Positions 1-64,000 of a stretch of 64,000 nt of DNA are shown piece after piece. The stretch comes from an uncultured bacterium. Its GTDB lineage: Bacteria > Zhuqueibacterota > QNDG01 > DSAB01. The notes under the pieces were generated by a model. It had not been told where the DNA came from, ran no database searches, and saw only the letters and a program-made list of their open reading frames with translations. The first letter of the stretch is position 1. Every line of letters begins with the position of its first letter. The position numbers and the translations under genes were made by a program. The stretch covers positions 10,130-74,129 of the forward strand of contig CAZTZL010000003.1 of the NCBI GenBank assembly GCA_964617625.1, in the 5' to 3' direction.

Positions 1-948
1 ATTTCTTCCGATCGAGTGATAAAATATTTCCATTAACTTCGGAACAGTTTTAACCTTGCTGTCTTCACTTGTATGGTAGAACCACTCCGGCCTGATGGAG
101 GTGTTGACTTCAGCAGGTACCCAGGAATCGCCATTTTCCACACCATAATGCAACATGTGCCATGGCACTTCGCCTGATGCGTTGAGCAGACTCCAGTTGG
201 TTTCGCCAACGAATCCTTCTTCAGTGCCCACCCAGCGCAGATCGGCGCGGTCACCGCCATCGTTCCAGATGACAATATTGGGTTGCAACTCTCGGACGAG
301 TTTATAGGTATTTTTCCAATCGTAATACGTTGTGCGGTCGATCTTGCGATTTTCATTGGCGCCGTCGTAATAACCGTCACCTCCATTGGCTCCGTCAAAC
401 CATATTTCGAAAATAGGTCCGTAGTTGGTGAGCAGTTCAGTCAGCTGGTTTCGAAAGTAGGTAATATATTCAGTTTTTCCGTAATCCGCATGGTTCCTGT
501 CCCAGGGTGATAAATAAATCCCCAGTTTCAGACCGTATTCATGACAGGCATCAGCCATCTCGCGAACCACATCGCCCTCACCGTTTTTCCACAGCGCATT
601 TTTCACCGAATATTCAGTATATTCGGATGGCCACAGACAAAAACCGCAATGGTGTTTGGCCGTGATGATAATACCTTTCATGCCGGCTTCTTTGCAGATG
701 CGGGCCCATTGACGGCAATCCAGTTCTGTGGGATTAAACAGATTGATATCTTCGTTACCATATCCCCACGGCTGATTGGTATACGTATTTAATGAAAAGT
801 GAACAAAAGCATAATATTCCATTTCTTGCCAGCGCAATTGATTTTCCGACGGAATTGGGCCAAAGGGAACGGGTGCTTCTATCTGATGACAATTCAGGCC
901 AGATAAAAAGGCGAAAAAAACAATCCCATATAGTGAATACTTTGACAA
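1..948 (-). CDS. GH29 alpha-L-fucosidase, 3'-partial (C-terminus runs off window start)
   Basis: Own translation of the minus strand from 948 down to 1 is an open frame with no stop. It reads ...QLRWQEMEYYAFVHFSLNTYTNQPWGYGNE...HHCGFCLWPSEYTEYSVKNALWKNGEGDVVREMADACHEYGLKLGIYLSPWD...IFEIWFDGANGGDGYYDG..., which are GH29 family motifs. No ATG precedes the signal-peptide-like stretch SKYSLYGIVFFAFLSGLNC, so the start is probably the TTG at 946-948. This frame is absent from the ORF track because it has no in-window stop. Confidence 0.75.
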   Translation of the reverse strand, partial: MSKYSLYGIVFFAFLSGLNCHQIEAPVPFGPIPSENQLRWQEMEYYAFVHFSLNTYTNQPWGYGNEDINLFNPTELDCRQWARICKEAGMKGIIITAKHHCGFCLWPSEYTEYSVKNALWKNGEGDVVREMADACHEYGLKLGIYLSPWDRNHADYGKTEYITYFRNQLTELLTNYGPIFEIWFDGANGGDGYYDGANENRKIDRTTYYDWKNTYKLVRELQPNIVIWNDGGDRADLRWVGTEEGFVGETNWSLLNASGEVPWHMLHYGVENGDSWVPAEVNTSIRPEWFYHTSEDSKVKTVPKLMEIFYHSIGRN

Positions 949-1094
949 CCTATTTAATTTCAACAAACTCAGGTTCAAAAGGTGCAATTGTGAAATTGCC
1001 GCTGTAATCTTTTGCACTGAGGATACTCCTTGATTTGCCTTTTAGTTGAATCTCTTTGGCCCTGGGACTCATATTCAAATATAAAATATGATTT

Positions 1095-1568
1095 TCATCG
1101 ATCTGTCTTGCCACCACCCGATTCATTGTCTATACCAAATGCTGGCAAAGCGTGATGATTTCCATAATGTTTTGTCATCTCATCTGTAAAATGCAAGGCG
1201 TATTTTTGGTACATGGGGTCACCCACATCTTCCATGTAGCGGTGATTCGGATAAAGCACATCCCATTTTTCATCGGTGATGCTGATTGACGGATATTTAT
1301 GATGCAGCCAGAGAGGAGCGGGCCGGATGGCAATATCCAGAATCACATTGATGCCGGCTTCACTCATCATGTCCATCACCTCGTCGAACCAGGCAAAATC
1401 GAACACACCTTCAGACGGTTCATAACTGTCCTAAGCTAAATGGCCCATACGGACAACATTGAATCCGGCATCTTTCATAAGCTGGATATCGGTTTTTATT
1501 TTCTCGATATTTTTATCATCGTGAGGATGATAGTTTGCTCCGACATATAACCCTTTGGCGTGAATCAT
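1095..1568 (-). pseudogene. GH42 beta-galactosidase N-terminal remnant (about 155 codons, internal TAG, truncated)
   Basis: The minus frame reads MIHAKGLYVGANYHPHDDKNIEKIKTDIQLMKDAGFNVVRMGHLA*DSYEPSEGVFDFAWFDEVMDMMSEAGINVILD...LPAFGIDNE SGGGKTDR*. The GH42 N-terminal TIM-barrel motifs RMG-FAW and IDNE are present. An in-frame TAG at 1431-1433 sits where GH42 has its conserved Trp. The frame ends 8 codons after IDNE, whereas a full GH42 is about 650-700 aa. Confidence 0.65.
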
Positions 1569-1717
1569 AGAACAGAAAAAAACAAAATGAAAATTGGAAC
1601 AAGCATTAATTTCATCTTCATATAAATCAGTCTTTTTTTAAGATGATCTCCTATAATACTGTCTTATTGGAATCCGAAAATATTTGATTGTCCGGAACCT
1701 CCAATAAGACACTTTTT

Positions 1718-2890
1718 TTATTTTGAATAATTATACTGTAGCAGTATTTTTATAAGCTCATCATCCGGTTCAAGTGATTTCAACTGTTCAGAATCAAAAT
1801 GGTAAATGCCGAAATCACCTTTATACTCCCAATTGCACCATGCAATGTTATTTTCTTCAAGCCCTGAAATTAAATCCGAATAATATTGCATTCTGTCTTT
1901 TCTCTCAACCGTAGGTAAACAGCCAAATTCTCCACAATATAGTTGCAGGTTTTTAACTTTGGCAAATTCGATACCTGATCGAAATACGTCTATCAATCTC
2001 TCTTTATTAAAATTTTCTCTTGCATCAGATAGCAGATCCACCATTGCTGTGTCTGTGACATCCACATATTTCTCATAGTCATCATCCGTAATAATCTGAC
2101 CTGGATAATGAACCGGCCCCTTATAGTTACCCACCGGCGTCCAGTTTGCTGTATGGTGTGTAAAAGCCAGGGGAGTATATGTGTGAAAACTCAAAATGAT
2201 ATTTTTGTCGTTTTCAGGTAATTTTAAGTATTGAAGGTTCGGTGCTACTTGCCACATATTCGGCCCGATAACCAACACCCTTTCAGGTTCTTTTTCACGA
2301 ACAGCTGCTATTGCCTTATTTACAAGTTTATTCCAATCGTCATGTTCAGGGGCTACCGCTTCATTTAACAGTTCATAGGCAACCATATTATTGGGATACG
2401 TATGGAGCACTTCAGATAGTTGAATCCAAAGATTTACAAAATTCTTTTGCGCTTCAGCATCTGTCCAAAGTGTATTGATTCCGCCTTCATTTTCAGCGTT
2501 AAAATGATGTGAACGGATCGTATGCAAATCAACGACTGCCCTTAGGTTATATTGATTACACCAATCCAGACAACTTGTCAGATGATTAAATGCTTCCTGA
2601 ATTTGTTTTCCATTTTCATCCCACATTTCATGTTCATCAATAGGAATCCTTACATGGTCATATCCGATACTTTCTATAAATTGAATGTCTTTTTCCTGTA
2701 TATATTCATATTTAGGTTCCCACCCAAAATCCTGTGACAACCAATGGCTAAGATTGACGCCTCTCATTATTTCAAAACCAGAAGGATTCATTGCTTGTAT
2801 TGAAGCTGATTGTTTACAAGAAATTATTGTACCCAAGCTAACAATAACGAATAATAGTACTATTCTCCTGAAACTTTGTCTAATTATCAT
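1718..2890 (-). CDS. GH5 family endoglucanase/xyloglucanase-like glycoside hydrolase, secreted (lipoprotein-like signal)
   Basis: 390 aa. Signal peptide ending ...LGTIISCKQ. GH5 acid/base motif ELLNEA and nucleophile motif LYCGEFGC, with TIM-barrel spacing. Confidence 0.75.
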   Translation of the reverse strand: MIIRQSFRRIVLLFVIVSLGTIISCKQSASIQAMNPSGFEIMRGVNLSHWLSQDFGWEPKYEYIQEKDIQFIESIGYDHVRIPIDEHEMWDENGKQIQEAFNHLTSCLDWCNQYNLRAVVDLHTIRSHHFNAENEGGINTLWTDAEAQKNFVNLWIQLSEVLHTYPNNMVAYELLNEAVAPEHDDWNKLVNKAIAAVREKEPERVLVIGPNMWQVAPNLQYLKLPENDKNIILSFHTYTPLAFTHHTANWTPVGNYKGPVHYPGQIITDDDYEKYVDVTDTAMVDLLSDARENFNKERLIDVFRSGIEFAKVKNLQLYCGEFGCLPTVERKDRMQYYSDLISGLEENNIAWCNWEYKGDFGIYHFDSEQLKSLEPDDELIKILLQYNYSK

Positions 2891-2914
2891 GTCTTACTCC
2901 TTATTTTAAATTTT

Positions 2915-5533
2915 TTATTGAATCGTAATCGTCACCACCTTTAAATCTTTGTCGTCGGAACTGTTCCCGTAGAGCACCTCATACGCTCCCGAAGAGACCT
3001 TCATTTCCCTGCTTTCCCGATCATAAAACTCGAACGAATCGAACGGCAGATTGATCACAGCCTGTGCGGTTTTCCCTGCAGCCACTTCGACCCGTTGAAA
3101 GCCCTTGAGTGTTTTGAGAGGCCCGTCCGTATCGTTTGCCTTTCGCACATACACCTGAACGATTTCCGTTCCATCGCGTTTACCTGTATTGGCTACCGGT
3201 ATTGTTAGCTCGACGGCTTCGTTAGTTTTGATATTTTTTTTATTTGGTTTTGCATCACCAATCGAGAATGTGGTATAACTCAATCCAAATCCGAACGGGA
3301 AAAGCGGATCGGACATGTAGCGGTAGGTGCGCCCTATCATAGAATAATCTTCAAAGTCTGATAATTGATCCATGCTCTTGTAGAAAGTAATGGGTAATTT
3401 ACCGGATGGATTGTATTCACCGAACAACACATCGGCCACTGCCTGTCCGCCGGATTCACCGGCATACCACGCCTGGAGAATGGCATCACAGCTTTCCGTT
3501 TCAGGAACCAGGGCAATGGCTGAACCGGAACAGTTGACGAAAACAACTTTTTTACCGGCTTCTTTCAACGTTTTCAGACAATTGCGTTGGACCGAAGGAA
3601 GCTCGATCTCGATACGGTCTCCGTTCTTGAAGCCCGGGTAGGTTACTGGCATTTCCTCGCCTTCCAGATTTGTCGAAAGACCACCGACAAAGACAACCAG
3701 ATCGATGTTCTTTAGTTTATTTAGCAGGTCTGTATAATCGACATCGACTTCTTTGCCGAAATTGAATTCGATGTTGGCCTGCCAATTATTCATTTGAGCA
3801 TAAAGAATCTCTATTTTATATTTTTTACCCGCTTCCACCTGAATCGGAAGTCTTGACGGAAGGGTTCTCCAGTTATCATACTTTGCAATTAATTCTCCGT
3901 TCACCAGCAATTCAACGTGTCCCGTAACGCCGCCTTTGAATACGATTTCTTCGCTTTGAGATGGAACGAACTCAGTTTCATATTTGGCCGAAAAACCTTC
4001 GAGCCGGACTCCGGGAGCAAATTCATGTTGGCCAGCAGTGGTGAGTTTGATCGGGTTGACAATTTGCATGGTTGCCACTACATCGCCCTGCCAATTCGCA
4101 TTATTCCAATAGGTGGCTTTAAATCCTTTCTTGCCATCCATCATACATTTTGAAAAATAGCATTCGGTGACTTTATCTTCAACCAGATCACAGGCCTTGT
4201 CGTAGACTACATGATCTGTGGATAGCTTGGATTTAATACCGTCAAGAATCGTGATGGTCCTCATCGGCTTCCCGTTATAATTTCCCCATAACACCGGTTC
4301 GTCATCGGCGTTAGGTCCGATGACCGCAATCTTTTGAATGGATTTCCTTAAAGGAAGGATGTTGTTTTTATTCTGAAGAAGGGTCATGGATTCACGCGCC
4401 ATATCCAGGGCAAGCTTCTGATGTTCTTCATTATTAACAATCGACATGGGAATTTTTGCCCAGGGCACCAGCGCATCGTCGTCGAAATCACCCAGATCAA
4501 ACCGTCCGACCAACACGCGCATCAAATGTTCGTTTATTTCTTCCTCGGTGATCAAGCCTCGTTCAACCGCTTCGGGCAGGTTTTTATAGGTATGATTGTC
4601 CCATTGACACTCCACATCCGTTCCGGCTAAAACCCCTTTGACTGCAGCATGGACGGCATCGGATGACACCTTGTGGCTGATGTAAAAATCGGCGATGGCG
4701 CCGCAATCTGAGACGACCAGATACTTGTAGCCCCAATCGTCGCGCAGGATATTTTGCAGCAAGCGCGTGCTGCCGCAACAGGGTTCATCATCCAGACGCT
4801 GATAGGCGCACATCACCTGTCGGACATCGGCTTCCTGTACCAACGCTTTAAATGCAGGAAGGTAGGTTTCCCATAAATCCCTCGGATCGATGTCATTGAG
4901 GTTGATCTCGTGGCGGCTCCATTCCGGCCCCGAATGCACGGCATAATGTTTGGCGCAGGCCAGCAGTTTTCGATATTTGGCTTCCGATGGACCTTGCAGT
5001 CCTTTCACCACCGAAACGCCCATGCGCGACATCAGGTAAGGATCTTCCCCATACGTCTCCTGGCCGCGTCCCCAGCGCGGATCACGGAAAATATTGACAT
5101 TGGGTGTCCATACCGAAAGGCTCAAGAAACGTCTGTTCCCCTCCCCCCTTCGGATGGCTTCATGATACTTGGCCCGCGTCTCATCTGAAGTCGCGCTGAA
5201 TATTTGATAAACCAGTTCATCATCGAACGAGGCCGCCATGCCAATCGGTTCGGGGAAAACCGTCACATCATCATTATTGGCAAGCCCGTGCAAGGCCTCG
5301 CTCCACCAGTTGAAATTTTTAATCCCGAAACGCGGGATTGCATCGGAGACATCGCACATCAAAGCGGCCTTTTCTTCCAGTGTGAGCCGGTATATTAAAT
5401 CTCTCGCTCTCTCTTCGGAACTCAGATTTGGATTTTGATAGGGCGATTGCTGTCCCTGCAGGTTGATTGAAAACAGTAAAATCACGATGACAAAAGATTT
5501 TTTCTTTAAGATATTCGGTAATGATAATTTCAT
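2915..5533 (-). CDS. GH3 beta-glucosidase/beta-xylosidase with PA14 insertion (paralog 1)
   Basis: 872 aa. GH3 motifs KHYAVHSGPE and VVSDCGAI (nucleophile Asp region). PA14-like insert (ATYWNNANWQGD...). Signal peptide. About 70% identical to the ORF at 21611..24199. Confidence 0.85.
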   Translation of the reverse strand: MKLSLPNILKKKSFVIVILLFSINLQGQQSPYQNPNLSSEERARDLIYRLTLEEKAALMCDVSDAIPRFGIKNFNWWSEALHGLANNDDVTVFPEPIGMAASFDDELVYQIFSATSDETRAKYHEAIRRGEGNRRFLSLSVWTPNVNIFRDPRWGRGQETYGEDPYLMSRMGVSVVKGLQGPSEAKYRKLLACAKHYAVHSGPEWSRHEINLNDIDPRDLWETYLPAFKALVQEADVRQVMCAYQRLDDEPCCGSTRLLQNILRDDWGYKYLVVSDCGAIADFYISHKVSSDAVHAAVKGVLAGTDVECQWDNHTYKNLPEAVERGLITEEEINEHLMRVLVGRFDLGDFDDDALVPWAKIPMSIVNNEEHQKLALDMARESMTLLQNKNNILPLRKSIQKIAVIGPNADDEPVLWGNYNGKPMRTITILDGIKSKLSTDHVVYDKACDLVEDKVTECYFSKCMMDGKKGFKATYWNNANWQGDVVATMQIVNPIKLTTAGQHEFAPGVRLEGFSAKYETEFVPSQSEEIVFKGGVTGHVELLVNGELIAKYDNWRTLPSRLPIQVEAGKKYKIEILYAQMNNWQANIEFNFGKEVDVDYTDLLNKLKNIDLVVFVGGLSTNLEGEEMPVTYPGFKNGDRIEIELPSVQRNCLKTLKEAGKKVVFVNCSGSAIALVPETESCDAILQAWYAGESGGQAVADVLFGEYNPSGKLPITFYKSMDQLSDFEDYSMIGRTYRYMSDPLFPFGFGLSYTTFSIGDAKPNKKNIKTNEAVELTIPVANTGKRDGTEIVQVYVRKANDTDGPLKTLKGFQRVEVAAGKTAQAVINLPFDSFEFYDRESREMKVSSGAYEVLYGNSSDDKDLKVVTITIQ

Positions 5534-5615
5534 TAGGTGATTCCTCGCTAAACATTAAAAATGCAATGATTGTTTTCCTTTAGTCCATAGAATTCCTAAC
5601 ACTATCCTGGGAGCA

Positions 5616-8189
5616 TCAAATCACGGTCTTGAATCGAATAACCGTAATGGAATACCCTGGGAAAGTATGAGTCCAATTGGAACTGGTATCGGTAAAGATG
5701 AAACGCTTGGGCACCGTGTGGAACGGATTCTCCACGGTGTTGATATCCCCAGGCTTGCCCACCATGACCTCTCCGGTCGCCACTTTTTGGATATTGGCTC
5801 CGGACAACTCAACAGTCATGGTTTGATCCACGTCGAAGATGTTGACAACCTTGAGTATAATGTCACCGGATTCATCCTCTTTGCTTGCACATGTGAAAAG
5901 AGGTTCGTCGGGATTGAGCGGGGCTTCCCCACGACCAAATCCGAATCGATCTGCAGGAGCCAGTAAGGATTCCGATGTGGATTCCTGAGCTGGAATCGTC
6001 TGGGGAACGATCTCGGTCACAGGAATGACCTGATCCCCCTTGGAATTGAAGAACATCTTTTGGACATAGTACGACGGCGATCCAAAACTGGTCAGTGTAT
6101 TGTAACCAATAAGGTCCGTACTCCACTGGCTGCCGCCAATATTCACGCGGGTAAACAGCGGAGCGTAACAGTTCATAATGACGATATCTGCGTTCCGTTC
6201 CAAACCAGTCAGAAATACAGCATCGGATAAAGCACATTGGAAGGAAGGAGTCAGACCCCGTGCGATACCGGGTTCCTGGGAAGCCCATTCGCCTTCGAAA
6301 ATCTTCGGGCCTTTACGATCGGCATTGTCATAAAAATGGGCATTACGAATGGCAATGTTTGGCGACATGTAGTGATGATTATCGATCACATCGTGCAGCA
6401 CATCCGGATCGGTTGTTGCAATGACCTGTATATCGGGATATTTGGCTTTGATGGCGTTATAGAACATGGCGAAACGGCCTTCCGGGCCACGGTAAGTGGC
6501 AGCGCCATTGTTCAGGAAGTCCTCATTACCAATCTCGACATAGGTGAGTTTGAAAGGGGCCGGATGGCCGTCTTTGGCCCGGCGAGCGCCCCACTTGGTG
6601 TTTACATCTCCAGTAATGTACTCGATTTCATCCAGTGCATCCTGAACAAACGGCTTCAGCGCTTCACCGGTCCTGACATCATGGCCGCCGTTGAGATGCA
6701 GGCCGGCATAAACACCCACCACCGGCTCCATGTTCAATTCTTCGCACCATTCGAGATACTCAAGGAGACCCAAACCATCTGAAGACTGATAGCCCCAGGG
6801 GCTCATGTGGCCAGGACGATCCTCCCAGGGACCAATCATGGCTTTCCAATTGAAACGATTCTCAAAATTGGTTCCTTCGATATAATTACCACCGGGAAAA
6901 CGCAGGAATGCCGGATGCATATCGTCGAGAAGTTGCATGATATCCAGCCTGAAACCCGTGAAAGGACGTCCGCCCAAAGCATTATGGGAGCGTTCCGTGA
7001 ATACCGGCGGGAACAGCGAGACAAGATTGAAGTTGACCGTGCCCTTCGAACCAGCGGCTATCATAAAACGGGTATCGGCTGTGGGTGTGATCTGTCCGGA
7101 TTTCAGTGTGATCTTGTAGCGTTTCCATGTGCTGGTGATAGCCGGGACTGTTGCGGAAGCATATACGGTTGCGCCATCATCGGACTCGATGGAGACAATT
7201 AATGGACCTGAGTAACCTTTTGAGGCTTTTGCGTAGAAAGAACACCGATAGGTCCAATTGGGTTTGACAGGAATTCCCCAATACCCGTTATTCGCAACAG
7301 CGACACGACCACCAGCGGGTACCTTGGAAATCGTAAGCTTCAGACTGGTTGTCAAGACGGTGGTGTTTATGGGATCGCTTGTGTCTGCAGCGGCGGCGCC
7401 TTCAGCACCGGTCGATGTGACGAGAAACCAGTGGGGGACACCCGGTATCCAATCAGCAGGAGGTTCAACGAGTGGGCCGTGATTGACCGTACTGCCACCT
7501 TCAAATCCTTTTTCCGGCTGCCAAACCTGACCCATTGAATCCGTAAATGGTTCGGACTGGCCCGCTCTGATCCGTATGGCGTTTGCTGAAGATCCTGACA
7601 CTGGAATGATTTCAATCGCATTGATGCACGGGTTTTCGATCTGGGGTGTGAAAGTCATGCGGAATTCTCCGTCGATTACTTCGATGGGCACCGTTTCGAT
7701 GTAGGCACGGTTGAAACCGCCAGCTTTGACCCAAATATCAAAGTCCTTGAATTCATGTCCCATGACATTGAAGGAAAAAACACGGTCACCGGGTCCGCCA
7801 ATACCGGAGTACGTCTCCGCAAAGTGAAGTTTCGCGAGATACTTGCCATTGGGAATTTTGCAGGAGAAAACACGCATCGAATAATGCTCGCTCCTATACA
7901 AGCCTGGTTCCCTGGTCCCGGTTGCCGCGGGAATTGAACCACTGCCCACAGGATTTCGGAAAATGCGGTTCTGAATCAATTCGCCATACAGTCCTCCCTC
8001 GTAAGAGTAATTGATTTCCTCTGTCATGAGTCCATAAAACATTGGATTGATTTTGGCTCCGGGATTGTCAACCTGTACGACTATTTTACCGGGATCGGCA
8101 GCAAAAACGGATACAGAATATATCATAAACAGCACCAGGACAATACATTTCGATAGATGCTTTTTAACGACACAAATGAAAGATTTCAT
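5616..8189 (-). CDS. GH51 alpha-L-arabinofuranosidase (eukaryote-like architecture) with malectin-like insertion
   Basis: 857 aa. N-terminus FYGLMTEEINYSYEGGLYGELIQNRIF. Catalytic LTYVEIGNEDF. CBM4_9-like region. An inserted segment YLAKLHFAETYSGIGGPGDRVFSFNVMGHEFKDFDIWVKAGG resembles a malectin carbohydrate-binding domain. Confidence 0.7.
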   Translation of the reverse strand: MKSFICVVKKHLSKCIVLVLFMIYSVSVFAADPGKIVVQVDNPGAKINPMFYGLMTEEINYSYEGGLYGELIQNRIFRNPVGSGSIPAATGTREPGLYRSEHYSMRVFSCKIPNGKYLAKLHFAETYSGIGGPGDRVFSFNVMGHEFKDFDIWVKAGGFNRAYIETVPIEVIDGEFRMTFTPQIENPCINAIEIIPVSGSSANAIRIRAGQSEPFTDSMGQVWQPEKGFEGGSTVNHGPLVEPPADWIPGVPHWFLVTSTGAEGAAAADTSDPINTTVLTTSLKLTISKVPAGGRVAVANNGYWGIPVKPNWTYRCSFYAKASKGYSGPLIVSIESDDGATVYASATVPAITSTWKRYKITLKSGQITPTADTRFMIAAGSKGTVNFNLVSLFPPVFTERSHNALGGRPFTGFRLDIMQLLDDMHPAFLRFPGGNYIEGTNFENRFNWKAMIGPWEDRPGHMSPWGYQSSDGLGLLEYLEWCEELNMEPVVGVYAGLHLNGGHDVRTGEALKPFVQDALDEIEYITGDVNTKWGARRAKDGHPAPFKLTYVEIGNEDFLNNGAATYRGPEGRFAMFYNAIKAKYPDIQVIATTDPDVLHDVIDNHHYMSPNIAIRNAHFYDNADRKGPKIFEGEWASQEPGIARGLTPSFQCALSDAVFLTGLERNADIVIMNCYAPLFTRVNIGGSQWSTDLIGYNTLTSFGSPSYYVQKMFFNSKGDQVIPVTEIVPQTIPAQESTSESLLAPADRFGFGRGEAPLNPDEPLFTCASKEDESGDIILKVVNIFDVDQTMTVELSGANIQKVATGEVMVGKPGDINTVENPFHTVPKRFIFTDTSSNWTHTFPGYSITVIRFKTVI

Positions 8190-8285
8190 AAGAGACGCTC
8201 CTTAATAATTAAACAGAGTAATTAAGGACTAAAAATCACATAACCATGTATGAGAATATTGAGTGGTCCTAACACATATTTTCGC

Positions 8286-9476
<1,191 letters not shown>

Positions 9477-9535
9477 TTAAATTAATATTTGAAATTGAAT
9501 TCCCTTCTCAGGTTTTTAATTGATGATTTTTGCTT

Positions 9536-11959
9536 TTATTGGAAAACGATCTTCTTTTCCGCGCCGTTGTACTTTACAGCCTTTTCACCCTTCTCAGTCG
9601 TTTCAATGCCTGTTCCATGTTCTGGCGACACAATGACGACTCGAAATACTCTCTGATCCAGCATCCCGGGGAACGAACCTTCCCTATCGCCGATGGTTAA
9701 AGCTTTCTTTTCATCATCCCATCGAAAAGTGATCGTTGAATACGATCCTTTCTCGTAATTGTAATTGTCGTTTTCGTCCTCGTACAGCGTGAACTCACCG
9801 TCTGCACCGGGGTACACTCTTATTTCAAGGTTATTCCAATTTTTCTCTGTGGCATATTGCACTTCAGGACCGATTGGAAATATGGACCCTGCTTTCACAT
9901 ACAATGGAATGATGTCAATCGGAACTTCTTTTTTCAGCGTTTGTCCGCCATTATATCTTTCACTGGTCCAGAAATCGATCCAATCCGTTCCTTTGGGCAG
10001 ATAAACATCTGTATCTTTTATCGTGCTAAAATCTTCAACATTGGTCGTGTCGGCATTATCTACACTGATTTTTGAATACATAGGTTTTGTGACAGGGCAG
10101 ACCATTAGCGACTTGCCGAACATATACTGGTTATTGATATCCAAAGCCTGTACATCCCCGGCAAAATCCATCACCAGAGCGCGCGTCATGGTCGACTGAT
10201 TGGACGTTACATCCCAGGAAGTAGCATAGATATAGGGCAGCAGACGGTAACGCAGGCGGATTGCCTTTTCTATGGCATCATAAATCCGGTCCCCTTTTTG
10301 GCCGAACTGATAAATCTCACGCGGGGCATCGGTTCCGTGCGAGCGCATCATGGGACAGAAGGCACCGAACTGCATCCATCTGGCATAGAGTTCCCTATAA
10401 TTTGCATCGTCGAGCTTTTTGGGGAAATTCCAGAGGAAGAATCCGCCGATATCACTGTTCCAGTAGGGAATACCGCAGAGTGAAAAGTTTAATCCCGCCG
10501 AAATTTGATTTTTCAGTGCATCCCATGACGCCACCACGTCCCCCGACCAGGTATTGGCGCCGCAGCGCTGTTGGCCTGCGAATGCCGAACGCGTGAGTAT
10601 GAACACACGTTTGTCGGATGTGACCGAACGCTGATGATCATACAAACCGCCCACGGTCATTAAGGGAAAAGCATTGCGTACTTTACGGAACGATCCCAGC
10701 CAGGTTTGGTTGTCAAAATCGGAAGGCTTGAAATACATGTGATCCGGTTCCGATGAATCCATCCACCAGCCGTCCATGCCAAGCGAGAAGATGCCCTTAT
10801 TCAGATACTTCCAGTAGATATCCCGTGCCTGAGGATTGTAAGGATCGTAAACCTTTACACCGGAAGGATAATCCAGTCTGGGCGGCCATTTTTCAGAACC
10901 GGATGCCGGCCAGGTAATAAAGTCCATAAGCGCGCCAATCTGATCCAATTCTTTATATTGTTTTGTGTGAGGACCGAACGAATTCCATATTGAGATAATC
11001 ATATGCGCATTTAAGTTGTGTACATCATCAACCATTTGTTGTGGATCATAAAATTCTGGGTTAAGGAATTCCATGGCGTTCCAAAGGTAATTGTTGCCCC
11101 AGTACTGCCAGTCCTGAATGATGCCGTCGAGTGGAACGTCCAGTTCGCGGTATTTTTTGACCACACCAACTGTTTCGTCCTGACTTTTATAACGCTCTTT
11201 GCTTTGAAAATAACCAAAAGTCCACAACGGGAACATCGGCACCTGGCCCGTGAGATCGCGCATACAGGCGATCACGCCATCGGCATCGTTGCCGACCATA
11301 AAATAATAATCGATACAATCGCCCACATCTGATTTGAAGAACGTGTTTTCCGGACTGTCTTTAAAAACGGTTGGCGAATAATTATCCCAAAACATCCCGT
11401 AACCTTTTGCGGACACAAAAAATGGAATGTAATCATCCGTGTTTCCCTGAATCATTCTTAATTTCAGGTTGCGCTGCACCATTTTACCTTGCTGCTGCAT
11501 GCCCAATCCATAAATGGCTTCGTCTTTATCCAATACAAAGGATTGAGAGACGCTGTAGGTTTTCACACCCGCATCATTGAAATCTGTAAACGCAGCACCA
11601 CCTTCTTCTTCGGCTAACAACAACTCGCCCGCGGAAGTTTTAAAAGACAGTCTGCCGTTTATAAGGTTCAGGATCACCTGAATATTCCTGTTTTGCAGTG
11701 AAAGTTCATCACCTATCTGTTTAATATCAAAATCAGTTTTTTGCGGCGTCGCGATAACCGAAAGGCTTTTTTTATCATAAGTACTACACTCAGGTGATTT
11801 CAAAATCCTGATTGTCGATGGATTATAGAACTGGATTTCAACATCAACAGCATTGATCATGGATTTGGCACCCAAATCTGTTTTCTGATAGACCTGCGCT
11901 CCGGCGCTGTTTATCAAAAAGAATACAGATAATAGATCTATTAAAAACTTTCGAGTCAT
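9536..11959 (-). CDS. GH31 alpha-xylosidase/alpha-glucosidase
   Basis: 807 aa. GH31 nucleophile motif GMDGWWMDSSEP and the second catalytic region AFCPMMRSHG. Signal peptide. Confidence 0.85.
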   Translation of the reverse strand: MTRKFLIDLLSVFFLINSAGAQVYQKTDLGAKSMINAVDVEIQFYNPSTIRILKSPECSTYDKKSLSVIATPQKTDFDIKQIGDELSLQNRNIQVILNLINGRLSFKTSAGELLLAEEEGGAAFTDFNDAGVKTYSVSQSFVLDKDEAIYGLGMQQQGKMVQRNLKLRMIQGNTDDYIPFFVSAKGYGMFWDNYSPTVFKDSPENTFFKSDVGDCIDYYFMVGNDADGVIACMRDLTGQVPMFPLWTFGYFQSKERYKSQDETVGVVKKYRELDVPLDGIIQDWQYWGNNYLWNAMEFLNPEFYDPQQMVDDVHNLNAHMIISIWNSFGPHTKQYKELDQIGALMDFITWPASGSEKWPPRLDYPSGVKVYDPYNPQARDIYWKYLNKGIFSLGMDGWWMDSSEPDHMYFKPSDFDNQTWLGSFRKVRNAFPLMTVGGLYDHQRSVTSDKRVFILTRSAFAGQQRCGANTWSGDVVASWDALKNQISAGLNFSLCGIPYWNSDIGGFFLWNFPKKLDDANYRELYARWMQFGAFCPMMRSHGTDAPREIYQFGQKGDRIYDAIEKAIRLRYRLLPYIYATSWDVTSNQSTMTRALVMDFAGDVQALDINNQYMFGKSLMVCPVTKPMYSKISVDNADTTNVEDFSTIKDTDVYLPKGTDWIDFWTSERYNGGQTLKKEVPIDIIPLYVKAGSIFPIGPEVQYATEKNWNNLEIRVYPGADGEFTLYEDENDNYNYEKGSYSTITFRWDDEKKALTIGDREGSFPGMLDQRVFRVVIVSPEHGTGIETTEKGEKAVKYNGAEKKIVFQ

Positions 11960-11985
11960 ACTATCATTCTCCTTTTTTATCTGGC

Positions 11986-13971
11986 TTACTTGGTTTCAAC
12001 ACATCCGATCCGAACATCATCAAATTTAGAAAGATTCAGCAAATGGCTGCTATGAGAAGTTACTTCGAGACCGATCAAATATTTTTCATTAAAAGATTGA
12101 GCCAATGTCACATCACTTAACAAATCCCATTGTTTCCCGTCGGTTGACTGGTAGGCCGCAAATGTTGATCCGTTTTTGGAAAGCTTGAAATAGACCGGCA
12201 AACCAGCTGCCTTAAAATCTTTTTTCTGGCAGGCGCTCCCGGTGTTTTTCCGCCACTGCAATGAAATTCCATTGCCGGGAGTCATGCATAGCATGACAAA
12301 TTTGCTACTGGGATCAAGACTTTCTCTGAACATCAAGCCTGTTTTGGCCCAGGGATCTGGATCGGTTTGGGAAAGAATCCGCGCCGAAATAGCATGGTCT
12401 CCAGCAGTTTCTCTGTTCAGAAAAGCAAACTGATCGCTTGCACTCCAGATGTCCGATCCTCCGGCTTCAATTGTGAAAACACCGGCTTGATAATCCACGG
12501 AGGCCTTATCATCTTTTATTTCATCAAATTTCCAGGGAGCCGGGACACTGGATGGGAGAATGTTCACCTGGCACGATGCATTGAATGCACCGTTTTCAGT
12601 GGTTGCCAGGATGGTACAGCGGCCTTCTTTATTCGCCGACAACCTATAGGCATGCACGCCGGCCATCGACACAGAGGCCACATCATCATCGGATGAGAAG
12701 ACCGAAACCGGTGTATTGGAAGGAATGACGGAAAGTTTCAGCAGTTTATGGTTACCTTTGTTGATTTCAATCGAGGATGGATCGAATTTCAAATCGGAGA
12801 CAAGCGCTTTTTCACCTTTGATTTTAACCACGATCACCCCATGCGGTTCGACTTCGGCTGTAAATGTATCGTTAACCGCATCGAGATTTTTCCGTTTCCA
12901 TAAATCGCGAACGGAACTCGAAACACCTTTTTTAAACCCGATTTCTTCGAGCATCACAGACATGGGAACGGAAGTGTCGGTCAGGTTCAGCAAAGCCACA
13001 GCAATCGAACCATCCTGAAGAGGTTTTTGCCAAACTTGCAGCCCGGCATCGTTCCTTAACCGCGTTCCCTGAATACCAAGAGGATCCTGATCGATGGCAA
13101 TAATCTCGGGAGCGGTGAGAATATCCCTGATGGTGTCATTCATGGTGCTGATGTTATTTCCGGCAATGAGGGGAGCCGCTAACATACACCACATGGCAAA
13201 ATGTGACCGGCATTCGACCGGTGTCAGGGCCTGATTCCCCACTTCAAGCATATCAGGATCGTTCCAGTGGCCGGGGCCGGCGAACAAGGCCAGATTGACA
13301 TTCCTTTCAAGAAGCGGAACCCAGCCTGCACCGCCCCAGTTTCTGACACAATCGTAACAATCCTGAATATCGCTGGTGGTACGCCACATGGAACCAATCC
13401 CTTCCGCCCATTCCCAGGGGCTTGAAACGCCCCATTCGCAAAGGCTCAGCAGCATGGGCCGGCCCGTCTCTTTGATGGCATCGCTCATGATCTGGTATTG
13501 AGTCCGGGTTTCGAGACCATCCGTATAACACCAGTCTTCTTTGATAAAATCCACACCCCATTCCGCATATGTTTTTGCGTCGATCATTTCATACCCGAAA
13601 CTACCGGGCCGTCCGCCGCATGTTTTTATCCCACAACAAGTGTAAATGCCAAATTTCAGGCCTTTCGAATGGACATAATCGGCTACATATTTTATTCCTT
13701 CCGGGAAACGGGTCGAGTCCGCTATAATTCTTCCGTTTTCATCCCGGTCAATCTGCCAACCGTCATCAATGACGATATATTCATAGCCGGCATCCGCCAT
13801 TCCCTTGGCCACCATCGAATCGGCCACAGCCATGACAATTGTTGAATTAATTTCCAGACCGAATGCATTCCAGGAATTCCAGCCCATCGGGGGCGTTTGG
13901 GCCAGCTCCGGGAATTGAGCGAAAACGGTTACATGAGATAAAAGTAAAAGAATCGGAAATATTTTCTTCAT
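11986..13971 (-). CDS. GH27 alpha-galactosidase with C-terminal Ig-like and beta-sandwich domains
   Basis: 661 aa. PPMGWNSWNAFG, IVIDDGW, LKFGIYT and KEDWC are the canonical GH27 N-terminal TIM-barrel motifs. A Big_2-like repeat follows. Confidence 0.85.
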   Translation of the reverse strand: MKKIFPILLLLSHVTVFAQFPELAQTPPMGWNSWNAFGLEINSTIVMAVADSMVAKGMADAGYEYIVIDDGWQIDRDENGRIIADSTRFPEGIKYVADYVHSKGLKFGIYTCCGIKTCGGRPGSFGYEMIDAKTYAEWGVDFIKEDWCYTDGLETRTQYQIMSDAIKETGRPMLLSLCEWGVSSPWEWAEGIGSMWRTTSDIQDCYDCVRNWGGAGWVPLLERNVNLALFAGPGHWNDPDMLEVGNQALTPVECRSHFAMWCMLAAPLIAGNNISTMNDTIRDILTAPEIIAIDQDPLGIQGTRLRNDAGLQVWQKPLQDGSIAVALLNLTDTSVPMSVMLEEIGFKKGVSSSVRDLWKRKNLDAVNDTFTAEVEPHGVIVVKIKGEKALVSDLKFDPSSIEINKGNHKLLKLSVIPSNTPVSVFSSDDDVASVSMAGVHAYRLSANKEGRCTILATTENGAFNASCQVNILPSSVPAPWKFDEIKDDKASVDYQAGVFTIEAGGSDIWSASDQFAFLNRETAGDHAISARILSQTDPDPWAKTGLMFRESLDPSSKFVMLCMTPGNGISLQWRKNTGSACQKKDFKAAGLPVYFKLSKNGSTFAAYQSTDGKQWDLLSDVTLAQSFNEKYLIGLEVTSHSSHLLNLSKFDDVRIGCVETK

Positions 13972-14017
13972 AAGGATGCCGCCTTCAGTTTATAAGATGA
14001 ATACTGGTCGCAATTTA

Positions 14018-15576
14018 TTATTTTGCCCATGCATCGCCCTCGGGTGACCGCCGCCAGGTGAAATAGCCATCCAGTATTTTAAGAGATTCTTTACTGGGCA
14101 CAGGTCCGATATGCGGTGTTTGACAAAAGTACATTACAACAGGATTGACATCGCTGAAGGCCGGCCACTGAGGTACTCCTTCACTGTTGGGATCGCCATA
14201 CTTGGCAAAATTGGTCCAATAAGTGGCCATTGCTTCCGAGATTGCTAGATCAAGCTCTGTTGTCTGTGGATTGGATGTATCGAGAGTTTTGAATACATAG
14301 CCCACATCTTGTCCGTGCGGCGATCCGTAGCCGTAACGGGGTGAGTCTTCGGGATAATCCGGGTGTTGATCGAAATAGTAAAAGTAAGCTTTGGATTTTC
14401 CCATCTTTGTCTGCAGACGCGCCCAGCTCCAGGTATGCCAGCCGAATGCGGCATCCCGGGCCAGATCCCGCGCTGTTTTCGGAACTGAATTCTTGCCAAC
14501 TGGATATGCCTTCAGCAGATCATTGGCAAACTTGCCGTAACGTGTTTTGACTCCTGCAATGTACTCTTTCGGGTCTTTGGTTCGTGTGAAGCTGGCGCCT
14601 TCGTCCGAGTTGTAACCCACGAGAATCGGCGTGTCATTAAATTTGCCCGCTTCGTAAAGCTTGTATTGATCGTCGGGAATCACCCTGCCATCGATGATCG
14701 GCCATGCCATGCCCTTTCCAAAACCGCTCATTGGCAGTTTATCGGCAGCAATTTCCCGTAACTCCGAAATGGACGAAACCCCGGCGCTGCTAACGTACGC
14801 TTGCCCGTCACGCTCTGCAACATCAAGACGTTTCATATTCTCGCCGGGATAAGTAGTGGGCCGCGGAGGTCCGAACGAGCCGCCGCTTTGTGAAATAGCG
14901 CCGTGAAATAGTCCTTTGGCCAACGGTGATGCGCACAACATGCTCACCGCGATTCCCCCGGCGGATTCGCCGAAAATCGTCACTTTATGGGGGTCGCCGC
15001 CAAACGCCGCAATATTCTTCTGCACCCATTGAAGCCCCGCAATCATATCCAACAAACCGTAATTGCCTGAAATATAATTTGGGTTTTCCGCGCTCAATTC
15101 CGGATGAGCCAAAAATCCAAGATATCCGACACGGTAGGCGATGCTGACCAGGACAACACCCTTCTTGGCAAGATGTTCACCGTTGTAAAAGGAGGTTGCC
15201 CCACCATTAAACCCACCGCCATAAATCCAGACGAGAACGGGAATCTTGTCGTTTGTGTATTTTGCCGGAGTCCAGACGTTCAGATAGAGACAGTCTTCAC
15301 TCTGTTTTGACCGATCTCCCCAATCCTGAATCGGATCGGGTCCAAATTGATCAGCCTGGAGGACGGTATCCCATTGGGCAACTGGTTGAGGCGCTTTCCA
15401 GCGCAGGTCGCCGACCGGCGGTGCGGCGAATGGAATGCCTTTAAAAACGGTTAATCCGTCTTCGGTCGTTCCCTGTACCAATCCACCATCCACTTTCACG
15501 AGTGAGGAAACCGGTTTGTTGCCGCATCCTGCAGCGAGCAGGACAGACATCGCGAATAAAATAATTATATTCTTCA
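14018..15576 (-). CDS. type-B carboxylesterase (COesterase family), lipoprotein
   Basis: GESAGG active-site motif. The likely start is the internal Met (MKNIIILFAMSVLLAAGC, ATG at 15576), not the track start at 15724. Confidence 0.8.
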
Positions 15577-15783
15577 TGAAATTGGTTTCCTTATTTATTA
15601 AATACCATTTGCCCTTAAACACTGAACACCCCGGCGTATTGAATTTTCTATTCATTACAAAATGGGCGTTGATTGTTGAATGAAAATCAACCTTATTACA
15701 ATTAAAAAATAATGAGCGATACAATTCTATTCTCTTTTATTTTAAATGTTGGTTTAATCGACGATTATATTGAATTATTCTTG

Positions 15784-17235
15784 TCATTGTTCTATAAAGT
15801 TCCAACGCGAGTTGTCGCTGTTTGGATCGAACCTGGCAAGCGTAGGAGTTCTCGCGCCGACAGCGGTCAGTACCAACGGCTCCCCTGAATTGGGGACAAT
15901 CTTTGGCATGATGCGGTATGTACCATCGATCATCCGGTCAATACGCCATAGTTGTTCGGGTGCTTTGATAAAGGCTGGAACCGTCACGACTTCACAATCT
16001 GCTGTTGCCGCCAGAGCGCGATCTGTCCCGGCAATAGTGATCTTGAACCAGGGCGAGCCGGGATAGCCGCCAACACTGTCAACCGGGGTGATTGCCCATT
16101 TCTGATGTGGACGAACCATAAAATCGCCCATGCGAACTTCGATGTTGCCGGTCGGCCAATCACTTATCACGTCGGCGAGCACCTGCGGTGGAACCGGCTT
16201 AATTGGTTCATTATTTTCGCGTCGAAACCAGCGCCTGGTGTGAGGCATTCGCACAAAATTGACGACCAATTCCAGGGCATAGCCGCTTCGCTCGGACCGG
16301 ATCTGATAAGTGCCTTCCTTAAAATTCTCCCCGCCAACAGGCCACCCATCTTTCCAAAGCAAAGGTTGAATGCTCAGCACACTCCGGCCACTTCTACGCA
16401 GATCGGCTTCGTAATGGCAGGAGAATTTCTCAACGCCGTCACCGAGATCCAGCAGGCCGAAGTGTCCCGCCCCGATCAAGGGACCATTGGCGGCCGCTAC
16501 GAGTTTGCCGCCGCCCCGGAGCATTGGGATATCCATGTTATCCAGGTACGGGCCGGTCACTTTCCGGGAACGTCCCACACGGATATTGTAGGTCGAGTTG
16601 GGGCCGTCGCAACAGGTACCATGAGTTCCAAGCAGATAGTACCAGCCGTCGCGATACATCATTGCTGTCGCTTCGCAGTCAATAGCAATATTCACGGGTT
16701 CGTTACCCGGCATCCGTTTCCCTGTTTTAGGATCGAGTTCGATTAGTCGGATGAAACCGAAATAAGTACCATAGGAGAGCCACAATCTACCGTCGGTGGG
16801 ATCGAGCAGGAACGCCGAATCAATAGCATCACAGTCTTCTTCACCGTCAGACGTGGCGACGATTGTTTCATCTTTAAATCCGAAATCGGGGGATTTGGGA
16901 TCAAGTGTTTTCGTCCACATTACGTAGACATTACTGGCGTGCCCACCTCCCAGTCCCCCACCGCCTTTGGCATACGTCATGTAGTAGCGGTCCCCGATGT
17001 GGATGACATCCGGAGCCACACCACCACCCGGACGCTCGGCGCCCCCGTGCCATATCCAGCCGTCTTCGGAAATTAGGCCGCCTCCGCCGGTTCCGAAAGT
17101 ATAATATTTGCCATCGCACAGCATGATGGTCGAGGGATCATGAATGTAAGGTTCGCCTTCCTGGGCGAATATCAGACCGGATAACCGCAGAAAGAACAGG
17201 ATGAAAACCGTTCCTTTCAGAAAATGGGATCTCAT
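15784..17235 (-). CDS. GH43-like five-bladed propeller glycoside hydrolase with C-terminal ricin-B (CBM13) domain
   Basis: YIHDPSTIM N-terminal motif and propeller repeats. The C-terminal region carries three QxW-type repeats (QKWAI, QLWRI, SRWNF). The start is probably the internal Met at 17235 (MRSHFLKGTVFILFFL...), not 17283. Confidence 0.65.
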   Translation of the reverse strand: MRSHFLKGTVFILFFLRLSGLIFAQEGEPYIHDPSTIMLCDGKYYTFGTGGGGLISEDGWIWHGGAERPGGGVAPDVIHIGDRYYMTYAKGGGGLGGGHASNVYVMWTKTLDPKSPDFGFKDETIVATSDGEEDCDAIDSAFLLDPTDGRLWLSYGTYFGFIRLIELDPKTGKRMPGNEPVNIAIDCEATAMMYRDGWYYLLGTHGTCCDGPNSTYNIRVGRSRKVTGPYLDNMDIPMLRGGGKLVAAANGPLIGAGHFGLLDLGDGVEKFSCHYEADLRRSGRSVLSIQPLLWKDGWPVGGENFKEGTYQIRSERSGYALELVVNFVRMPHTRRWFRRENNEPIKPVPPQVLADVISDWPTGNIEVRMGDFMVRPHQKWAITPVDSVGGYPGSPWFKITIAGTDRALAATADCEVVTVPAFIKAPEQLWRIDRMIDGTYRIMPKIVPNSGEPLVLTAVGARTPTLARFDPNSDNSRWNFIEQ

Positions 17236-17282
17236 AAATCCTCCTATTATAAAACGATTAAAGTCAACATAAGAACAATTCA

Positions 17283-18026
17283 TTAATTTCCGGTATTTTC
17301 AAAGCTTATTGTGAGATCCCTAACCGGGTCACCATTCTCGTCGATAAAACGAACACAGAAATCACTCATCCCGGGACCGTTAATGACAGCACCTCGAATG
17401 ATGTTTTGTCCTTTTTTGAGCGTTATGCGTTTGGAAACGAAATCATCCATAACCATACGGCGATCTCCTGTGAGAAGCAGGGTTTCCCCGCCATTGAGCC
17501 ACCACATGGACGCCGAATTGGAACCCACTGCCATGCGAACATTCTGCATCTCCCGCGGGCTGTCGACGATTGTAACGACCCAAAACAGGACACCGTACAT
17601 CTGCTTATCTAGGTTGGAAGCGAAGCGAAAAAGTTTGACATTGAAACCAGTGGCATCCAGAGCGTGCCATTTGAGCTCCCGGTCTCCGACTGTTACCTTG
17701 TCGCCCTCATGCGGAACCACGGTGAATTGAGCGGGAAAGTATCCGGCATTGAAGGTTTCCCGAATATAACTGTCGGTAAATACTGTGTTGGTACGGTTCG
17801 GTTTATCGATCGGTTCGAGAAGTAACCAGCGTCGCAGGAAACCATCTTCATCCGGAGTCCTGGGTGATGATGTCACTGGTGTAAAATATGGCATCTGACT
17901 GCCAATAGGATCACACAACTCTATGGTTTTTGCGACACCTTCAGATGTGGTGGAGCATCGTTGGAATGCTAATATTAAAACCGAAAGGCTGAGTACCAGT
18001 ATCATGATTTTTCTAGGTACATTCAT
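17283..18026 (-). CDS. hypothetical secreted protein (beta-sandwich-like), stop overlaps the start region of the downstream GH43
   Basis: 247 aa. Signal peptide MILVLSLSVLILAFQRCS. No recognisable catalytic motif. Its position between two GH43 genes suggests a carbohydrate-binding or accessory role. Confidence 0.4.
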   Translation of the reverse strand: MNVPRKIMILVLSLSVLILAFQRCSTTSEGVAKTIELCDPIGSQMPYFTPVTSSPRTPDEDGFLRRWLLLEPIDKPNRTNTVFTDSYIRETFNAGYFPAQFTVVPHEGDKVTVGDRELKWHALDATGFNVKLFRFASNLDKQMYGVLFWVVTIVDSPREMQNVRMAVGSNSASMWWLNGGETLLLTGDRRMVMDDFVSKRITLKKGQNIIRGAVINGPGMSDFCVRFIDENGDPVRDLTISFENTGN

Positions 18027-18089
18027 ATTGGTCTCCCTTATTGAAAAATATCTATTTTTAAAACCATTTTAGACTACGATGCAAATTTG

Positions 18090-19241
18090 TTACGGATGAT
18101 ACCGCGGTCCAAGGACCAGTTTATCGCCCGAATCATCGACTTCATAAATCTGCGGTTTACGTCGCCCTTTTTCTTCGGCATGGTGGATGATCAATAGCCT
18201 TTTTCCTTCAAAAGTTATGAACATCATTCCATGACCTGAATTATCCCCTTTAAAAGCCTCTGGTTCCTGAATCCATGGACCTTTAATGCTTCCTGATATC
18301 GAATAAGCCACACCCTGTGCATACCGATGTTCACCCCAGCTTGACCACAGCATTCCTAATTTACCGGTTTGCGTTCTGAACAGTTGAGGTCCGTCTGTCA
18401 CCCATCCCGGCATCTTCATACCGAAAGTGGCTTCACCGATGCTGTTCATCTCTTTGGACCATGCCGCCTCACTAGCACGGAAGATGGTAGTTGGTTCAGC
18501 GGTTCGATGTGTCAGATCTTTTGAAAGAGGCATATAATCCATGGTTCCGTCGATGAGCTGGGTCCACTCGTGCACGAAAACCATGTAGGTTGTGTCATTT
18601 TCCTGATAAAGTGTTCCATCAATGATATCCCAGTCTCTGGGACCCAGACAAAAATCATATTCGGGGACCAATGATTTAAATGGCCCTTCTGGCGAATCGG
18701 CTACCAAAAGCTGGGTTTGGTTCAGAGGCACGTTATAACGGCGTGGAACAGCTTCGATCAATGTTGTATGGTCGCTCCAGGTACCGGCCAGGTAATACTT
18801 ATCTCCAAATTGGTGAATCTCAGCCGCGGCGACCCAAAGACTGTCCATCCAGGTACCTGTAAGGTTGATAATCTTGTAAGGGCCTGTCCACATTTCCAGG
18901 TCTTTACTTTTATACAACCGGCCCCCTGTGCCTGTCAGATAATATGTTCTGGTTTTTTCATCGGGAAAAACAAAGGGATCGCTCATCATAATATCATCTA
19001 AGGATACCGTTTTAATTTCTGGTTCCGGGCGTGCTGGCCATGGCAGTCGTTTTGTTTTTGTCGTGCCGACATTACGTATCCTTCCGAAACTATTCTGTCC
19101 CGGGTCGGCGAGAGGCGCCTGTTCTCCCGGAACGAGTCGTTCTTTTTCTTCTGGCTGCTTTTTGTTTTTTGTCTGGGCTGTGGCTGATTGTATTAAAGTA
19201 AAGACAAGCAACATCGCAATAAAATACACTGCTTTCTTCAA
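18090..19241 (-). CDS. GH43 family glycoside hydrolase
   Basis: 383 aa. Signal peptide. SDPFVF and propeller-blade motifs of GH43/GH32-clan beta-propellers. Confidence 0.6.
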   Translation of the reverse strand: MKKAVYFIAMLLVFTLIQSATAQTKNKKQPEEKERLVPGEQAPLADPGQNSFGRIRNVGTTKTKRLPWPARPEPEIKTVSLDDIMMSDPFVFPDEKTRTYYLTGTGGRLYKSKDLEMWTGPYKIINLTGTWMDSLWVAAAEIHQFGDKYYLAGTWSDHTTLIEAVPRRYNVPLNQTQLLVADSPEGPFKSLVPEYDFCLGPRDWDIIDGTLYQENDTTYMVFVHEWTQLIDGTMDYMPLSKDLTHRTAEPTTIFRASEAAWSKEMNSIGEATFGMKMPGWVTDGPQLFRTQTGKLGMLWSSWGEHRYAQGVAYSISGSIKGPWIQEPEAFKGDNSGHGMMFITFEGKRLLIIHHAEEKGRRKPQIYEVDDSGDKLVLGPRYHP

Positions 19242-19298
19242 GCGGATAATCTCCTATAATAGATTAATTCCTTAACATTAATATGGATTTCGAATACG

Positions 19299-21560
19299 TT
19301 ACTTAAATCTTCCTTTACTCAACTGTTCAAACAGCCGCGCATCCAGCTCTTCTAAGCCGTTAATGCTGTATAGGTGATTGGATGAGACCCAAGGCAGCCA
19401 GAACCGGTGTCCGCCGACACCGCGGCCTCTTCTGCTCGGTCCCATACTCCAATGTTCCTGCTGCCAACCGACGCCTCTCATATCATACAAACGTCCCGGA
19501 AGAGCAACCATGGATTTGGTTGCATGCAGGAGGATCCAGGCAACATCAAGGTAATGCTGGTCTTTGGTGTACAGATACAGTTTTGCATAAGATGGAGCTG
19601 ACCAATCCATGTATTCATCGACGCCACCAGGACCCCGGGCGTTTATACCCTGCAGTCCAATGGTCGGCACACCTTTCTTCCAGTGTAGTTGTGTATTGTC
19701 TGCATCAATCGGCATCGGCAGGTTCCAGATCCAGATCCAGCTTTCAGCATAATCCGCTGCGATTTTGGCGCGTCCCAGCCATTGGTCCCCGCTGGTTGCT
19801 TCATAGAGATTCAGATAAGCTTCCAGACTCAGCATCCCGGCTTCCTTGTCGGTAATGTTCGGATTGTCGCTGGTGCCGCCAACAAAAAGTCCCTGGCTTC
19901 CCCAGTTTTCCCAAACATATTCTCCTGCATAAATTGCTGCCTGCTCATACTTAGGATCGCCTGTCTCGTCAGTCATTAGAATGAGCAGGGGCACCGGGCA
20001 ATAGCTTGTTGATCCAGTTGTTTCGGCAACTTCGCTGCTACCGGCTATCCAACGCCGTGGAAAAGAGCCATCTTCCCTTTGCTGCGTTAGCAGCCAGTCC
20101 ACGTAGGACTTGACCCAGTTGAACCATTCGGGATGTTGGTGTCCGAGGGAGCGCTCACGCCGGTAAGCACGCATCAAGACTCGCATACCTTCTGTAGCAT
20201 TCCGCAGCCAGGGTGCGAGCCATTCCTGCCGTTCGCCTGTCCATGGTTTTCCGGTTGCAAGATCATAACCGGTCGCCTGAAGCGGCACGGTCGGAAGGGC
20301 CTCGATCATGGATGAGATGATAGACAGTCCAAGGTGACGCATTTTTTGCCCACGCTCAGACTTATCTCGATCGCCTTCGCGCAGTAATTGATCCGCGCAC
20401 TCAATATTTTTACTCACGAAGCCCATCGCTGTCATCGTCCAATTCCATTGAGGCGCGCTCGTATCAAATGTAGCGATTGCAAAAGGAATGCCTGTGCGTT
20501 CGTCAATGGTGGCAGCCTGAGCGGCCAGGTGTTCTATCAGCACTTGTCGCATCTGTTCGACATCAATAGGAGTGACTGCGGGCTTTAATGTATTCCAAGA
20601 CCATCGCCATGTGTTTCTAATGACGTCCTGAAACGACTCGTTTTGTCCGAATCGAAAACTAACTTCGTAGTTATGAGCAACTCCCTGAACGATCGGATGA
20701 TAGCGTCGAATCCATCTCGGTTCAGACGATGCATTCGGACCGAACGCATACATGCTCATCGTGCCGGGAAACTGGAAACCAAACTCGATTGGACTCTCAT
20801 TCTTCTGACATGCGCCCAAGGCACCAAATTGAAATCTTGCATCGGTCATTACATCTTTCGTAAGTTTTGTCTCTTCCACTGTCGATTCACCTCGCGGTGA
20901 AGGATCCAGCATCGCCACAGAGGAACCGTTATTGAAAGAGAGCGAGAACAACGGAGCCGACATCATATCTTCACGCAGGAGGAATCGACGTGCTTTGTAA
21001 TTTAGCACACCGCCGGGAGAGCGGTCGCCATTGTATGCAGGATCACCATACAATGCACCCGGAGCAAAACAATTCACGTCACTCCAGCATACGGAAGGAT
21101 CGACCGTGAGCGTGACAGACGAATTGAAGCCCCCCGGAGCTTTCCCCGCCACTTCCACCTTTCTGCGCACCGAAACTACCGCTCCGTTCAGGCTCCACCG
21201 GTCGTGCATACGAAACACAACACTGTCGCTGTATATGATTTCAGCGTGGGCATCAATTCCGGAGGCTGATTTCCGGACTGTCTTGTATCCCGCTGCAAGT
21301 TCGCAAATGTCCTTTTCCCTTTGAAAGATCTCGATCTGCGCGGGCTTTTGTTGCATCATCATTGGGGCGGTATCACCAAAGATTTCAATACCCCATTCAC
21401 CTCCTGCAGCACAGACGAACGAGACTGTTGCCCCGGTCTGCAAACATCCAAGGTTCACCCGATCGCCTTGCTGTGCGAACACGGCCGAACCTGTCAAACA
21501 TAATCCAAAAATTAGGTATTGGCCAAACACCTTTATATTCCTTTTATATGAAAAGCTCAC
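19299..21560 (-). CDS. uncharacterised secreted protein with C-terminal six-hairpin (alpha/alpha)6-like region; candidate unclassified glycoside hydrolase or lyase
   Basis: 753 aa. Signal peptide. The N-terminal half reads as beta-sandwich. The C-terminal half is Trp/Tyr/Asp-rich with helical periodicity (DNPNITDKEAGMLSLEAYLNLYEATSGDQWLGRAKIAADYAESWIWIW). No match could be made to a family I can name. Confidence 0.4.
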   Translation of the reverse strand: MSFSYKRNIKVFGQYLIFGLCLTGSAVFAQQGDRVNLGCLQTGATVSFVCAAGGEWGIEIFGDTAPMMMQQKPAQIEIFQREKDICELAAGYKTVRKSASGIDAHAEIIYSDSVVFRMHDRWSLNGAVVSVRRKVEVAGKAPGGFNSSVTLTVDPSVCWSDVNCFAPGALYGDPAYNGDRSPGGVLNYKARRFLLREDMMSAPLFSLSFNNGSSVAMLDPSPRGESTVEETKLTKDVMTDARFQFGALGACQKNESPIEFGFQFPGTMSMYAFGPNASSEPRWIRRYHPIVQGVAHNYEVSFRFGQNESFQDVIRNTWRWSWNTLKPAVTPIDVEQMRQVLIEHLAAQAATIDERTGIPFAIATFDTSAPQWNWTMTAMGFVSKNIECADQLLREGDRDKSERGQKMRHLGLSIISSMIEALPTVPLQATGYDLATGKPWTGERQEWLAPWLRNATEGMRVLMRAYRRERSLGHQHPEWFNWVKSYVDWLLTQQREDGSFPRRWIAGSSEVAETTGSTSYCPVPLLILMTDETGDPKYEQAAIYAGEYVWENWGSQGLFVGGTSDNPNITDKEAGMLSLEAYLNLYEATSGDQWLGRAKIAADYAESWIWIWNLPMPIDADNTQLHWKKGVPTIGLQGINARGPGGVDEYMDWSAPSYAKLYLYTKDQHYLDVAWILLHATKSMVALPGRLYDMRGVGWQQEHWSMGPSRRGRGVGGHRFWLPWVSSNHLYSINGLEELDARLFEQLSKGRFK

Positions 21561-21610
21561 TCAAAATTCTTCCATGATCTCGGATTTGTATACCAATGCA
21601 TAAACTATAT

Positions 21611-24199
21611 TTATTGAACTATGATTTTTAGTATTTTCAAATCGTTTGCATCCGAACTGGAACCATACAGAACTGTATACTCTCCAGGGGTAACAGCCAT
21701 TTTACCACTTGCTCTGTCGAAAAATTCGAACGATTTATAAGGCAGCTCAATTATCGTTTGACTTGATTTCCCGGCTGTGACATCAACCCGTTGAAAACCC
21801 CTTAAGGTTTTTAGTGGTTCGTTGATGTCGTTCACTTTGCGCACATAAACCTGAACGATTTCTGTGCCATCTTGTTTGCCGGAATTTTTTACAGGAATGG
21901 TTATTATGGTACTTTCACCGCTTTTAATTTTGGTTTTACTAATTTTTGCTTTACCGATGGAAAAATTAGTATAACTTAATCCGAAACCAAAGGGGAACAG
22001 CGGATCGGACATAAACCGGTAAGTCCGGCCTTTCATCGAATAATCTTCAAAATCCGGTAATTGTTTGATGTTCTTGTAGAAAGTGATGGGCAGTTTCCCG
22101 GACGGATTATAATCACCGAACAACACATCGGCCACTGCCTGACCGCCGGATTCACCTCCATACCAGGCTTGCAGAATAGCATCGCAGGTTTCGGTCTCAG
22201 GAACCAAACCCATCGCTGAACCTGAACAATTCACAAAGATGATTTTCTTCCCGGCCTGTTTCAAAACCTTCAAGCAATTTCGCTGAATTTCAGGAAGTTC
22301 TATATCCGTACGATCGCCTCCCTTGAAACCAGGCAAATCGACAGGCATCTGTTCGCCTTCCAGCTGAGACGAAATACCCCCTGCGAAAATCACGACATCG
22401 ATGTTCTTTAGCTTTTCGAGCAGTGCATCGAACTGAACGGGGACTTCCTTTCCAAAATTCAGACTCAGACTTGCCGGCCAGCGACCGATTTGGCGAAAAC
22501 GCGCTTCAATTTTATACTCCTTGCCTTTTTCAACTATTAATGGGACGCGGAGAGTCCGCGGTCCAAACCGGACCGGCTTATACAGTGTATCGAGGTTTAC
22601 GATAAGCTCGAATCTTCCCCTGGGCTCTATTTTAAATACGATCTCTCCGGACTCCGACGGCTGATAGATTGTTTCGTATTTTCCGGAGAAATCCTGTAGA
22701 TGCACACCCGGTGCAAATTCATGCTGCCCGTCCGTGGTTAATTGTATTGGATAGGTCATTTGTTCGATGGCAACGGCTTCTCCTGTAAATTCGCGGTTAT
22801 TCCAATAAGTCGCTTTAATTCCTAATTGACCATTAATGGAACATTCACTAAATGCGTTTTCAATAACCATTTTATCCACCAGGTCACATGCCCTGTCATA
22901 AACAATCTCTTGGCCAGAGAGTTTGGTTTGTATGCCATCCAAAATCGTGATGGTATAAATGGGGCGTCCATTGTAATTTCCCCACAGCATTCGTTCATCA
23001 TTTGCATTTGGACCGATTACCCCAATCTTTTGAAGGGATTTGGATAAAGGTAAAATATTATTCTTATTTTGCAAGAGGGTCATCGATTCCCTCGCCATGT
23101 CCAAAGCCATTTTTTTGTGTGCATCACAATTGACCACTGAAATCGGGATTTTTGTCCAGGGAACCAATAAATCGTCATCCATTTCTCCCAAATCGAAACG
23201 TCCTATCAAAACCCGCATCAAACTTTTATCCATATCTTCTTCGTTAATCAAGCCTCTTTCCACCGCTTCGGGTAACAGTTTATAAGCAGGGCCTGCGCAC
23301 TCTATATCCGTCCCTGCCAGAACACCTTTGGCAGCCGCATGTACTGCATCTGAGGAAATTTTATGGCTGTTATAAAAATCAGATATTGCCCCGCAATCGG
23401 AAACAACAAGGTATTTAAAGCCCCACTCGTCACGCAAGATTTTTTGCAGCAGCCGTGTGTTGCCGCAGCAGGGTTCATCATCAAGACGCTGATAAGCGCA
23501 CATCACCTCGCGGACACCTGCTTCCTCCACTAGCGCTTTGAATGCGGGAAGGTAGGTTTCCCATAAATCTCGGGGATCGAGGTCATTGATGTTCATGGTA
23601 TGACGGCTCGGTTCAGGTCCCGAGTGAACAGCAAAGTGCTTGGCACAGGCTAACAGTTTTTTATATCGTGAATCAGCAGGTCCCTGCAGCCCTTTGACCA
23701 CAGAAATCCCCATGCGGGACATCAAATAAGGATCTTCACCATAGCTTTCCTGACCGCGTCCCCAGCGCGGATCCCGAAAAATATTGATATTGGGTGTCCA
23801 AACGGAAAGACCTAAAAAACGGCGATGTTCCATCCCTCTTTTTTGCGATTCGTTGTATTTGGCCCGCACCTCATCAGAAACAGCGTTAAAAATTTTGCAG
23901 ACCAATTCATCATCAAACGAAGCGGCCATACCAATGGGTTGAGGGAAAACCGTGACACTGTCATTATTTGCCAGGCCGTGCAGGGCTTCGCTCCACCAGT
24001 AAAAATTTTTTATTCCAAGACGTGGGACGGCTTCCGATACATCACGCATCAACGCCGCTTTTTCTTCCAGAGTCAGCCGTGCAATCAAATCTTTTGCCCT
24101 TTCTTCCGAACTTAAATTTGGATTTTGATAGGGCAATTGTTCACCCCACAGGTTTATTATAAATAGAAAACATATGACAATGAACAGTTTCTGTTTCAT
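21611..24199 (-). CDS. GH3 beta-glucosidase/beta-xylosidase with PA14 insertion (paralog 2)
   Basis: 862 aa. Same motif set as 2915..5533 (KHFAVHSGPE, VVSDCGAI, PA14 region). The two proteins align end to end. Confidence 0.85.
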   Translation of the reverse strand: MKQKLFIVICFLFIINLWGEQLPYQNPNLSSEERAKDLIARLTLEEKAALMRDVSEAVPRLGIKNFYWWSEALHGLANNDSVTVFPQPIGMAASFDDELVCKIFNAVSDEVRAKYNESQKRGMEHRRFLGLSVWTPNINIFRDPRWGRGQESYGEDPYLMSRMGISVVKGLQGPADSRYKKLLACAKHFAVHSGPEPSRHTMNINDLDPRDLWETYLPAFKALVEEAGVREVMCAYQRLDDEPCCGNTRLLQKILRDEWGFKYLVVSDCGAISDFYNSHKISSDAVHAAAKGVLAGTDIECAGPAYKLLPEAVERGLINEEDMDKSLMRVLIGRFDLGEMDDDLLVPWTKIPISVVNCDAHKKMALDMARESMTLLQNKNNILPLSKSLQKIGVIGPNANDERMLWGNYNGRPIYTITILDGIQTKLSGQEIVYDRACDLVDKMVIENAFSECSINGQLGIKATYWNNREFTGEAVAIEQMTYPIQLTTDGQHEFAPGVHLQDFSGKYETIYQPSESGEIVFKIEPRGRFELIVNLDTLYKPVRFGPRTLRVPLIVEKGKEYKIEARFRQIGRWPASLSLNFGKEVPVQFDALLEKLKNIDVVIFAGGISSQLEGEQMPVDLPGFKGGDRTDIELPEIQRNCLKVLKQAGKKIIFVNCSGSAMGLVPETETCDAILQAWYGGESGGQAVADVLFGDYNPSGKLPITFYKNIKQLPDFEDYSMKGRTYRFMSDPLFPFGFGLSYTNFSIGKAKISKTKIKSGESTIITIPVKNSGKQDGTEIVQVYVRKVNDINEPLKTLRGFQRVDVTAGKSSQTIIELPYKSFEFFDRASGKMAVTPGEYTVLYGSSSDANDLKILKIIVQ

Positions 24200-24251
24200 A
24201 TTCCAAACTCCTTGATTTTAGGATATTTTAAGTATGAATGCCTCGCATCAT

Positions 24252-24848
24252 TTATTCCAATCGCAATTTCCCCTCAATGTACATTGTGGAACTACATCTC
24301 TTGTTGCCCAACAAATAACTCTCATCAATCTGCACTTTTGTTACCGATTTCTCGAGGAGCATTTCGAACATGGCTTTTTGAAAACCCGCACAGCAGTGAT
24401 TGCATAACGCGAGCGGCGGATTTTCAGACTGTGCATAGGGACAGGCGCATCTGTCCACCGGTTTTCCTGTAATTTTGATAGTTGAAGCTTCAGAATCATA
24501 TTCTATCTTTTCCCAATAGGTATCTTTATTCGAGTTAATCCTGTCAAAAAAACCTTTCAGATCTTTCTTGTTATCAATAATCCAATTTTTAAAACCTTCA
24601 TGTGTAATATGTTCAGCACCAAGTTTTTCAAAAATGCTTTTTTTCACTGATTCATCTATCGAAGAATCGATATAACTTAAAACATTTTGTATTTGTCTGG
24701 TGTCAACCGGCACAAGCGGCGTTTTTTTATCGGGTTGAGAATTTTGTATAACAGCTGCCAACAGCTTGTTATTGGTTAACATGCCAAAACCTGTGCATGT
24801 ACCTATTCCTAATCCGCATGCGCACTTTATAAAATTTTTTCTATCCAT
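24252..24848 (-). CDS. hypothetical Cys-cluster protein with Tat-like N-terminus
   Basis: MDRKNFIKCACGLGIGTCTGFGML is RKxFIK followed by a hydrophobic stretch. The C-terminal motif is CACPYAQ...CNHCCAGF. Starting at the internal Met avoids an overlap with the GH97 gene. Confidence 0.4.
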   Translation of the reverse strand: MDRKNFIKCACGLGIGTCTGFGMLTNNKLLAAVIQNSQPDKKTPLVPVDTRQIQNVLSYIDSSIDESVKKSIFEKLGAEHITHEGFKNWIIDNKKDLKGFFDRINSNKDTYWEKIEYDSEASTIKITGKPVDRCACPYAQSENPPLALCNHCCAGFQKAMFEMLLEKSVTKVQIDESYLLGNKRCSSTMYIEGKLRLE

Positions 24849-24867
24849 AAATACTCCAAAATTGGTT

Positions 24868-26799
24868 TTATTTGTCTGGTACCATGAGAATACCAACAAA
24901 TCCACCTCTCGGCAGGCAATCGATTTTCAAAGTATCACCTTTTTTAACTTTTACCAAATCGCATGAAAAAGATTTATCATCACTTCCGTCTTTAATAAGC
25001 TTCAGAGAACAATTTTCTTTACCAAGAAAATTAAAATTTACATATAATGTTTGAGCTTCATTTTTTCCATTTAAGCCACCAATATACCATTTTTTTCCCT
25101 TTACCCGAGCGATAATCACTTTTTCCCCGGGATAACCATCGAGCAGTTTTGTATCATCCCAACAGACTGGAACATGTTTTAAAAATTCTTTAGGTTCGGA
25201 AGGTAAAGAATGATAGACCGAGGGTCTATCGGCAAAATGTTGAAACCCGGATTCAAAAACAACCGATAAAGCCAATTCGTGACCATAGGATGTAATATGC
25301 GGGTGCTGTGAATTCGAAAACGTAACCGGTGTGTAATCCATTGAACCAATCACATTGCGGGTAAAAGGGAGGGTCGTGTTGTGACCGGCGGCTTTGTTTG
25401 TCAGCGTGGATCGATTGTTGTACCATTCGGCACCATAGACGGCTTCCATCGTCATTAAATTAGGATACGTTCTTGCCCAACCGCGCGGAATCGTTGCGCC
25501 GTGAAAGTTGACCATCAAATGATATTTTGCCGCATCTTTAAGGATATCGATATAATATTTCATCATATCCTGCTGGTCGCCGGCAAAGAAATCCACTTTA
25601 ATCCCGTATACGCCGATTTTATTGAGCCACTCAAATTCCTTGGCACGTTTTTCTGCTGTTAACATATTTTTATTTGTTGTGGGAGTAGACCAGCTTGAAC
25701 ATGAGTTATACCAAATCATCGGTTTGATTCCTTTGCTCTTCGCATAATTAACGGCATCAATAATATTTCCGCCGTTAGTCATCTCTTCCCATTCCCAATC
25801 AATCAGCACATAGGGCCAGTTCATTTCCACGGCCAGATCCACATATTCGACAACCTTTTGATAATCTTTCGAGCCGTGATTGTTCGCCCAGTAAATCCAC
25901 GAAACCGGTCCCGGTTTAATCCAGTCTGTATCTTTCAATTGGTTAGGCTCGCTGACATCCGTAATGAGTGTAGATTCAACAATATCGGATAACTGCCCGA
26001 TGATGAGCACATGCCATTGCGAATGCCAGGGCAGTTTGGCGACAACTCCCGTTTGCGGGAAATGATCTCTCGGGGATGGATAGGTGACCTGATATTGATT
26101 TAAATCATTCAGATTGCTCAATAGGGAAGCACAATTATTTTCCGTAATATTGGCTTCGGAAATCAAGACCCATAATAGTTGATCATTTACTTTGAATAAC
26201 GCGGGAAATCCCCATTCTTGTTTTTGATTATTGCCTGTTCCTGTTTTAGTAAACGGAAAGAATTTTTCATAACCGAAGTCGTACGGCTGCATCCACCGGC
26301 AGGTGCTATCCGGCAACACATAGGTTGTTGCTTCACTGGTCACATTGACCAATGAATCGGAATGATTCGGGAAGACATACCGGAATGTAACACCGTTATT
26401 GTAAACTCTGAAAACAATATCCAGAGGTTGATTGTTGGCATTCTTATAACTGAAAACTTTTTCTGTCCCTATGTTTTCACAAAGCTTCCGTTTACCGTGA
26501 ATCATTTTATATTTATTGTGTATCGCTTTCACTTTTGACTCTTTAACAAGAATAAGGTTATCGACAAATTGCTGATCTGAACGAGAGATACCCAATGGTG
26601 AATTGGGCAGCACTTCGACAAATTCCGAATCTTCTTTGTACAAGATTTTAAAATATAACTGACAATAATTATTATCAACGGATGAATTTATATTAGTCAG
26701 TTCTACTTTAATATGCTTATTTGGCGAAATAATATCCTCTGCATTTGCCGCGATACAATTTAAAACAAAAACTATAATTAAAATACAAAATTGTTTCAT
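24868..26799 (-). CDS. GH97 alpha-glucosidase/alpha-galactosidase
   Basis: 643 aa. GIKVDFFAGDQQDMMKYY...KYHLMVNFHGATIPRGWARTYPNLMTMEAVYGAEW matches the GH97 catalytic-core signature. Signal peptide. Confidence 0.8.
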   Translation of the reverse strand: MKQFCILIIVFVLNCIAANAEDIISPNKHIKVELTNINSSVDNNYCQLYFKILYKEDSEFVEVLPNSPLGISRSDQQFVDNLILVKESKVKAIHNKYKMIHGKRKLCENIGTEKVFSYKNANNQPLDIVFRVYNNGVTFRYVFPNHSDSLVNVTSEATTYVLPDSTCRWMQPYDFGYEKFFPFTKTGTGNNQKQEWGFPALFKVNDQLLWVLISEANITENNCASLLSNLNDLNQYQVTYPSPRDHFPQTGVVAKLPWHSQWHVLIIGQLSDIVESTLITDVSEPNQLKDTDWIKPGPVSWIYWANNHGSKDYQKVVEYVDLAVEMNWPYVLIDWEWEEMTNGGNIIDAVNYAKSKGIKPMIWYNSCSSWSTPTTNKNMLTAEKRAKEFEWLNKIGVYGIKVDFFAGDQQDMMKYYIDILKDAAKYHLMVNFHGATIPRGWARTYPNLMTMEAVYGAEWYNNRSTLTNKAAGHNTTLPFTRNVIGSMDYTPVTFSNSQHPHITSYGHELALSVVFESGFQHFADRPSVYHSLPSEPKEFLKHVPVCWDDTKLLDGYPGEKVIIARVKGKKWYIGGLNGKNEAQTLYVNFNFLGKENCSLKLIKDGSDDKSFSCDLVKVKKGDTLKIDCLPRGGFVGILMVPDK

Positions 26800-27187
26800 A
26801 ATTTAAAACCATCCAAATAGATAGTTTACAGGATTGCCAAAAATCCAGTCATCGTGAGTGACAATAAATCTAAAGATCGAATCCATCAATATTAAACAAA
26901 TAAATTCTAATCATTCCATGAGTCTGTCCAATTTCCATTCATATTCTGAAATATCTCTGACATCATTATACAATCTTTTTTGTGTTTCATTCCGTTTGTA
27001 TTACAACTTCTGATTCTCTCAAATCCTTAGAGGCTGCTTTCAGCAGTATTTCCTCGGCTTTATCTTTCAATTATATAACGACAAGGGCCAAACTATGGAA
27101 TAACTTTCGCTCATTGGTCTCAAAATATTAATGGTGAATCGGAACGCTATTGTCCACTCCGGCAATAATACTCCTACCCTTAATTCC

Positions 27188-29602
27188 TCATTTCACTTCC
27201 ACAAAAACCATCTTGTCAAGGTTTAGTCCACCACCTTCTATAACCAATTTTAGTATATGCTGACCGGCGTCAAGTTTAATAATCTTTTTTACAACATCCC
27301 ATGATTGAAACCCTGCTGTATTTGGAAGTGATATAATCCCGGTTTTATTTACTCCGTCACATTCAAGATGAAGTTTTGAATTATCTGAAGTTGAGGCCAC
27401 ATAGAATGAAACCTGGTAATTTGACGACTTTCTTATTGTGACCGTATATGCCATCCATTCGCCTGTAAATGTCCAGCCAACATTGTAACTGCCGGCGGAA
27501 CATTTTTCAATATCCACACCTTCACTGAGACGATATTGACCGCCCGAATTCTCCATGCCTCTATCATAATATGCATCGCCGGGGCAGCCGATGTCGTAGT
27601 CTTCGGCTTCGATGGTTCCCGGAATCGTATGGGATTTAAAAGCTTTCTGTTTCAACTCACAGACTTCCATAAACTGCCATCTTAAAAATGAACCACTTTT
27701 GGAATTGAGCAATTCGGCTTTATTCCCCTCAGCCAAGGGAACATTGACGGATAACATCCTATCGGGATATTGTTTATTGGAAATTTTAAATAACCCGTTG
27801 CGGGCATCATCGATTTTCCAAAACTGATTGGCCTTTCCGCTAAAATCTGAAATCACAAGATCATGATCTTGAATTGCGCACTCAAGCACTTTTTTAGAAT
27901 TTGCACGGTTCAGAATTGCATAAACGCCTTTCCCGGCGGATTTCAACTTCCATTGGTTGGCCGGATTTTTTCTTTGACTGCTCAGTCCCAAATCCGAACC
28001 AAGCATCAAGTTACCTGTGTTCTTTTCCGGAACAATGTAATAAGCAGGCGTGCAGTCGAAATCAGCATAATTGTCAAACGGCGGAATGTTGCCGTTGAAA
28101 CTCAGTTTTAAAACATAGGCCAGTTCTTCCAAAGAGCATTCGGGTAAACGCACGATTAATCCTTTTTCATTTTGTTTGTATGTCAATGGCAGGTATATCC
28201 CGGCTTCGCCATTGATGAGTTCAACCGATTTCAGGTTTTTACAGTTGATTCTTCTGGAGGACAATGATTTGAGCATAACTTCTTTCTGGTCCTTTTCCCA
28301 ACCGAGCAAAATTGCGTAAAGTGTCGTGTTATCTTTCGATCGGGTATAGCGAACATCTTTCGCCGTACCTTCGCTTGGAGCTCCCATTACACCGTGCGCA
28401 CCTCCCATTTTGGTGGGACCTTCTCCGTATTTTTCCCAGGCACGGGTTGCATACACCGCTTCGCCATATTTTTTAAGCCATGCACCCATGGCAAGCAGAA
28501 CATCCTTTTGTTCCTGTGGTATTGACCCATCTGCTTTTGGAGAAATGTTGAGAAGTAAATTACCGTTCTTGCTGATTCTGTCGAGAAACCCGTGAAGGAT
28601 CTGTTTCTTGGAATAATATCCGATTCCCTCGGTGTAGCACCAGCTTGAGGAACTGATGGCATCATCGGTCAGCCAGTAATTATCAGTGATATCGGCGGGA
28701 CCTCCGCGTTCGTAGTCCAAAACAGCGCATTTTGTATTCAGACCGTCTTTAAAAGTTGCTACAACAGGTTTGTTCCATTCGGCTGCTTTATTATAATAGT
28801 AAGCCAAAAATTGTAAAAGAATAGGTTGTGAAATAACATGCAGGTTGAAATCCTGCCAAACAATATCGGGCTTATAGTTGTCGATAATTTCCTTGTGCTT
28901 GGCAAGCCAAAACGCTTCATTTTTTTCTTTTCCCTGCTGACCGAAAAGCATTTGAAGTTTTGGATCGTTTGTTTGAGGCACAACATCATAATATCCGGTG
29001 ATATTGTATGCATGGTGCATAGAAAGGATGATTTTCATATTCTTTTTGCGGATGGCATCCGTTAACAGACCGACCAAATCCAGTCTCGGCCCCATATCTT
29101 TTGCGTTCCAGGGATTTACTTTGCTTGCCCACATCGAAAAACCATCATGGTGCTCGGCTACCGGGCCAGCAAATTGTGCTCCCGCATCGGCAAACAACTG
29201 TGCCCATTCATCAGGATCGAATTTACCTCCTTCCGACTTTAGCTTAGGTGCAAACTGTACAAAGTTACCTTTATTATCTTTCGCACCGGTGATGAAATAG
29301 TTGTACGGCCATTGAGATGGATCGCCGTAAGTTTCAATATGATGTTTATTTTCTGCCGATCCTTTGATATACATACTGCGGGGATACCATTCGTTTGCAA
29401 ATGCTGGAACAGAATATACTCCCCAGTGAAAATAAATACCAAACTTGGCGTCCTTGAACCACTCGGGGACTGGGTTTCCTTTTTCCAATGATTCAAATTC
29501 GGGTTGATATTCTTGTTTTTCTGTTTGTGCCGAGATTTTACCAATTATTCCAGTAACAAACAGAATCAGAAAGACAGCAATTAAAAACATTTTTGTTTTC
29601 AT
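27188..29602 (-). CDS. GH29 alpha-L-fucosidase with C-terminal CBM13 (ricin-B) and CBM6-like domains
   Basis: 804 aa. GKFGIYFHWGVYSVPAFANEWYPRSMY is the GH29 N-terminus. QxW repeats (QWKL, QFWKI, LRWQF) mark the CBM13. IEAEDYDIGCPGDAYYDRG...GW...GEW marks the CBM6. Confidence 0.85.
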   Translation of the reverse strand: MKTKMFLIAVFLILFVTGIIGKISAQTEKQEYQPEFESLEKGNPVPEWFKDAKFGIYFHWGVYSVPAFANEWYPRSMYIKGSAENKHHIETYGDPSQWPYNYFITGAKDNKGNFVQFAPKLKSEGGKFDPDEWAQLFADAGAQFAGPVAEHHDGFSMWASKVNPWNAKDMGPRLDLVGLLTDAIRKKNMKIILSMHHAYNITGYYDVVPQTNDPKLQMLFGQQGKEKNEAFWLAKHKEIIDNYKPDIVWQDFNLHVISQPILLQFLAYYYNKAAEWNKPVVATFKDGLNTKCAVLDYERGGPADITDNYWLTDDAISSSSWCYTEGIGYYSKKQILHGFLDRISKNGNLLLNISPKADGSIPQEQKDVLLAMGAWLKKYGEAVYATRAWEKYGEGPTKMGGAHGVMGAPSEGTAKDVRYTRSKDNTTLYAILLGWEKDQKEVMLKSLSSRRINCKNLKSVELINGEAGIYLPLTYKQNEKGLIVRLPECSLEELAYVLKLSFNGNIPPFDNYADFDCTPAYYIVPEKNTGNLMLGSDLGLSSQRKNPANQWKLKSAGKGVYAILNRANSKKVLECAIQDHDLVISDFSGKANQFWKIDDARNGLFKISNKQYPDRMLSVNVPLAEGNKAELLNSKSGSFLRWQFMEVCELKQKAFKSHTIPGTIEAEDYDIGCPGDAYYDRGMENSGGQYRLSEGVDIEKCSAGSYNVGWTFTGEWMAYTVTIRKSSNYQVSFYVASTSDNSKLHLECDGVNKTGIISLPNTAGFQSWDVVKKIIKLDAGQHILKLVIEGGGLNLDKMVFVEVK

Positions 29603-30053
29603 AAGCTATTGACTCCTGAATTAGATTATTGACTGATCTTTGGTAAATTTATAAAAGGAATTTCATTTTAATCCTGAAACGTCGGGAGAAGAATCCATCA
29701 ATACTTACTCGATATGCTTCGATAGGTTTACCCTGAGTCTTTCGAAGGGCTCGGTATGCGTCCCCCCGTTTCCTTTATTCGTGGAATTTGCTAAAGTTCT
29801 GTTACCTCAATTAAAGCAGCTTCTTTGTCTGTATAAAATCTGTATATATTAAAGTTGTAATTTCCTATCTGAAAAAATCACAGACTTTCAGAGCCATTTT
29901 ACTCTTTATTGGTAATTGATAACTCATCATCGTTGTCGGATCGAAGGAATTCGGATCATATTGTTCCAAGTTAAAATTTTTCTCTATTTCTATTTTATTA
30001 TATTCAACATGAACAATCTTTTCACCCATCAGGAGAATTATTTATTACAAATT

Positions 30054-30431
30054 CTAATCTTCGAGTTTGTAAATTCGTTCCATCAATTGCCATTTTTCAT
30101 TCGCGGTATCGTTTGAAGATGCTTTTTGAAACCTTGCTACCCAGGTTTCCCATTCGCTCTGGCGGGGTTTTTGAGCAAGCTCGGCCATGGCCTGTTCATG
30201 ATCGAAATTCGGAACTGTGTCCATGATCATAAACAACCGGTTCTGGTATAAATAGATTTCCATATCGAGGATCCCAACTTCTCGCATCCCTCGTGTAATT
30301 TCAGGCCAGGCCGATCCGGGAGCGTGAACCTTTTTATATTCTTCGATCAGATTCGGGTCGTTAACCAGTTCCAAGGTCTTGCAATAGCGTTTTACTTTGT
30401 TTGCAGGAAATTCAACTATATATTCGCGCAT
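30054..30431 (-). CDS. L-rhamnose mutarotase family (RhaM/DUF718-like) sugar mutarotase
   Basis: 125 aa. EEYKKVHAPGSAWPEITRGMREVGILDMEIYLYQNRLFMIMDT parallels the E. coli RhaM core (H...WPE...IY...LF). Confidence 0.6.
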   Translation of the reverse strand: MREYIVEFPANKVKRYCKTLELVNDPNLIEEYKKVHAPGSAWPEITRGMREVGILDMEIYLYQNRLFMIMDTVPNFDHEQAMAELAQKPRQSEWETWVARFQKASSNDTANEKWQLMERIYKLED

Positions 30432-30500
30432 ATTTAAATCCTTTAAAGAAATACTTTTTCATTTGACTTGAGATGGTTTTTTTATAGAACTCAAGGCTGA

Positions 30501-31646
30501 TTAGATTTTGATTCGTATTTGTAAGGCTTCCGGGATCGAGTCTTCCGAAGCGACAACGATATATCCACCTCCGCTCCCGGAAAATATTGCGCCTGGATAG
30601 GAAGCGTACCTTTCTAATTGCTCAAGTGATTCGTCCAAAACAGTCATCGGCAGAAGATGTTTCCAGGCTTCCAAACTCAGTGTGAGTGATCGCCCCAAAC
30701 CCATGACATCTTTGTTTCGGATACTCTGCCAGCACAATTCACCAGACTCAGCCAGTTTTTTGACCCATTCAACTGTCAGGTTTTTGTTCCGGATTGGATC
30801 GTACTGTGTCGGTCTGGACTGAATGGGAATCAAATGAATCACTTTTTCAAGCCATTCGGCCGTCTCTCTGTCTGTGAGAGAGTCAATCCGGCTTGGCCAG
30901 TAATCTCCTTCGTAAAACAACCGGTTAATTCCCGGCAGGAGTAAACCGAGATGATCCTGAGAACCCGAAACGTACCGTGCGCCTGGTGGATTCTCCGCTC
31001 CGAAAAGCAATTTGGCATTGCGTACCGGATCGCCCTTCGGTATCCTGTCCCCCCAAAGTTCCTGGGCCACCTTCCTTGAGCTGGTAGCCATTCCCGATCT
31101 TTCATGAAAATCAATGTTCGGCTTGATCTGCGCCACGATAACGGGTCCGGGATGTAGTTCGGATACCCAGGGCTGATCCAGCCACCCTCCTGCAAGACAG
31201 ATGCGGTACGGCAACCGCAGGTTTTTTTTAATTTCCGAACTCGCCCGTGCAGTCAAACCGCTTTCAGGAACGCGGTCGAGCACAATGTAATCCACGCCAT
31301 TTTCCTTGCAGAGCTTATCTTTTCCTTCAGTGTGACCATCAGAATTGACAATGAAAACCTCCGGCCGTAAACGAACCAAATCTGGTTTAAAATCAAGAAT
31401 GCCGCTGCCAGAACTCAAGAACGCCTGATGAACATAACGAATGGCGTTTACCATGTAGAGACGTTCTTCCTGAGAAAAGGTTGGCGTTTTCCCTTTCAGG
31501 TGTCTGATATTTTGATCACTGCCGACTGCGACATACAATTCTCCATAACCAGACGCTTCTTTAAAAAACGCGACATGCCCCGCATGCAGCAAATCAAAAC
31601 ATCCGCTAACGAGAACCTTTTTTCTCTTTGATATGGATTTCCCCAT
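30501..31646 (-). CDS. bifunctional cytidylyltransferase-like nucleotidyltransferase / GHMP-family anomeric sugar kinase
   Basis: The N-terminal domain reads KKVLVSGCFDLLHAGHVAFFKEA, the (H/T)xGH motif of the PF01467 CTP-transferase-like family (TagD / HldE domain II type). The C-terminal domain carries LPYRICLAGGWLD, ERSGMATSS (GHMP motif II-like) and SGSGGGYIVV (GHMP motif III). The start at Met29 (ATG 31646..31644) overlaps the TGA of the upstream epimerase by 1 nt. Confidence 0.6.
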   Translation of the reverse strand: MGKSISKRKKVLVSGCFDLLHAGHVAFFKEASGYGELYVAVGSDQNIRHLKGKTPTFSQEERLYMVNAIRYVHQAFLSSGSGILDFKPDLVRLRPEVFIVNSDGHTEGKDKLCKENGVDYIVLDRVPESGLTARASSEIKKNLRLPYRICLAGGWLDQPWVSELHPGPVIVAQIKPNIDFHERSGMATSSRKVAQELWGDRIPKGDPVRNAKLLFGAENPPGARYVSGSQDHLGLLLPGINRLFYEGDYWPSRIDSLTDRETAEWLEKVIHLIPIQSRPTQYDPIRNKNLTVEWVKKLAESGELCWQSIRNKDVMGLGRSLTLSLEAWKHLLPMTVLDESLEQLERYASYPGAIFSGSGGGYIVVASEDSIPEALQIRIKI

Positions 31647-32626
31647 CACGCCTGCTTTGCGGTCATCCGCGAGTAAATCCAATTGTACGTTTGTTTCATC
31701 CCTTCTCTCAAAGAAATGGAAGGCTCCCAATTCAAATACTCTTTAATCAGGGCATTGTCGCTGTTTCGGCCGCGAACGCCTTTGGGTGCGTCGAGGTCGT
31801 ACTTCCGCTGCAGTTTGATTCCGGCAATGTTTTCAACGATATCTGTCAAGGCGTTGATGGACACCATTTCACTTGAACCCAGATTGATCGGTTCCTCGAT
31901 CCGGCTGGTCATGATGTCGAAGATTCCCTTGATGCAATCATCGATGTACATAAAACTGCGGGTCTGTAAACCGTCTCCCCAGATCACAATTTCATGTTTG
32001 CCAGACAGTTGGGCTTCGATGACTTTACGACATATAGCCGCGGGTGCTTTCTCCCGACCGCCTTCGTACGTACCGAATGGTCCGTACACATTGTGAAACC
32101 GGGCGACGCGGGTGGTCAATCCATAATCCTCCCTGAAATGCCGGCACATCCGCTCGCTAAACAGTTTCTCCCAACCATAACCGTCTTCGGCCAGAGCAGG
32201 ATAGGCGTCGGATTCTTTCAGGCCGGGATTGTCCGGATCGGTCTGTTTCTCGCCGTTATACACACATGCGGAGGACGAATAAAAATACCGGTCCACGCCC
32301 ATGTCCTTCGCGGCCATGAGAAGATGGGTATTGATCAGCACACTGATCATGCATGCCGCTTTGTGGGTTTCAATAAATCCCATACCGCCCATGTCTGCGG
32401 CCAGATTGTAGACTTCGTTGAATCCTTTGACCGCTTGGTAGCAGTTCTCTTTCTCTCGAAGATCGAGAACCAAATTCTCCGTATCCGGAAATACCTGGTA
32501 CCATTCGTTTAATGGTTTGATGTCTACCGCACGGATGAGATGATTCTTTTTCTTACTCAAGGCGGAGACCAGATGCCCCCCAATAAATCCCCCTGCTCCG
32601 GCAACAACGACTTTATTCATTTCCAT
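31646..32626 (-). CDS. GDP-mannose 3,5-epimerase-like SDR (NDP-sugar epimerase)
   Basis: 326 aa. VVAGAGGFIGGHL is the Rossmann motif. NLAADMGGMGFI, FYSSSACVYN, GYGWEKL, FHNVYGPFGTYEGGREKAPAA, WGDGLQTRSF and GVRGRNSDN are near-identical to plant GME blocks as I recall them. Confidence 0.7.
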   Translation of the reverse strand: MEMNKVVVAGAGGFIGGHLVSALSKKKNHLIRAVDIKPLNEWYQVFPDTENLVLDLREKENCYQAVKGFNEVYNLAADMGGMGFIETHKAACMISVLINTHLLMAAKDMGVDRYFYSSSACVYNGEKQTDPDNPGLKESDAYPALAEDGYGWEKLFSERMCRHFREDYGLTTRVARFHNVYGPFGTYEGGREKAPAAICRKVIEAQLSGKHEIVIWGDGLQTRSFMYIDDCIKGIFDIMTSRIEEPINLGSSEMVSINALTDIVENIAGIKLQRKYDLDAPKGVRGRNSDNALIKEYLNWEPSISLREGMKQTYNWIYSRMTAKQA

Positions 32627-32872
32627 TCAGACTTTTTCCCATCATTTAAATTGGTTTTGAGTGAGTAAACTAAAACCGGTACCGCGTGTTGGTAAAGGAC
32701 ATTCTGATTTTAAACAAGCACAATCAATATGCCCCATTGGATTTTCAAAAATTAGTAATGCAGTTTATAATATCCTCAACGGAACCGGTTTTTGCCTTAT
32801 TTGATTTCAAATAAATGTACCGATGAACGTCGGCCATCAAAATGTTATATCATATTTTTATGGATATTTTTT

Positions 32873-34618
32873 TTAATCTCCCAGCCAGGCGGAAAGGTTT
32901 TGCGAGGGAATCAGGATTCTGGTAATGTCAGGTCCATCCCACGCAACAGATACGTTATCGCCTCCACCGCCTTCTTTGTGAAGTACTTCAATATAGTATA
33001 ATTTTCCGGCTTCCAGTTCAAAATCGGTGGAATGTTGAGATGGATACTCATCGTAGGACCGGTTTCCGGTCCAAATGTCCACCCTTGCAATTTCTGCTTT
33101 CGATTCCGGGTTTTCGTTCATACTGAGCAACAACTGGGAGGCATCATCACTGGCGATCCAGAATGAATAGGTGCCGCTGACGTCCGGACGGACAAATCCC
33201 CTCAGACGCGATCCATAATTTTCACCGAAATTTTGCGGTCCCTCCATTTGACTAAGGTACTGCCTCCCACTCGGGAAATCTGGAAATCTCGGATCTAAAG
33301 TTAAACTGCCTATTGTCGTTCCATTCATGTTGTTCCACCACTCCCGGAGAATGTGCCCGTCGTAGGATTGGACGGTTTGGACCAGAACAGTATCCGCAAA
33401 ACCATTGGCGGTGTCTTTCACGATCAAAAGCGTATTGCCTTCGGCTCCCGCGAGAAGAGTGGCCTCGGAAAAACCAGCTTCGAGCGGCTCCACAGTCATG
33501 ATTTCCGGATCTGCGGAAAACCACTCGTACATCGGAGTGGTGTTTCCACTCTGGGAGTAAGCCCTCACTATTCGCGGTACATTTACGCCGGCAATCAGGG
33601 AGTCGACTCCTTCTGGCTCAGCCGATGTCCAATTAACAGCTATTCCCGTTTCCAAATCTTCGAATTGGCTTGCATCGAACGAGTTTTTCATCGTGGAGCC
33701 TGTCCCATTATAAGCATTGGCGGAAATGGACATTTCAACTTGCTGCGTTCCCGTTCCTCTCAGCGAAGACTGATAGGAAATCCAATAAAAACTATCCGCA
33801 AATTTGGTGATGGATGTCTGGGTTTGGGTGAAGGCTTCGACAAGTTGGTTTGTATCGGAAACAATGAGAAATCCGCGGGTTCCGATCTGATTCAGAAAAT
33901 CCCGATCCAGATCGCTGCCGAGACCGATGGTATAGACGTTCGCAAATTGTGAGGTATATATGACCTCTTCTTTGCTCTTTTCGTTTTCAGTGTCATCCCC
34001 GGCTGTAAAAACCACCAAATTCCCCTGTTGAAAGACTCCCAGGTTGTAAACTTCACTGTATAGATTAAATCCCCGCGATATAGCCCCGTACAGATTTCTC
34101 TCTGCTGAACCCGTTGTTATCCCATCAATCGCACTGATCAACTGAGTGGAATTCTGAGTAAAATCTTGTACCATATTTAATGTGCCTGAAAAAACATAAA
34201 CCGCAATTGACTGCATCGAAGCAATACCGTTTATAAAAGCCCGGACGGCTTCTTTTAAAACGTCCAGGTTAATTCCCGCGCTGACGTCCAACAACAGGAT
34301 CGTGTTCAAATTATAGTCGAACGTATTCTGTTTTCGGACAAACAAGGCCGCCTCGTCCGGATCTATGGACGTTCCGTTTTCCTTGATTGAAAAGCGGTCA
34401 ACGGTTAAAAAATCCACTGCCGTTCTGGAAGTGTCAACCACGTTGAAGAACAGGTGCACTTCATGCGGAGGGGAGGTCACCACACCGTGCGGCAGGATGA
34501 TGTACTCGCCCACATCGATAGCATGATTCTGGTCTTCGGGTCCGACCGTATCGCTCTTGTTACATTGGATGAAGCAAAAGGTTGCGATGACCAGCACGAA
34601 AAGAATTACATTCCTCAT
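32873..34618 (-). CDS. lipoprotein with vWA-like domain and C-terminal PA14 domain
   Basis: 581 aa. Signal peptide and lipobox IQCN. ILLLDVSAG region is MIDAS-like. C-terminal GENYGSRLRGFVRPDVSGTYSFWIASDDASQLLLSMNE...YYIEVLHKEGGGGD is a PA14 signature. Confidence 0.5.
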   Translation of the reverse strand: MRNVILFVLVIATFCFIQCNKSDTVGPEDQNHAIDVGEYIILPHGVVTSPPHEVHLFFNVVDTSRTAVDFLTVDRFSIKENGTSIDPDEAALFVRKQNTFDYNLNTILLLDVSAGINLDVLKEAVRAFINGIASMQSIAVYVFSGTLNMVQDFTQNSTQLISAIDGITTGSAERNLYGAISRGFNLYSEVYNLGVFQQGNLVVFTAGDDTENEKSKEEVIYTSQFANVYTIGLGSDLDRDFLNQIGTRGFLIVSDTNQLVEAFTQTQTSITKFADSFYWISYQSSLRGTGTQQVEMSISANAYNGTGSTMKNSFDASQFEDLETGIAVNWTSAEPEGVDSLIAGVNVPRIVRAYSQSGNTTPMYEWFSADPEIMTVEPLEAGFSEATLLAGAEGNTLLIVKDTANGFADTVLVQTVQSYDGHILREWWNNMNGTTIGSLTLDPRFPDFPSGRQYLSQMEGPQNFGENYGSRLRGFVRPDVSGTYSFWIASDDASQLLLSMNENPESKAEIARVDIWTGNRSYDEYPSQHSTDFELEAGKLYYIEVLHKEGGGGDNVSVAWDGPDITRILIPSQNLSAWLGD

Positions 34619-34659
34619 CTCTTACCTCCAATCTGACATCAAACGCATGACATCCTTTT

Positions 34660-35721
34660 CTAAAACGTCATGCCGGCGGTGAACATGGAATAATTCCCCA
34701 GGAGACCTATCGTTTTATAGGCGTAATCCAACTTTAATTCCTTGTTGTTCATCAAGGCCCAGTGAATGCCTCCGCCGAAGGTCCATCCATATTCCGAGCT
34801 GTCCATGAAGAGACCGTGATAGCCGGCTCTTAAGAAGAATTTAGCCATTCCCGGTAGACTCAACCGGTATTCTCCGCCCAAGTTGATCGATTCGCTGTTG
34901 TTATTGGGATGAAGTGCATCCATAGCGAAGCACAATTGATGATTGAGAGTTTTTATTGGAATCACCGACACACCGATTCTGAAGATCAGGGGAAGTTCCC
35001 AGGACTGAAGTCGGAATTGACCCTCAACATCTTTAAAGTTGCCGCTTTCTTCAGGAGAAATATCGATGGGCTGCAGAAGGTCCATCCCGTCGTATTTCAT
35101 TCGGGTACCGTAGTTGGAAATGCTCATGCCGATGGAAAGGCCGTTTTCCCGGTTTCCGTCCGGAGAAAAGAAAGTGGTATTGACCATGACCCCCAGATCC
35201 AGAGCCGCCGCGCTTGCTTTCATATGCCAGATACTGGAATTAATGTATTTGAAAGAAATACCAAATCCAAACCATTGAGCCAGTTTCCGGGCGTATGAAA
35301 GACTCGCTGCGATGTCCATCGCCGAATAGGATTCACCCGTTCCCTCCTGCATTTCCATGGTCGTTACAGGGGTGTTTCCGTAATTCAAGGCTGTGTAAGA
35401 GAGGGCAATCGTCCCATAATTGGGCAAAACCACAGCCACACCTCCATGACTGAAATTGATGTCGATAATCCAGGATTGATAGACGAACTGGACTTCATTA
35501 AGGGTTAAATAAGAAAGTCCTGCCGGATTCCAATACACGGACGAAAGATCCCGCGCGACACTGACATAGGCTTCGCCCATGGCACATCCGGCACTTTCGG
35601 CACCAATTTCAAGAAAATTGGCGGTCGTTGTTCCCACACGATAGGGTTTGGACTGTGCCCAAACTTGAACGCTGCACAACAACCCCGTGGTGAGCAATAG
35701 TGCAAATCGTTTTTTGTTCAT
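34660..35721 (-). CDS. porV: PorV-like (FadL-fold) T9SS outer-membrane beta-barrel shuttle protein
   Basis: 353 aa. Signal peptide. N-terminal TTANFLEIGAESAGCAMGEAYVSVARDLSSVYWNPAGL is the pattern conserved in PorV/LptO proteins. Ends in aromatic residues typical of beta-barrel OMPs. Sits directly downstream of a large protein bearing a T9SS C-terminal domain. Confidence 0.55.
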   Translation of the reverse strand: MNKKRFALLLTTGLLCSVQVWAQSKPYRVGTTTANFLEIGAESAGCAMGEAYVSVARDLSSVYWNPAGLSYLTLNEVQFVYQSWIIDINFSHGGVAVVLPNYGTIALSYTALNYGNTPVTTMEMQEGTGESYSAMDIAASLSYARKLAQWFGFGISFKYINSSIWHMKASAAALDLGVMVNTTFFSPDGNRENGLSIGMSISNYGTRMKYDGMDLLQPIDISPEESGNFKDVEGQFRLQSWELPLIFRIGVSVIPIKTLNHQLCFAMDALHPNNNSESINLGGEYRLSLPGMAKFFLRAGYHGLFMDSSEYGWTFGGGIHWALMNNKELKLDYAYKTIGLLGNYSMFTAGMTF

Positions 35722-35767
35722 ATCTCATCTCCTGTGATTGGAATGAATGGACATTCCAACAATTTCA

Positions 35768-38700
35768 TTACTTTATAACCGCAAATTTACCGATTTTTTC
35801 ATCCCCGGTTGCGTTGGATTTGACATGGAAAATGTACATCCCGGCCGCGATTTCAAGTCCCTCGCGGGATAACAAATTCCAGTGGACGATTCCATTGGAT
35901 GGTTCGTTGGCCACGTCGATTTTGTCGACCAATACGCCCGATGGGGTAAAAATACGGATCACACAGTTGGCCGGAATATGCGTGAAAAGGAGCCTCCGGC
36001 CCTGGTTCAAATATGGATTAGCCACTGCCGTCTCCATCAAGTTGGTTGCAATATATGGATTAGGCACTACTTTGATTGAATCCATTGACATTTTTAGTTT
36101 TGATTTGTCCATATCCTTCGCCGGATTGATTGTAAAGACCAAAGAATCCGATTCCGCAAGCGGTTTATGAAAAGATATTCGATAGGTATCACCCATTGTT
36201 GTCGGATTGCTGTTGCTCCCAGTTTGGATGAAATCGAAACCAAAGATCGTCCCGCTCCACCAGAACTTGTCGTCAACCTGATTGACATAACCTACAAGGA
36301 ATCGATCCGTATCCCAGTCAAGTGAACCATTTTCATTGACATCATACAAAACACAATCCAATTTTTCATAGTTGTTCAAACTGTCCTTGATTAAATTATT
36401 AATGATATAAAACGGATACTTCAGCCCCAATACACTATTCGTGGTTTTTACCAGGGTACCATCCACATCATAAATGCTGGTGTGCCTATTGGTTAGCGAC
36501 TGATATTCCTGGCTGGGATCGAATACAATTTCGTATTGATAAGCAAAATATTGTGCCGCAGGACCCAATTGAAAATTGATGGGTGCCTCTCCCTGAATCC
36601 AACCAGTATGATCCAGATCCAATTCGACGGAATCAGAAGGAATCGAGACATTGCATTGGAGTCCCTGAAAAACATCGGTAGTGATATTGCGGTTGGCTGG
36701 ATATTCCCAGACTTCTTTATCGGTACTGTATTGTAAATTGTTATCCGGGAAACCACTCTCGGCATTCTCTACATAAACACGCTGGCTTGTTTGTGTAATA
36801 TCATAAACCTCAATGCCGGATGTCACCCGTTTTCCGTCTCTAATGGATCTTCTTGCCTGCGTTCGTTCATAAAATTCCATTGGAGTGCTTTGAAACGTCA
36901 ATTTATAAGTGTGACCCTTCTCAGCTGCACTCGGATCGATAATTGCGGGGATGACCTGACCGTTCGCCAGTCGTTCCGACGAACGTCCTGTATCGATATC
37001 AATTTCAGGTGGCACATAACCCGCTGCCATTTGTCTTGGCATCACAATCTGGATGTTTTGTCCCAAGAAAGTAATGTTTTCCGATTCGTCCTGATAGATA
37101 TGTACCGTGTTTTCGGCCGGGGCAATATCGAGGTCTTCGACGCCATAATCATAGGCGACCAGTGCGTAATAATAAGTTCTGCCGTTTTGAACGTCAGTAT
37201 CCTCGAAATAATGCCGGATTCCCGTGTCGTCGCCCAGATACACGAGATGACCTTCCCGCTCTCCTCCGAAACTGCAGTAACCTGTAATTGTATCGATTTT
37301 ATCACATTGAAAAAGCGGCGCGCGGAATTTCTTGGCCCCTTGCCCGTCGGTAATGGTTATAGGATCGGATATAAATTTATCCGTTGATTTATACAATTTA
37401 TATCCTTCAAAATCATTGATATTCTGCAGAAGGGGTTCACGGGTTTTTGTATCGGCGGCGTCATCCCAGGTGAGGGTGACTTTCCCATCCCCCGGAATGG
37501 CGGACAAGGTTGGCATCACAGGAGGCTGGGCGAACTGGTAATCGCGCTCATAGATAATCTGGGCCACCTCTTTGAGCCGGAACAGATTCGGCGCCCGGTG
37601 TTCCGAGGCGTTGAGCACAGCAAGGTTTTCATACGCACACATGAACGCCATCGACACCCTTTCGGTATGGCCCTTATAAAACTCAAAAGGCGAAGAGGCA
37701 AAAATCATGTATATCGATCCTACGGATCCTGCGATGAGAAATTCGGACAGCGAATCGGAATTCATCACATTCCATACATTTTTGTCTTCATCGATCGTTA
37801 AATTCAAGGTGTTCTGCCACTCTGCCCAATCGAACAACAGAAAGCTGGTCAGCCCGACCATGTCCGATTCGCCGACGTCCTGCGGCCCGAAATTGGGTTC
37901 ACCTTTGGTAGCAATGAAATCCGGTTTGTGGTTGCACTCGGTTCCATCAAGATCCGGGCCATAGTAGTTTAAATCGCCTGGTCCGACACCGTCAATGCCA
38001 ACATCATCACCCACAAATGCTCCGGATTCAAGAATCCAGATCCCATGGTCATCCTGATCGGCGTATTGTCCATCATTGTCCGGATCAATTCCGTCCTGCC
38101 AATCCTGATCCTCATCACCCTCCCAATGTTCTTTGGGCTCACGGTGATAGAAATTGCTAAATTTGTACGTATCGATGAGTTTCCCGTCAACCCCGACATT
38201 GGGACCAACCCATTCACCTGCTGGATTATCTCGCCTTTCATCAATGATACCATCGTCGTCATCATCAATCCCGTTATAGGCTTTGCCCGGGCTTTCCAGA
38301 TAGGCGTACCCCATGGTTCCCGGCATGCGTCCGCCTTCCCCTTGGCCCATCTGTTCCCAGACATAGCACAGATCGAGTACTTTATCGCGATAACCGACCT
38401 CATTTTCCCCGCTGGCATCGCCTCCGATACTGTTATCGATGTAATATCCGAAACCGCTTAACGGCAAGTTATAATCGGAGACATTGGAGATATTGTACTC
38501 CCAGAAAACAATGTCCTGGGCCTCAATATTGGACCACTGGTATCCCCGCACTTCAATACGGAGACCGAGACCGCCCCACGGTAACCCCTTTTGGATAGTA
38601 ACATTGGGATCAAAATCTCCGATGACTCTTCCAGGCCTGGGATGGTAGCGGGGCCCGTCGGTGATGAGTTTTTCTTCCGGGTCATTGCGCTGGATGATAT

Positions 38701-39334
38701 ATTCCATGTCCTGCGCGTCATTGGCCACAAAATACGATTCCAGGTCTGCCTTTACAAGACCTCTGCCGTATCGTCCGAACCATTCGCCCTGCCACACTCT
38801 GGTGAAACCGGTTAAAGGCCATCCTGCCGGAGGCCACGAATCGGGATTGTCGCTCATGGCCACGTTATCCTGAGCCTCGTTGCAATAACCCGGTACAGGA
38901 TAAATCCCCCATTCCACGGTTCCGTCGTAATTCAAATCCGGTTGGGCATCAGCATAAGAATGGGATTGTAGAAAGTACAATGTGTCGATGGCACCGGTTT
39001 CATTCAATCGGGGATCGTTCAAATTGTCGACGGGAATGGAATCGTTATACACATAAACCTGGCTCCCCACCAATACTGAGGCGACATCGATCATCCGCTG
39101 ACCTGTGTAATCATTCGGCCACCGGCTTGTGCCGACTGTGGGGTAATCTGCGATCTGCGTGTTGTTTTCAAAATAAAGCAGCAGCCGGTTTGAGTTCATG
39201 TAGCTGGAACGGATAGCAGAGATATCACCTGCCGGATCTTCTGGACCTGTGTACTCGTTGCCCTGAGCCAACAAGCTGGATACGCATAATGCCATCCACA
39301 AGCATGCTACAAGAAATTTAGTCCTTATTTTCAT
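35768..39334 (-). CDS. large secreted protein with T9SS C-terminal sorting domain, Asp-rich Ca-binding-like repeats and FN3-like domain; candidate PorU-like by synteny
   Basis: 1188 aa. Signal peptide. DxDxDG-type stretches (GIDDDDDGIIDE, GIDPDNDGQYADQDDHG, GDDVGIDGVGPGDLNYYGPDLDG). An FN3-like KVTLTWDD. A C-terminal roughly 80-aa tail ...CVIRIFTPSGVLVDKI...GMYIFHVKSNATGDEKIGKFAVIK typical of a Por_Secre_tail. Gene order large-CTD-protein then PorV is as in porU-porV. The C25 catalytic His/Cys could not be confirmed. Confidence 0.4.
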   Translation of the reverse strand: MKIRTKFLVACLWMALCVSSLLAQGNEYTGPEDPAGDISAIRSSYMNSNRLLLYFENNTQIADYPTVGTSRWPNDYTGQRMIDVASVLVGSQVYVYNDSIPVDNLNDPRLNETGAIDTLYFLQSHSYADAQPDLNYDGTVEWGIYPVPGYCNEAQDNVAMSDNPDSWPPAGWPLTGFTRVWQGEWFGRYGRGLVKADLESYFVANDAQDMEYIIQRNDPEEKLITDGPRYHPRPGRVIGDFDPNVTIQKGLPWGGLGLRIEVRGYQWSNIEAQDIVFWEYNISNVSDYNLPLSGFGYYIDNSIGGDASGENEVGYRDKVLDLCYVWEQMGQGEGGRMPGTMGYAYLESPGKAYNGIDDDDDGIIDERRDNPAGEWVGPNVGVDGKLIDTYKFSNFYHREPKEHWEGDEDQDWQDGIDPDNDGQYADQDDHGIWILESGAFVGDDVGIDGVGPGDLNYYGPDLDGTECNHKPDFIATKGEPNFGPQDVGESDMVGLTSFLLFDWAEWQNTLNLTIDEDKNVWNVMNSDSLSEFLIAGSVGSIYMIFASSPFEFYKGHTERVSMAFMCAYENLAVLNASEHRAPNLFRLKEVAQIIYERDYQFAQPPVMPTLSAIPGDGKVTLTWDDAADTKTREPLLQNINDFEGYKLYKSTDKFISDPITITDGQGAKKFRAPLFQCDKIDTITGYCSFGGEREGHLVYLGDDTGIRHYFEDTDVQNGRTYYYALVAYDYGVEDLDIAPAENTVHIYQDESENITFLGQNIQIVMPRQMAAGYVPPEIDIDTGRSSERLANGQVIPAIIDPSAAEKGHTYKLTFQSTPMEFYERTQARRSIRDGKRVTSGIEVYDITQTSQRVYVENAESGFPDNNLQYSTDKEVWEYPANRNITTDVFQGLQCNVSIPSDSVELDLDHTGWIQGEAPINFQLGPAAQYFAYQYEIVFDPSQEYQSLTNRHTSIYDVDGTLVKTTNSVLGLKYPFYIINNLIKDSLNNYEKLDCVLYDVNENGSLDWDTDRFLVGYVNQVDDKFWWSGTIFGFDFIQTGSNSNPTTMGDTYRISFHKPLAESDSLVFTINPAKDMDKSKLKMSMDSIKVVPNPYIATNLMETAVANPYLNQGRRLLFTHIPANCVIRIFTPSGVLVDKIDVANEPSNGIVHWNLLSREGLEIAAGMYIFHVKSNATGDEKIGKFAVIK

Positions 39335-39398
39335 ACCACTGTCTCCTAAATTATCTGATTTGTTTCATCCTGGCAAATAAGATATCATTGATCATTGT

Positions 39399-42152
39399 TT
39401 AAAAAGTATATCCCATTGTAATTTTAACCGACCTGGGATTCAAATACATGGTCGGATTTTTAACCTGGTCATAATAATCGTTATAATCGCTGCGGAAGCG
39501 ACTCAGATCAGCTTCCGTCACAATTCTGGTGTAAGGCTGGCCAGTATCACCATACACCCAGGCGGCGTTGAGTTTGTCGAACAAATTGTAAACATTGAGT
39601 GTGAATTTGACTGAATGCCCGCCAAATAAGGGAACCATGTAAGAGGCTGTCAAGTCGAAGCTCAGGGATGTCGGTTTGGATGCGTTGTTTTCATAGAGAT
39701 TAATCCGATAGAGCGAGCTGTAATCGGGAGCATCATAGGTGTACGGTGTTCCCGAATTGATATATCCGGTCAGTGCCGCGTCCCAATTCTTTGCTGTATA
39801 GGAAACAGTAGCGTTTATCGTGTACCGCTGGTCCCATTCCAGGGGAATCAACCGAGTGATCGGATCCATGCTGTCGCCCGCACGCGTATATGTGTCTCTT
39901 GGATTGTCCGCATTGCCGCGTGTAAAAGAATATGTGAAATTCACAAAAGAGGAGAATCCACAATAAACGTAATCCCATGTCAACTCAATGCCACGGGCAT
40001 TGCCGTAATCCTTGTTAGTGAATAGGCCGTATTTAATTTGATTGTAAGTGGTTATGATTTTCGTGCTGAGAAGGTTGTAGATATCTTTATAATACAGTGA
40101 AACCTCCAGCCCCATGCCCGTCATGAGCTGCTGCCATAAACCGATTTCATATTGAACCGTTTTTTCCGCTTTGAGCTGGGAGTTGCCGATAGTGGTCCGA
40201 AAATTGAACGGGGATACGCGAAAAATGTTATCCTCAAACAAAGCGAACATCTGCGGCATTTGGAAAAAATGTCCGTAGCTGAATCGGAGTACGGCCTGGT
40301 CGCTCAACTTGTAGGACAAGCCCAATCGCGGGCTGAACTGCATTTGCGGATCATTTTTCAACATCGTGGACATCATGGAATCCGGAAGCGACAACTGGTT
40401 GGATGGATTTCGCCAGTTGGAGGGATAATGATAATTGGCGTTAAAATAATCGTATCGCAGGCCCAGTTTGATCACCATTTCATTGAATTCCATCTTGTCC
40501 TGAATGTAAGCCGATATCTCGTATGGTTTTACTTTATAAATATCAACCGTATTTTCCGTGATCGGGACGGTTTCAAGTATATAAAAAGGAAAATAGATTT
40601 TCCCTGTCTCGGGATCTATAACCATCTCGTTTTCAATCGGAAGTCCATCATACTGGTTCCGCACATCGACCCGCCACCTGTCTATAACATGAGAGGTATA
40701 CAGGAAGCCTGTTTTGAAACCATGTGTTTTATTTGCCTGCCAGTACAGGTCAAATTTGGCGTCTCCTCTCAGGAACGTGTCTTTTCTCTTTCCCGGATCC
40801 ACCATACCGCCTGTATAAAAACCGGTTTCAATGCTCCCCCGATAATTCGGACTTAGATATCGAGAATCCAGTGGATCCTTATATAAGTAGGATTCCTCCA
40901 CCCGATCGGTATATGAAAATTTCAGATCATAAAACAGGGCTTTCGAAATCATGTGGTTGATATCAAAAGAACCAAAATGAATGGTGCTAAAGTCCCATGG
41001 CAATCCGTCCGGATTGTATTTGTACTGAAAATCGCCCAGGCCATTATTGAACCGTTTGCTCTTATTACCGTTGAATGTGTAAAGCAAATTCACCTTGAAA
41101 TTGTTGGTGATTTTGCAAGTCAGCTTTCCCATGGCATTGTGGTAAAAATTCTTCTGCATGGCCACAAACTGGTTATTACCGGTGTGTTCGATGTGCCAGG
41201 ACGCTGGATCAAGCGATGGATAAACACTGTAATCCCAAGGATTAAACCGTCGGATACCGTTGATCGGTCCTCGGTTGTTTTGGTACCGATAGTTGGCAAA
41301 AACGGTCAACCAATTTTTAAAAATAGGACCGTCGAGCTGAACTTTATAATCCTGGCTCAAATTTCGTTCCAGGTAATCGGATTTCCCAAGCCCGATGAAC
41401 ACATTGTTATGGGAAGTGAAATAATTGCTATACCCGCTCGAAAGAGACCATTGCCATACATTGCCCCCCTCTTTCGTTACTGCGTTAACCATACCGCTCA
41501 TGGCACGGCCGTATTCCGCGTCAAAAGTGCCCTTGATCACTTCCAGATCCTGAACAACTTCTTTTTCAACATACACGCTCTGTCTGGAATATTCACTGAA
41601 TGAGTTGACGACCGGCAATCCGTCAACCAGGTACGAAACCTCGCTAGTGCGGCCACCGCGGAAATGCCCCTGTACAACACCAGCCTGCATATTCACAACT
41701 TGATCAACCGACTCAACCGGAAGCTTGGATATTTGATCGGCTGACACGTTGCGGACTGAACTGGTTTGATCTTTTTTAAATGAAACCGCGCTCGCGGTCA
41801 CTACCACGGCTTCACCCTGAAGAACTGTTTTTTTCAGTTCAAATTTTAAATTAGTTGTAGAATTGACGCTGACGCGAACGTTTTCCATTTTGACAGGCGT
41901 GTAACCAATCATCCTCGCTTGGATATCGTAGGTGCCCGGTGGAATATTAATAATAAAATACTGCCCATTTGCATCCGCTGCAGTTCCGGACGACGTATGA
42001 AGCAACATTACATTCGCACCTATAAGAGGTTCGCCAGTGTCTTTATCAACAACCGTTCCAGCAATTTTCCCCGTTGTCTGTGCAAAGGACAACCCGAATC
42101 CTATAATTATGAACAGAAACAGAATAATAAATAACCAGTTCTTAACGTGCAT
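39399..42152 (-). CDS. TonB-dependent outer-membrane receptor with N-terminal carboxypeptidase-regulatory-like domain
   Basis: 917 aa. Signal peptide. GKIAGTVVDKDTGEPLIGANVML...GTYDIQARMIGYTP is the CarbopepD_reg fold. A plug and 22-strand barrel region follow. C-terminal ...KITMGYTF. No SusD-like gene follows. Confidence 0.8.
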   Translation of the reverse strand: MHVKNWLFIILFLFIIIGFGLSFAQTTGKIAGTVVDKDTGEPLIGANVMLLHTSSGTAADANGQYFIINIPPGTYDIQARMIGYTPVKMENVRVSVNSTTNLKFELKKTVLQGEAVVVTASAVSFKKDQTSSVRNVSADQISKLPVESVDQVVNMQAGVVQGHFRGGRTSEVSYLVDGLPVVNSFSEYSRQSVYVEKEVVQDLEVIKGTFDAEYGRAMSGMVNAVTKEGGNVWQWSLSSGYSNYFTSHNNVFIGLGKSDYLERNLSQDYKVQLDGPIFKNWLTVFANYRYQNNRGPINGIRRFNPWDYSVYPSLDPASWHIEHTGNNQFVAMQKNFYHNAMGKLTCKITNNFKVNLLYTFNGNKSKRFNNGLGDFQYKYNPDGLPWDFSTIHFGSFDINHMISKALFYDLKFSYTDRVEESYLYKDPLDSRYLSPNYRGSIETGFYTGGMVDPGKRKDTFLRGDAKFDLYWQANKTHGFKTGFLYTSHVIDRWRVDVRNQYDGLPIENEMVIDPETGKIYFPFYILETVPITENTVDIYKVKPYEISAYIQDKMEFNEMVIKLGLRYDYFNANYHYPSNWRNPSNQLSLPDSMMSTMLKNDPQMQFSPRLGLSYKLSDQAVLRFSYGHFFQMPQMFALFEDNIFRVSPFNFRTTIGNSQLKAEKTVQYEIGLWQQLMTGMGLEVSLYYKDIYNLLSTKIITTYNQIKYGLFTNKDYGNARGIELTWDYVYCGFSSFVNFTYSFTRGNADNPRDTYTRAGDSMDPITRLIPLEWDQRYTINATVSYTAKNWDAALTGYINSGTPYTYDAPDYSSLYRINLYENNASKPTSLSFDLTASYMVPLFGGHSVKFTLNVYNLFDKLNAAWVYGDTGQPYTRIVTEADLSRFRSDYNDYYDQVKNPTMYLNPRSVKITMGYTF

Positions 42153-42189
42153 AAAAACCTCCCTTCAGGAATGCCAATACATCGATGCT

Positions 42190-42215
42190 TAATAACTTAC
42201 TCGAGTAAGTTATTA
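42190..42215. promoter_or_regulatory. 26-bp perfect palindrome TAATAACTTACTCGAGTAAGTTATTA; candidate LacI-family operator upstream of the TonB receptor gene
   Basis: Read directly from the sequence. Exact dyad symmetry with a central CG, as in LacI/GalR-type operators. It lies about 40 bp upstream of the TonB receptor start codon and immediately downstream of the LacI gene. Confidence 0.5.
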
Positions 42216-42234
42216 CTTAAAAATACCTACTCTA

Positions 42235-43263
42235 CTAATTTATCGCAACATGTTCGGGTATTCGAATCGATTCTCCGATTTCGATTTCAGCTGGAATAAA
42301 TATTTTTTGTTCGTGCATATCCTCCCCCTTGATCCGTTGAAGCATTATTTCCATAGCTTTTTTACCGAGATTATACGGATTCACATTGATAATTGTCATT
42401 GAAGGTGTAATAATCTTGGCAAATTCATGGTGTCCAAATGCAACCACACCGATCTTTTCTGGAAATAAAATGCCTAATTCCTTCATGGCGTCATAAGCAC
42501 CCAGCGCATTTTGATCGTTTGCCGAGAAAACAACTTCAGGCATTGAATCAGTCTGATAGAGCTTCATGAAACAACGATAGCCATCCGTTCGTGTGAATCC
42601 TCCTTCTATGATCCATTCTTCCCGAACGGGAATTTGATGTCTCTTTAAGGAATCAAGATATCCATCACGCCGGTTTCGTCCGATATCTGTCAGAAGGCTT
42701 CCTCCCAAATGAGCAATACGTTGATACCCGCAGCGCACGACAAAATCGATCAATCTTCGTGCGGCGCCCCTGTCATCAATGCCAACCGAACTGAATCCTG
42801 AATAATCCACAGCGCGGTCAAAGAAAACCAGAGGTATATTTGAACGCTTGATTTTATCAAATATCTGGGTGTCCTTCGTTTCCCTTGAAACAGCCAGTAG
42901 AATCCCATCTACCCTCATGGACAACAATGTTAAAATATTATCTTTCTCGGTATCGGCTTTTTCTCTTGAAACCGTAAGAATAATATGATACCCCGACAGC
43001 CTGGCGATATCCATGATGCCATCGATCACAAATGAGAAAAATGAGTTTGATACATCCGGGACGATAACGCCGATTGTTTTTGTTTCTTGGAAATGCAGTC
43101 TTCTTGCGTGATAATGGGGGATATAATTCATTTCTTCGGCCATATCCCACACACGCTTTTTCATCTCTACGGAAATATCATCCGCATCCTTCAGTGCCTT
43201 CGAAACCGTGGCTCGACTAACGTTTAATTTTTTTGCAATGGCGGATTGATTGATAATTGACAT
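42235..43263 (-). CDS. LacI-family transcriptional regulator
   Basis: 342 aa. N-terminal HTH IAKKLNVSRATVSKAL. Periplasmic-binding-protein-like sugar-binding core. Confidence 0.85.
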   Translation of the reverse strand: MSIINQSAIAKKLNVSRATVSKALKDADDISVEMKKRVWDMAEEMNYIPHYHARRLHFQETKTIGVIVPDVSNSFFSFVIDGIMDIARLSGYHIILTVSREKADTEKDNILTLLSMRVDGILLAVSRETKDTQIFDKIKRSNIPLVFFDRAVDYSGFSSVGIDDRGAARRLIDFVVRCGYQRIAHLGGSLLTDIGRNRRDGYLDSLKRHQIPVREEWIIEGGFTRTDGYRCFMKLYQTDSMPEVVFSANDQNALGAYDAMKELGILFPEKIGVVAFGHHEFAKIITPSMTIINVNPYNLGKKAMEIMLQRIKGEDMHEQKIFIPAEIEIGESIRIPEHVAIN

Positions 43264-43283
43264 TTACTTACTCGTGTAAGTTA
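43264..43283. promoter_or_regulatory. degenerate copy of the operator-like palindrome (TTACTTACTCGTGTAAGTTA) abutting the LacI start codon
   Basis: Same ACTTACTCG / -GTAAGT half-sites with 2 mismatches. Consistent with autoregulation. Confidence 0.4.
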
Positions 43284-43514
43284 CAACGGCTCTATTGTAC
43301 AAAGTTATCGACAAAAAGTCAAGTTTTTTTGGAAAAAACAACATAAAAAATTTGCATGGATTGACTTATAAATAAATTGCGGGCTTATTGGTGACATCTC
43401 CTATTCCACATTGTCCACAATAAACGCTCCGCTCATGAAATGCGGAATTGCTGGCACAGGAAAACAATACTCGATCATGTCATATAATAAATCCCATAAA
43501 ACATAGGATTTTTT

Positions 43515-43811
43515 TATGTGGCGCCTCCCAGTGCGCGAAGCCGATCGAGGACCGATCAGTCATGATCGGTTCGAAGATCAATCGAACGACCAGTTCGATT
43601 CTGGCATTAAATACCAATGGTACAATAATAAAACCCGCAGTCTTAAAAATCCTACGGGCTTATTGGTGGCGCCTCCCAGTGCGCGAAGCCGATCGAGGAC
43701 CGATCAGTCATGATCGGTTCGAAGATCAATCGAACGACCAGTTCGATTCTGGCATTAAATACCAATGGTACAATAATAAAACCCGCAGTCTTAAAAATCC
43801 TACGGGCTTAT
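43515..43811. repeat. two tandem direct repeats (period about 148 bp), each beginning with a copy of the 3' acceptor/T-arm end of the adjacent tRNA-Phe; a further degenerate junction copy at about 43381-43395
   Basis: The unit runs from tggtggcgcctcccag through gcgcgaagccgatcgaggaccgatcagtcatgatcggttcgaagatcaatcgaacgaccagttcgattctggcattaaataccaatggtacaataataaaacccgcagtcttaaaaatcctacgggc. It repeats at 43515 and 43661, then continues into the intact tRNA at 43811. gggcttattggtg recurs at 43383. Confidence 0.8.
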
Positions 43812-43887
<76 letters not shown>

Positions 43888-44074
43888 AGCCATTCAAAGG
43901 TTTTAATATAACAACTTTCTCAATATCAGTCAAGAAAAATGTGAGGCAAAATCCGGCTAATTAAACATACATTATCAGCTTAGTTCGAACACTTTAAAAA
44001 AAGGCTTTACTTTCTCACTGAAATTTAATATAATTTCAATTAATATTCTGCAACCTAAAGATGATATAAAGTCC

Positions 44075-45100
44075 ATGATCCGATTCTGCATGGTTTCAGC
44101 CATTCTCTTTCTGCACCCGTTAATGAGTTCATCTCAGGAGGATTTGAATTTTATAAAAGATGACTCCATTCATTCGGCTGGTTCGAACGATACAACAGAT
44201 TGGCTTTTTACCGCGCCGGAAACCGGACAAATAAATCTTCTTTCTATGATGAGCGACATCATCAAAAATAATTGGAGTTCTTTTTTTCCGATGGGTGCCG
44301 CGTCATTCGCAGATTCTGTCATCTTATACGATCCTGGTGCGCCCGGCGAAATACCGGGGAACGACCCGGACCCGAAATATCAAAAAGCCGCATCATCGCT
44401 CGGTGTTCCGAATTACGACGCTTCACAGGACACAGGTTCTGTGTCTCTCGGAAGAGGCGGTTGCATTGTCCTGAAATTTTCGGACAACATTCTGATAAAC
44501 GGAACCGGACCGGATCTTATTGTGTTCCTGAGCGATTCGAATTCGGAAGAGGTCCATGTTTTGGTCAGCCAGGACGGGGAAGTGTACCGTTCCATCGGAA
44601 TTGTTTCGAAGGAATACCCGTTTGCAGACATCTCTCCGCGCGGCGAATCGGGATCAAGGTATTCCTACATCAAACTGAGGGACAATCCGGATGGGGATAA
44701 AAACACGCTAAAACTCGGAGCGGACATCGACGCGGTCGGTGCCATCAACACGGCACTGTTTTTTACCATTCCGGCGGACAGTCTTTTTATAAACAATAGC
44801 AACCAGTTCCGTTCTTCGGCAAAAAATTATCTTTCGTCTATTGCCGGCCGAATACGGGAATTCCCGGGTGCGGCTGTTTTAATCGAAGCCCATACGGATG
44901 ATCGGGGTACCAAAGAATACAATTCAATAATATCCCAGCAGTGGAGCGGACTAATTCGAGATTATTTCTTAGATGAGGAACATCTTGAAAATGTTCAATT
45001 CCATCCAATCGGTTTCGGCGAATCCAGACCGCTCATCTCGAACGCGTCCGTGGAAGGACAGTGGAAAAACAGGCGAGTCGAAATTTTAATCATCCGTTGA
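44075..45100 (+). CDS. OmpA-family (peptidoglycan-associated) outer-membrane protein with N-terminal unknown domain
   Basis: 341 aa. Signal peptide. C-terminal OmpA-like module (...AHTDDRGTKEYNSIISQQWSGLIRDYF...NRRVEILI). Confidence 0.6.
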   Translation: MIRFCMVSAILFLHPLMSSSQEDLNFIKDDSIHSAGSNDTTDWLFTAPETGQINLLSMMSDIIKNNWSSFFPMGAASFADSVILYDPGAPGEIPGNDPDPKYQKAASSLGVPNYDASQDTGSVSLGRGGCIVLKFSDNILINGTGPDLIVFLSDSNSEEVHVLVSQDGEVYRSIGIVSKEYPFADISPRGESGSRYSYIKLRDNPDGDKNTLKLGADIDAVGAINTALFFTIPADSLFINNSNQFRSSAKNYLSSIAGRIREFPGAAVLIEAHTDDRGTKEYNSIISQQWSGLIRDYFLDEEHLENVQFHPIGFGESRPLISNASVEGQWKNRRVEILIIR

Positions 45101-45121
45101 ACAGATTCAGGAACAAAAATC

Positions 45122-46225
45122 ATGAAAAATCCTTTACCCGATGAATTGTACCATTTTAGAGTCAACCCTCGAAAACCGGATTTGAGGGGCGATTATTTCA
45201 GGGATCAGACCGCAATTATCCACGCCTCCCCATTCAGGCGCCTCAAACATAAAACCCAGGTTTTTTTCTCGCCCAAAAACGATCACATCTGCACGCGCAT
45301 CGAACACGTACTTCATGTTTCCACCATTGCCACAACCATCTGCAAGGGGCTTGGGCTGGATGTCGAACTGGCGCAGGCCATCGCTCTGGGACACGATCTG
45401 GGACACGCGCCATTCGGACATATCGGCGAAAAAGTGCTGAACAATCTATCTAAAAAGTTCGGGGGATTTATCCACGAAGTGCACAGCCTGCGCGTTGTGG
45501 ATAAAATTACCCGTCACGGAGAAGGATTGAATCTTACCTACGCGGTAAGGGATGGTATTGTTTCCCACTGCGGTGAAAAATTTCAAAAGTCGATTGTCCC
45601 CTTTCGGAAAGCCAAGGATCTGGAAAAGATCCGGGGCCGGCAAAGTTCCCCGTGCACGTATGAAGGCTGTGTGGTGCGGCTGGCTGATAAAATCGCTTAT
45701 CTGGGCCGGGATATCGAAGACGCCATTACTATCGGCTTGATCACGGGAAAAGATGTTCCGCTAAACCTGAAGAAAAATCTGGGTTCCACAAACGGAGAAA
45801 TTATCGACACGCTGGTTCTGGATGTGGTCAAGCATTCCGCCGGAAAAGACAGGATTGCCCTGTCCGACAACAAATTCGATCTGATCTGTCAGCTTAGGGA
45901 TTTTAACTACAAGAGCATTTACAACCATCCCATAATTCTTAAAAGCGACAAAGCGATTTCCAGTTTGCTCTCGCATCTTTTTCAGCACCTTTATAATGAA
46001 TATAAAACCAACGGTGACGATTTGAACGCATATGAAAAATCGTCATTTTTAGTCGACCGCTATTTCGGACAGTTTCATTTAAAACGGGCGGAACTGTACC
46101 GATCCGAACGTTTCCCGGAACGATGCATCGTCGATTTCGTGGCCGGGATGACAGACTCGTTCGCTCTCGAATCCGCTCGGGAAATCCTTTTCCCGCAGAC
46201 AGTGGATTACCATACGTTTCCTTAA
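45122..46225 (+). CDS. dGTP triphosphohydrolase-like HD-domain phosphohydrolase
   Basis: 367 aa. FRRLKHKTQVF...RIEHVLHVSTIA...ALGHDLGHAPFGH is the dGTPase-family HD motif set. Confidence 0.75.
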   Translation: MKNPLPDELYHFRVNPRKPDLRGDYFRDQTAIIHASPFRRLKHKTQVFFSPKNDHICTRIEHVLHVSTIATTICKGLGLDVELAQAIALGHDLGHAPFGHIGEKVLNNLSKKFGGFIHEVHSLRVVDKITRHGEGLNLTYAVRDGIVSHCGEKFQKSIVPFRKAKDLEKIRGRQSSPCTYEGCVVRLADKIAYLGRDIEDAITIGLITGKDVPLNLKKNLGSTNGEIIDTLVLDVVKHSAGKDRIALSDNKFDLICQLRDFNYKSIYNHPIILKSDKAISSLLSHLFQHLYNEYKTNGDDLNAYEKSSFLVDRYFGQFHLKRAELYRSERFPERCIVDFVAGMTDSFALESAREILFPQTVDYHTFP

Positions 46226-46308
46226 AAGAATGATGCGAATCGGGATGAATTCTACAAACCAACCCCGAACAACTAAATTAAATTCATAAAATCCGATCCG
46301 ATTATTTC

Positions 46309-46337
46309 TTGACACAGGTTTGAAAAATAATTACATT
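46309..46337 (+). promoter_or_regulatory. possible sigma70-like promoter (TTGACA, 17 nt spacer, TACATT) upstream of the lipid kinase-plsC-glmU-like genes
   Basis: Hexamers read directly. The organism may instead use a Bacteroidetes-type -33/-7 promoter, so this is weak. Confidence 0.25.
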
Positions 46338-46377
46338 GAATCCGTCATAATCCCTACATCCGAGGATCAATCAATCA

Positions 46378-47268
46378 ATGAAAATTCTGCTCATTTACAA
46401 TCCGCAGGCGGCACACAGGCGCGCATTGAAAATACTGCCGGAAGTGGAAACCAAATTTTCTCAGAACCGGGTCGAATTCGATTTGCGGCTGACAGACTAT
46501 CCGGAACACGCAACTGAAATCGTAAAGGATACCAGGCTTGATCAATATGACGGCATTGTGGCCGCGGGCGGTGACGGCACGCTCTTCGAAGTCATCAACG
46601 GCTATTATAGAAACAAATCGAAGAAGAAGATTCCTCTCGGTGTACTCCCCGTCGGCACGGGCAACGCGTTTGCCCGCGATCTCAATCTCGATCAGAGCCA
46701 GTGGAAGAAGGCCATCGATGTGATTTCTATGAACAAACCCCGAAGAGTGGACGTTGGGAAATTCACGACGCACGGCCAGGATTACTATTTTCTCAATATT
46801 ATAGGGATGGGATTCGTTGCCGATGTCACTGAAACGGCTCACAAGATCAAACTGCTTGGCAATATCGCCTACACGTATGGTGTCTTCTGGCAAATGATTT
46901 TTCTGAAAACCCATCAATTAACAATGGAAATTGACGGGAAAACCATCGAACGGGAAAATATTTTTGTGGAAATTTCGAACACCCGGTACACTTCGAATTT
47001 TCTGATGGCCCCCGATGCAAAAATCGATGATGGATTTCTCGATGTCACATTACTGGGGAAAATGACGCGGAGAAGGATGCTTCAGTGTTTTCCCAAAATA
47101 TTCACGGGAGAGCATGTCATGTTTCACGAAGTTGAAACCTTTAAAGCAAAGCGAATGCGTGTGGTAACCGGCATTCCCAAAGTCCTGACTCCGGACGGCG
47201 AACTGGTGGGCATTACACCGGTTGAAGTCGAATGTCTTCACCAGGCCATTGAGGTTTTCTGGCAATGA
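46378..47268 (+). CDS. YegS/BmrU-family lipid (diacylglycerol) kinase
   Basis: 296 aa. DAGK catalytic-domain motif GGDGT. Confidence 0.75.
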   Translation: MKILLIYNPQAAHRRALKILPEVETKFSQNRVEFDLRLTDYPEHATEIVKDTRLDQYDGIVAAGGDGTLFEVINGYYRNKSKKKIPLGVLPVGTGNAFARDLNLDQSQWKKAIDVISMNKPRRVDVGKFTTHGQDYYFLNIIGMGFVADVTETAHKIKLLGNIAYTYGVFWQMIFLKTHQLTMEIDGKTIERENIFVEISNTRYTSNFLMAPDAKIDDGFLDVTLLGKMTRRRMLQCFPKIFTGEHVMFHEVETFKAKRMRVVTGIPKVLTPDGELVGITPVEVECLHQAIEVFWQ

Positions 47269-47972
47269 AAGCGCTTTTCTCGATCTATCTCTGGACAGTG
47301 GGTTTGATTTATATCGGACTGCTTTGTACGATCATCACGCTTCTGACTTTTATCATTCCCCACCGGAAGTTGGACCCATTTTTAAAACTATTATTAAAGA
47401 TTATCTTCCATCTTCTTTTTATCAAAGTGAAGGTGGAAGGTATTGATAAAGTTCAACCGGACCGAACCTATCTCTTCATGTCCAATCATGCAAGTCTCTT
47501 TGATGTACCCCTTTTAGGTGGATACATTCCCAACCTGGTTCGCGGCATCGAAGCAGACCGCCAGTTCAAATGGCCGTTTTACGGATGGATGGTGCGCCGG
47601 TTGGAAAATATTCCCATTTCACGGGAAAGTATCCACGAATCAATTAAAAGCATCCGCAAAGCCGAAGAATACCTCCGAAACGGAATTTCCATGGTGATCC
47701 TTCCCGAAGGCCACCGGACAAAAGACGGTGAATTACTGCCCTTCAACAAACTTCCCTTTTTCCTGGCAAAACAGGCGGAAGTGGCTGTGGTTCCAATCGG
47801 GCTGTCCGGACTATTTTCATTAAAAGCTGTCAATTCTTGGATCATTCATCCCCGGACTATCAAAATCAAATTCGGGGATATAATTTCTGTGGAACAGGTG
47901 CAGTCGTATTCTGTGGTTGAATTAAGGGATCTGGTTAAGAAAAAAATAAAAGGCCTGATCGAATATCCATAA
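47265..47972 (+). CDS. plsC: 1-acyl-sn-glycerol-3-phosphate acyltransferase
   Basis: 235 aa. HxxxxD (NHASLFD) and PEG (ILPEGHRT) acyltransferase motifs. ATGA overlap with the upstream kinase. Confidence 0.8.
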   Translation: MKALFSIYLWTVGLIYIGLLCTIITLLTFIIPHRKLDPFLKLLLKIIFHLLFIKVKVEGIDKVQPDRTYLFMSNHASLFDVPLLGGYIPNLVRGIEADRQFKWPFYGWMVRRLENIPISRESIHESIKSIRKAEEYLRNGISMVILPEGHRTKDGELLPFNKLPFFLAKQAEVAVVPIGLSGLFSLKAVNSWIIHPRTIKIKFGDIISVEQVQSYSVVELRDLVKKKIKGLIEYP

Positions 47973-47996
47973 CCATTAAATCGAGTGAGGATCTGA

Positions 47997-49016
47997 ATGC
48001 CGCCATCATCCAAACCAGTAACCGCCGTTATTCTGGCAGCGGGCAAAGGCGTCCGCATGAAATCCCGGCTCCCCAAGGTTCTGCACAATCTGATGGGCAG
48101 ACCCATTGTCTCTTATGTGATCGAAGCGTGTCAAAAAGCCAAAGTAAACCGAATCATTTTAGTGGTGGGGCATCAGGCAGAGCTGGTGAAAAATACGCTC
48201 GGACCGGATTTTGAATACGTCGAACAGACCAGACAGCTCGGAACAGGCCACGCCTTGATGATGGCTGCAGAGAAACTGCCCGATTTAAAGGGGGACCTGC
48301 TTGTACTGGCCGGGGACACACCTTTTCTTACCGGACAGGTTTTGAAAAAACTGATTCAGCGCCATCAGAACACGCATGCTGCCGCAACACTAATGACAGC
48401 CGTCATGGACCCTCCTCCGGCTTACGGACGGATTGTCCGGGACGCTTCCGGCCACCTGATCCGCATCGTCGAGGAACGGGATGCAACTTCCGAGGAGAAA
48501 AAAATTACTGAGGTCAACACCTCCCATTACTGCTTTCAAGCTTCCAAAGTGCTTCCTCTGCTTTCAGGGCTCAATACACAAAACGATCAGGGAGAATATT
48601 ATCTAACCGACATTATCCAGATACTGGCGCAACAGGATGATAAAATAGAAACTGTCACTTCAAAAGATCCGAATGTTTTAATCGGCATCAACAGCCGTGC
48701 GCATTTGATCGAATGTCATCAATTGTACAGAAAACAAATCATCCGGAAATGGATTGAACAGGGAGTGTCTTTCGTCAATCCCGAAACGGTTTACATCGAA
48801 CCGGATGTCAAAATCGGCCAGGACACCACTATCCATCCTTCAACCACTCTCACAGGAAAAACAGTGATTGGAAAGGGATGTACCATCGGCCCGGAAGTCA
48901 AACTCACCGATGCCAAAATCGGCGAAAACTGCACCATCGAATTCTCCGTGATTGAAAACCGGACAATCGAAGCCAACGCCGTCATCGGCCCTTTTGCGTA
49001 CCTGACAGGGGAATAA
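47997..49016 (+). CDS. GlmU-like sugar-1-phosphate uridylyltransferase with short LbH tail; lacks the canonical GlmU acetyltransferase C-terminus
   Basis: 339 aa. VILAAGKGVRMKSRLPKVLH is the GlmU N-terminal nucleotidyltransferase motif. Hexapeptide repeats begin near residue 270. The protein ends at 339 aa, against about 450 for GlmU. Confidence 0.6.
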   Translation: MPPSSKPVTAVILAAGKGVRMKSRLPKVLHNLMGRPIVSYVIEACQKAKVNRIILVVGHQAELVKNTLGPDFEYVEQTRQLGTGHALMMAAEKLPDLKGDLLVLAGDTPFLTGQVLKKLIQRHQNTHAAATLMTAVMDPPPAYGRIVRDASGHLIRIVEERDATSEEKKITEVNTSHYCFQASKVLPLLSGLNTQNDQGEYYLTDIIQILAQQDDKIETVTSKDPNVLIGINSRAHLIECHQLYRKQIIRKWIEQGVSFVNPETVYIEPDVKIGQDTTIHPSTTLTGKTVIGKGCTIGPEVKLTDAKIGENCTIEFSVIENRTIEANAVIGPFAYLTGE

Positions 49017-49257
49017 ATACGTTCGATAAGAGATTCTTCAGTCGTCCCGAATTTCGCAAAGACCTTTTAATAATAAATGAGGCCGGGACTCCCTCAGAAT
49101 GACAGTTTTATTACTGCAATGGGGAAATATAGTATTTGCATTTTTAAATTGTTTTCTCGATAATAATATTCATCTATAATTATCCGAAAAATGAATATCC
49201 ATTCCATCCTGAGCGCAGTCGAAGGATGATAAAATAATAATCCAATAGGAAATCACA

Positions 49258-50175
49258 TTGATTGAAATCCGCGGAATGCGTTCCGGAGAACTCAAGTCTG
49301 TTCACCGGATACTCGGCAGGGCCTTCCCCGATACACCCGGATCATTCTTCGATCAGCAGGTCAAAAATGATCCTTATTTGCGGCCCGAAGACACACGGAT
49401 TCTTTTGGAAAACGGAAAAATCCGCGCCTGTGTCCGGGTCTATTTCCGGGATATTTACTGTCTGAGCGAAACCATAAAAATCGGCGGGATCGGCGACGTG
49501 GGGACTGATACAAACCATCAGCATCGGGGATATGCATCACAGTTGATGGGAAACGCAATTCAGTACATGAGGGACAACGGCGCTCTCCTCTCTATCCTCT
49601 TTACACGGATCAATCCGTTTTATCATTCGTTCGGATATATCGACCTGCCCACACTGCAGGTAGAAGCGGAAATCCCGCAACGCAGATCAGAAATCGAATA
49701 CCGGACAGCCGATCTCGGGAAAGATTTGAAACAGCTTCAAAAACTTTACACGGACTTCAACCAAAATAAAATCGGACCCATGGTCAGAGATTCACGTTAC
49801 TGGAAACAGCAAATGAAATTTCCAAGAATCGATACCGGTCTGTTCTGGATTATTGAGGAGGACAACGCACTTCAGTGCTACATCCGTGGAAAAATCGAAG
49901 CGGATTACATTAAAATTCAGGAGTGGGCGTATCAACTGGGTAAACAGGAGTACGTACTTAACCTGATTGGTGAAATGGCGCGCGCAACCCATAAAAAAAA
50001 GAGTTACTCCCGCTATCTTTCGGAACAGGAAATAACCCTTTTTAAACAATGGCCCTGTCACATCACAGAGAACAAAACATCAATGGTTCGTCTGATTCAA
50101 CTCGATAAAGGCTCTTCTTTCAGCAATATTCTAAGACCTCACCATTTTCTCTTCTGGGAATCCGACCGTTTCTAA
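49258..50175 (+). CDS. GNAT-family N-acetyltransferase (Eis-like, with C-terminal SCP2-like region)
   Basis: 305 aa (TTG start on track; ATG at 49276 also possible). The acetyl-CoA motif region HQHRGYASQLMGNAIQY. Confidence 0.55.
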   Translation: MIEIRGMRSGELKSVHRILGRAFPDTPGSFFDQQVKNDPYLRPEDTRILLENGKIRACVRVYFRDIYCLSETIKIGGIGDVGTDTNHQHRGYASQLMGNAIQYMRDNGALLSILFTRINPFYHSFGYIDLPTLQVEAEIPQRRSEIEYRTADLGKDLKQLQKLYTDFNQNKIGPMVRDSRYWKQQMKFPRIDTGLFWIIEEDNALQCYIRGKIEADYIKIQEWAYQLGKQEYVLNLIGEMARATHKKKSYSRYLSEQEITLFKQWPCHITENKTSMVRLIQLDKGSSFSNILRPHHFLFWESDRF

Positions 50176-50199
50176 CTCAAATCTGATTCAAGAATGAAT

Positions 50200-50655
50200 T
50201 TATTTCTCGGCTTTGGAAATGATATCGAAAGCCGCTTTCGGTGAAGCGGCATCTTTCAAGCTGTCTCGAAATGCAGTATTCATGGTCAACCGTGCAATTT
50301 GCGCCAAAACCTGAACATTGGGTCCCGCTGCCGTCGAGGGTGCAACCAGCAAAAAGAAAAGATGTGAAGGCTGGCTGTCCGCAGATTGAAAATCCAGCCC
50401 CTCTTTCGATATCCCCAGCGCCATGACCATCCCGTCAGCGGCCATGGTCTTCGCATGGGGAATCGCAATCCCCTTCTCAAGACCTGTGCTCATGAGTTGC
50501 TCCCGATCCATAATCGATTTCAGCACGGCTTCACGATCCTTGATCTTTCCCGTTTTCATGGCAAGATCAAGCAGCTCTTCAATAATACCCTGCTTGTCTC
50601 TATGCATCAATGATGTTGTAATTGTTCCCTCACTCAATAGATCCGAGATGCGCAT
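50200..50655 (-). CDS. ptsN: PTS EIIA(Ntr)-type regulatory protein
   Basis: 151 aa. GIAIPHAK phosphorylatable-His motif of the EIIA fructose/nitrogen family. Confidence 0.7.
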   Translation of the reverse strand: MRISDLLSEGTITTSLMHRDKQGIIEELLDLAMKTGKIKDREAVLKSIMDREQLMSTGLEKGIAIPHAKTMAADGMVMALGISKEGLDFQSADSQPSHLFFLLVAPSTAAGPNVQVLAQIARLTMNTAFRDSLKDAASPKAAFDIISKAEK

Positions 50656-50687
50656 TTCGTAATCCTCCTTAACAAACCGATGACACT

Positions 50688-51191
50688 CTATTCCAATGCA
50701 TTATAGAGTCGTTCAATATAATCCGCATTTTTAACAATCAGAACTGAACATTTTGCTTTTCGGAATATCAATTCCGCTTCGTCGTGAAATGTGTCCGTCC
50801 TCGAAAGAACAGGATCCAGCTCACCCATCACCAAAAGATCTGCACCCATTTCTTGAATCTTATCTACGACGGATTTACTGACAACACCCTTGATAAGTTC
50901 GGTGCGGATCTCGACTCCTTTGGCTTTTCCCAATTCTGCGATATAGTTGAGATAACGCTTCCCGTCCTGCTCCAGATCCTGTTCGTAATCCATCTCCTCT
51001 ATCTTAACAAAAATACGTGCCTTAACCAGCTCATCAAGAAGATGGACATTGACCACATACAGCGCCGTGACATCCGCGCCTGTTTTTTTGGACAAGGCAA
51101 TACTGTACTGGGCTGCCGTAACACACCCTTCGGAACCATCTACAAAAATCAGTATTTTCTTTGCCGGCCCCTCTGGTAGCATAAATGTCAC
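50688..51191 (-). CDS. universal stress protein (UspA family)
   Basis: 167 aa. ILIFVDGSE...ATP-binding G-x2-G-x9-GS-like C-terminus (VMGELDPVLSRT). Confidence 0.65.
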   Translation of the reverse strand: MTFMLPEGPAKKILIFVDGSEGCVTAAQYSIALSKKTGADVTALYVVNVHLLDELVKARIFVKIEEMDYEQDLEQDGKRYLNYIAELGKAKGVEIRTELIKGVVSKSVVDKIQEMGADLLVMGELDPVLSRTDTFHDEAELIFRKAKCSVLIVKNADYIERLYNALE

Positions 51192-51817
51192 CCCTCTTTC
51201 TTCTCCAATCGCTCTTTGATTATTTTAAGAGTCGCGAACGTTCCCCGTTCGCTCTCCTCCAACGTTTCCTCGATATATTTGATGGACTCATGATAATCGG
51301 GCAGGGCAATTTTATCCAGCGCATTGACCCGCCGCATGGTCTTGCGCACTTCCTCGGCAAGTCGAACGAGTGAGATACGAAGTTCAGCCAGTTTGGCCAG
51401 ATCCTGAAGAATACTTCTGAATCGGGCAATCGTCTCGTCCACCCAGAAGCTCGTTTCGCCGAGACTGAAATAGGGAGTTACATCTTTAATTTCCACATTT
51501 ACTTTGGGAAGATTCACTCCCATCACCCGCCGCATGTCGATTGTGATATCGGAATCGATATTAACAGCCGGGGCAATATTGATCAGGGATTGCCGCCCCA
51601 TGGAAAGCACCGCTTTTTGAAGCGATTGAAAAGCCTCTGCCAATACTTTTTCCACATGTTCCTGGGCATCGGCAGTCTTGTCCATCAGGCCCATGAGTTC
51701 GACAACAAGTATCTGCCTCTTCTGCTCCAGCAGATCGTATCCTTCCTGTGCAAAAGAAAGGTCACGCCTCAATCGCATCAAATTTGTTTTTGTAGGTATA
51801 ACCTTGTAACGCGCCAT
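51188..51817 (-). CDS. atpD: V/A-type ATPase subunit D
   Basis: 209 aa. MARYKVIPTKTNLMRLRRDLSFAQEGYDLLEQKRQIL is the classic V-type D N-terminus. Confidence 0.85.
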   Translation of the reverse strand: MARYKVIPTKTNLMRLRRDLSFAQEGYDLLEQKRQILVVELMGLMDKTADAQEHVEKVLAEAFQSLQKAVLSMGRQSLINIAPAVNIDSDITIDMRRVMGVNLPKVNVEIKDVTPYFSLGETSFWVDETIARFRSILQDLAKLAELRISLVRLAEEVRKTMRRVNALDKIALPDYHESIKYIEETLEESERGTFATLKIIKERLEKKEG

Positions 51818-51880
51818 GCTCTTCTTTTATACTTTTTTCTATTTTTTCAGAAACATCCCGGCCTTTTCAATATAATCAAA

Positions 51881-52924
51881 TTACATGAGATGAATCAAGA
51901 CCGTCAGCACAAAAAAGCCCGGAATGAGGAATTTTAAAAACAACAGAAACCAGAACATCGTTCCGGTTTTTTTACGATCAAGGGATAATATCCCGTTAAT
52001 CTTCAACAGCTTTTCTATGAGGCCGCTTTTGCCTTCGTAAAAAATTGTATCCACATGCCTCGGCAGGGTCTCAGTGATAACCATTGCCTGCTTTTTCAGT
52101 TCATCTCCCTCCAGCCGCCTGAGGCATTCCAGTTTTCCTGAAATTCCTTCCATCAACAGGATCACATCCTGTTTCAGATTGATTTTTTTCGCTTCGTGAA
52201 TGAGCGATTTCATGCGGCATTTCAATCTTCTTAAAAATTTAAAATAGAACGATTTCCGGACAACCCAGATAAAAAGTACCACATCGATAATGAAAAGTAC
52301 AAGTACGAAATAACCCAGATACCTCGTATATCCCATCTGGTTCCACGTGCCGTGGATCAGAACTGAAACGATCAGCCCCGGAACGAGAAGCCACCATTTG
52401 TGCTTTCGTTTCGCAAACCCGAGAAAAACACCGCTTACCACATTGATAAAAATATGACCGGAGACCGCCCGGAGAACAACGATATCGTGCAGCGCTTTTT
52501 TATAGATGCCCATCTGACCCGTTTGGATTCCAAAGACAAAAGGGCGGAGCACAAACTGATATGAGTACCCGATATTTTCCAGAACGGTGAATCCCGCTGC
52601 GACAACCAGATAATAAACAATACCGTCGATCTCTTCATTGAATGATTTCAGGTGCCAGACAAAGATCAAAACGATGACGAGTTTCAACGCCTCTTCAAAT
52701 AAACCCGCAACAACATAGTTTTCGAAAAGAACCGAAAAATGCCAATCAAACCGGGCAAATAAAAACTGTTTGAGTTTGCCAAAAACGAACGTCAGAAGAA
52801 TCGCACAGATGTATACTTTAACCAGTGTCCACGGCGGTTCTTTCTCATTGATATCAAAAAAATAGACCAGAAGAACCAGACACGCGCTTGCAAGTATATT
52901 GGTGACAATAATGTCCCCGATCAA
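51881..52924 (-). CDS. PrsW-family-like intramembrane metalloprotease homologue with C-terminal soluble extension
   Basis: 347 aa. Multiple TM helices. Motifs EExxK (FEEALKL), FxxxE (FTVLENIG) and HxxxN (HGTWN) appear in the PrsW order. Confidence 0.45.
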   Translation of the reverse strand: MIGDIIVTNILASACLVLLVYFFDINEKEPPWTLVKVYICAILLTFVFGKLKQFLFARFDWHFSVLFENYVVAGLFEEALKLVIVLIFVWHLKSFNEEIDGIVYYLVVAAGFTVLENIGYSYQFVLRPFVFGIQTGQMGIYKKALHDIVVLRAVSGHIFINVVSGVFLGFAKRKHKWWLLVPGLIVSVLIHGTWNQMGYTRYLGYFVLVLFIIDVVLFIWVVRKSFYFKFLRRLKCRMKSLIHEAKKINLKQDVILLMEGISGKLECLRRLEGDELKKQAMVITETLPRHVDTIFYEGKSGLIEKLLKINGILSLDRKKTGTMFWFLLFLKFLIPGFFVLTVLIHLM

Positions 52925-52964
52925 CGGCAGCTCCCAATTTTAAATACATGTTTGATTAATAAAA

Positions 52965-55859
52965 TCATTTCAGAAGTATCATTTTCCCGGCGCTTACAAA
53001 TGAACCGGCCTGAATCCGACAGAAATAGACACCGCTTGCCGCCGGGCCATTCTGCGTAGCCCCGTTCCAGACAAGGGTATGACGCCCCGGTTCCTGCGTT
53101 CGATCGGAAAGCCGGGCAATCTCGCGGCCCCGAAGATCGTGTACTGTGAGAATCACGTAACTTGCCGCGGGGAGATCATATGAAATCACGGTTGAGCTGT
53201 TAAACGGATTGGGATAATTTCCCATCAACCGGAAAGTCAATGGCTGGCTGTCGCGATCCGGATCTGCTCCCGTGTTTTCAAAAATGGCCTGCCATTTGGT
53301 CTTCGCCAGAGCCGCATTCCGTTTCAAATCGCTCAAGCTCTCTCCACCCAACACTGCAAATCCGACCACAACAGATCCATCGACATCAATATCGAACGGA
53401 CCGATTCCCACGACATGGGAATAATCGCTCTGTACATCTCCCAGTGTATCCTGCACACCACCGGACAGATCCGCCCATTTTTCTGTATCGGAATACCCGT
53501 CGTAGATCTCGGTCGGATTGTCTATACACCGGTAGATCGCGGCTCCGTTTCCGCTCAACACTTGAACCCCGCAGGAAAGGGGAGGATCCTCTTTGAAAAT
53601 ATAACCCAAATTCAATGTATTGTCAAAATCCGCCATATTGGTTCCCGAATCCATATTGGGATTCAATCCCACATCCCAGTCCATAAAAAGAGCGAAATGA
53701 AGATTCCGTATCGTCTCGGAGGACAGATTATCCAGCCTGTAATGCAGAAGAACAAAATCTCCGTAAAGTGTATCGTAAAACGCCAGAGCGGTTTGCTCCA
53801 CTCCGAGATGTATTGGATTGACTGTATCGTCATCATTGAAAACTGTTTCCCCCTGTTCGTCGGCCAGCGGCCCTGGTTCGCGGATCATCAGTTCACCGTT
53901 TAATGAAGTGGTAAAATCTTTGTTCTGCACCTGTTCGTTTTCGCCTCTCGCCGCATCCGAAACATGAAGCGCATCGGTTGCGGCCATCACAGCGCCTTCG
54001 AAAAGCAGGTTCGCATATGGACCGAAAACAAATCCGTCGCCGTAGAAATTGTCGCTATAATCCGCATACGCCATGTTCCCGTTTGAAGTCAATGTCAACC
54101 GAACATCCGCCCCTTTCACCGTGCTGTACGAATAGGGTATTTCTATCTCAAAATAATCATAGTCCTGATATCCGCCGCTTCCCGTGATGGAGACAAAAAT
54201 CCCTGCTTTTTGCCCGCGCTCGGCTTCGGCATTAATCTGAATCCGAACAGGATTTCCGGTATTGCTCCATGATTCCATTTCCCCAAGATGGATACCGCTG
54301 AAATTCCCGGCAGTCAAAGTGGCGAGAGGACTGTCCGTCGAAAGTGCTAGCGTTATCTGGTCAACGGACATGAAATAATTTGTGACCGTCAATGTAATAC
54401 ATGCTTCTTCCCCCGGATCGATAATACTGTTGCCGTTGCCGTCGCTGCCTTCTTCCTGTAAAACATCGACGATTCGAACCGCTGGAGAAATATAAGTGAG
54501 CGCCCGGTACGCATTGATGCGTCCGTACCCAAGTTTGTGCTCGTATCCGAAATTGAGAGCATCGATCTGATCTGCCGAAATACGGACCTGCTGTGCCGCC
54601 TGCTGGGCCGTCCAGTTGGGATGATATCCCATGACAAGCGCAACCGCACTGGCCGTAAGCGGACTGGAAAAAGAAGTACCATCCCAGCTTGTGTAGTACA
54701 GATTGCCATAGGTGGAATAAATATCATCACCCGGAGCTGAGACGTCTACCCAGTTTCCATAATTCGACGACCCACTGGTGAAAATCGCGAGTCTGTCAGA
54801 GGGATTGGTCGCTGCGACGGAGAGTACGCCGGGATAATTGGCGGGATAAACCGGATCTTCAACTCCTTCATTTCCGGCGGCAGCAATTACCAGTGTACCA
54901 AGATTTTGTGCGTACCGAACGGCCTCTCGTTCGATATTGGAGGGCCCGCCGCTGAAACTGCAGTTAATAATATCGGCACCCATTTCTGCCGCATAGGTGA
55001 TCCCGAGATAGGTATATGACAAATATCTCGGATCTTCATTGTCTCCAGTCGCTTTCACCGTCAGTATCTTTGCATTGAATGCAGGAGCCGCAATGCCGAT
55101 TCCGTTATCAGTCACACCGCTCGCCACGCCGGCTACCATTGTTCCATGATATTTATAAGTACTCGAAGAAACAGGACTCGGATAGGGATCGTTGTCGTTA
55201 TCGGCCACATCCCAGCCGTGCCAGTCATCGATATAACCGTTGGCGTCATCGTCGATATGGTTGTCTGGAATTTCAGCTGGATTGATCCAGATATTTGCAG
55301 CCAGATCCGGATGGTCATAATAAAAACCATTATCCACAATTCCAATCAAGATTTCGGAACTCCCCTTAAAGATGTCCCATGCTTCCCGCGCCTGAATCTT
55401 GGCGAGATGCCACTGCAAATCAATATTCGGATCGTTCGGCACATAACAGATTCGCTTTAAATAAATCGGTTCCGCCCAAATTACAGAGGATTCATGGCTC
55501 AATCGTTCAACCGTTTTATAAATATCCACATTTGCGGGAAGTTTGATCCGGAATATTTTGGAGAGTTCAGTCCGGTCCTCTCTGTGTGCTGCAAATTCAT
55601 GATTGATGGAAAGAATCCCGATCTTCTGAAGAGTGTTTTCAAACGAAGCTTCGAATGTTTTATTCGGATAGGCTTTTTTCATTTTCACTACAATCACATC
55701 TGGAACAATGGGTACATCGCGAATTACCGGATAAAGCCGGTCCTTGATGGATATTGGTTCAACAATATTCTTCCTGTACGGGCGAGTAGTTCTTCCAGCA
55801 AGCATATTTTGACAAAACATCAAACCAATGAGAGGAAATAAAAATGACCTATTTGCCAT
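52965..55859 (-). CDS. S8 subtilisin-family serine peptidase with T9SS C-terminal sorting domain
   Basis: The Asp region ([13 protein letters not shown]), His motif ([11 protein letters not shown]) and Ser motif ([10 protein letters not shown]) are all present. The last roughly 80 aa (...[17 protein letters not shown]...[22 protein letters not shown]) are a Por_Secre_tail. The likely start is Met51 ([17 protein letters not shown] at 55859), which overlaps the last codons of V-ATPase B. Confidence 0.8.
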
Positions 55860-57246
55860 AAAATTTACCAATTTCCTCTTCCGTGATTCGGTGAAGTTCC
55901 TCTTTCGGCAGAAGGGAAATGACTTTCCATCCGATGTCGAGGGTTTCTTCGATGGATCTATCCTCATCCTCACGCTGTGAAAGGAATTGCTGCTCGAAAG
56001 CGTCTCCAAATTTAAGATAGGTATGATCCAGCGGGGTCAATTCCTCTTCTCCGATGACAGAAGCCAGCGCGCGCACGTCCTTGACTTTTGCATAAGCCGC
56101 AAAAAGCTGGCTCGCGATGTGGGCATGATCTTCCCGCGTCATACCGGGGCCGATGCCGTCTTTCATCAAACGTGAAAGAGAAGGCAGCCCGGCAATCGGC
56201 GGATAAATTCCTTTTTGAAAGAGTTCCCGTTCCAGAACGATCTGTCCCTCGGTAATATATCCGGTGAGATCGGGAATGGGATGGGAGATATCGTCATTCG
56301 GCATGGTAAGAATCGGCATCTGCGTGATGGAACCTGTGGAATTTTCCACCATCCCGGCCCGCTCGTACAGCGACGCAAGATCCGAATAAAGATATCCGGG
56401 ATAACTTTTCCGTGAAGGGATCTCGCCGCGCACTGTGGAAATTTCACGCAGCGCTTCACAGTAGTTGGTCATATCGGTGAGAATGACCAGCACGTGCATG
56501 TTTTCATGAAATGCGAGATATTCGGCCATGGTGAGAGCGGTTCTCGGCGTCATGAGCCGTTCGACTGATGGAGCATCGGCAAGCGACAGAAAAAGAACCA
56601 CGTTTTCAAGAACACCTGTCTCCTGAAAATTGGTAACAAAGTAGCGAGCTACATCGTTCTTCACGCCCATCGCGGCAAAAACAATAGCGAAGGAAACATT
56701 CTCTCCGACAATTTTCGCCTGCCTCGAAATCTGGGCGGTCACCTGATTGTGCGGCAGTCCTGCTCCGGAAAAAACAGGCAGCTTTTGACCGCGGACGAGT
56801 GTGTTCATGCCGTCGATGGCTGATATGCCTGTCTGTATAAATTTTGTCGGATAGGTTCGCGCCGTTGGATTGATGGGAACCCCGTTCACATCCCACCTCT
56901 CTTCGGTAATTGGAGCGGGCCCTCCGTCAATCGGGCGTCCCAATCCATTAAAGACCCTGCCGAGCATCTCCTGAGAAACGGGAAGCTTGAGAGGTTCTCC
57001 TTTGAACCGTACCATCGTATTGTCCAGAGAAAGCCCGGCTGTCCCCTCAAAAACCTGGACTACCGCATAACCTTCTCCGGTCTCCAGTACCATGCCGAGC
57101 CGTTCTTCACCGTTCGTTGTAATTTCAACGAGTTCGTTGTAACCCACATTGTGAATGTTTTTTATGAAAAAAAGTGGCCCGATAACTTTTTCAATCCCCT
57201 GATATTCTCTGGATTTGAGCAGGGTTTCTTTTTTAGAAATGCTCAT
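55849..57246 (-). CDS. atpB: V/A-type ATPase subunit B
   Basis: Conserved B-subunit blocks ([25 protein letters not shown]...). Start taken at the internal Met ([10 protein letters not shown]). Confidence 0.85.
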
Positions 57247-59005
57247 ATATTTCTCCCAACCGCTGCATTTCCCTTTCAAGCTGTTTCTGAAGTGCATCGA
57301 GTTTTTCGATTTCGTCATTGGCGATTTTATATTTCATTCGTGATATATCTTCGATAACACGCATCCGTCTCAACTTGATCAGCGTTGCGCCCTTTTTAAT
57401 GGCTTCCGAACCGAGACGGTAATAGGTGACAATGATCTTCAACATTCTAACCTGCTTTTCAACGGTTGAGTACATGTCGATTTGATCGAATGCGGACTGC
57501 TGAAGAAAGACATTTTTGAAGAGTGTGCATACTTCAAGAATCAAACGCTGGCTGTCGGGAAGCACATCCGCCCCCACCAGTTTGACCACCTGCTGCAGCC
57601 TCTCTTCCCGCTGGAGCAGATCCATCATTTCGCCCCTGAGCTCGACCCATTCCGGATCTCCGTGTTCCTTCCACCACTGCGAAACATCCGCAATGTATTC
57701 GGAATAGGAATCAAGCCAGGAAATTGCAGGATAGTGCCGGGCATTGGCCAGGTCCCTGTCCAAAGCCCAGAAAGCCCTGACAAACCGCTTGGTGTGCTGG
57801 GTCACGGGTTCCGAAAAATCACCGCCGGGCGGTGAAACCGCTCCGACAACGGTAATGGAACCTTTGGTGCCATCCAGGGTTTGAACCATGCCGGCCCGTT
57901 CATAAAATTCGGCCAACCGTGTGGGAAGATAGGCGGGAAAACCCTCTTCCGCCGGCATCTCTTCCATCCGTCCGGAAAGTTCCCGGAGCGCCTCGGCCCA
58001 CCGGGAGGAAGAATCCGCCATGATGGCCACATGGTATCCCTGATCACGATAGTATTCGGCCATCGTAATTCCTGTATAGATCGATGCCTCTCTCGCGGCT
58101 ACCGGCATATTGGAGGTGTTGGCAATCAGGATGGTCCGTTCCATGAGCGGCCGTCCGGTTTTGGGATCTTTGAGTTTCGGGAATTCCTGAAGTACATCGG
58201 TAATCTCGTTGCCGCGTTCTCCGCAGCCGATATAAACCACCACTTCGGCATCCGACCACTTGGCCAGTTGGTGTTCGACCAGCGTTTTCCCGGTTCCGAA
58301 TCCTCCCGGAATTGCAACCGCTCCTCCTTTGGCTACAGGAAAAAGGGTATCGATCACGCGTTGACCGGTAATCAGCGGTATGTTGGATAAAAGCCGTTCA
58401 TGAATCGGCCGCGGACGCCGGACCGGCCAGCGGTGGTAAAGTTGAAGCGGGCGCTTTTCAACACCATCATCAAGGACACAAACTTCCTGTTCAATGGTAT
58501 ATTCACCCTCCGGAAATATTTTGATCACTTTTCCTTTCATGTTCGGTGGAACGAGAATCCGGTGTCCTATCCGTTCATTTTCGGCGACAGTGCCAAAGGT
58601 TTGACCGGGCTGTAAAGCATCTCCTTCTTTCACTTCAGGGGTAAAAAGCCATTTTTTCTCCCGATCCAGAGGAGCAATTTTGACTCCTTTATGAATATAT
58701 TGATCCGAAACGGATTTGATTTTTTCAAGAGGGCGCTGCACTCCATCGTAGATGGACCCCATCATTCCGGGACCCAATTCGACAGAGAGCGGCATCCCTG
58801 ATCCGTAAACCGAAGCACCTGGCGCCAAACCCGTGGTATCTTCATAAACCTGAATTGTAATTTCATCCCCCTGGAGCCGGACAATTTCACCGATCAGACG
58901 TTCTTCGCCGACTTCGACCAGTTCGAGCATCTGTGCGCGGGTTACTCCTTTGGCCTGCACGACAGGCCCCAGCACACGGCTTACTCTGCCGATAACTTCA
59001 AACAA
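57233..59005 (-). CDS. atpA: V/A-type ATPase catalytic subunit A
   Basis: 590 aa. P-loop GGFGTGKT and the A-subunit non-homologous region. Confidence 0.9.
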
Positions 59006-59054
59006 TCTTCATAACCTCCAATCAAACACGATTCAAACATTCGATCGCTGATAA

Positions 59055-59681
59055 TTATTCCGTTATTTTTTTTATCGCCAGCAAACGCATTTCATCCTGA
59101 TTCCGGCGAATGCGCGCGGAAAAACGATTGTCAAATCTCGCCCGGCCGTCCGCTGACGTCAGAATTATACCGCCTTCATCTATTTTCTCATCTGATAATG
59201 ATAAATTCACTTTTCTGCCATCTTTTTCAAGCTGTTTTTCAATCCTGTCGAGAGATTGCCTGGACAGCAATTTTCGTTCGATTTCTCCTGCAAGAATGTT
59301 CAAATTCTCAAATCCAAGCGCCAAAGCGCCCTCGATGATCATCGCTTCAAGAAAAGAACCGTAATCCGGAGACTTCCGGAATTGTTCCAGTTTCTCCTGA
59401 ACGATTTGGAATAATTTCAACAGCATTTCTTCTCTTGCCTGAAGGTCCTGCTTTTTGATTTCCAAATGTACACTGGAGAGTATGCGTTTCCGGATACCTT
59501 TGGCCTGAATCTCTGCCTTCTTAATCAGGCTGGATCGTATCTTTCGAGCTTCGGATTCGGCCTCCCCGATAATCCGCCCGGCTTCTTTTTCAGCCTGCTC
59601 CATAATGACGGCAGCTTCTGTTTCGGACTGTTCCCGAATCTCTTTCTGCAATATTTTCGAAGGTGCGCTCTCTTCTTTCAT
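59055..59681 (-). CDS. V/A-type ATPase subunit E
   Basis: 208 aa. Charged coiled-coil N-terminus (KILQKEIREQSETEAAVIMEQAEKEAGRII) and a globular C-terminus. Confidence 0.65.
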   Translation of the reverse strand: MKEESAPSKILQKEIREQSETEAAVIMEQAEKEAGRIIGEAESEARKIRSSLIKKAEIQAKGIRKRILSSVHLEIKKQDLQAREEMLLKLFQIVQEKLEQFRKSPDYGSFLEAMIIEGALALGFENLNILAGEIERKLLSRQSLDRIEKQLEKDGRKVNLSLSDEKIDEGGIILTSADGRARFDNRFSARIRRNQDEMRLLAIKKITE

Positions 59682-59690
59682 TTTCCTCTC

Positions 59691-59996
59691 TTATAAATGA
59701 ACACCCACAGCCGCGCGTATCAATTCACGTATCGACTTCCTCCCCTCGATGGGCCCTTCACGATCCGGAATCTCGATAATCAATGGGAAAGTCGTTTTAT
59801 AAACGTATTGATTCACAAGATTTCGAATTGTTGTCGCAATCCGCTCAGTAATAATAATAATACCGAGCCCTTCTATCTGGAAGGCTTTCTTAAGCGCTTC
59901 CTGGGCTTCTTCAGGAGAATGGACCTCCTCACCCTCCAGGCCGACCAGTCGAAATCCGAGAACCGTATCCCTGTCGCCGATAACATAAAATTTCAT
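59691..59996 (-). CDS. V/A-type ATPase subunit F
   Basis: 101 aa. MKFYVIGDRDTVLGFRLVGLEG is the F-subunit signature. Confidence 0.7.
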   Translation of the reverse strand: MKFYVIGDRDTVLGFRLVGLEGEEVHSPEEAQEALKKAFQIEGLGIIIITERIATTIRNLVNQYVYKTTFPLIIEIPDREGPIEGRKSIRELIRAAVGVHL

Positions 59997-60088
59997 AAAA
60001 TTGCCTTGCTGTCCGATTCGTAAAAATAGGGACTGTGGTTATTTATAAAAATCCCACTATCAGAAAATCGCAATATAAAACCGGGCAA

Positions 60089-60493
60089 TTAAACTCTTCC
60101 CAGAATCATGATCGCAATAATCAATCCGTAGATGGCAATCCCTTCGGCCAATCCGACAAAGATCAATGCACGGCCGGCCAGTTCAGGTTTTTCGCCGATT
60201 GCGCCCATAGCCGCTGCTCCGACATAACCGACTGCAATTCCGGCTCCGAGCGCTCCCACACTTACGGCAATCGCTGCTGCGAGGAAAGCGAATTTCATGA
60301 CTCCGGGATCGGTTTGTGCCTTTTGTTGAACTGCTTGCGCCTGCATTGAAGCAGAAGGCGTTAATGTCCCGGCTTCTTGCTGCTGTGCGACCGCTTTGAA
60401 AACATTCACACATAACAGGGTGAAAACAATAAATCCCAGGAAAAATGTGAATCCGACAATCTTTTTTCTGAAAATCTTCTGTCCTGCTGTCAT
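60089..60493 (-). CDS. V/A-type ATPase proteolipid subunit K (c)
   Basis: GIAVGYVGAAAMGAIGEKPELAGRALIFVGLAEGIAIYGLIIAIMILG is a c-ring hairpin with the conserved carboxylate E. An N-terminal extension is present. Confidence 0.75.
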   Translation of the reverse strand: MTAGQKIFRKKIVGFTFFLGFIVFTLLCVNVFKAVAQQQEAGTLTPSASMQAQAVQQKAQTDPGVMKFAFLAAAIAVSVGALGAGIAVGYVGAAAMGAIGEKPELAGRALIFVGLAEGIAIYGLIIAIMILGRV

Positions 60494-60526
60494 GGAACCA
60501 TTCCCTCCTTGTTGAAGAAAATTGAT

Positions 60527-60829
60527 TTATATTTCATAATCGACTACTTTCCGCTCTGAACGGATCTTGCTGACAAAATCAGCAACTACCCGATGTTCCG
60601 GATGATTCTGATATAATTCAAGATCTTTCCGATTCTTAAACTCTGAATAGAGAATCACATCATACGCATGATCGGACGAACTGAAATTAACACCCAGTTC
60701 AAGAGTTTTGATTTCCGGAATGAGTTCTTTAAGCCTTTCGAGTTTTTCTCTCAAAACAGACACGTTGTCTGCTCTGCTTTTTCCTTCTGCAAACGCTTTC
60801 AATTTCCACATCACAATATGTTTAACCAT
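60527..60829 (-). CDS. Dabb (stress-responsive dimeric alpha+beta barrel) family protein
   Basis: 100 aa. MVKHIVMWKLK...YDVILYSEFKNRKDLELYQNHPEHRVV is the Dabb/Stress_responsive A/B barrel pattern. Confidence 0.55.
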   Translation of the reverse strand: MVKHIVMWKLKAFAEGKSRADNVSVLREKLERLKELIPEIKTLELGVNFSSSDHAYDVILYSEFKNRKDLELYQNHPEHRVVADFVSKIRSERKVVDYEI

Positions 60830-60888
60830 CTGTCCGGTCTCATGTATTATTAATTATACTATTATAAATTTAAATAAAATCTGCTCGA

Positions 60889-62877
60889 TTATGTATTTTT
60901 AAGCTCGGCTCCAATCGGCTGGTACTTGGAATCGGTTTGCTCGAAAAACCGGCTGAAAAACTCATAGAATTCGAGACGAACCGCTTGAATCGTAACAACC
61001 AGTCCTTCAAGACCGATAATGAGCACATTACCGAAAAAAATAACCAATCCGGAAATGAGTCCGCCTGCCATCCCCTGAACGGCATCGGAAAGAGAAAAAA
61101 TCGCCATAAAAAGTCCGGCATGGGCGAGACCGAATGCAGCCACACGAATAAAGGAAACCGTATTCGCCAGAAAGCCGAGAAAAATTTCCAAAATTTCTAC
61201 TATTCCTCCCATGATGCCCGTAGTCACTCCTTCGGGGAAAAGCTTTTTCTTCCCTTCTGCCAAATGCAGAATGGGTTCCCTGAAAAAAAGGAGAAGAACA
61301 GCGCTTAACATCAGGATGATGACAAAAACCGGCACTTCTCCTTTGGCTTCGGCCTGAGTGGTGAGCATGCGTGTCACGACGACAATGCCGGACCAATAGA
61401 GAATGGCTGCAAGGAGACCTGCCTTGTCGAAAATCAATCCGAGAAAATTTCGTTTTCGAATACCATTAATGATATTGATCACCATGGCCAGCGTGATCAT
61501 TCCAATTCCGAAATAGATCGCCAGTTTAAAAAGCTCCGAGATGGAATCTATCGGTTTGATCCAGAGTGTCGGCAGGAGGTGCTCCACTCCGAAAATACTT
61601 CCAAAAAGAAATCCATATACAATGCTGGCGCAGCCGCCGTAAAAAAGCAGCACACCTGCATGTTTAAATAACTGTTTTTTACTTTTCAGCGCCATAATAA
61701 TTCCTGCAAGCGCCAGAACCAGTCCGTGCCCCACATCACCGAACATCATACCGAACATCAATAAAAAACTGATCCCCAGAAGAGGAGTCGGATCGATAGT
61801 GCGATAGGCAGGCATGCCGTATGTCGATGTCAACAACTCAAAGGGTTTCAGAAAAGAGGGATTCTTCAACTGTACTGGAACCTGCACTTTTCCGCTGCGA
61901 ACGGACATCACATCTTCAGCCCGGGTTTCTTCAACAACACAGCGGTTCTGGGTCACTTTTCTGATTTCCCGAATAAAAGGCTCCCTTTCCTCATAGGGAA
62001 GCCATCCGGACAGCAGGTAGGTTCTTTCGGTTTTGCGAAAGAACTGCATCATTTTTTGTTTGACGCTGTCCCGACGGATTCTAAAATGTGCAGTCCGCAA
62101 AAAGTGTCCGTTTTCACTGGCAATAGAGCGAATCCGGTTTTCGACAGACAGTTTCTGATGCTGCAGATCGTCTATTTTCGAATCCAGTTCCTTAAAGATT
62201 TCCGGTGATAGCTTCCGGTCTTTTTCCGTGAATTCGAGGGGTTGAAATCCTGCATCCTTTAGTGCGCTGTTCAGTTTCTCCTTGTCCCGCTTCAACACAA
62301 TCACCATGATCGTGCTCATTCCGCCGAACTGTGTTAAAGGATACAGAATATGAACCACAGAAGCAAGTTTTTGTTTAAGGATTTGAAGATTTTCGTCCGC
62401 TACACGGCCGGTTTCTACGGCAAGGTAGGAATAGTGTTCTCCTGTTCCGATGGGTATCCCAAGAGCAGGCAGGTCGCCCGCTTTGTCCCGAAGCTCCGTT
62501 AACCGATCGAGTTCTTTTTCAATTCCTTCCTGACGCGTGACCTCTTCACGAACAGTTCTCTCGATGTCCAGAATTTTAGGATCGATATCGTCCCACTTCT
62601 CCTGAGCCGGTTCGATATCGCGTGTATCGTCCGAAAGAGAAAGCGATTTAACAAGCGATTCGATCCGTTCCCGGCGTGTACGCATTTCACTGGGTTCATC
62701 CCCCGTGCCGACTTTGGAGAGATGTTCCGCCCAGCTGTCCATTTCGGCCGCATCCGTCATTTGAAGGATACCCTGACGGACTACGACATCGGCAACCGGA
62801 TCCAGATCCTTTTCGGAAAATAAAATCTGAATTTGTTCCATTTTTTCAGGTGTAAACATCATTCTCTCACATAACAA
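60889..62877 (-). CDS. V/A-type ATPase subunit I (a)
   Basis: 662 aa. Cytoplasmic coiled N-terminal half, multi-TM C-terminal half with the conserved LAHAGL...R region (VSFIRVAAFGLAHAGL). Confidence 0.85.
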   Translation of the reverse strand: MLCERMMFTPEKMEQIQILFSEKDLDPVADVVVRQGILQMTDAAEMDSWAEHLSKVGTGDEPSEMRTRRERIESLVKSLSLSDDTRDIEPAQEKWDDIDPKILDIERTVREEVTRQEGIEKELDRLTELRDKAGDLPALGIPIGTGEHYSYLAVETGRVADENLQILKQKLASVVHILYPLTQFGGMSTIMVIVLKRDKEKLNSALKDAGFQPLEFTEKDRKLSPEIFKELDSKIDDLQHQKLSVENRIRSIASENGHFLRTAHFRIRRDSVKQKMMQFFRKTERTYLLSGWLPYEEREPFIREIRKVTQNRCVVEETRAEDVMSVRSGKVQVPVQLKNPSFLKPFELLTSTYGMPAYRTIDPTPLLGISFLLMFGMMFGDVGHGLVLALAGIIMALKSKKQLFKHAGVLLFYGGCASIVYGFLFGSIFGVEHLLPTLWIKPIDSISELFKLAIYFGIGMITLAMVINIINGIRKRNFLGLIFDKAGLLAAILYWSGIVVVTRMLTTQAEAKGEVPVFVIILMLSAVLLLFFREPILHLAEGKKKLFPEGVTTGIMGGIVEILEIFLGFLANTVSFIRVAAFGLAHAGLFMAIFSLSDAVQGMAGGLISGLVIFFGNVLIIGLEGLVVTIQAVRLEFYEFFSRFFEQTDSKYQPIGAELKNT

Positions 62878-63898
62878 GCAAATTCTCTATGTCCTTGGGA
62901 GGCAGGCCATAGATCTTTGCCTGAATCAGTGTTCTTATATTTCTGGTCTCAATTCTGATCAAATAAAAATATCCGAATATCGCTCCGATGGAAAATGGAA
63001 ATTGAATAAACGCTTTTTCCGCTTCATCTAATAAAATCTGATATAACACTTTTTCCATGAATTCCAGAACAGCATTCTCATCGCTTTTTTCACCTGATGG
63101 AACTTCAAACCCTTTCATAACTGACGAAAATGCCTTTGTATAATTTCCGGTGGCAATCACTTCCCGGAGAACGTCCATCGACAAATGATAACCGGATGAG
63201 AGAAGCATATGACCAATATCCGCTGTCGGGATTTCATAATATTTTTTAAAACGGCTGAGCCAGTCGAGGTTCTTTAAATCAACCTCGATTCCCAGCAACC
63301 GCCTGGCCACACGGCGGTCGTCTTTACTCATACCTTTCATCACATCGTGGATAGCGTCGAACAAAAATTTATCAAGAGACAATTCAACAGGAAAAAGTGT
63401 ATGTTTCTCATTGTAAACAGAAATAGCCTCACTCAATGGTTTTTGAAAAGGTGTATCATTGAGAAGAAGGGCGATTTCCGACAGATTTTGAGCCGATAGA
63501 ATCTCTTTCACAGGAAAAGCGTACAGAATTTTCCAGTCAATAAACTCTGTCTCTTTTTGAGATTTCTTATGCCATAATCTCAGAAGAATTTTAAGTTTTT
63601 CGCAGTCGTACCTTTCTAAAAACCATTGAACTATCTGCTTCGGAGTACTCTGACTGTATTTTTCAATTTTCTTGAGCCGGACGATTTCTTCATAAAGCAG
63701 GATTTGTTCAATTTCGATGGGATCTTTTTGATCGGAATTTCTCAACGCATCCTGATAAACCGTTTTCGATAAAACAGAGGACATCTCGCGAAGATCGCGG
63801 GTTTCGATGAGAGAACGATACATACGGGAGGTCATGAGAAAAGAGCGCATGGCTCTGACCTTTGCATTTAAAAATCCGTATGTTCCGATCCGTGTCAT
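62867..63898 (-). CDS. V/A-type ATPase subunit C (d)
   Basis: 343 aa all-helical protein. MTRIGTYGFLNAKVRAMRSFLM is the typical NtpC/d N-terminus. Confidence 0.8.
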   Translation of the reverse strand: MTRIGTYGFLNAKVRAMRSFLMTSRMYRSLIETRDLREMSSVLSKTVYQDALRNSDQKDPIEIEQILLYEEIVRLKKIEKYSQSTPKQIVQWFLERYDCEKLKILLRLWHKKSQKETEFIDWKILYAFPVKEILSAQNLSEIALLLNDTPFQKPLSEAISVYNEKHTLFPVELSLDKFLFDAIHDVMKGMSKDDRRVARRLLGIEVDLKNLDWLSRFKKYYEIPTADIGHMLLSSGYHLSMDVLREVIATGNYTKAFSSVMKGFEVPSGEKSDENAVLEFMEKVLYQILLDEAEKAFIQFPFSIGAIFGYFYLIRIETRNIRTLIQAKIYGLPPKDIENLLVM

Positions 63899-63901
63899 GT
63901 T

Positions 63902-64000
63902 TATTTGATCTCCTTGCCCAGCACAAAATTAAAAAGTGTATCCACAGATTTTTCAATCTGCTTATGTTTCTCCTCCCAGAGGGATTGACTGGTCTCAACC
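63902..64000 (-). CDS. 3' end of an upstream ORF (partial, 32 codons), possibly another V-ATPase accessory subunit
   Basis: Own translation ...ETSQSLWEEKHKQIEKSVDTLFNFVLGKEIK*, with the stop 2 nt before the subunit C start. Confidence 0.3.

Follow-up and report, generated by a model that had tools for sequence, protein, structure and literature searches.

D-Galactose enters central metabolism by the Leloir/Isselbacher route, with GalM, GalK, GalT or a UDP-sugar pyrophosphorylase, and GalE. The bacterial catabolism known for L-galactose, a sugar found in complex arabinoxylans, RG-II, some xyloglucans, porphyran/agar precursors and animal galactans, is that of Bacteroides vulgatus (Bvu0219-0222) and of Luteolibacter LG18 (the lgu genes); it is oxidative and non-phosphorylative, leading from L-galactose through L-galactonolactone, L-galactonate and D-tagaturonate to KDG. 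GDP-L-galactose is known from the Smirnoff-Wheeler pathway (GMP/VTC1, GME), in which plants consume it through the HIT-family phosphorylase VTC2, and activation of free L-sugars from Fkp/FKGP (Bacteroides fragilis; plants), a protein of ~950 aa that carries a GlmU/RmlA-type NTP_transferase pyrophosphorylase with a beta-helix. HldE (RfaE), finally, combines a sugar kinase of the PfkB/ribokinase type with a PF01467-fold domain for the nucleotidylation of a sugar-1-phosphate. Here we describe a gene set that resembles each of these in part, and that probably serves to turn L-galactose from plant and algal glycans into GDP-mannose by a LacI-controlled, cytoplasmic pathway of the Leloir/Isselbacher type.

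The window, a stretch of 64,000 nucleotides from an uncultured bacterium, carries on its minus strand the genes for a GME-like epimerase, a fused nucleotidyltransferase/kinase, a mutarotase and a GH29 enzyme, in the layout given by a preliminary description made from the sequence alone (Table 1). The motifs named there all occur in the translations (NLAADMGGMGFI, FHNVYGPFGTYEGGREKAPAA, WGDGLQTRSF and GVRGRNSDN in the epimerase; LAGGWLD, SGMATSS and GSGGGY in the fused protein), and the 1-nt overlap of the epimerase stop with the fused-gene start is read as TGATG (TGA 31648-31646, ATG 31646-31644). The surroundings had been called a fucosidase-rich island with the module at its head, and neither part of that picture holds: a single GH29 stands among GH97, two GH3, two GH43, GH27, GH31, GH51, GH5 and esterases, and the same-strand genes upstream of the module encode LacI, a TonB-dependent receptor, a 1188-aa protein, a PorV-like protein and a VWA/PA14 protein, the receptor gene being the first of the minus-strand array. 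A terminator scan around the module gave no terminator-like sites in its intergenic gaps, and sigma-70 promoter-like matches there were near shuffle expectation, by a consensus that is not appropriate for this lineage.

Table 1. Positions of the genes, domains and candidate operators in the window.
Feature	Position	Strand	Description
GME-like epimerase gene	32626..31646	-	326 aa; ORF list
Fused nucleotidyltransferase/kinase gene	31646..30501	-	381 aa from ATG; ORF list
N-terminal nucleotidyltransferase domain	31221..31625	-	residues ~8-142 of fused protein
C-terminal divergent short GHMP anomeric sugar kinase domain	30504..31220	-	residues ~143-381
RhaM-superfamily L-sugar mutarotase	30054..30431	-	125 aa; PF05336
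GH29 alpha-L-fucosidase/alpha-L-galactosidase-type, exported, with RicinB (CBM13-like) and CBM6	27188..29602	-	804 aa; Pfam
LacI-family repressor	42235..43263	-	Pfam LacI and Peripla_BP domains
Candidate LacI operator AATAACTTACTCGAGTAAGTTATT	42191..42214	.	perfect 24-bp palindrome, before TonB-dependent receptor gene
Second candidate operator copy ACTTACACGAGTAAGT	43266..43281	.	directly 5' of LacI start

Sequence comparison identifies the epimerase as a true GME: its catalytic residues are all kept, and the similarity is far beyond chance. It matches Arabidopsis GME (PDB 2c59) with E=2.8e-94 and 319 bits (48% identity over 312 aa), as against at most 93 bits and at best 1e-25 for other SDRs in the PDB; Pfam places it in PF01370/PF16363. 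The GxxGxxG NAD motif is GAGGFIG (residues 9-15), and the Ser/Tyr/Lys triad S119, Y150 and K154 aligns with S143, Y174 and K178 of the Arabidopsis enzyme. The C145, K217 and R306 of that enzyme align with identical residues here, C121, K193 and R287; the first two are the catalytic acid/base pair and the third is a conserved arginine (AtGME numbering; PMC6678494). The preliminary description had set the GME assignment against grouping with HldD or UDP-sugar epimerases, and GME is what the models favour: the scores were 63 bits for TIGR02197 (cut-off 275) and 68 for galE (cut-off 262), and the NCBIfam models of GalE, HldD, RmlB and Fcl were all far under their cut-offs. [quoted passage not shown] Activity on GDP-mannose is known for a bacterial GME that shares ~50% identity with its plant counterpart, and the GME equilibrium favours GDP-mannose, at 80:15:5 Man:L-Gal:L-Gul (PMC6678494). 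The earlier remark that GME is rare in bacteria is best softened. In 75 of 83 loci surveyed (see below) an epimerase homologue (72-89% identical) lies directly 5' of the fused gene, and a second, divergent GME lineage (47% identity to the window GME; E=8e-96 to AtGME) also pairs with the fused gene.

The N-terminal domain of the fused protein belongs to PF01467, as first described, by its score (49 bits, cut-off 21; residues 13-124), its HxGH motif (H21-A-G-H24) and its Rossmann-like fold; an RxSS motif (R134/S136/S137) lies in a flexible loop. In structure comparison its fold is that of the sugar-1-phosphate adenylyltransferase HldC, and the arrangement recalls HldE in joining a nucleotidylating PF01467-fold domain to a sugar kinase. 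It differs from HldE in domain order, the nucleotidyltransferase here being N-terminal, in having a GHMP kinase, and in a context other than LPS biosynthesis. An NDP-heptose or LPS-core module, pairing an HldE/HddA-HddC-like kinase-nucleotidyltransferase with an HldD-like epimerase, had been given as equally possible. Among the Foldseek matches there are indeed two heptose kinases, 3k85 and WcbL, as well as the nucleotidyltransferase HldC, and rfaE domain II is the best NCBIfam match of the nucleotidyltransferase domain, yet the fused protein scores 52 against a cut-off of 181.5 with the HldE/RfaE equivalog TIGR02199 and 43 bits against 521 with PRK11316, and its neighbours are catabolic rather than LPS genes. 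Since the epimerase stands apart from HldD and the UDP-sugar epimerases, and the fused gene is no HldE/HddA-HddC variant from an LPS heptose operon, the heptose reading is by no means equal, and on model scores and gene context we reject it as extremely improbable. We know of no PF01467-fold member that uses GTP, which leaves some uncertainty about the nucleotide used by the fused enzyme.

The C-terminal domain was described as a GHMP kinase of the fucokinase/HddA type. Its motifs are RICLAGGWLDQPW (R148, W155, D157), RSGMATSS (183-190), E218, SQD (229-231) and GSGGGY (357-362), of which RSGMATSS and GSGGGY recognisably resemble the GHMP motifs II (P-x-G-S-G-L-G-S-S-A) and III (G-x-G-G-G). Pfam does not see the domain, and structure prediction was needed to place it: the window protein has no GHMP_kinases_N match and reaches 14 bits with GHMP_kinases_C (cut-off 21), although two distant relatives (P0134 and P0146) exceed the GHMP cut-off, at 30.9 and 29.1 bits. 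In the predicted structure the domain has the two-domain GHMP fold, and its nearest structural relative is L-fucokinase (FKP). HMMER aligns the invariant R148, W155 and D157 with the sugar-binding R592, W599 and D601 of FKP, whose sugar-binding and catalytic residues are Arg592, Trp599, Asp601, Gln761 and Asp762 (PMC11982464); by motif spacing rather than residue-level alignment, S229-Q230-D231 would correspond to Q761-D762 and E218 to E751. FKP turns L-galactose into GDP-L-galactose, although it prefers L-fucose 100-fold (PMC11982464). That preference, the scores under the Pfam GHMP thresholds and a length ~85 residues less than that of the FKP kinase between motifs I and II are points against the L-galactose pathway proposed below. 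Compared with Fkp/FKGP as a whole, the fused protein is far smaller, with the shorter kinase joined to an unrelated HxGH cytidylyltransferase fold in a catabolic context (LacI, glycosidases, GME, ManC) and not in one of salvage for glycan synthesis; no NTP_transferase or hexapeptide domain was found in it, and its N-terminal domain is thus not of the Fkp type. The fused gene, at present annotated only as 'cytidyltransferase', occurs in ~560 species-level genomes (clustering its kinase domain at 50% identity gives 560 clusters). One member is a RhaM-nucleotidyltransferase-kinase triple fusion (P0138), and GMD-kinase and GT2-kinase fusions occur among distant relatives; the triple fusion and the GMD fusion count in favour of the pathway proposed below. 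The combination of domains is new, and so, perhaps, is the nucleotide specificity for this fold.

The third protein, first noted as a DUF718 mutarotase, is just that, DUF718 being the former name of PF05336 (rhaM; 93.7 bits, cut-off 23.4). Its best PDB match is the L-fucose mutarotase 7byu (E=4e-6), L-rhamnose mutarotases following at E>=0.018, and it does not pass the E. coli YiiL/RhaM equivalog model TIGR02625 (22 vs 99.6); in 14-20 loci a homologue is encoded close to the fused gene. The module would have the same order of activities as the Leloir/Isselbacher route, from mutarotase through GHMP anomeric kinase and nucleotide activation to an SDR epimerase yielding a central NDP-hexose, from which hexose-1-phosphate would then be released and the NTP recycled. 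The differences are that an L-sugar would be used, carried on GDP instead of UDP and epimerised at C3 and C5 instead of C4, that the mutarotase has the RhaM and not the GalM fold, and that a kinase-fused HxGH nucleotidyltransferase stands in place of HIT-family GalT. Pfam and NCBIfam models gave no GalT-type (HIT), GalE 4-epimerase or GalM-fold family in the module; the likeness is one of logic only.

A survey of 83 fused-gene loci, from Bacteroidota, Ignavibacteriota, KSB1, Phycisphaerae and others (80 genomes, mostly MAGs and weighted to Bacteroidales), showed that the pair of GME and fused gene is conserved across phyla together with LacI (44 loci), GH29 (40), GH95 (11), FucP (19), ManC, the mannose-1-phosphate guanylyltransferase (19), and the mutarotase (14); the operon order LacI-GME-FUS-ManC-FucP-Mut-GH29 (FUS, fused gene) was seen. 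These neighbours bear on whether the fused enzyme could instead serve in salvage, making GDP-L-Fuc or GDP-L-Gal from recycled L-fucose and/or L-galactose for glycans that the cell itself builds, in the manner of Bacteroides Fkp, with GME balancing the GDP-Man and GDP-L-Gal pools and possibly running in the biosynthetic direction. Such a role would agree with the resemblance of the kinase to FKP, itself a salvage enzyme, with the GMD and GT2 fusions of distant family members, and with the LPS or antibiotic biosynthesis in which bacterial GMEs have so far been placed (PMC6678494, PMC8787198). It is at odds, however, with recurrent neighbours that are LacI repressors, exo-glycosidases, a sugar permease, mutarotase and ManC, the recurrent gene clusters of the 83 loci including no glycosyltransferase, Wzx/Wzy or other LPS gene; with a candidate sugar-responsive LacI operator before the operons; and with the tight coupling of a GME, which salvage of L-fucose alone would not need. 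We consider salvage unlikely.

A different sugar or nucleotide could also pass through the same steps: L-fucose to GDP-L-Fuc and on to GDP-6-deoxy-D-mannose, another L-hexose, or an ADP- or CDP-sugar handled by a GME homologue of altered nucleotide specificity. The L-fucose preferred by FKP (PMC11982464), a neighbour FucP that passes the L-fucose permease equivalog cut-off, a window GH29 of fucosidase-like type and the alpha-L-glucosidases also found within GH29 (PMC9774334) all lean that way for the sugar, as does the CTP or ATP typical of PF01467 enzymes for the nucleotide. GDP-D-rhamnose, the 3,5-epimerised form of GDP-L-fucose, would nevertheless have no known entry to central metabolism, presumably because it lacks a 6-OH to phosphorylate, and L-fucose isomerase (FucI) adjoins the module in some loci, so that L-fucose has a separate route there. 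The ManC that is co-operonic in 19 loci is specific for GDP-mannose, and the GME homologues, 48% identical to plant GME, have a complete active site; these points, and the activity of a bacterial GME on GDP-Man (PMC6678494), likewise argue against a change of sugar or nucleotide. This variant seems to us quite unlikely.

The window GH29 contains PF01120, RicinB (CBM13-like) and CBM_6 by Pfam, which agrees with the first description of a GH29 with CBM13 and CBM6, and has a signal-peptide-like N-terminus. Its best PDB matches are the fucosidases 9lxl/4ni3 (E=1e-164), followed by the exo-alpha-L-galactosidase BpGH29 (E=9e-96). The GH29 conserved as a neighbour of the module is nearest BpGH29 (1e-92 vs 1e-57 for the next family), and the O6-binding Asp is kept as WQTD in 33 of 46 neighbour GH29s. 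As a discriminator of L-galactosidases from fucosidases this residue (Asp327 of BpGH29) is uninformative for the window GH29, because it is kept in this fucosidase-like protein too, as WLTD. The closeness of the window GH29 to fucosidases rather than to BpGH29, and a window that holds no FucP, ManC or GH95, speak against the proposed L-galactose pathway.

The window LacI shares 45-63% identity with a cluster of LacI proteins encoded beside GME and the fused gene in 44 loci and is, by sequence, an orthologue of that module-linked repressor. Its candidate operator 16-mer has 5 strand-matches in the window where 0.6 would be expected, and in 10 further loci this motif lies 15-133 bp 5' of operons that begin with LacI, GME, GH27 or an esterase; a 16-mer identical to ACTTACACGAGTAAGT is found just 5' of LacI in loci L007 and L013. 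The copy at 43266..43281 is a candidate site of LacI autoregulation, and orthologous repressor and common candidate operator tie the window locus to the same regulon as the other loci. A looser operator pattern and the 10-base core TACNCGNGTA were each no commoner than chance would have it (17 found, 18 expected), and of these forms the extended palindrome alone is informative. Neighbourhood and operator are conserved, alongside the gene anatomy, the folds and the catalytic residues.

The proposed L-galactose pathway would begin outside the cytoplasm, where exported exo-glycosidases, of GH29 in this locus and of GH29 and/or GH95 in others, free L-galactose, probably together with L-fucose. Uptake would be by FucP in many genomes, and the RhaM-type mutarotase would supply the beta-L anomer, to be phosphorylated at O1 by the GHMP domain; the HxGH domain would then convert beta-L-Gal-1-P and GTP to GDP-beta-L-Gal and PPi. 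The translationally coupled GME, running in reverse of plant vitamin-C synthesis and in the equilibrium-favoured direction, would turn GDP-L-Gal into GDP-D-mannose, from which ManC, adjacent in 19 of the 83 loci and presumably encoded elsewhere in this genome, would regenerate GTP and release Man-1-P for glycolysis via ManB and ManA. The net reaction would be redox-neutral, L-Gal + ATP giving Man-1-P + ADP. We infer L-galactose as substrate, GTP as nucleotide, the way in which flux runs and what ManC does. ManC would be the counterpart of VTC1 in the Smirnoff-Wheeler pathway, with the difference that flux would be opposite and catabolic and that GDP-L-Gal would be made from free L-galactose by the kinase/nucleotidyltransferase. 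The pathway shares its nutrient and its link to glycan degradation with the known L-galactose routes, but is nucleotide-sugar-linked where they are oxidative. The preliminary description had outlined a chain from L-sugar through mutarotase, 1-kinase and NDP-sugar to 3,5-epimerase, as a catabolic or salvage feed into GDP-mannose, and the true GME, the L-fucokinase-like kinase, the HldC-fold nucleotidyltransferase and the conserved neighbours lend support to that putative function. Its claim of novelty agrees with the literature on L-galactose Leloir-like routes, L-galactokinase, GDP-L-Gal pyrophosphorylase, GME with fucosidases or PULs, and porphyran L-galactose catabolism, in which, among papers open to all readers, no description of the route was found.

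More broadly, we lean slightly towards the view that widespread anaerobic and sediment glycan degraders of the FCB and PVC groups catabolise L-galactose via GDP-L-Gal, with a hitherto unrecognised 381-aa bifunctional L-galactokinase/L-Gal-1-P guanylyltransferase in which a minimal GHMP kinase would be coupled to an HxGH domain that uses GTP, the first of its fold to do so; GME would act in reverse, and ManC would close the cycle. If so, the fused protein would define a new bifunctional enzyme family and offer a compact, one-enzyme biocatalyst for making GDP-L-galactose, a very expensive reagent (PMC6678494), directly from L-galactose, and the pair of GME and fused gene would be a marker for GH29 and GH95 enzymes that act as alpha-L-galactosidases. 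The assumption that bacterial GMEs serve LPS or antibiotic biosynthesis would be overturned, their primary role here being catabolic, as a counterpart of the plant vitamin-C enzyme. A third, redox-neutral and Leloir-like route for L-galactose would then stand beside the two known oxidative ones, and would account for the disposal of this sugar by anaerobic degraders of glycans.

[quoted passage not shown] The Arabidopsis GME structures are its match in the PDB (E=2.8e-94, 319 bits; other SDRs reach at most 93 bits), and it shares 48% identity with Arabidopsis GME (AtGME) over 312 aligned residues, with the S143/Y174/K178 triad, the C145/K217 acid/base pair and R306, the catalytic roles of which have been described (PMC6678494), all retained. 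The motifs from which the preliminary description had recognized the GME and its fused partner are all present in the translations and, rather than grouping with HldD or UDP-sugar epimerases, the protein falls far under the cut-offs of the NCBIfam models for GalE, HldD, RmlB and Fcl. The 1-nt overlap behind the proposed coupling of the two genes also stands, as the junction reads TGATG (epimerase TGA at 31648-31646, fused-gene ATG at 31646-31644). However, the four genes of the module region, which are consecutive on the minus strand, do not head a fucosidase-rich island as had been thought: the module lies in the middle of a 40-kb minus-strand array that runs from LacI and a TonB-dependent receptor to a GH5 and contains a single GH29, along with GH97, two GH3, two GH43, GH27, GH31, GH51 and three esterases, a gene set consistent with a locus for hemicellulose (xyloglucan or complex arabinoxylan). 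FucP, ManC and GH95 are absent from the window.

Positions of the features discussed, in window coordinates
Feature	Position	Strand	Remarks
SDR epimerase (GME)	32626..31646	-	326 aa; Pfam PF01370/PF16363
Two-domain fused protein	31646..30501	-	381 aa; Pfam PF01467
Small mutarotase	30431..30054	-	125 aa; Pfam PF05336 (rhaM, former DUF718)
Exported GH29	29602..27188	-	804 aa; Pfam PF01120 + RicinB + CBM6
LacI repressor	43263..42235	-	starts the 40-kb array
GH5	2890..1718	-	far end of the 40-kb array
Perfect 24-bp palindrome AATAACTTACTCGAGTAAGTTATT	42191-42214		candidate operator, between LacI and receptor gene
Second palindrome copy ACTTACACGAGTAAGT	43266-43281		candidate operator, just upstream of LacI
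Protein without Pfam domain	35768-39334	-	1188 aa
PorV-like outer-membrane protein	34660-35721	-	follows the 1188-aa protein
VWA/PA14 protein	32873-34618	-	follows the PorV-like protein
Array protein without Pfam match	19299-21560	-	753 aa
Array protein without Pfam match	17283-18026	-	247 aa
Array protein without Pfam match	24252-24905	-	217 aa
148-bp perfect tandem duplication	43518-43827 and 43812-43887		2.1 copies, 100% identical
V/A-type ATPase operon	51188-63898	-	subunits C/AC39, I, E, A, B, D
GlmU-like protein	47997-49016	+	339 aa
GNAT acetyltransferase	49258-50175	+	separate gene after the GlmU-like gene

Several other features of the window deserve mention. The 1188-aa protein, which is encoded after the TonB-dependent receptor and before the module, has a 1191-aa counterpart upstream of the module in surveyed loci L004-L007, and together with the PorV-like and VWA/PA14 proteins it may make up a system for glycan capture other than SusC/D in this lineage. 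The three array proteins without a Pfam match may be carbohydrate-active or accessory proteins that have yet to be described. The tandem duplication, situated in the gap before LacI, has three palindromes within it and runs into the 3' end of a minus-strand tRNA-Phe gene; it may be the scar of an integration site, a partly duplicated tRNA or an artefact of assembly. Farther away, the ATPase operon, which is followed by a universal stress protein gene, carries between its B and D genes a 1014-aa S8 subtilase with an FlgD-Ig-like C-terminus and a PrsW-family intramembrane protease. In the GlmU-like protein the match to the GlmU models (~450 positions) covers only positions 2-328, and the last part of the acetyltransferase domain is apparently missing.

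Public annotations describe the fused protein only as 'cytidyltransferase' or 'FAD synthase'. An AlphaFold2 model based on 39 homologues (mean pLDDT 86) predicts two domains with a disordered loop (residues 127-140) between them. The N-terminal domain (residues ~8-142) is a cytidylyltransferase-fold nucleotidyltransferase (PF01467, 49 bits) with an invariant HxGH (H21-H24) and an RxSS at R134/S136/S137. For the C-terminal domain (residues ~143-381) no above-threshold Pfam match was obtained with the window protein; its profile matches FKP, the Bacteroides bifunctional L-fucokinase/GDP-L-fucose pyrophosphorylase, at motifs I and III (E=0.022), and the invariant R148, W155 and D157 align to the sugar-binding residues R592, W599 and D601 of FKP (PMC11982464). 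Judging by spacing, RSGMATSS, E218 and S229-Q230-D231 would correspond to the glycine loop, E751 and Q761-D762 of FKP, and the stretch from motif I to motif II is ~85 residues shorter in this domain than in FKP. When 1.84 billion cluster representatives were scanned in full with HMMER, the kinase domain had only 560 relatives (336 at E<=1e-10), which argues for a compact, distinct family and not the fringe of the canonical GHMP kinases; its more distant members do pass the GHMP_kinases_C threshold. One relative (P0138) joins a RhaM mutarotase to the nucleotidyltransferase and kinase, and another (P0194) a GDP-mannose 4,6-dehydratase to the kinase. Among P0194, P0144 and P0146, the short GHMP domain is fused also to a GT2 glycosyltransferase and to a PNP_UDP-type phosphorylase plus nucleotidyltransferase, so that the family has biosynthetic or salvage offshoots beside its catabolic-looking core. 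The neighbouring mutarotase is a member of the RhaM superfamily (94 bits) that fails the YiiL equivalog model; it matches the solved L-fucose mutarotase 7byu (E=4e-6) better than L-rhamnose mutarotases (E>=0.018).

In a collection with one genome per species, the fused gene has at least 562 confirmed occurrences. We surveyed 83 loci (80 from the species-collection scan and three exact look-ups) from Bacteroidales/Marinilabiliales, Ignavibacteriota, KSB1, Phycisphaerae/Sedimentisphaerales, Verrucomicrobia and unclassified MAGs, a sample of mostly MAGs that is biased towards Bacteroidales; ORFs were called by a simple longest-ATG procedure, and neighbours within 7 kb were clustered and then assigned with Pfam/NCBIfam. 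Cultured carriers are to be had among Maribellus, Draconibacterium, Tangfeifania, Mariniphaga and Melioribacter relatives, the orthologue of Maribellus sp. YY47 lying at L068:10004-11140. In 75 of the loci a GME homologue, 72-89% identical to that of the window, lies directly upstream on the same strand, and several of the others are at contig ends. The pairing is not one transferred block, because on a Phycisphaerales chromosome the fused gene is paired with a second GME lineage (47% identical to the window GME, E=8e-96 to AtGME). A LacI repressor accompanies the fused gene in 44 loci, a GH29 in 40 (always downstream, same strand), a FucP permease in 19 (407 bits against an equivalog cut-off of 280), the mannose-1-phosphate guanylyltransferase ManC also in 19 (same strand, median 109 bp downstream), the mutarotase in 14, a GH95, a family that also contains alpha-L-galactosidases, in 11, and L-fucose isomerase (FucI) in three; the fullest operons read LacI-GME-FUS-ManC-FucP-Mut-GH29 (L060) and GME-FUS-GH29-FucP-Mut-ManC-LacI (L049), FUS being the fused gene. 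This regulator, glycosidase, permease and ManC context speaks against pure salvage for glycan synthesis, which we regard as unlikely. As no recurrent glycosyltransferase or LPS gene appears within 7 kb across the 83 loci, the gene context, like the model scores, contradicts a heptose/LPS module, which is highly improbable.

Two other observations concern the neighbourhood. In a Verrucomicrobia MAG (L082, 8851-12538) the fused gene has no GME neighbour and is flanked by a GFO/IDH/MocA oxidoreductase on one side and GH4 glycosidases on the other, which suggests that in some lineages the enzyme family feeds another downstream step. Around the module, Bacteroidales and Ignavibacteriota repeatedly carry exported xylose-isomerase-like TIM-barrel proteins, Amidohydro_2, GFO/IDH/MocA oxidoreductases, DUF6807 and GH27 (L001, L002, L023, L054, L073 and others).

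The LacI of the window is 45-63% identical to the LacI family flanking the module elsewhere, and the 16-mer of its candidate operators has five strand-matches in the window versus 0.6 expected. The extended motif TAC[ACT]CG[ATG]GTAAGT is found in 10 other loci, always intergenic and 15-133 bp upstream of a module-containing operon led by LacI, GME, GH27 or an esterase (~0.6 expected by chance, as estimated by scaling the number of 10-base core matches in shuffled sequence). Given the LacI orthology and the common candidate operator, the window locus probably belongs to a conserved, putatively sugar-responsive regulon.

The analysis establishes the gene anatomy, the folds, the catalytic residues, the conserved neighbourhood and the operator motif. 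Reading function from sequence, predicted structure and gene context, we infer the substrate, the use of GTP and the direction of flux, and the simplest interpretation is that L-galactose is used by a route of the Leloir/Isselbacher type. Retaining GH29 enzymes would free alpha-L-Gal, the mutarotase would give the beta anomer, which is the form used by fucokinase-type enzymes, the GHMP domain would form beta-L-Gal-1-P and the HxGH domain would convert it to GDP-beta-L-Gal. To our knowledge, GTP use would be unprecedented for the HxGH nucleotidyltransferase fold. GME would then produce GDP-Man, which the measured GME equilibrium of 80:15:5 favours (PMC6678494), and ManC, operating in the pyrophosphorolysis direction, would yield Man-1-P and regenerate GTP. 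Of the GH29 structures, the best match to the conserved neighbour GH29 is BpGH29 (E~1e-92 versus 1e-57 for the next ones), a characterized exo-alpha-L-galactosidase from a porphyran PUL (PMC9774334, PMC12316285), and the neighbour GH29 keeps the O6-binding Asp for L-galactose.

That the module handles a different sugar or nucleotide seems quite unlikely. L-fucose is the obvious rival substrate: the window's own GH29 has the fucosidases 9lxl/4ni3 as its best matches, FucP is present at many loci, and FKP prefers L-fucose (PMC11982464). Nevertheless, 3,5-epimerised GDP-L-fucose would be a dead end, with no known route into central metabolism, ManC is GDP-mannose specific, and FucI stands beside the module in some loci, all of which favours L-Gal over L-Fuc; L-Gal is thus probably the substrate that explains the coupling to GME, and L-Fuc may be a side substrate.

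In its logic the module resembles both the Leloir/Isselbacher pathway and Fkp, yet it belongs to neither. Its epimerase would carry out 3,5-epimerisation on a GDP-sugar; the pyrophosphorylase fold of Fkp differs from the module's nucleotidyltransferase, and HldE has the opposite domain arrangement and a different kinase fold. In reviews, the role given to bacterial GMEs is in the biosynthesis of LPS or antibiotics (PMC8787198, PMC6678494), and the known bacterial catabolism of L-galactose, in Bacteroides vulgatus and Luteolibacter LG18, is oxidative (PMC12632266). We found no paper on an L-galactokinase, a GDP-L-Gal pyrophosphorylase or GDP-linked L-Gal catabolism in full-text searches of a literature collection that covers few subscription journals, and an earlier description may exist elsewhere. 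The L-galactose route proposed here would cost one ATP and need no electron acceptor, and it would be suited to the anaerobic lineages that carry it.

Follow-up and report, generated by a model that had tools for sequence, protein, structure and literature searches.

A predicted LacI-family operator pair flanking a repressor gene and preceding a TonB-dependent receptor cassette in an uncultured FCB-group bacterium

The operators of LacI-family repressors have been catalogued by comparative genomics for 1303 factors, of which 1251 have even palindromes and 1173 have a central CG; 72% of the factors are autoregulated, and 75% of the catalogued sites lie between −140 and −30 (Ravcheev et al. 2014, PMC4052901). 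Repressors of this type are known beside genes for TonB-dependent receptors (TBDRs). In Xanthomonas campestris, the effector-released LacI-type repressor SuxR controls the adjacent TBDR gene suxA, carbohydrate genes and itself (PMC1790865), and in Caulobacter crescentus, SucR, also LacI-type and released by an effector, controls the adjacent TBDR gene sucA together with carbohydrate genes (PMC11897816). Clusters that combine a TBDR, a regulator, degradative enzymes and an inner-membrane sugar transporter have been described as CUT loci (Blanvillain 2007).

The locus described here lies in a 64-kb window (the whole stretch of DNA that was analyzed) from an FCB-group lineage near KSB1 and Ignavibacteria that was apparently not covered in the catalogue study. 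It contains a LacI/GalR-family repressor gene, lacI, with a palindromic site at either end, O1 at its start and O2 between lacI and a TBDR gene. Like the catalogued operators, these sites are even palindromes with a central CG, one on the regulator's own promoter and the second before the adjacent sugar-utilization operon, and the predicted regulon is local (PMC4052901). They differ in having a CTTAC/GTAAG half-site instead of the common TGnAA/TTnCA type, and in that O1 abuts the start codon, which places it nearer to that codon than 75% of the catalogued sites, rather than between −140 and −30.

The locus shares with those of SuxR and SucR a LacI-type repressor gene beside a TBDR gene. The preliminary description had considered LacI control over a TonB receptor to be an unusual regulon, but SuxR/suxA and SucR/sucA are known precedents. 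Those, however, are disaccharide loci of proteobacteria for which the inner-membrane transporter has been identified, whereas here the receptor is accompanied by a large T9SS-type surface protein and a PorV/Q-family barrel, within a 42-kb hemicellulose-type glycoside hydrolase (GH) array. Of the CUT components, the window has a TBDR, a LacI and many glycoside hydrolases; no inner-membrane transporter of the MFS, SSS or ABC type was recognized in it, and three of its ORFs (753, 247 and 217 aa) lack a Pfam match. (An MFS gene is present in two of the orthologous loci described below, L046 and L047.)

The lacI gene and its flanking palindromes

The features of the regulatory region, all on the minus strand, are as follows.

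43294–43322, minus strand: predicted sigma-70 promoter of lacI (−35 TTGACT at 43322–43317, 17-nt spacer, −10 TACAAT at 43299–43294)
43264–43283, minus strand: O1, a near copy of O2 adjoining the lacI ATG (43263), predicted autoregulatory operator, PWM score 28.6 bits
42235–43263, minus strand: lacI, LacI/GalR-family repressor of 342 aa, Pfam LacI and Peripla_BP
42190–42215, minus strand: O2, perfect 26-bp palindrome in the gap that separates lacI from the TBDR gene, PWM score 31.5 bits
42158–42166, minus strand: Shine-Dalgarno sequence of the TBDR gene, GAAGGGAGG, conserved among orthologues and downstream of O2

O2 is an exact 13+13 dyad with a CG centre, TAATAACTTACTCGAGTAAGTTATTA, as originally reported, with a conserved 18-bp core, AACTTACTCGAGTAAGTT, at 42194–42211; the symmetric core is thus an even palindrome within the 16–22 nt of LacI/GalR-family operators. 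It lies 19 nt past the LacI stop codon (42235–42237) and 38 nt ahead of the TBDR ATG (42152), in agreement with the earlier estimate of about 40 bp, and its centre is 50 nt upstream of that ATG, a position suited to a LacI-family operator. O1, TTACTTACTCGTGTAAGTTA, differs from O2 by two mismatches in 20 nt and by one in the 16-nt core, and adjoins the start codon as the two-mismatch copy had been said to do. Read in the lacI sense, O1 is TAACTTACACGAGTAAGTAA, with a core at 43265–43282 that ends 1 nt before the ATG.

The two sites stand far above shuffled and simulated sequence. In 300 simulated Markov-1 windows, the longest perfect arm was 12, seen once, compared to 13 in O2. The 16-mer core, allowing up to three mismatches, has two matches in the window against 0.13 expected. 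An 18-mer PWM was built from the orthologue sites and scanned over the 64-kb window and 50 shuffles; after O2 and O1, the next best site in the window scored 4.2 bits, and the best of the 50 shuffles reached 17.2 bits.

Domain searches confirmed the gene calls, and the product of lacI matches both family domains (PF00356, 41.9 bits; PF00532, 98.7 bits), as would be expected of a cognate regulator. Its recognition helix is VSRATVSKAL, and the leucine of its hinge helix, ARRL, aligns with that of the CcpA hinge, ARGL. The promoter of lacI matches the consensus at 10 of 12 positions, and its −35 and −10 elements are invariant in an alignment of nine orthologous upstream regions. Transcription is predicted to start near 43287, which would place O1 at about +6 to +23 and leave a leader of ≈24 nt that has no Shine-Dalgarno sequence. 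No conserved strong promoter was found directly upstream of O2, where there are only weak, non-conserved candidates, among them TTGCGA-17-TATTTT with 8 of 12 consensus matches.

Conservation in orthologous loci

The comparison set consisted of ten independent orthologous loci with LacI identities of 55–86%. Contig scans for LacI relatives yielded four close loci, and the graded orthologues came from a separate search for contigs encoding homologues. The CG-centred core CTTACnCGnGTAAG is kept at corresponding positions in all ten loci, as islands within diverged spacers. Apart from the operator, the alignments show invariant islands only at the −35 and −10 elements, the Shine-Dalgarno sequence and the ATG. 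All ten loci have O1 upstream of lacI, 1–2 nt from the ATG in eight of them and 17–44 nt away in L046 and L047. A site in the O2 position, between lacI and the next gene, is found in all six orthologous loci that have the TBDR cassette (L001, L016, L017, L038, L040 and L042), and additionally in L046, in which the gene following lacI is not a TBDR gene but an unannotated 291-aa ORF. Otherwise, orthologues lacking the TBDR cassette retain O1 and have no O2. The central CG is invariant across every O1 and O2 site of all orthologues, and in ≈300 kb of related loci, 100% of the sites scoring at least 15 bits are intergenic. This is the phylogenetic footprint expected of a LacI/GalR-family operator. 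Together with the promoter geometry, it strongly supports the earlier proposal of an operator pair serving autoregulation and control of the TBDR block, and the two palindromes are very probably operators of the adjacent repressor.

The motif accompanies the LacI orthologue group whatever the neighbouring genes, be they the TBDR cassette, GH9, GH95 or an epimerase operon. In distant orthologues, lacI heads an operon that also includes GH95, an epimerase, a CTP_transf_like gene and rhaM. Apart from GH95, which was not found in the window, these gene types also occur downstream there, together with a GH29 α-L-fucosidase. Homologues from Bacteroidales, at 43–47% identity, keep the recognition helix as VSRITVSKAL, and a related palindrome, TTTACACGTGAAAGT, is found there upstream of regulator-adjacent genes for SusC-type TBDRs or MFS transporters.

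The half-site GTAAG is unlike the commonest operator consensus of the LacI family, TGnAAnCGnTTnCA, which could mean that O1 and O2 are real operators bound by some other transcription factor, such as a global regulator whose gene lies elsewhere. We consider this very unlikely. In every locus, the motif is found together with this group of LacI orthologues; recognition helix and motif core have been conserved in parallel down to 43% identity; and the 64 kb contain no further sites. An even, CG-centred palindrome on a regulator's own promoter is moreover a signature of the LacI family.

We also considered that O2 might be solely a terminator or 3′-end hairpin of the lacI transcript, its likeness to the site at the lacI start being incidental. 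The RNA of O2 forms an 11-bp stem of −9.9 kcal/mol (z = −4.2) right after the lacI stop codon, and its outer arms stay symmetric despite two-sided changes in some orthologues. However, the stem is AU-rich, with G-C at 1 of its 11 pairs, there is no U tract in the 3′ flank, AGCAUCGAUG, and a terminator scan reported no terminator between lacI and the TBDR gene. Every orthologue has the same core ahead of its lacI ATG, a place in which a terminator would serve no purpose. In addition, the would-be loop bases, C-CG-G, are invariant while the outer stem varies, and orthologues without the TBDR cassette have O1 alone. The composition of the stem, the missing U tract and the recurrence of the motif upstream of lacI thus argue that O2 is not a terminator, and this explanation is highly improbable; RNA folding of both sites and the terminator scan refuted the terminator-only alternative that the preliminary description had kept in view.

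A more limited hairpin function would be compatible with O2 being a LacI operator. The perfect symmetry of O2 is not limited to the 18-bp core: it spans 26 bp in the window and 32 bp in L001, and the two palindromes differ in their outer bases. Among eight O2 sites, which are a small sample of related sequences, 73% of cells are paired. The figure for shuffles is 67%, and 4 of 500 of them reach 73%; seven pairs show two-sided changes (25 of 500 shuffles reach seven). Such symmetric co-variation could reflect an additional role as an intercistronic RNA or DNA hairpin for processing, stability or pausing. On the other hand, the symmetry of O2 in L017, L038 and L040 is confined to the core. Template-switch “perfecting” of quasi-palindromes can create symmetry of the outer arms without function, and would yield the same pattern. 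A dual role is a possibility that we would not favour, though it is less remote than the other alternatives.

Since O1 and O2 are a near-identical palindromic pair flanking one gene, they might also be read as the inverted repeats at the ends of a small, lacI-bearing mobile cassette, the more so as there is a tRNA-Phe gene ≈500 bp away that has duplicated, att-like 3′ ends. The unit, however, has no transposase or integrase, each site is itself a palindrome and not an arm of a long inverted repeat, and a unit of lacI plus repeats at unrelated positions was not seen in any of the loci studied here. The fixed register of the sites with the promoter and start codons, and the orthologues that have O1 alone, led us to reject this explanation, to which we give practically no weight.

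Predicted mode of control

We infer binding of LacI to O1 and O2 from the computed features of the locus, namely its sequence, the associated statistics, conservation, promoter geometry and family membership. A LacI homodimer would recognize the 18-bp site AACTTACnCGnGTAAGTT, each helix-turn-helix reading one CTTAC/GTAAG half-site, while the hinge-helix leucines would insert at the central CpG, by analogy with PurR, LacI and CcpA. Repressor bound to O1 (+6 to +23) would block transcription of lacI, resulting in negative autoregulation. Repressor bound to O2 would keep RNA polymerase out of the TBDR gene and of the genes for a 1188-aa protein, a PorV/Q-like barrel and a VWA/PA14 protein. It could do so as a roadblock to polymerases reading through from the lacI promoter, or by occluding the start of the weak internal promoter TTGCGA-17-TATTTT. 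Auxiliary operators of the roadblock type include lac O2 within lacZ, the CcpA cre sites inside transcription units, and the PurR site at purB. O2 resembles these in that it lies downstream of a promoter-proximal O1, in the same direction, and has no conserved strong promoter of its own; unlike lac O2, it is located between genes and not inside one.

The O2 dyad is fully symmetric (ACTCGAGT), whereas O1 is asymmetric throughout the orthologues (AC[A/C]CGAGT), which suggests that the uptake genes would be held under tighter repression than lacI itself. The LacI sequence aligns with CcpA up to residue 338 of 342, with no C-terminal extension beyond CcpA and hence no room for a LacI-type tetramerization helix. 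This makes lac-type looping of the 1071 bp of DNA that separate O1 from O2 unlikely. The inducer is probably a sugar from a fucosylated xyloglucan-type polysaccharide, either L-fucose or an oligosaccharide, which would bind to the periplasmic-binding-protein-like domain and free the repressor from its operators. As predicted from the sequence, the regulatory design is textbook LacI-family autoregulation, an ordinary kind of bacterial switch. It nevertheless supplies an uncultured FCB-group lineage, for which we found no characterized transcriptional regulation in the literature, with a defined operator motif, a promoter and a repressor. The motif may be used for regulon scans of MAGs, for building a sugar-inducible switch and for in vitro tests of inducers.

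The receptor cassette and the glycoside-hydrolase array

The genes downstream of O2 that would be controlled from it are the following.

39399–42152, minus strand: TBDR of 917 aa with CarboxypepD_reg, Plug and barrel, the first gene downstream of O2 and conserved beside lacI
35768–39334, minus strand: 1188-aa secreted protein of an unnamed family; signal peptide, β-rich domains, T9SS CTD-like C-terminus
34660–35721, minus strand: PorV/PorQ-family outer-membrane barrel of 353 aa (NF033709, 204.5 bits against a cutoff of 90)
32873–34618, minus strand: 581-aa protein with VWA and PA14, probably the final gene of the O2-controlled unit (inferred operon extent; synteny with L049)

The VWA/PA14 gene is followed by a 246-nt gap that contains a terminator-like hairpin at 32834–32819.

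The TBDR is not of the SusC type by its profile scores: it reaches 67 bits against the SusC/RagA model TIGR04056, with a cutoff of 368, and only the N-terminal domain is matched. A SusD-family domain is absent from every neighbouring ORF. The locus is thus similar to the SusC/SusD polysaccharide-utilization loci of Bacteroidota in that a TBDR heads a GH array, and in that the Bacteroidales LacI homologues sit beside SusC-type genes with a similar palindrome, but it has neither SusC nor SusD, and the 1188-aa CTD protein and the PorV/Q-like barrel occupy the SusD position.

The N-terminus of the 1188-aa protein resembles a signal peptide, and its CTD-like tail, which ends in GMYIFHVKSNATGDEKIGKFAVIK, is nearly invariant over 47 homologues and forms a β-sandwich in the AlphaFold model. 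There are no Pfam matches, and all NCBIfam CTD matches are below threshold (TIGR04183, 17.8 bits against a cutoff of 23). Phmmer and profile searches of the PDB gave either nothing or the PorU CTD at E = 0.41. The best PDB folds for the model in Foldseek were PorZ (5m11) and PorU (6za2), with TM-scores of at most 0.13 (0.06–0.07 for the match to 6za2). The gene had been called PorU-like, and we rejected its identification as PorU because there is no Peptidase_C25 domain and the resemblance in the Pfam, NCBIfam, PDB and AlphaFold/Foldseek comparisons is one of the CTD and β-sandwich only. The protein appears to be T9SS cargo-like and belongs to a family of at least 1437 homologues without a Pfam domain.

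The 353-aa barrel, previously labelled PorV, does belong to the PorV/PorQ family, and it matches PorV in the PDB at E = 3.2e-6. It is, however, below both equivalog cutoffs (PorV, 83.6 against 250; PorQ, 89.7 against 220), and is therefore a paralogue rather than PorV itself. Since the 1188-aa protein is not PorU and the barrel is neither a PorV nor a PorQ equivalog, the two genes are not core T9SS machinery; the preliminary description had spoken of T9SS machinery/cargo genes. The pairing of a large CTD-bearing protein with a PorV/PorQ-family barrel is reminiscent of the T9SS attachment pairs PorU-PorV and PorZ-PorQ, from which it differs in that the similarity is confined to the CTD, the peptidase domain is missing and the barrel is sub-equivalog. 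Furthermore, the pair is located inside a predicted sugar-regulated uptake operon and recurs in many GH loci.

The order of receptor, large protein and barrel is found again in loci with differing sets of glycoside hydrolases. (In L048, the barrel gene has a faint match to the generic Pfam family OMP_b-brl and not to PorV.) We tentatively suggest, as an idea that has somewhat more against it than for it, that the cassette is part of an undescribed outer-membrane system for glycan capture, made up of an Oar-like TBDR, a T9SS-secreted surface protein of ≈1150–1210 aa and a dedicated PorV/PorQ-family barrel that tethers the retained CTD. If so, the cassette would play the role of SusC/SusD and mark polysaccharide-utilization loci in KSB1, Ignavibacteria and Calditrichia. 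We found no description of such a cassette in the searchable literature, and its recurrence in GH loci is a more interesting lead than the operator pair. The predicted operators would mark the cassette as a sugar-regulated uptake module, and as such are the best functional clue for the large unannotated 1188-aa family.

The TBDR heads a strand-coherent array that includes GH5, GH3, GH31, GH29, GH43, GH51, GH97 and esterases, and resembles xyloglucan polysaccharide-utilization loci. The PWM found no operator sites in the three large intergenic gaps of this array, so that LacI control is not apparent for most of the 42-kb locus. The half-site reported earlier at ≈100 bp upstream of the GH29 gene is indeed present (ACTTACTCGA, 29703–29712, 101 nt upstream of the ATG), and this exact 10-mer is expected only 0.06 times. 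As a full site, however, it scores −2.8 bits, which is at background level; we rejected it as an operator and take it to be a chance occurrence or a relic. In L049 (69% identity), which is syntenic up to rhaM, there are likewise no operators beyond O1 and O2 in 23.5 kb. A 13-mer adjoining the GH29 half-site, TATTGATGGATTC, is shared with the upstream region of GH97 and not with the operator. L049 has GH51 and GH95 in the place where the window has GH29.

The palindromic sites and their conservation

A preliminary description of this region had reported a palindrome and a second, imperfect copy on either side of a lacI gene. Both were found where they had been placed, with the sequences described, among the following features:

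39399..42152, minus strand: TonB-dependent receptor, 917 aa, with CarboxypepD_reg, Plug and barrel domains; the next gene after lacI
42190-42215, genes here on the minus strand: O2, TAATAACTTACTCGAGTAAGTTATTA, a perfect 13+13 dyad with a CG centre
42235..43263, minus strand: lacI, 342 aa, with Pfam LacI HTH and Peripla_BP domains
43264-43283, genes here on the minus strand: O1, TTACTTACTCGTGTAAGTTA, ending 1 nt before the lacI ATG

O2 lies 19 nt past the lacI stop codon and 38 nt ahead of the receptor ATG. The 16-nt core, allowing up to three mismatches, occurred twice against an expected 0.13, and the 13-nt perfect arm of O2 exceeded the longest arm in any of 300 Markov-simulated windows. With an 18-mer matrix built from the sites of orthologous loci, O2 scored 31.5 bits and O1 28.6, compared to 4.2 for the next best position in the 64 kb and 17.2 for the best shuffle. 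Because core count, arm length and matrix scores all exceed these expectations, chance does not explain the pair.

Metagenomes contained hundreds of graded LacI homologues, and DNA was recovered for ten independent orthologous loci (LacI identity 86, 80, 80, 78, 77, 69, 64, 60, 56 and 55%). The motif was present upstream of lacI in all ten, ending 1–2 nt from the ATG in eight and 17–44 nt from it in the two most distant. A second copy was found in every locus where lacI is followed by the receptor cassette, 0–30 nt past the lacI stop and 42–57 nt ahead of the receptor ATG. (In L046, where lacI is followed by an unannotated ORF of 291 aa, a 15.8-bit site is likewise present after lacI.) The sole invariant islands upstream of lacI were CTTGAC (−35), TA..AT (−10), CTTAC.CGAGTAAG and the ATG; those in the lacI–receptor spacer were TACTCG.GTAAGT, the Shine-Dalgarno sequence GAAGGGAGG and the ATG. 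In the related loci, every site that scored 15 bits or more was intergenic. In these alignments, the pattern amounts to a textbook phylogenetic footprint, and it is unlikely that the sites are instead bound by another factor or form part of a mobile cassette. LacI homologues from Bacteroidales MAGs, at only 43–47% identity, have the recognition helix VSRITVSKAL, compared to VSRATVSKAL in the window, and a related CG-centred palindrome, TTTACACGTGAAAGT, lies downstream of the regulator gene and precedes a SusC-type receptor or MFS transporter gene.

The alternative that the palindrome is solely the lacI terminator hairpin was rejected on fold, scan and conservation. The O2 hairpin (−9.9 kcal/mol) contains only one G-C pair, lacks a U tract and fails the terminator scan; the identical core occurs upstream of lacI in every orthologue; and the bases that would make up the loop are invariant, unlike those of the outer stem. 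That O2 has a hairpin role in addition to its proposed operator function is improbable: O2 of the window is perfectly symmetric over 26 bp and that of the related locus L001 (7046-7077) over 32 bp, with different outer bases, and pair counts on eight O2 sites were modestly above shuffles, but mutational "perfecting" of quasi-palindromes would give an identical pattern.

The bases flanking the CG are symmetric in O2 (ACTCGAGT) in most orthologues that have this site, and asymmetric in O1, which reads AC(A/C)CGAGT both in the window and at eight of the ten orthologous loci. We therefore infer that O2 is the stronger operator and the autoregulatory O1 the weaker one.

Promoter architecture and a model for regulation

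A consensus scan predicted a sigma-70 promoter upstream of O1 (TTGACT-17-TACAAT, 43322..43294) that is kept in the orthologues. Assuming a start ≈7 nt past the −10 box, O1 covers roughly +6 to +23 of the 24-nt leader, which has no Shine-Dalgarno sequence. Such a placement is classic for a repressor that shuts off its own gene. Together with the matrix scores and the footprint in ten loci, this promoter geometry strongly supports, at the sequence level, the original proposal of an operator pair with autoregulation.

Between the lacI stop and O2 there was no conserved promoter, only weak AT-rich −10-like boxes (the window candidate, TTGCGA-17-TATTTT, has 8/12 consensus matches), and the terminator scan found no terminator between lacI and the receptor gene. 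A single transcription unit is therefore the simplest model. It would run P-O1-lacI-O2-receptor and into further genes, with O2 acting either as a roadblock against read-through or by covering the start of a weak internal promoter. In distant orthologues, a GH95 or epimerase gene follows lacI after 28–50 nt, and operator sites are found only upstream of lacI, which there is plainly the operon's first gene; this arrangement supports co-transcription as the ancestral design.

LacI could be aligned with CcpA up to residue 338 of 342, leaving no C-terminal extension for a tetramerisation helix, which makes Lac-type looping over the 1071 bp between O1 and O2 unlikely. Its hinge, ARRL, aligned to the leucine-containing ARGL of CcpA, and, going by the established PurR, LacI and CcpA structures, this leucine would be the one that opens up the central CpG.

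LacI-family operators are characterised by an even palindrome, a central CG, autoregulation and a local regulon (Ravcheev et al., PMC4052901), and the site pair agrees with this description in every testable respect. LacI-type control of a TonB-dependent receptor, including self-repression, is experimentally established for SuxR/suxA in Xanthomonas (PMC1790865) and SucR/sucA in Caulobacter (PMC11897816), so the regulon is not unusual in kind, contrary to what had been suggested. The pair is thus best described as a well-supported candidate LacI-family operator pair of a known kind, newly seen here, and of modest interest for its host lineage and for the uncharacterised cassette under predicted LacI control.

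Extent of the predicted regulon

The stretch from 1.7 to 43.3 kb of the window is one minus-strand array, with genes in this order:

LacI, TonB-dependent receptor, 1188-aa protein, PorV/Q-like barrel, VWA+PA14 protein
epimerase, CTP_transf_like gene, rhaM
GH29, GH97, GH3, GH43, GH43, carboxylesterase, GH27/36, GH31, esterase, GH51, GH3, GH5

The enzyme set fits a fucosylated or arabinosylated xyloglucan-type hemicellulose. Operators were confined to the first unit: the matrix scan found none in the three large gaps (246, 451 and 388 nt), and the 69%-identity locus, syntenic from LacI to rhaM, had nothing beyond O1 and O2 in 23.5 kb. The half-site reported upstream of GH29 is present, but scores at background as a dimer site. 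The regulon visible here would thus comprise lacI and the uptake cassette. Transcription may run on into the epimerase, CTP_transf_like and rhaM genes; a hairpin resembling a terminator was found at 32834-32819. In other loci the genes immediately downstream of LacI orthologues are those for GH95 fucosidase, epimerase, CTP_transf_like, rhaM, MFS and GH51, so our best guess is a fucose-related inducer.

The epimerase, CTP_transf_like and mutarotase trio (window 30054-32626; L045 7499-13842; L047 9068-11564; L049 16643-19183) accompanies the LacI orthologue group across loci and often adjoins fucosidases (GH29, GH95). It consists of an NAD-dependent epimerase/dehydratase resembling GDP-fucose synthase (124 bits, well short of the cutoff), a CTP_transf_like protein of ≈380–410 aa and a RhaM-family mutarotase, and suggests an uncharacterised deoxy-hexose pathway. 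The cytidylyltransferase-like ORF (30501-31730; TTG start, 409 aa) overlaps the epimerase gene by 85 nt; its real start is probably further downstream, because its orthologues have only 374–381 aa. An exact 13-mer, TATTGATGGATTC, occurs on the minus strand at 29691-29703 and 26879-26891, 80–90 nt upstream of both the GH29 and GH97 start codons and, in the GH29 spacer, directly after the LacI-like half-site. This 13-mer could represent a promoter element common to the two genes or another regulator's site.

The receptor cassette and neighbouring features

The 1188-aa protein, previously labelled PorU-like, has no Pfam domain and no significant PDB sequence match. Its NCBIfam signals, to a T9SS sorting domain and the PorZ C-terminus, were all sub-threshold. 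Its N-terminus resembles a signal peptide, and its C-terminal tail, which is CTD-like, is nearly invariant in 47 homologues. The best PDB matches to its AlphaFold model (pLDDT 77.6) were PorZ and PorU, at TM-scores of at most 0.13, and a profile of the family matched PorU only in the CTD (E = 0.41). On these grounds it is not PorU but probably a surface protein of T9SS-cargo-like type. At residues ≈354–461 (37952-38275), conserved repeats rich in aspartate (NGIDDDDDGIIDE, EGDEDQDWQDGIDPDNDG, GDDVGIDGVGPGD) resemble calcium-binding thrombospondin-type-3-like motifs and are of low confidence in the model. The 353-aa protein described as PorV does belong to the PorV/PorQ family (204.5 bits, cutoff 90), although it falls below both equivalog thresholds.

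At least 1437 proteins of ≈1150–1210 aa make up the large-protein family, and the few with source names derive from MAGs of KSB1, Ignavibacteria and Calditrichia; on some contigs, two copies are adjacent. The triad of Oar-like receptor, large protein and PorV/PorQ-family barrel (window 34660-42152) was also found in L038, L040, L042/L049, L048 (where the barrel gene has only a faint generic OMP_b-brl Pfam match) and a further contig, in surroundings rich in glycoside hydrolases. The gene order recurs beside different sets of these enzymes, GH16/GH5/GH2 and GH29/GH38 among them. No description of it was found in the searchable literature. The triad may be a SusC/SusD-analogous capture module, which we offer as a lead rather than a finding.

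In the interval 43369-43887, a tRNA-Phe(GAA) gene (43812-43887, minus strand) precedes an exact tandem repeat of a 148-bp unit (43518-43665 and 43666-43813). Both units finish with the final ≈16 nt of the tRNA, CTGGGAGGCGCCACCA, and contain a hairpin resembling a terminator, CCCGTAGG...CTGCGGGTTTTATT; 43369-43401 is a third piece, which is degenerate. The repeats have the look of att-like scars or pseudo-tRNA tails. Further along, at 50200-63898, genes for V/A-type ATPase subunits C/AC39, I, E, A, B and D form a set in which those for B and D are separated by genes for a subtilase of 1014 aa and a PrsW-family protease; PTS EIIA-2 and universal stress protein genes lie alongside.

What the first reader, a model, noticed from the sequence alone, without database searches (positions are those of the whole stretch)
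51188..57246. V/A-type ATPase operon interrupted between subunits B and D by a T9SS-targeted subtilisin and a PrsW-like membrane protease
V-ATPase subunits A, B and D are almost universally contiguous. Here the B gene's last codons overlap the start of a 965-aa S8 peptidase carrying a T9SS C-terminal domain. A 347-aa multi-TM protein with PrsW-type motifs (EExxK, FxxxE, HxxxN) follows. Only then comes subunit D, after which lie UspA and PtsN-like EIIA(Ntr).

The tight spacing (overlap at 55849-55859, gaps of 40-65 bp) argues for co-transcription of an ion pump with a secreted protease and a regulated-intramembrane-proteolysis-type protease. This could reflect co-regulation of energisation with T9SS cargo export, or a protease-based control of the ATPase.
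Basis: partly seen in the sequence, partly recalled or inferred. Interest (0 to 1): 0.65.

Follow-up and report, generated by a model that had tools for sequence, protein, structure and literature searches.

The report
Passenger genes inside a V-ATPase operon
In an uncultured sediment bacterial lineage, the gap between the B and D genes of a rotary V/A-type ATPase operon regularly holds extra genes, here a secreted subtilisin-like protease and a membrane-embedded PrsW-type protease, but comparison with relatives suggests they are co-expressed passengers and not parts of the pump.

Summary
On the minus strand the order is C-I-Dabb-K-F-E-A-B, then a 964-aa S8 pro-subtilase with a T9SS sorting domain, a 347-aa PrsW-family protease, D, Usp and an EIIA (PtsN-like) gene. 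The S8 start overlaps the B stop by 11 nt, and the next two gaps are 40 and 63 nt.

It is not a one-off. I recovered 24 non-redundant relatives carrying this PrsW subfamily (44-100% identity). In 22 of them B and/or D lie on the same contig, and S8 sits directly upstream of PrsW in 13. Across the lineage the B|D gap holds up to four co-directional genes in a fixed order: receiver-domain protein, S8, PrsW, NAD-epimerase. An outgroup has B and D 12 nt apart.

Both proteases look functional. Catalytic residues are invariant, and dN/dS is 0.05 for PrsW and 0.17 for S8. No intergenic terminator was found.

Neither gene is tied to the pump. Two relatives kept S8 but lost PrsW, nine have PrsW without S8, and one lineage deleted every ATPase gene and Usp while keeping PrsW-epimerase-EIIA intact. 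The S8 family is widespread in FCB bacteria outside ATPase loci.

The best reading is lineage-conserved, probably co-transcribed passenger genes. A protease control of the ATPase is unsupported but not excluded. I found no published description. Interest is moderate.

The parts
62867..63898 (-). V/A-ATPase subunit C (d / AC39)
   Evidence: Pfam vATP-synt_AC39, E 1.5e-60. NCBIfam AhaC-like.
60889..62877 (-). V/A-ATPase subunit I (a)
   Evidence: Pfam V_ATPase_I, 104 bits. Syntenic in L006-L008, L010 and L012.
60527..60829 (-). Dabb (stress-responsive A/B barrel) gene between I and K, an extra passenger gene
   Evidence: Pfam Dabb, E 1.5e-25. Shared only with L010 and absent from the other relatives.
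60089..60493 (-). V/A-ATPase proteolipid K (c), 134 aa, with a signal-peptide-like N-terminal extension
   Evidence: Pfam ATP-synt_C, E 1.2e-15. The sequence and hydropathy show three hydrophobic segments.
59691..59996 (-). V/A-ATPase subunit F
   Evidence: Pfam ATP-synt_F, E 5e-27.
59055..59681 (-). V/A-ATPase subunit E
   Evidence: Pfam vATP-synt_E, E 5e-23.
57233..59005 (-). V/A-ATPase catalytic subunit A
   Evidence: Pfam ATP-synt_ab, ATP-synt_ab_Xtn and ATP-synt_VA_C.
55849..57246 (-). V/A-ATPase subunit B. The annotated start is M25 at 57246; the longest ORF starts at 57318 and overlaps A.
   Evidence: Pfam. A 465-aa form is called in public records.
52965..55859 (-). S8 pro-subtilase, 964 aa. 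It has a signal-like N-terminus, a prodomain at about 51-137, a catalytic domain at about 150-455 and two beta-rich domains at about 461-860. A T9SS type A C-terminal sorting domain covers about 882-961.
   Evidence: Pfam and NCBIfam hits. The catalytic residues D176, H238, N330 and S396 are invariant in 14 homologues. The AF2 model has pLDDT 84. Foldseek matches unprocessed pro-subtilisin E, pro-Tk-subtilisin and fervidolysin.
51881..52924 (-). PrsW-family (glutamic-type / M82) intramembrane protease, 347 aa, TTG start. The core covers 1-222, followed by a helical domain (about 225-320; cytoplasmic location inferred) and a C-terminal TM helix.
   Evidence: Pfam PF13367, 92.9 bits. Motifs are invariant. 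dN/dS is 0.05 against L002. The AF2 model is all-helical with pLDDT 82. A GGGAG lies 6 nt upstream of the TTG.
51188..51817 (-). V/A-ATPase central-stalk subunit D
   Evidence: Pfam ATP-synt_D, E 3e-54.
50688..51191 (-). Universal stress protein (Usp); its start overlaps the D stop by 4 nt
   Evidence: Pfam Usp, E 4e-17. It follows D in all relatives and in outgroup L103.
50200..50655 (-). PTS EIIA-2 domain protein (PtsN-like), the last gene of the co-directional block
   Evidence: Pfam PTS_EIIA_2, E 1e-32. The NCBIfam PtsN and FruA-IIA models score below their cutoffs.

Best explanation
The B|D junction of this V/A-type ATPase operon is a lineage-specific slot for co-directional passenger genes. 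The lineage is an uncultured FCB-type group; one relative is labelled candidate division KSB1, and the nearest outgroup ATPases are labelled Neomarinimicrobiota.

Across relatives the slot holds up to four conserved genes, always in the same order. They are a ~500-aa receiver-domain protein, a T9SS-exported pro-subtilase, a PrsW-family intramembrane protease with an extra helical domain and terminal TM helix, and an NAD-dependent epimerase. Toxin-antitoxin and other small insertions occur occasionally. The window carries the second and third of these.

Shown: both protease genes are intact, catalytically complete and under purifying selection. They are packed against the ATPase genes with no detectable terminator.

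Inferred: they are transcribed with the ATPase genes, so their expression follows that of the pump, Usp and the EIIA regulator.

Inferred roles: the S8 enzyme is made as a zymogen, exported through Sec and then T9SS, and acts outside the cell as a degradative protease. The PrsW-like enzyme cleaves an unknown membrane protein, either as signalling or as quality control.

Neither protein is a subunit or an obligate assembly factor of the ATPase.
For: Recurrence. Of 24 non-redundant PrsW-subfamily loci, 22 have B and/or D on the same contig. S8 lies directly upstream of PrsW in 13.

Fixed order RR-S8-PrsW-Epim across different presence/absence combinations:
- L104: B-RR-D
- L033: RR-PrsW-D
- L021: B-RR-S8-PrsW-Epim
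- L008: B-PrsW-Epim-D
- L005 and L098: B-S8-D

Outgroups L103 (B 78% identical) and Clostridium L009 have no gene between B and D: the gap is 12 nt in L103, and B and D are adjacent in L009.

Functionality. The PrsW motifs are invariant and so is the S8 catalytic tetrad. dN/dS is 0.028 for B, 0.039 for D, 0.051 for PrsW and 0.167 for S8.

Spacing. The overlap and short spacers are read. The spacers do not fold better than shuffles.

Independence from the pump.
- L025, L026, L106 and L107 (7 contigs, several samples) keep the flanking synteny and PrsW-epimerase-EIIA. They lack every ATPase gene and Usp.
- PrsW is lost in L005 and L098 while the ATPase genes are kept.
- The S8 family has 3456 hits, and homologues at 36-41% identity lie far from any ATPase.

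S8 export route. The T9SS CTD scores above its cutoff and the pro-subtilisin fold is matched.
Against: No transcript data exist, so co-transcription is inferred only from spacing and orientation.

Sigma-70-like hexamers (9 of 12 matches) lie just upstream of D. The PrsW-D spacer varies from 3 to 248 nt in relatives, so D-Usp-EIIA could have its own promoter.

PrsW has stayed in exactly this position over a divergence that takes PrsW itself down to 44% identity. That long retention is more than a neutral passenger would need and hints at a functional tie.

No substrate for the PrsW-like protease has been identified.

The metagenome loci were fetched with PrsW as the query, so the frequency of PrsW in the lineage is overestimated. 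In the D-based sample it is present in 5 of 7 loci, absent in one and unknown in one.
Confidence: 0.55

Rival explanations
1. The PrsW-like protein is a dedicated accessory factor of this V/A-ATPase. It would be an intramembrane protease that matures, assembles or turns over a membrane-sector subunit, such as the K proteolipid precursor with its N-terminal extension or subunit I. It might also switch the pump off under stress. That would explain why it is kept inside the operon.
For: The position between B and D is retained in 22 of 24 subfamily loci down to 44% identity.

Constraint on PrsW (dN/dS 0.05) is as strong as on the ATPase subunits.

Only this tight subfamily is linked to the ATPase. 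PrsW relatives at or below 35% identity, and P0309, are not.

The subfamily has its own C-terminal helical domain and TM helix.

The K subunit has a signal-like N-terminal segment.
Against: The L106 and L025 lineage deleted all ATPase genes but kept an intact, motif-complete PrsW.

L005 and L098 keep the ATPase without PrsW at the locus. L104 has a receiver-domain protein there instead.

The N-terminus of K looks like an ordinary signal-peptidase I substrate (AVA|Q). Signal peptides on V-type c subunits are known elsewhere (own knowledge: Thermus subunit L).

The same core + helical domain + terminal TM architecture occurs in a 26%-identical relative with no ATPase genes on its 6-kb contig.
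Confidence: 0.17
2. The placement has no functional meaning. The B|D junction is simply a tolerated recombination or insertion hotspot, and the inserted genes have their own promoters and independent regulation.
For: Many unrelated things land in this gap. Examples are HicBA with a duplicated and decayed 5' fragment of D (L017), a 23S-IVP four-helix-bundle gene (L034), the epimerase and the receiver-domain protein.

The occupants are gained or lost freely.

Promoter-like hexamers lie upstream of D.

B-S8 spacers reach about 200 nt (about 80-200 nt in L010, L030 and L003) and the PrsW-D spacer reaches 248 nt (L010).
Against: All occupants are co-directional with the operon and keep a fixed relative order.

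Spacers are mostly under 100 nt, with an 11-nt overlap in the window and L002.

No terminator-like structure lies in the spacers.

The number of promoter-like hits in the region (26) is not above the shuffle expectation of 20.6 +/- 4.
Confidence: 0.23
3. S8 and PrsW form a functional pair, for example PrsW sensing or processing the exported subtilase or its propeptide.
For: They are immediate neighbours with 13-140 nt spacers in 13 non-redundant loci.
Against: Each occurs without the other: 9 loci have PrsW only and 2 have S8 only.

S8 homologues elsewhere lack an adjacent PrsW.

T9SS cargo ends up outside the outer membrane, away from an inner-membrane protease (established knowledge of T9SS).

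The subtilisin-type prodomain implies autoprocessing.
Confidence: 0.05

Closest known systems
Bacillus subtilis PrsW (YpdC), the site-1 protease of anti-sigma factor RsiW (MEROPS M82; Pfam PF13367; NCBIfam NF033739)
   Same: It has the same Pfam family and the same catalytic motifs (EExxK, FxxxE and two HxxxN). It is also a multi-pass helical membrane protein. The role of PrsW as a stress-triggered site-1 protease is summarised in PMC9263693.
   Different: It scores 62 bits against an equivalog cutoff of 225, so it is not an orthologue. It has an extra ~120-aa C-terminal helical domain and a terminal TM helix. No sigma or anti-sigma gene is nearby. It is embedded in an ATPase operon.
Enterococcus hirae ntp operon (ntpFIKECGABDHJ), a V-type ATPase operon that also carries non-subunit genes (own knowledge, not tested here)
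   Same: Accessory, non-subunit genes are transcribed with V-ATPase structural genes. In E. hirae these are ntpH and the K+ transporter gene ntpJ. The theme of ion homeostasis and stress is shared, here through Usp and EIIA/PtsN.
   Different: In E. hirae the extra genes follow D. Here they split B from D, and they are proteases, a regulator and an epimerase, not a transporter.
T9SS type A CTD cargo subtilases of the FCB group (about 950 aa; for example the Ignavibacterium homologues P0110 and P0141) and pro-subtilisins or fervidolysin (PDB 3whi, 2e1p, 1r6v)
   Same: Homology runs over the full length at 36-49% identity. The catalytic tetrad is invariant. The fold covers prodomain and catalytic domain. 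The T9SS CTD scores above its cutoff.
   Different: Only the genomic position differs. Elsewhere these genes sit beside TonB receptors, PorV or unrelated genes.
Operon-encoded accessory membrane proteins of rotary ATPases (F-type AtpI/UncI; N-ATPase AtpQ/AtpR) and protease-processed eukaryotic V-ATPase accessory subunits (Ac45/ATP6AP1 and ATP6AP2, cut by furin or S1P). Own knowledge; an analogy only.
   Same: A non-subunit membrane protein is encoded within a rotary-ATPase operon. There is also a loose parallel of S8-family proteases acting on V-ATPase accessory proteins in eukaryotes.
   Different: There is no homology. No accessory-subunit substrate is encoded here. The S8 enzyme here is exported by T9SS. 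PrsW survives loss of the ATPase.

Membership tests
PrsW family intramembrane protease (Pfam PF13367 / MEROPS M82) | Domain match above Pfam's gathering threshold | tested here: met
   92.9 bits against a cutoff of 23.5, covering residues 29-220.
PrsW family intramembrane protease (Pfam PF13367 / MEROPS M82) | Conserved catalytic motifs: EExxK/R, FxxxE and two HxxxN/D | tested here: met
   E77, E78, K81, F112, E116, H157, H191 and N195 are invariant. N161 is conserved in at least 90% of 28 homologues down to 46% identity.
PrsW family intramembrane protease (Pfam PF13367 / MEROPS M82) | Multi-pass helical fold of the CPBP / Rce1 / APH-1 superfamily | tested here: inconclusive
B. subtilis-type PrsW (RsiW site-1 protease, NCBIfam NF033739 equivalog) | Score above the equivalog cutoff | tested here: not met
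   62.2 bits against a cutoff of 225.
B. subtilis-type PrsW (RsiW site-1 protease, NCBIfam NF033739 equivalog) | A cognate ECF sigma / anti-sigma pair as substrate | tested here: not met
   None of the genes scanned in the operon, or in the ~5 kb scanned below it (45122-50175), is a sigma or anti-sigma factor. The rest of the genome could not be examined.
PrsW family intramembrane protease (Pfam PF13367 / MEROPS M82) | Proteolytic activity on a membrane substrate | not testable with these tools
   This needs biochemistry.
Subtilase S8 with T9SS type A sorting domain | S8 catalytic domain with the Asp-His-Ser triad and oxyanion Asn | tested here: met
   Pfam Peptidase_S8, E 7e-45. D176, H238, N330 and S396 are invariant in 14 homologues.
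Subtilase S8 with T9SS type A sorting domain | N-terminal subtilisin-type prodomain (intramolecular chaperone and inhibitor) | tested here: met
   The AF2 model shows a beta-alpha-beta-beta-alpha-beta unit at 51-137, followed by a low-confidence linker at 140-147. Foldseek aligns prodomain and catalytic domain to unprocessed pro-subtilisin E 3whi (TM 0.85), pro-Tk-subtilisin and fervidolysin. Pfam Fervidolysin_NPro-like is only sub-threshold, E 0.026.
Subtilase S8 with T9SS type A sorting domain | C-terminal T9SS type A sorting domain (TIGR04183) | tested here: met
   28.9 bits against a cutoff of 23, residues 882-961. Pfam Por_Secre_tail is below its threshold (18.9 against 27).
Subtilase S8 with T9SS type A sorting domain | Sec signal peptide and a T9SS machinery in the same genome | tested here: inconclusive
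   A hydrophobic N-terminus ([22 protein letters not shown]) is present only if the ATG at 55859 is used. No signal-peptide predictor was available. No T9SS component and no other CTD protein lies in the window.
Bacterial V/A-type ATPase operon | Full set of subunit genes (C/d, I/a, K/c, F, E, A, B, D, G/H) | tested here: met
   All except G are found above Pfam thresholds. G probably lies just beyond the window end. A 104-108-aa ORF precedes C in L012, L103 and L104 and gives weak V-ATPase_G hits.
Bacterial V/A-type ATPase operon | Canonical contiguity of A, B and D | tested here: not met
   B and D are 4031 nt apart in the window. There is no intervening gene in outgroups L103 (gap 12 nt) and Clostridium L009.

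The most novel reading that the evidence does not exclude
This narrow PrsW subfamily is a genuine, lineage-specific partner of a prokaryotic rotary ATPase. It would be an intramembrane protease that controls assembly, turnover or stress-dependent shut-down of the Vo sector. It might act together with the operon's Usp, EIIA(PtsN-like) and receiver-domain proteins. That would be the first protease-based control of a bacterial V/A-ATPase. The ATPase-less lineage would then reflect a second, retained substrate.
Probability: 0.13. Interest if true: 0.75.

Novelty: new variant of a known kind. Interest (0 to 1): 0.4.

Why it matters
Rotary ATPase operons are among the most conserved gene arrays known, so a lineage in which the A-B-D core is stably split by up to four accessory genes is an unusual operon architecture.

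It defines a small, easily recognised PrsW subfamily: about 347 aa, with an extra helical domain and a terminal TM helix. Only about 20 of 1.84 billion cluster representatives score at E<1e-30. Its expression is probably tied to an ion pump, Usp and an EIIA regulator. This gives a concrete context in which to look for substrates of the poorly understood PrsW/CPBP proteases.

The natural variants are ready-made comparative controls. They include loci with PrsW only, with S8 only, with a receiver protein only, and one where the ATPase is deleted but PrsW is kept.

The subtilase is an ordinary secreted enzyme. Its presence here warns against reading function from adjacency alone.

Tried and rejected
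1. K-subunit maturation by PrsW. K has an N-terminal hydrophobic extension, but it looks like a standard signal peptide with an AVA|Q site, so it is not specific evidence.

2. Terminators between the genes. The scan gave 22 terminator-like sites against 15.3 +/- 3.9 expected, and none lies in the spacers. The spacers fold no better than shuffles. A hairpin inside the PrsW coding region (51969-51947, z -2.1) is conserved only in the closest relative, so I treat it as chance.

3. Polarising S8 gain against loss. A D-only NJ tree put S8 in one derived clade. A D+Usp+EIIA tree moved the S8-only locus L098 to a basal position. This is unresolved, and I do not claim that S8 arrived later.

5. The C-terminal domain of PrsW. 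It has no Pfam match apart from a noise-level AmiR_N hit, E 0.028.

6. Literature. Searches for PrsW + V-type ATPase, KSB1 + V-type ATPase, and V-type ATPase + operon + universal stress protein + PtsN (any 3 of the 4 terms) returned nothing relevant.

7. Other T9SS cargo in the window. None was found by tblastn with the CTD.

8. Taxonomy. Source names are only 'bacterium', with one 'candidate division KSB1'. Outgroup B subunits are labelled 'Candidatus Neomarinimicrobiota'. The window holds no rRNA and only tRNA-Phe.

Full report
**1. What is in the window**

The minus strand from 63898 to 50200 carries a co-directional block:
- subunit C/d (62867-63898)
- subunit I/a (60889-62877)
- a Dabb-domain gene (60527-60829)
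- proteolipid K/c (60089-60493)
- F (59691-59996)
- E (59055-59681)
- A (57233-59005)
- B (55849-57246, or 57318 for the longest ORF)
- a 964-aa S8 peptidase (52965-55859)
- a 347-aa PrsW-family protein (51881-52924)
- D (51188-51817)
- Usp (50688-51191)
- a PTS EIIA-2 / PtsN-like protein (50200-50655)

All identities are above Pfam thresholds. The T9SS type A sorting domain of the S8 protein passes NCBIfam's cutoff, 28.9 against 23 bits.

The S8 ATG at 55859 overlaps the B stop by 11 nt (ATGGCAAATAG). The S8-PrsW gap is 40 nt, with a GGGAG 6 nt before the TTG start. The PrsW-D gap is 63 nt, and D and Usp overlap by 4 nt.

JGI's gene caller starts S8 44 nt after B. That start removes the hydrophobic N-terminus, and the overlapping ATG is conserved in the closest relative. 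I therefore keep the overlapping start.

**2. Are the two proteases real and functional?**

*PrsW-like protein.* E77, E78, K81, F112, E116, H157, H191 and N195 are invariant in 28 homologues down to 46% identity, and N161 is nearly so. An N-terminal DxNEKEP motif is also conserved. dN/dS against L002 is 0.051, compared with 0.028 for B and 0.039 for D.

The AF2 model (pLDDT 82) is all-helical. It shows the protease core, a further helical domain at about 225-320, and a terminal TM helix.

It is a PrsW-family member by domain and motifs. It is not an orthologue of B. subtilis PrsW, scoring 62 bits against a cutoff of 225.

*S8 protein.* D176, H238, N330 and S396 are invariant, and dN/dS is 0.167.

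The AF2 model (pLDDT 84) shows five parts. These are a subtilisin-type prodomain (51-137), the catalytic domain, two beta-rich domains and the CTD. Foldseek aligns prodomain and catalytic domain to unprocessed pro-subtilisin E, pro-Tk-subtilisin and fervidolysin.

**3. Synteny in relatives**

I gathered loci in five ways:
- a genome scan with D
- a metagenome scan with a PrsW profile
- look-ups of PrsW homologues
- look-ups of S8 homologues
- look-ups of B homologues

This gave 31 non-redundant loci.

The PrsW subfamily (44-100% identity, almost always 347 aa) occurs in 24 of them.
- In 22, B and/or D lie on the same contig.
- One contig is too short to tell.
- One lineage lacks ATPase genes entirely.

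PrsW relatives at or below 35% identity, and the next-best representative P0309, are never next to an ATPase. Only 21 of 1.84 billion cluster representatives match the subfamily profile at E<1e-30.

S8 lies directly upstream of PrsW in 13 loci. Nine loci have PrsW without S8. Two (L005, L098) have B-S8-D without PrsW.

Two further genes recur in the same gap. One is a ~500-aa receiver-domain protein directly after B (L104, L021, L033, L039; 41% identical between L104 and L021). The other is an NAD-dependent epimerase directly after PrsW (L004, L008 group, L019, L022, L023, L025; 44-58% identical).

Whatever the combination, the order is always RR - S8 - PrsW - epimerase - D. Occasional extras are:
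- HicBA, with a duplicated and decayed 5' fragment of D in L017
- a 23S-IVP four-helix-bundle gene in L034

The outgroup L103 (B 78% identical) has C-I-K-F-E-A-B-D-Usp-EIIA, with B and D 12 nt apart. In Clostridium L009, B and D are also adjacent, with no gene between them.

So the ATPase-Usp-EIIA operon is older, and the split of B from D is a trait of this lineage.

**4. What the variants say about function**

The most informative variant is L025, L026, L106 and L107, seen in 7 contigs from several samples. The flanks match those of the ATPase locus in relatives: an aminotransferase upstream, and NTP-transferase, lipid kinase, HD and OmpA genes downstream. Every ATPase gene and Usp are gone. 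PrsW, the epimerase and EIIA remain intact and tightly spaced.

Two other observations point the same way. PrsW is lost at the locus in L005 and L098. The S8 family is large (3456 hits at E<=1e-20), and members at 36-41% identity sit in unrelated neighbourhoods in Ignavibacterium and another FCB genome.

Together these argue that neither protease is a subunit or an obligate assembly factor of the pump.

**5. Co-transcription**

*For:*
- All genes are co-directional.
- Spacing is short or overlapping.
- The spacers hold no terminator-like structure.
- The spacers fold no better than shuffles (z +0.6 and +0.06).

*Against or unknown:*
- Sigma-70-like hexamers lie upstream of D at 51898-51841. 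The total number of such hits in the region is not above expectation.
- Spacers vary in relatives, up to about 250 nt.
- The promoter type of this lineage is unknown.

Co-transcription is therefore inferred, not shown.

**6. Best explanation and rivals**

The best explanation (confidence 0.55) is a lineage-specific passenger-gene slot at the B|D junction. Its occupants are co-expressed with the ATPase, Usp and EIIA but work independently of the pump.
- The S8 enzyme would be a Sec- and T9SS-exported zymogen that acts as an extracellular degradative protease. This fits the polysaccharide-degrading, TonB-receptor-rich content of the rest of the window.
- The PrsW-like enzyme would be a membrane protease for signalling or quality control, with an unknown substrate.

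Rivals:
- A dedicated ATPase accessory protease (0.17). It is favoured by the long positional retention and the subfamily-specific C-terminal domain. It is disfavoured by the ATPase-less and PrsW-less variants.
- A neutral insertion hotspot with independent promoters (0.23).
- An S8-PrsW functional pair (0.05).

**7. Comparison with known systems**

- B. subtilis PrsW: same family and motifs. It is not orthologous, has no anti-sigma partner nearby, and lacks the extra C-terminal domain (PMC9263693).
- E. hirae ntp operon: a precedent for non-subunit genes in a V-ATPase operon, but there they follow D (own knowledge).
- FCB T9SS subtilases and pro-subtilisins: the S8 protein is an ordinary member.
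- AtpI-type accessory proteins and furin- or S1P-processed eukaryotic V-ATPase accessory subunits: analogies only (own knowledge).

**8. Novelty and verdict**

No paper linking PrsW to V-type ATPases was found. Public MAG annotations already name the genes.

The arrangement is real and conserved, and no published description of it turned up. It is a new variant of a known kind of operon, built from known families.

For PrsW they are only a minority possibility. Interest is 0.40. The most novel surviving reading is PrsW as a true regulator of a bacterial V/A-ATPase, with a probability of about 0.13.

Noticed in passing
window 60527-60829 (-): A 100-aa Dabb (stress-responsive A/B barrel) gene is inserted between ATPase subunits I and K. 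This is a second interruption of the operon. Only L010 (GCA_016932575.1) shares it, and the other relatives have I directly followed by K.
   Followed up: partly
window 50200-51191 (-); L103, L104, L106: Usp (4-nt overlap with D) and a PtsN-like EIIA close the operon in every relative and in the outgroup L103, where B and D are contiguous. In the ATPase-less lineage Usp has been lost together with the ATPase genes while EIIA is kept. This suggests Usp, unlike EIIA, is tied to the pump.
   Followed up: partly
L025, L026, L106, L107 (PrsW at L106 10001-11044): This lineage has the same flanking synteny but has cleanly lost all V-ATPase genes and Usp. It retains PrsW-epimerase-EIIA with 9-13 nt spacers. 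It was seen in 7 contigs from several samples.
   Followed up: yes
window 57233-57318 (-): The longest ORF for B starts 86 nt inside the 3' end of A. The same -83 or -77 nt overlap of the long ORFs appears in all relatives. Public gene calls start B at M25 (57246), which still overlaps A by 14 nt.
   Followed up: partly
window 60089-60493 (-): The K/c proteolipid is 134 aa. It has a signal-peptide-like N-terminus (KIFRKK, a hydrophobic run, then AVA|QQQ), a Q/A-rich linker of about 35 aa, and then the usual two-helix hairpin. The ion-binding Glu lies in a GLAEGIAIYG context.
   Followed up: partly
L017 2850-3565: A HicB-HicA toxin-antitoxin pair is inserted at the 5' end of D. A duplicated D fragment lies upstream; its first ~34 codons match D and it then diverges and stops. 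A 17-bp inverted repeat follows the PrsW stop. Together these are a footprint of recombination at this junction.
   Followed up: partly
L104 10423-11931; L021 3382-5088; L033; L039: A ~500-aa protein with a C-terminal receiver domain and an unassigned N-terminal half recurs directly after B in the same slot. In L104 it is the only occupant (B-RR-D).
   Followed up: partly
window 1-43300 (-): This is a large glycoside-hydrolase cluster with a TonB-dependent receptor at 39399-42152. It holds two GH3 genes and one each of GH31, GH97, GH29 fucosidase, alpha-galactosidase and arabinofuranosidase. Two big ORFs have no Pfam match: 35768-39334 (1188 aa, next to the receptor) and 19299-21560 (753 aa).
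   Followed up: no
window 51947-51969 (-): A 10-bp hairpin followed by a T-rich run lies inside the 3' coding part of the PrsW gene (z -2.1 against shuffles). It is conserved only in L002 and not in L003 or L006, so it is probably chance.
   Followed up: yes
L038 109-1191: A 360-aa PrsW relative (26% identity) has the same architecture of core, helical domain and terminal TM helix. Its contig has no ATPase genes; it carries a VWA-like ORF and, about 2 kb away, a BlaR1/BlaI-like pair on the opposite strand. The extended architecture is therefore not unique to the ATPase-linked subfamily.
   Followed up: partly
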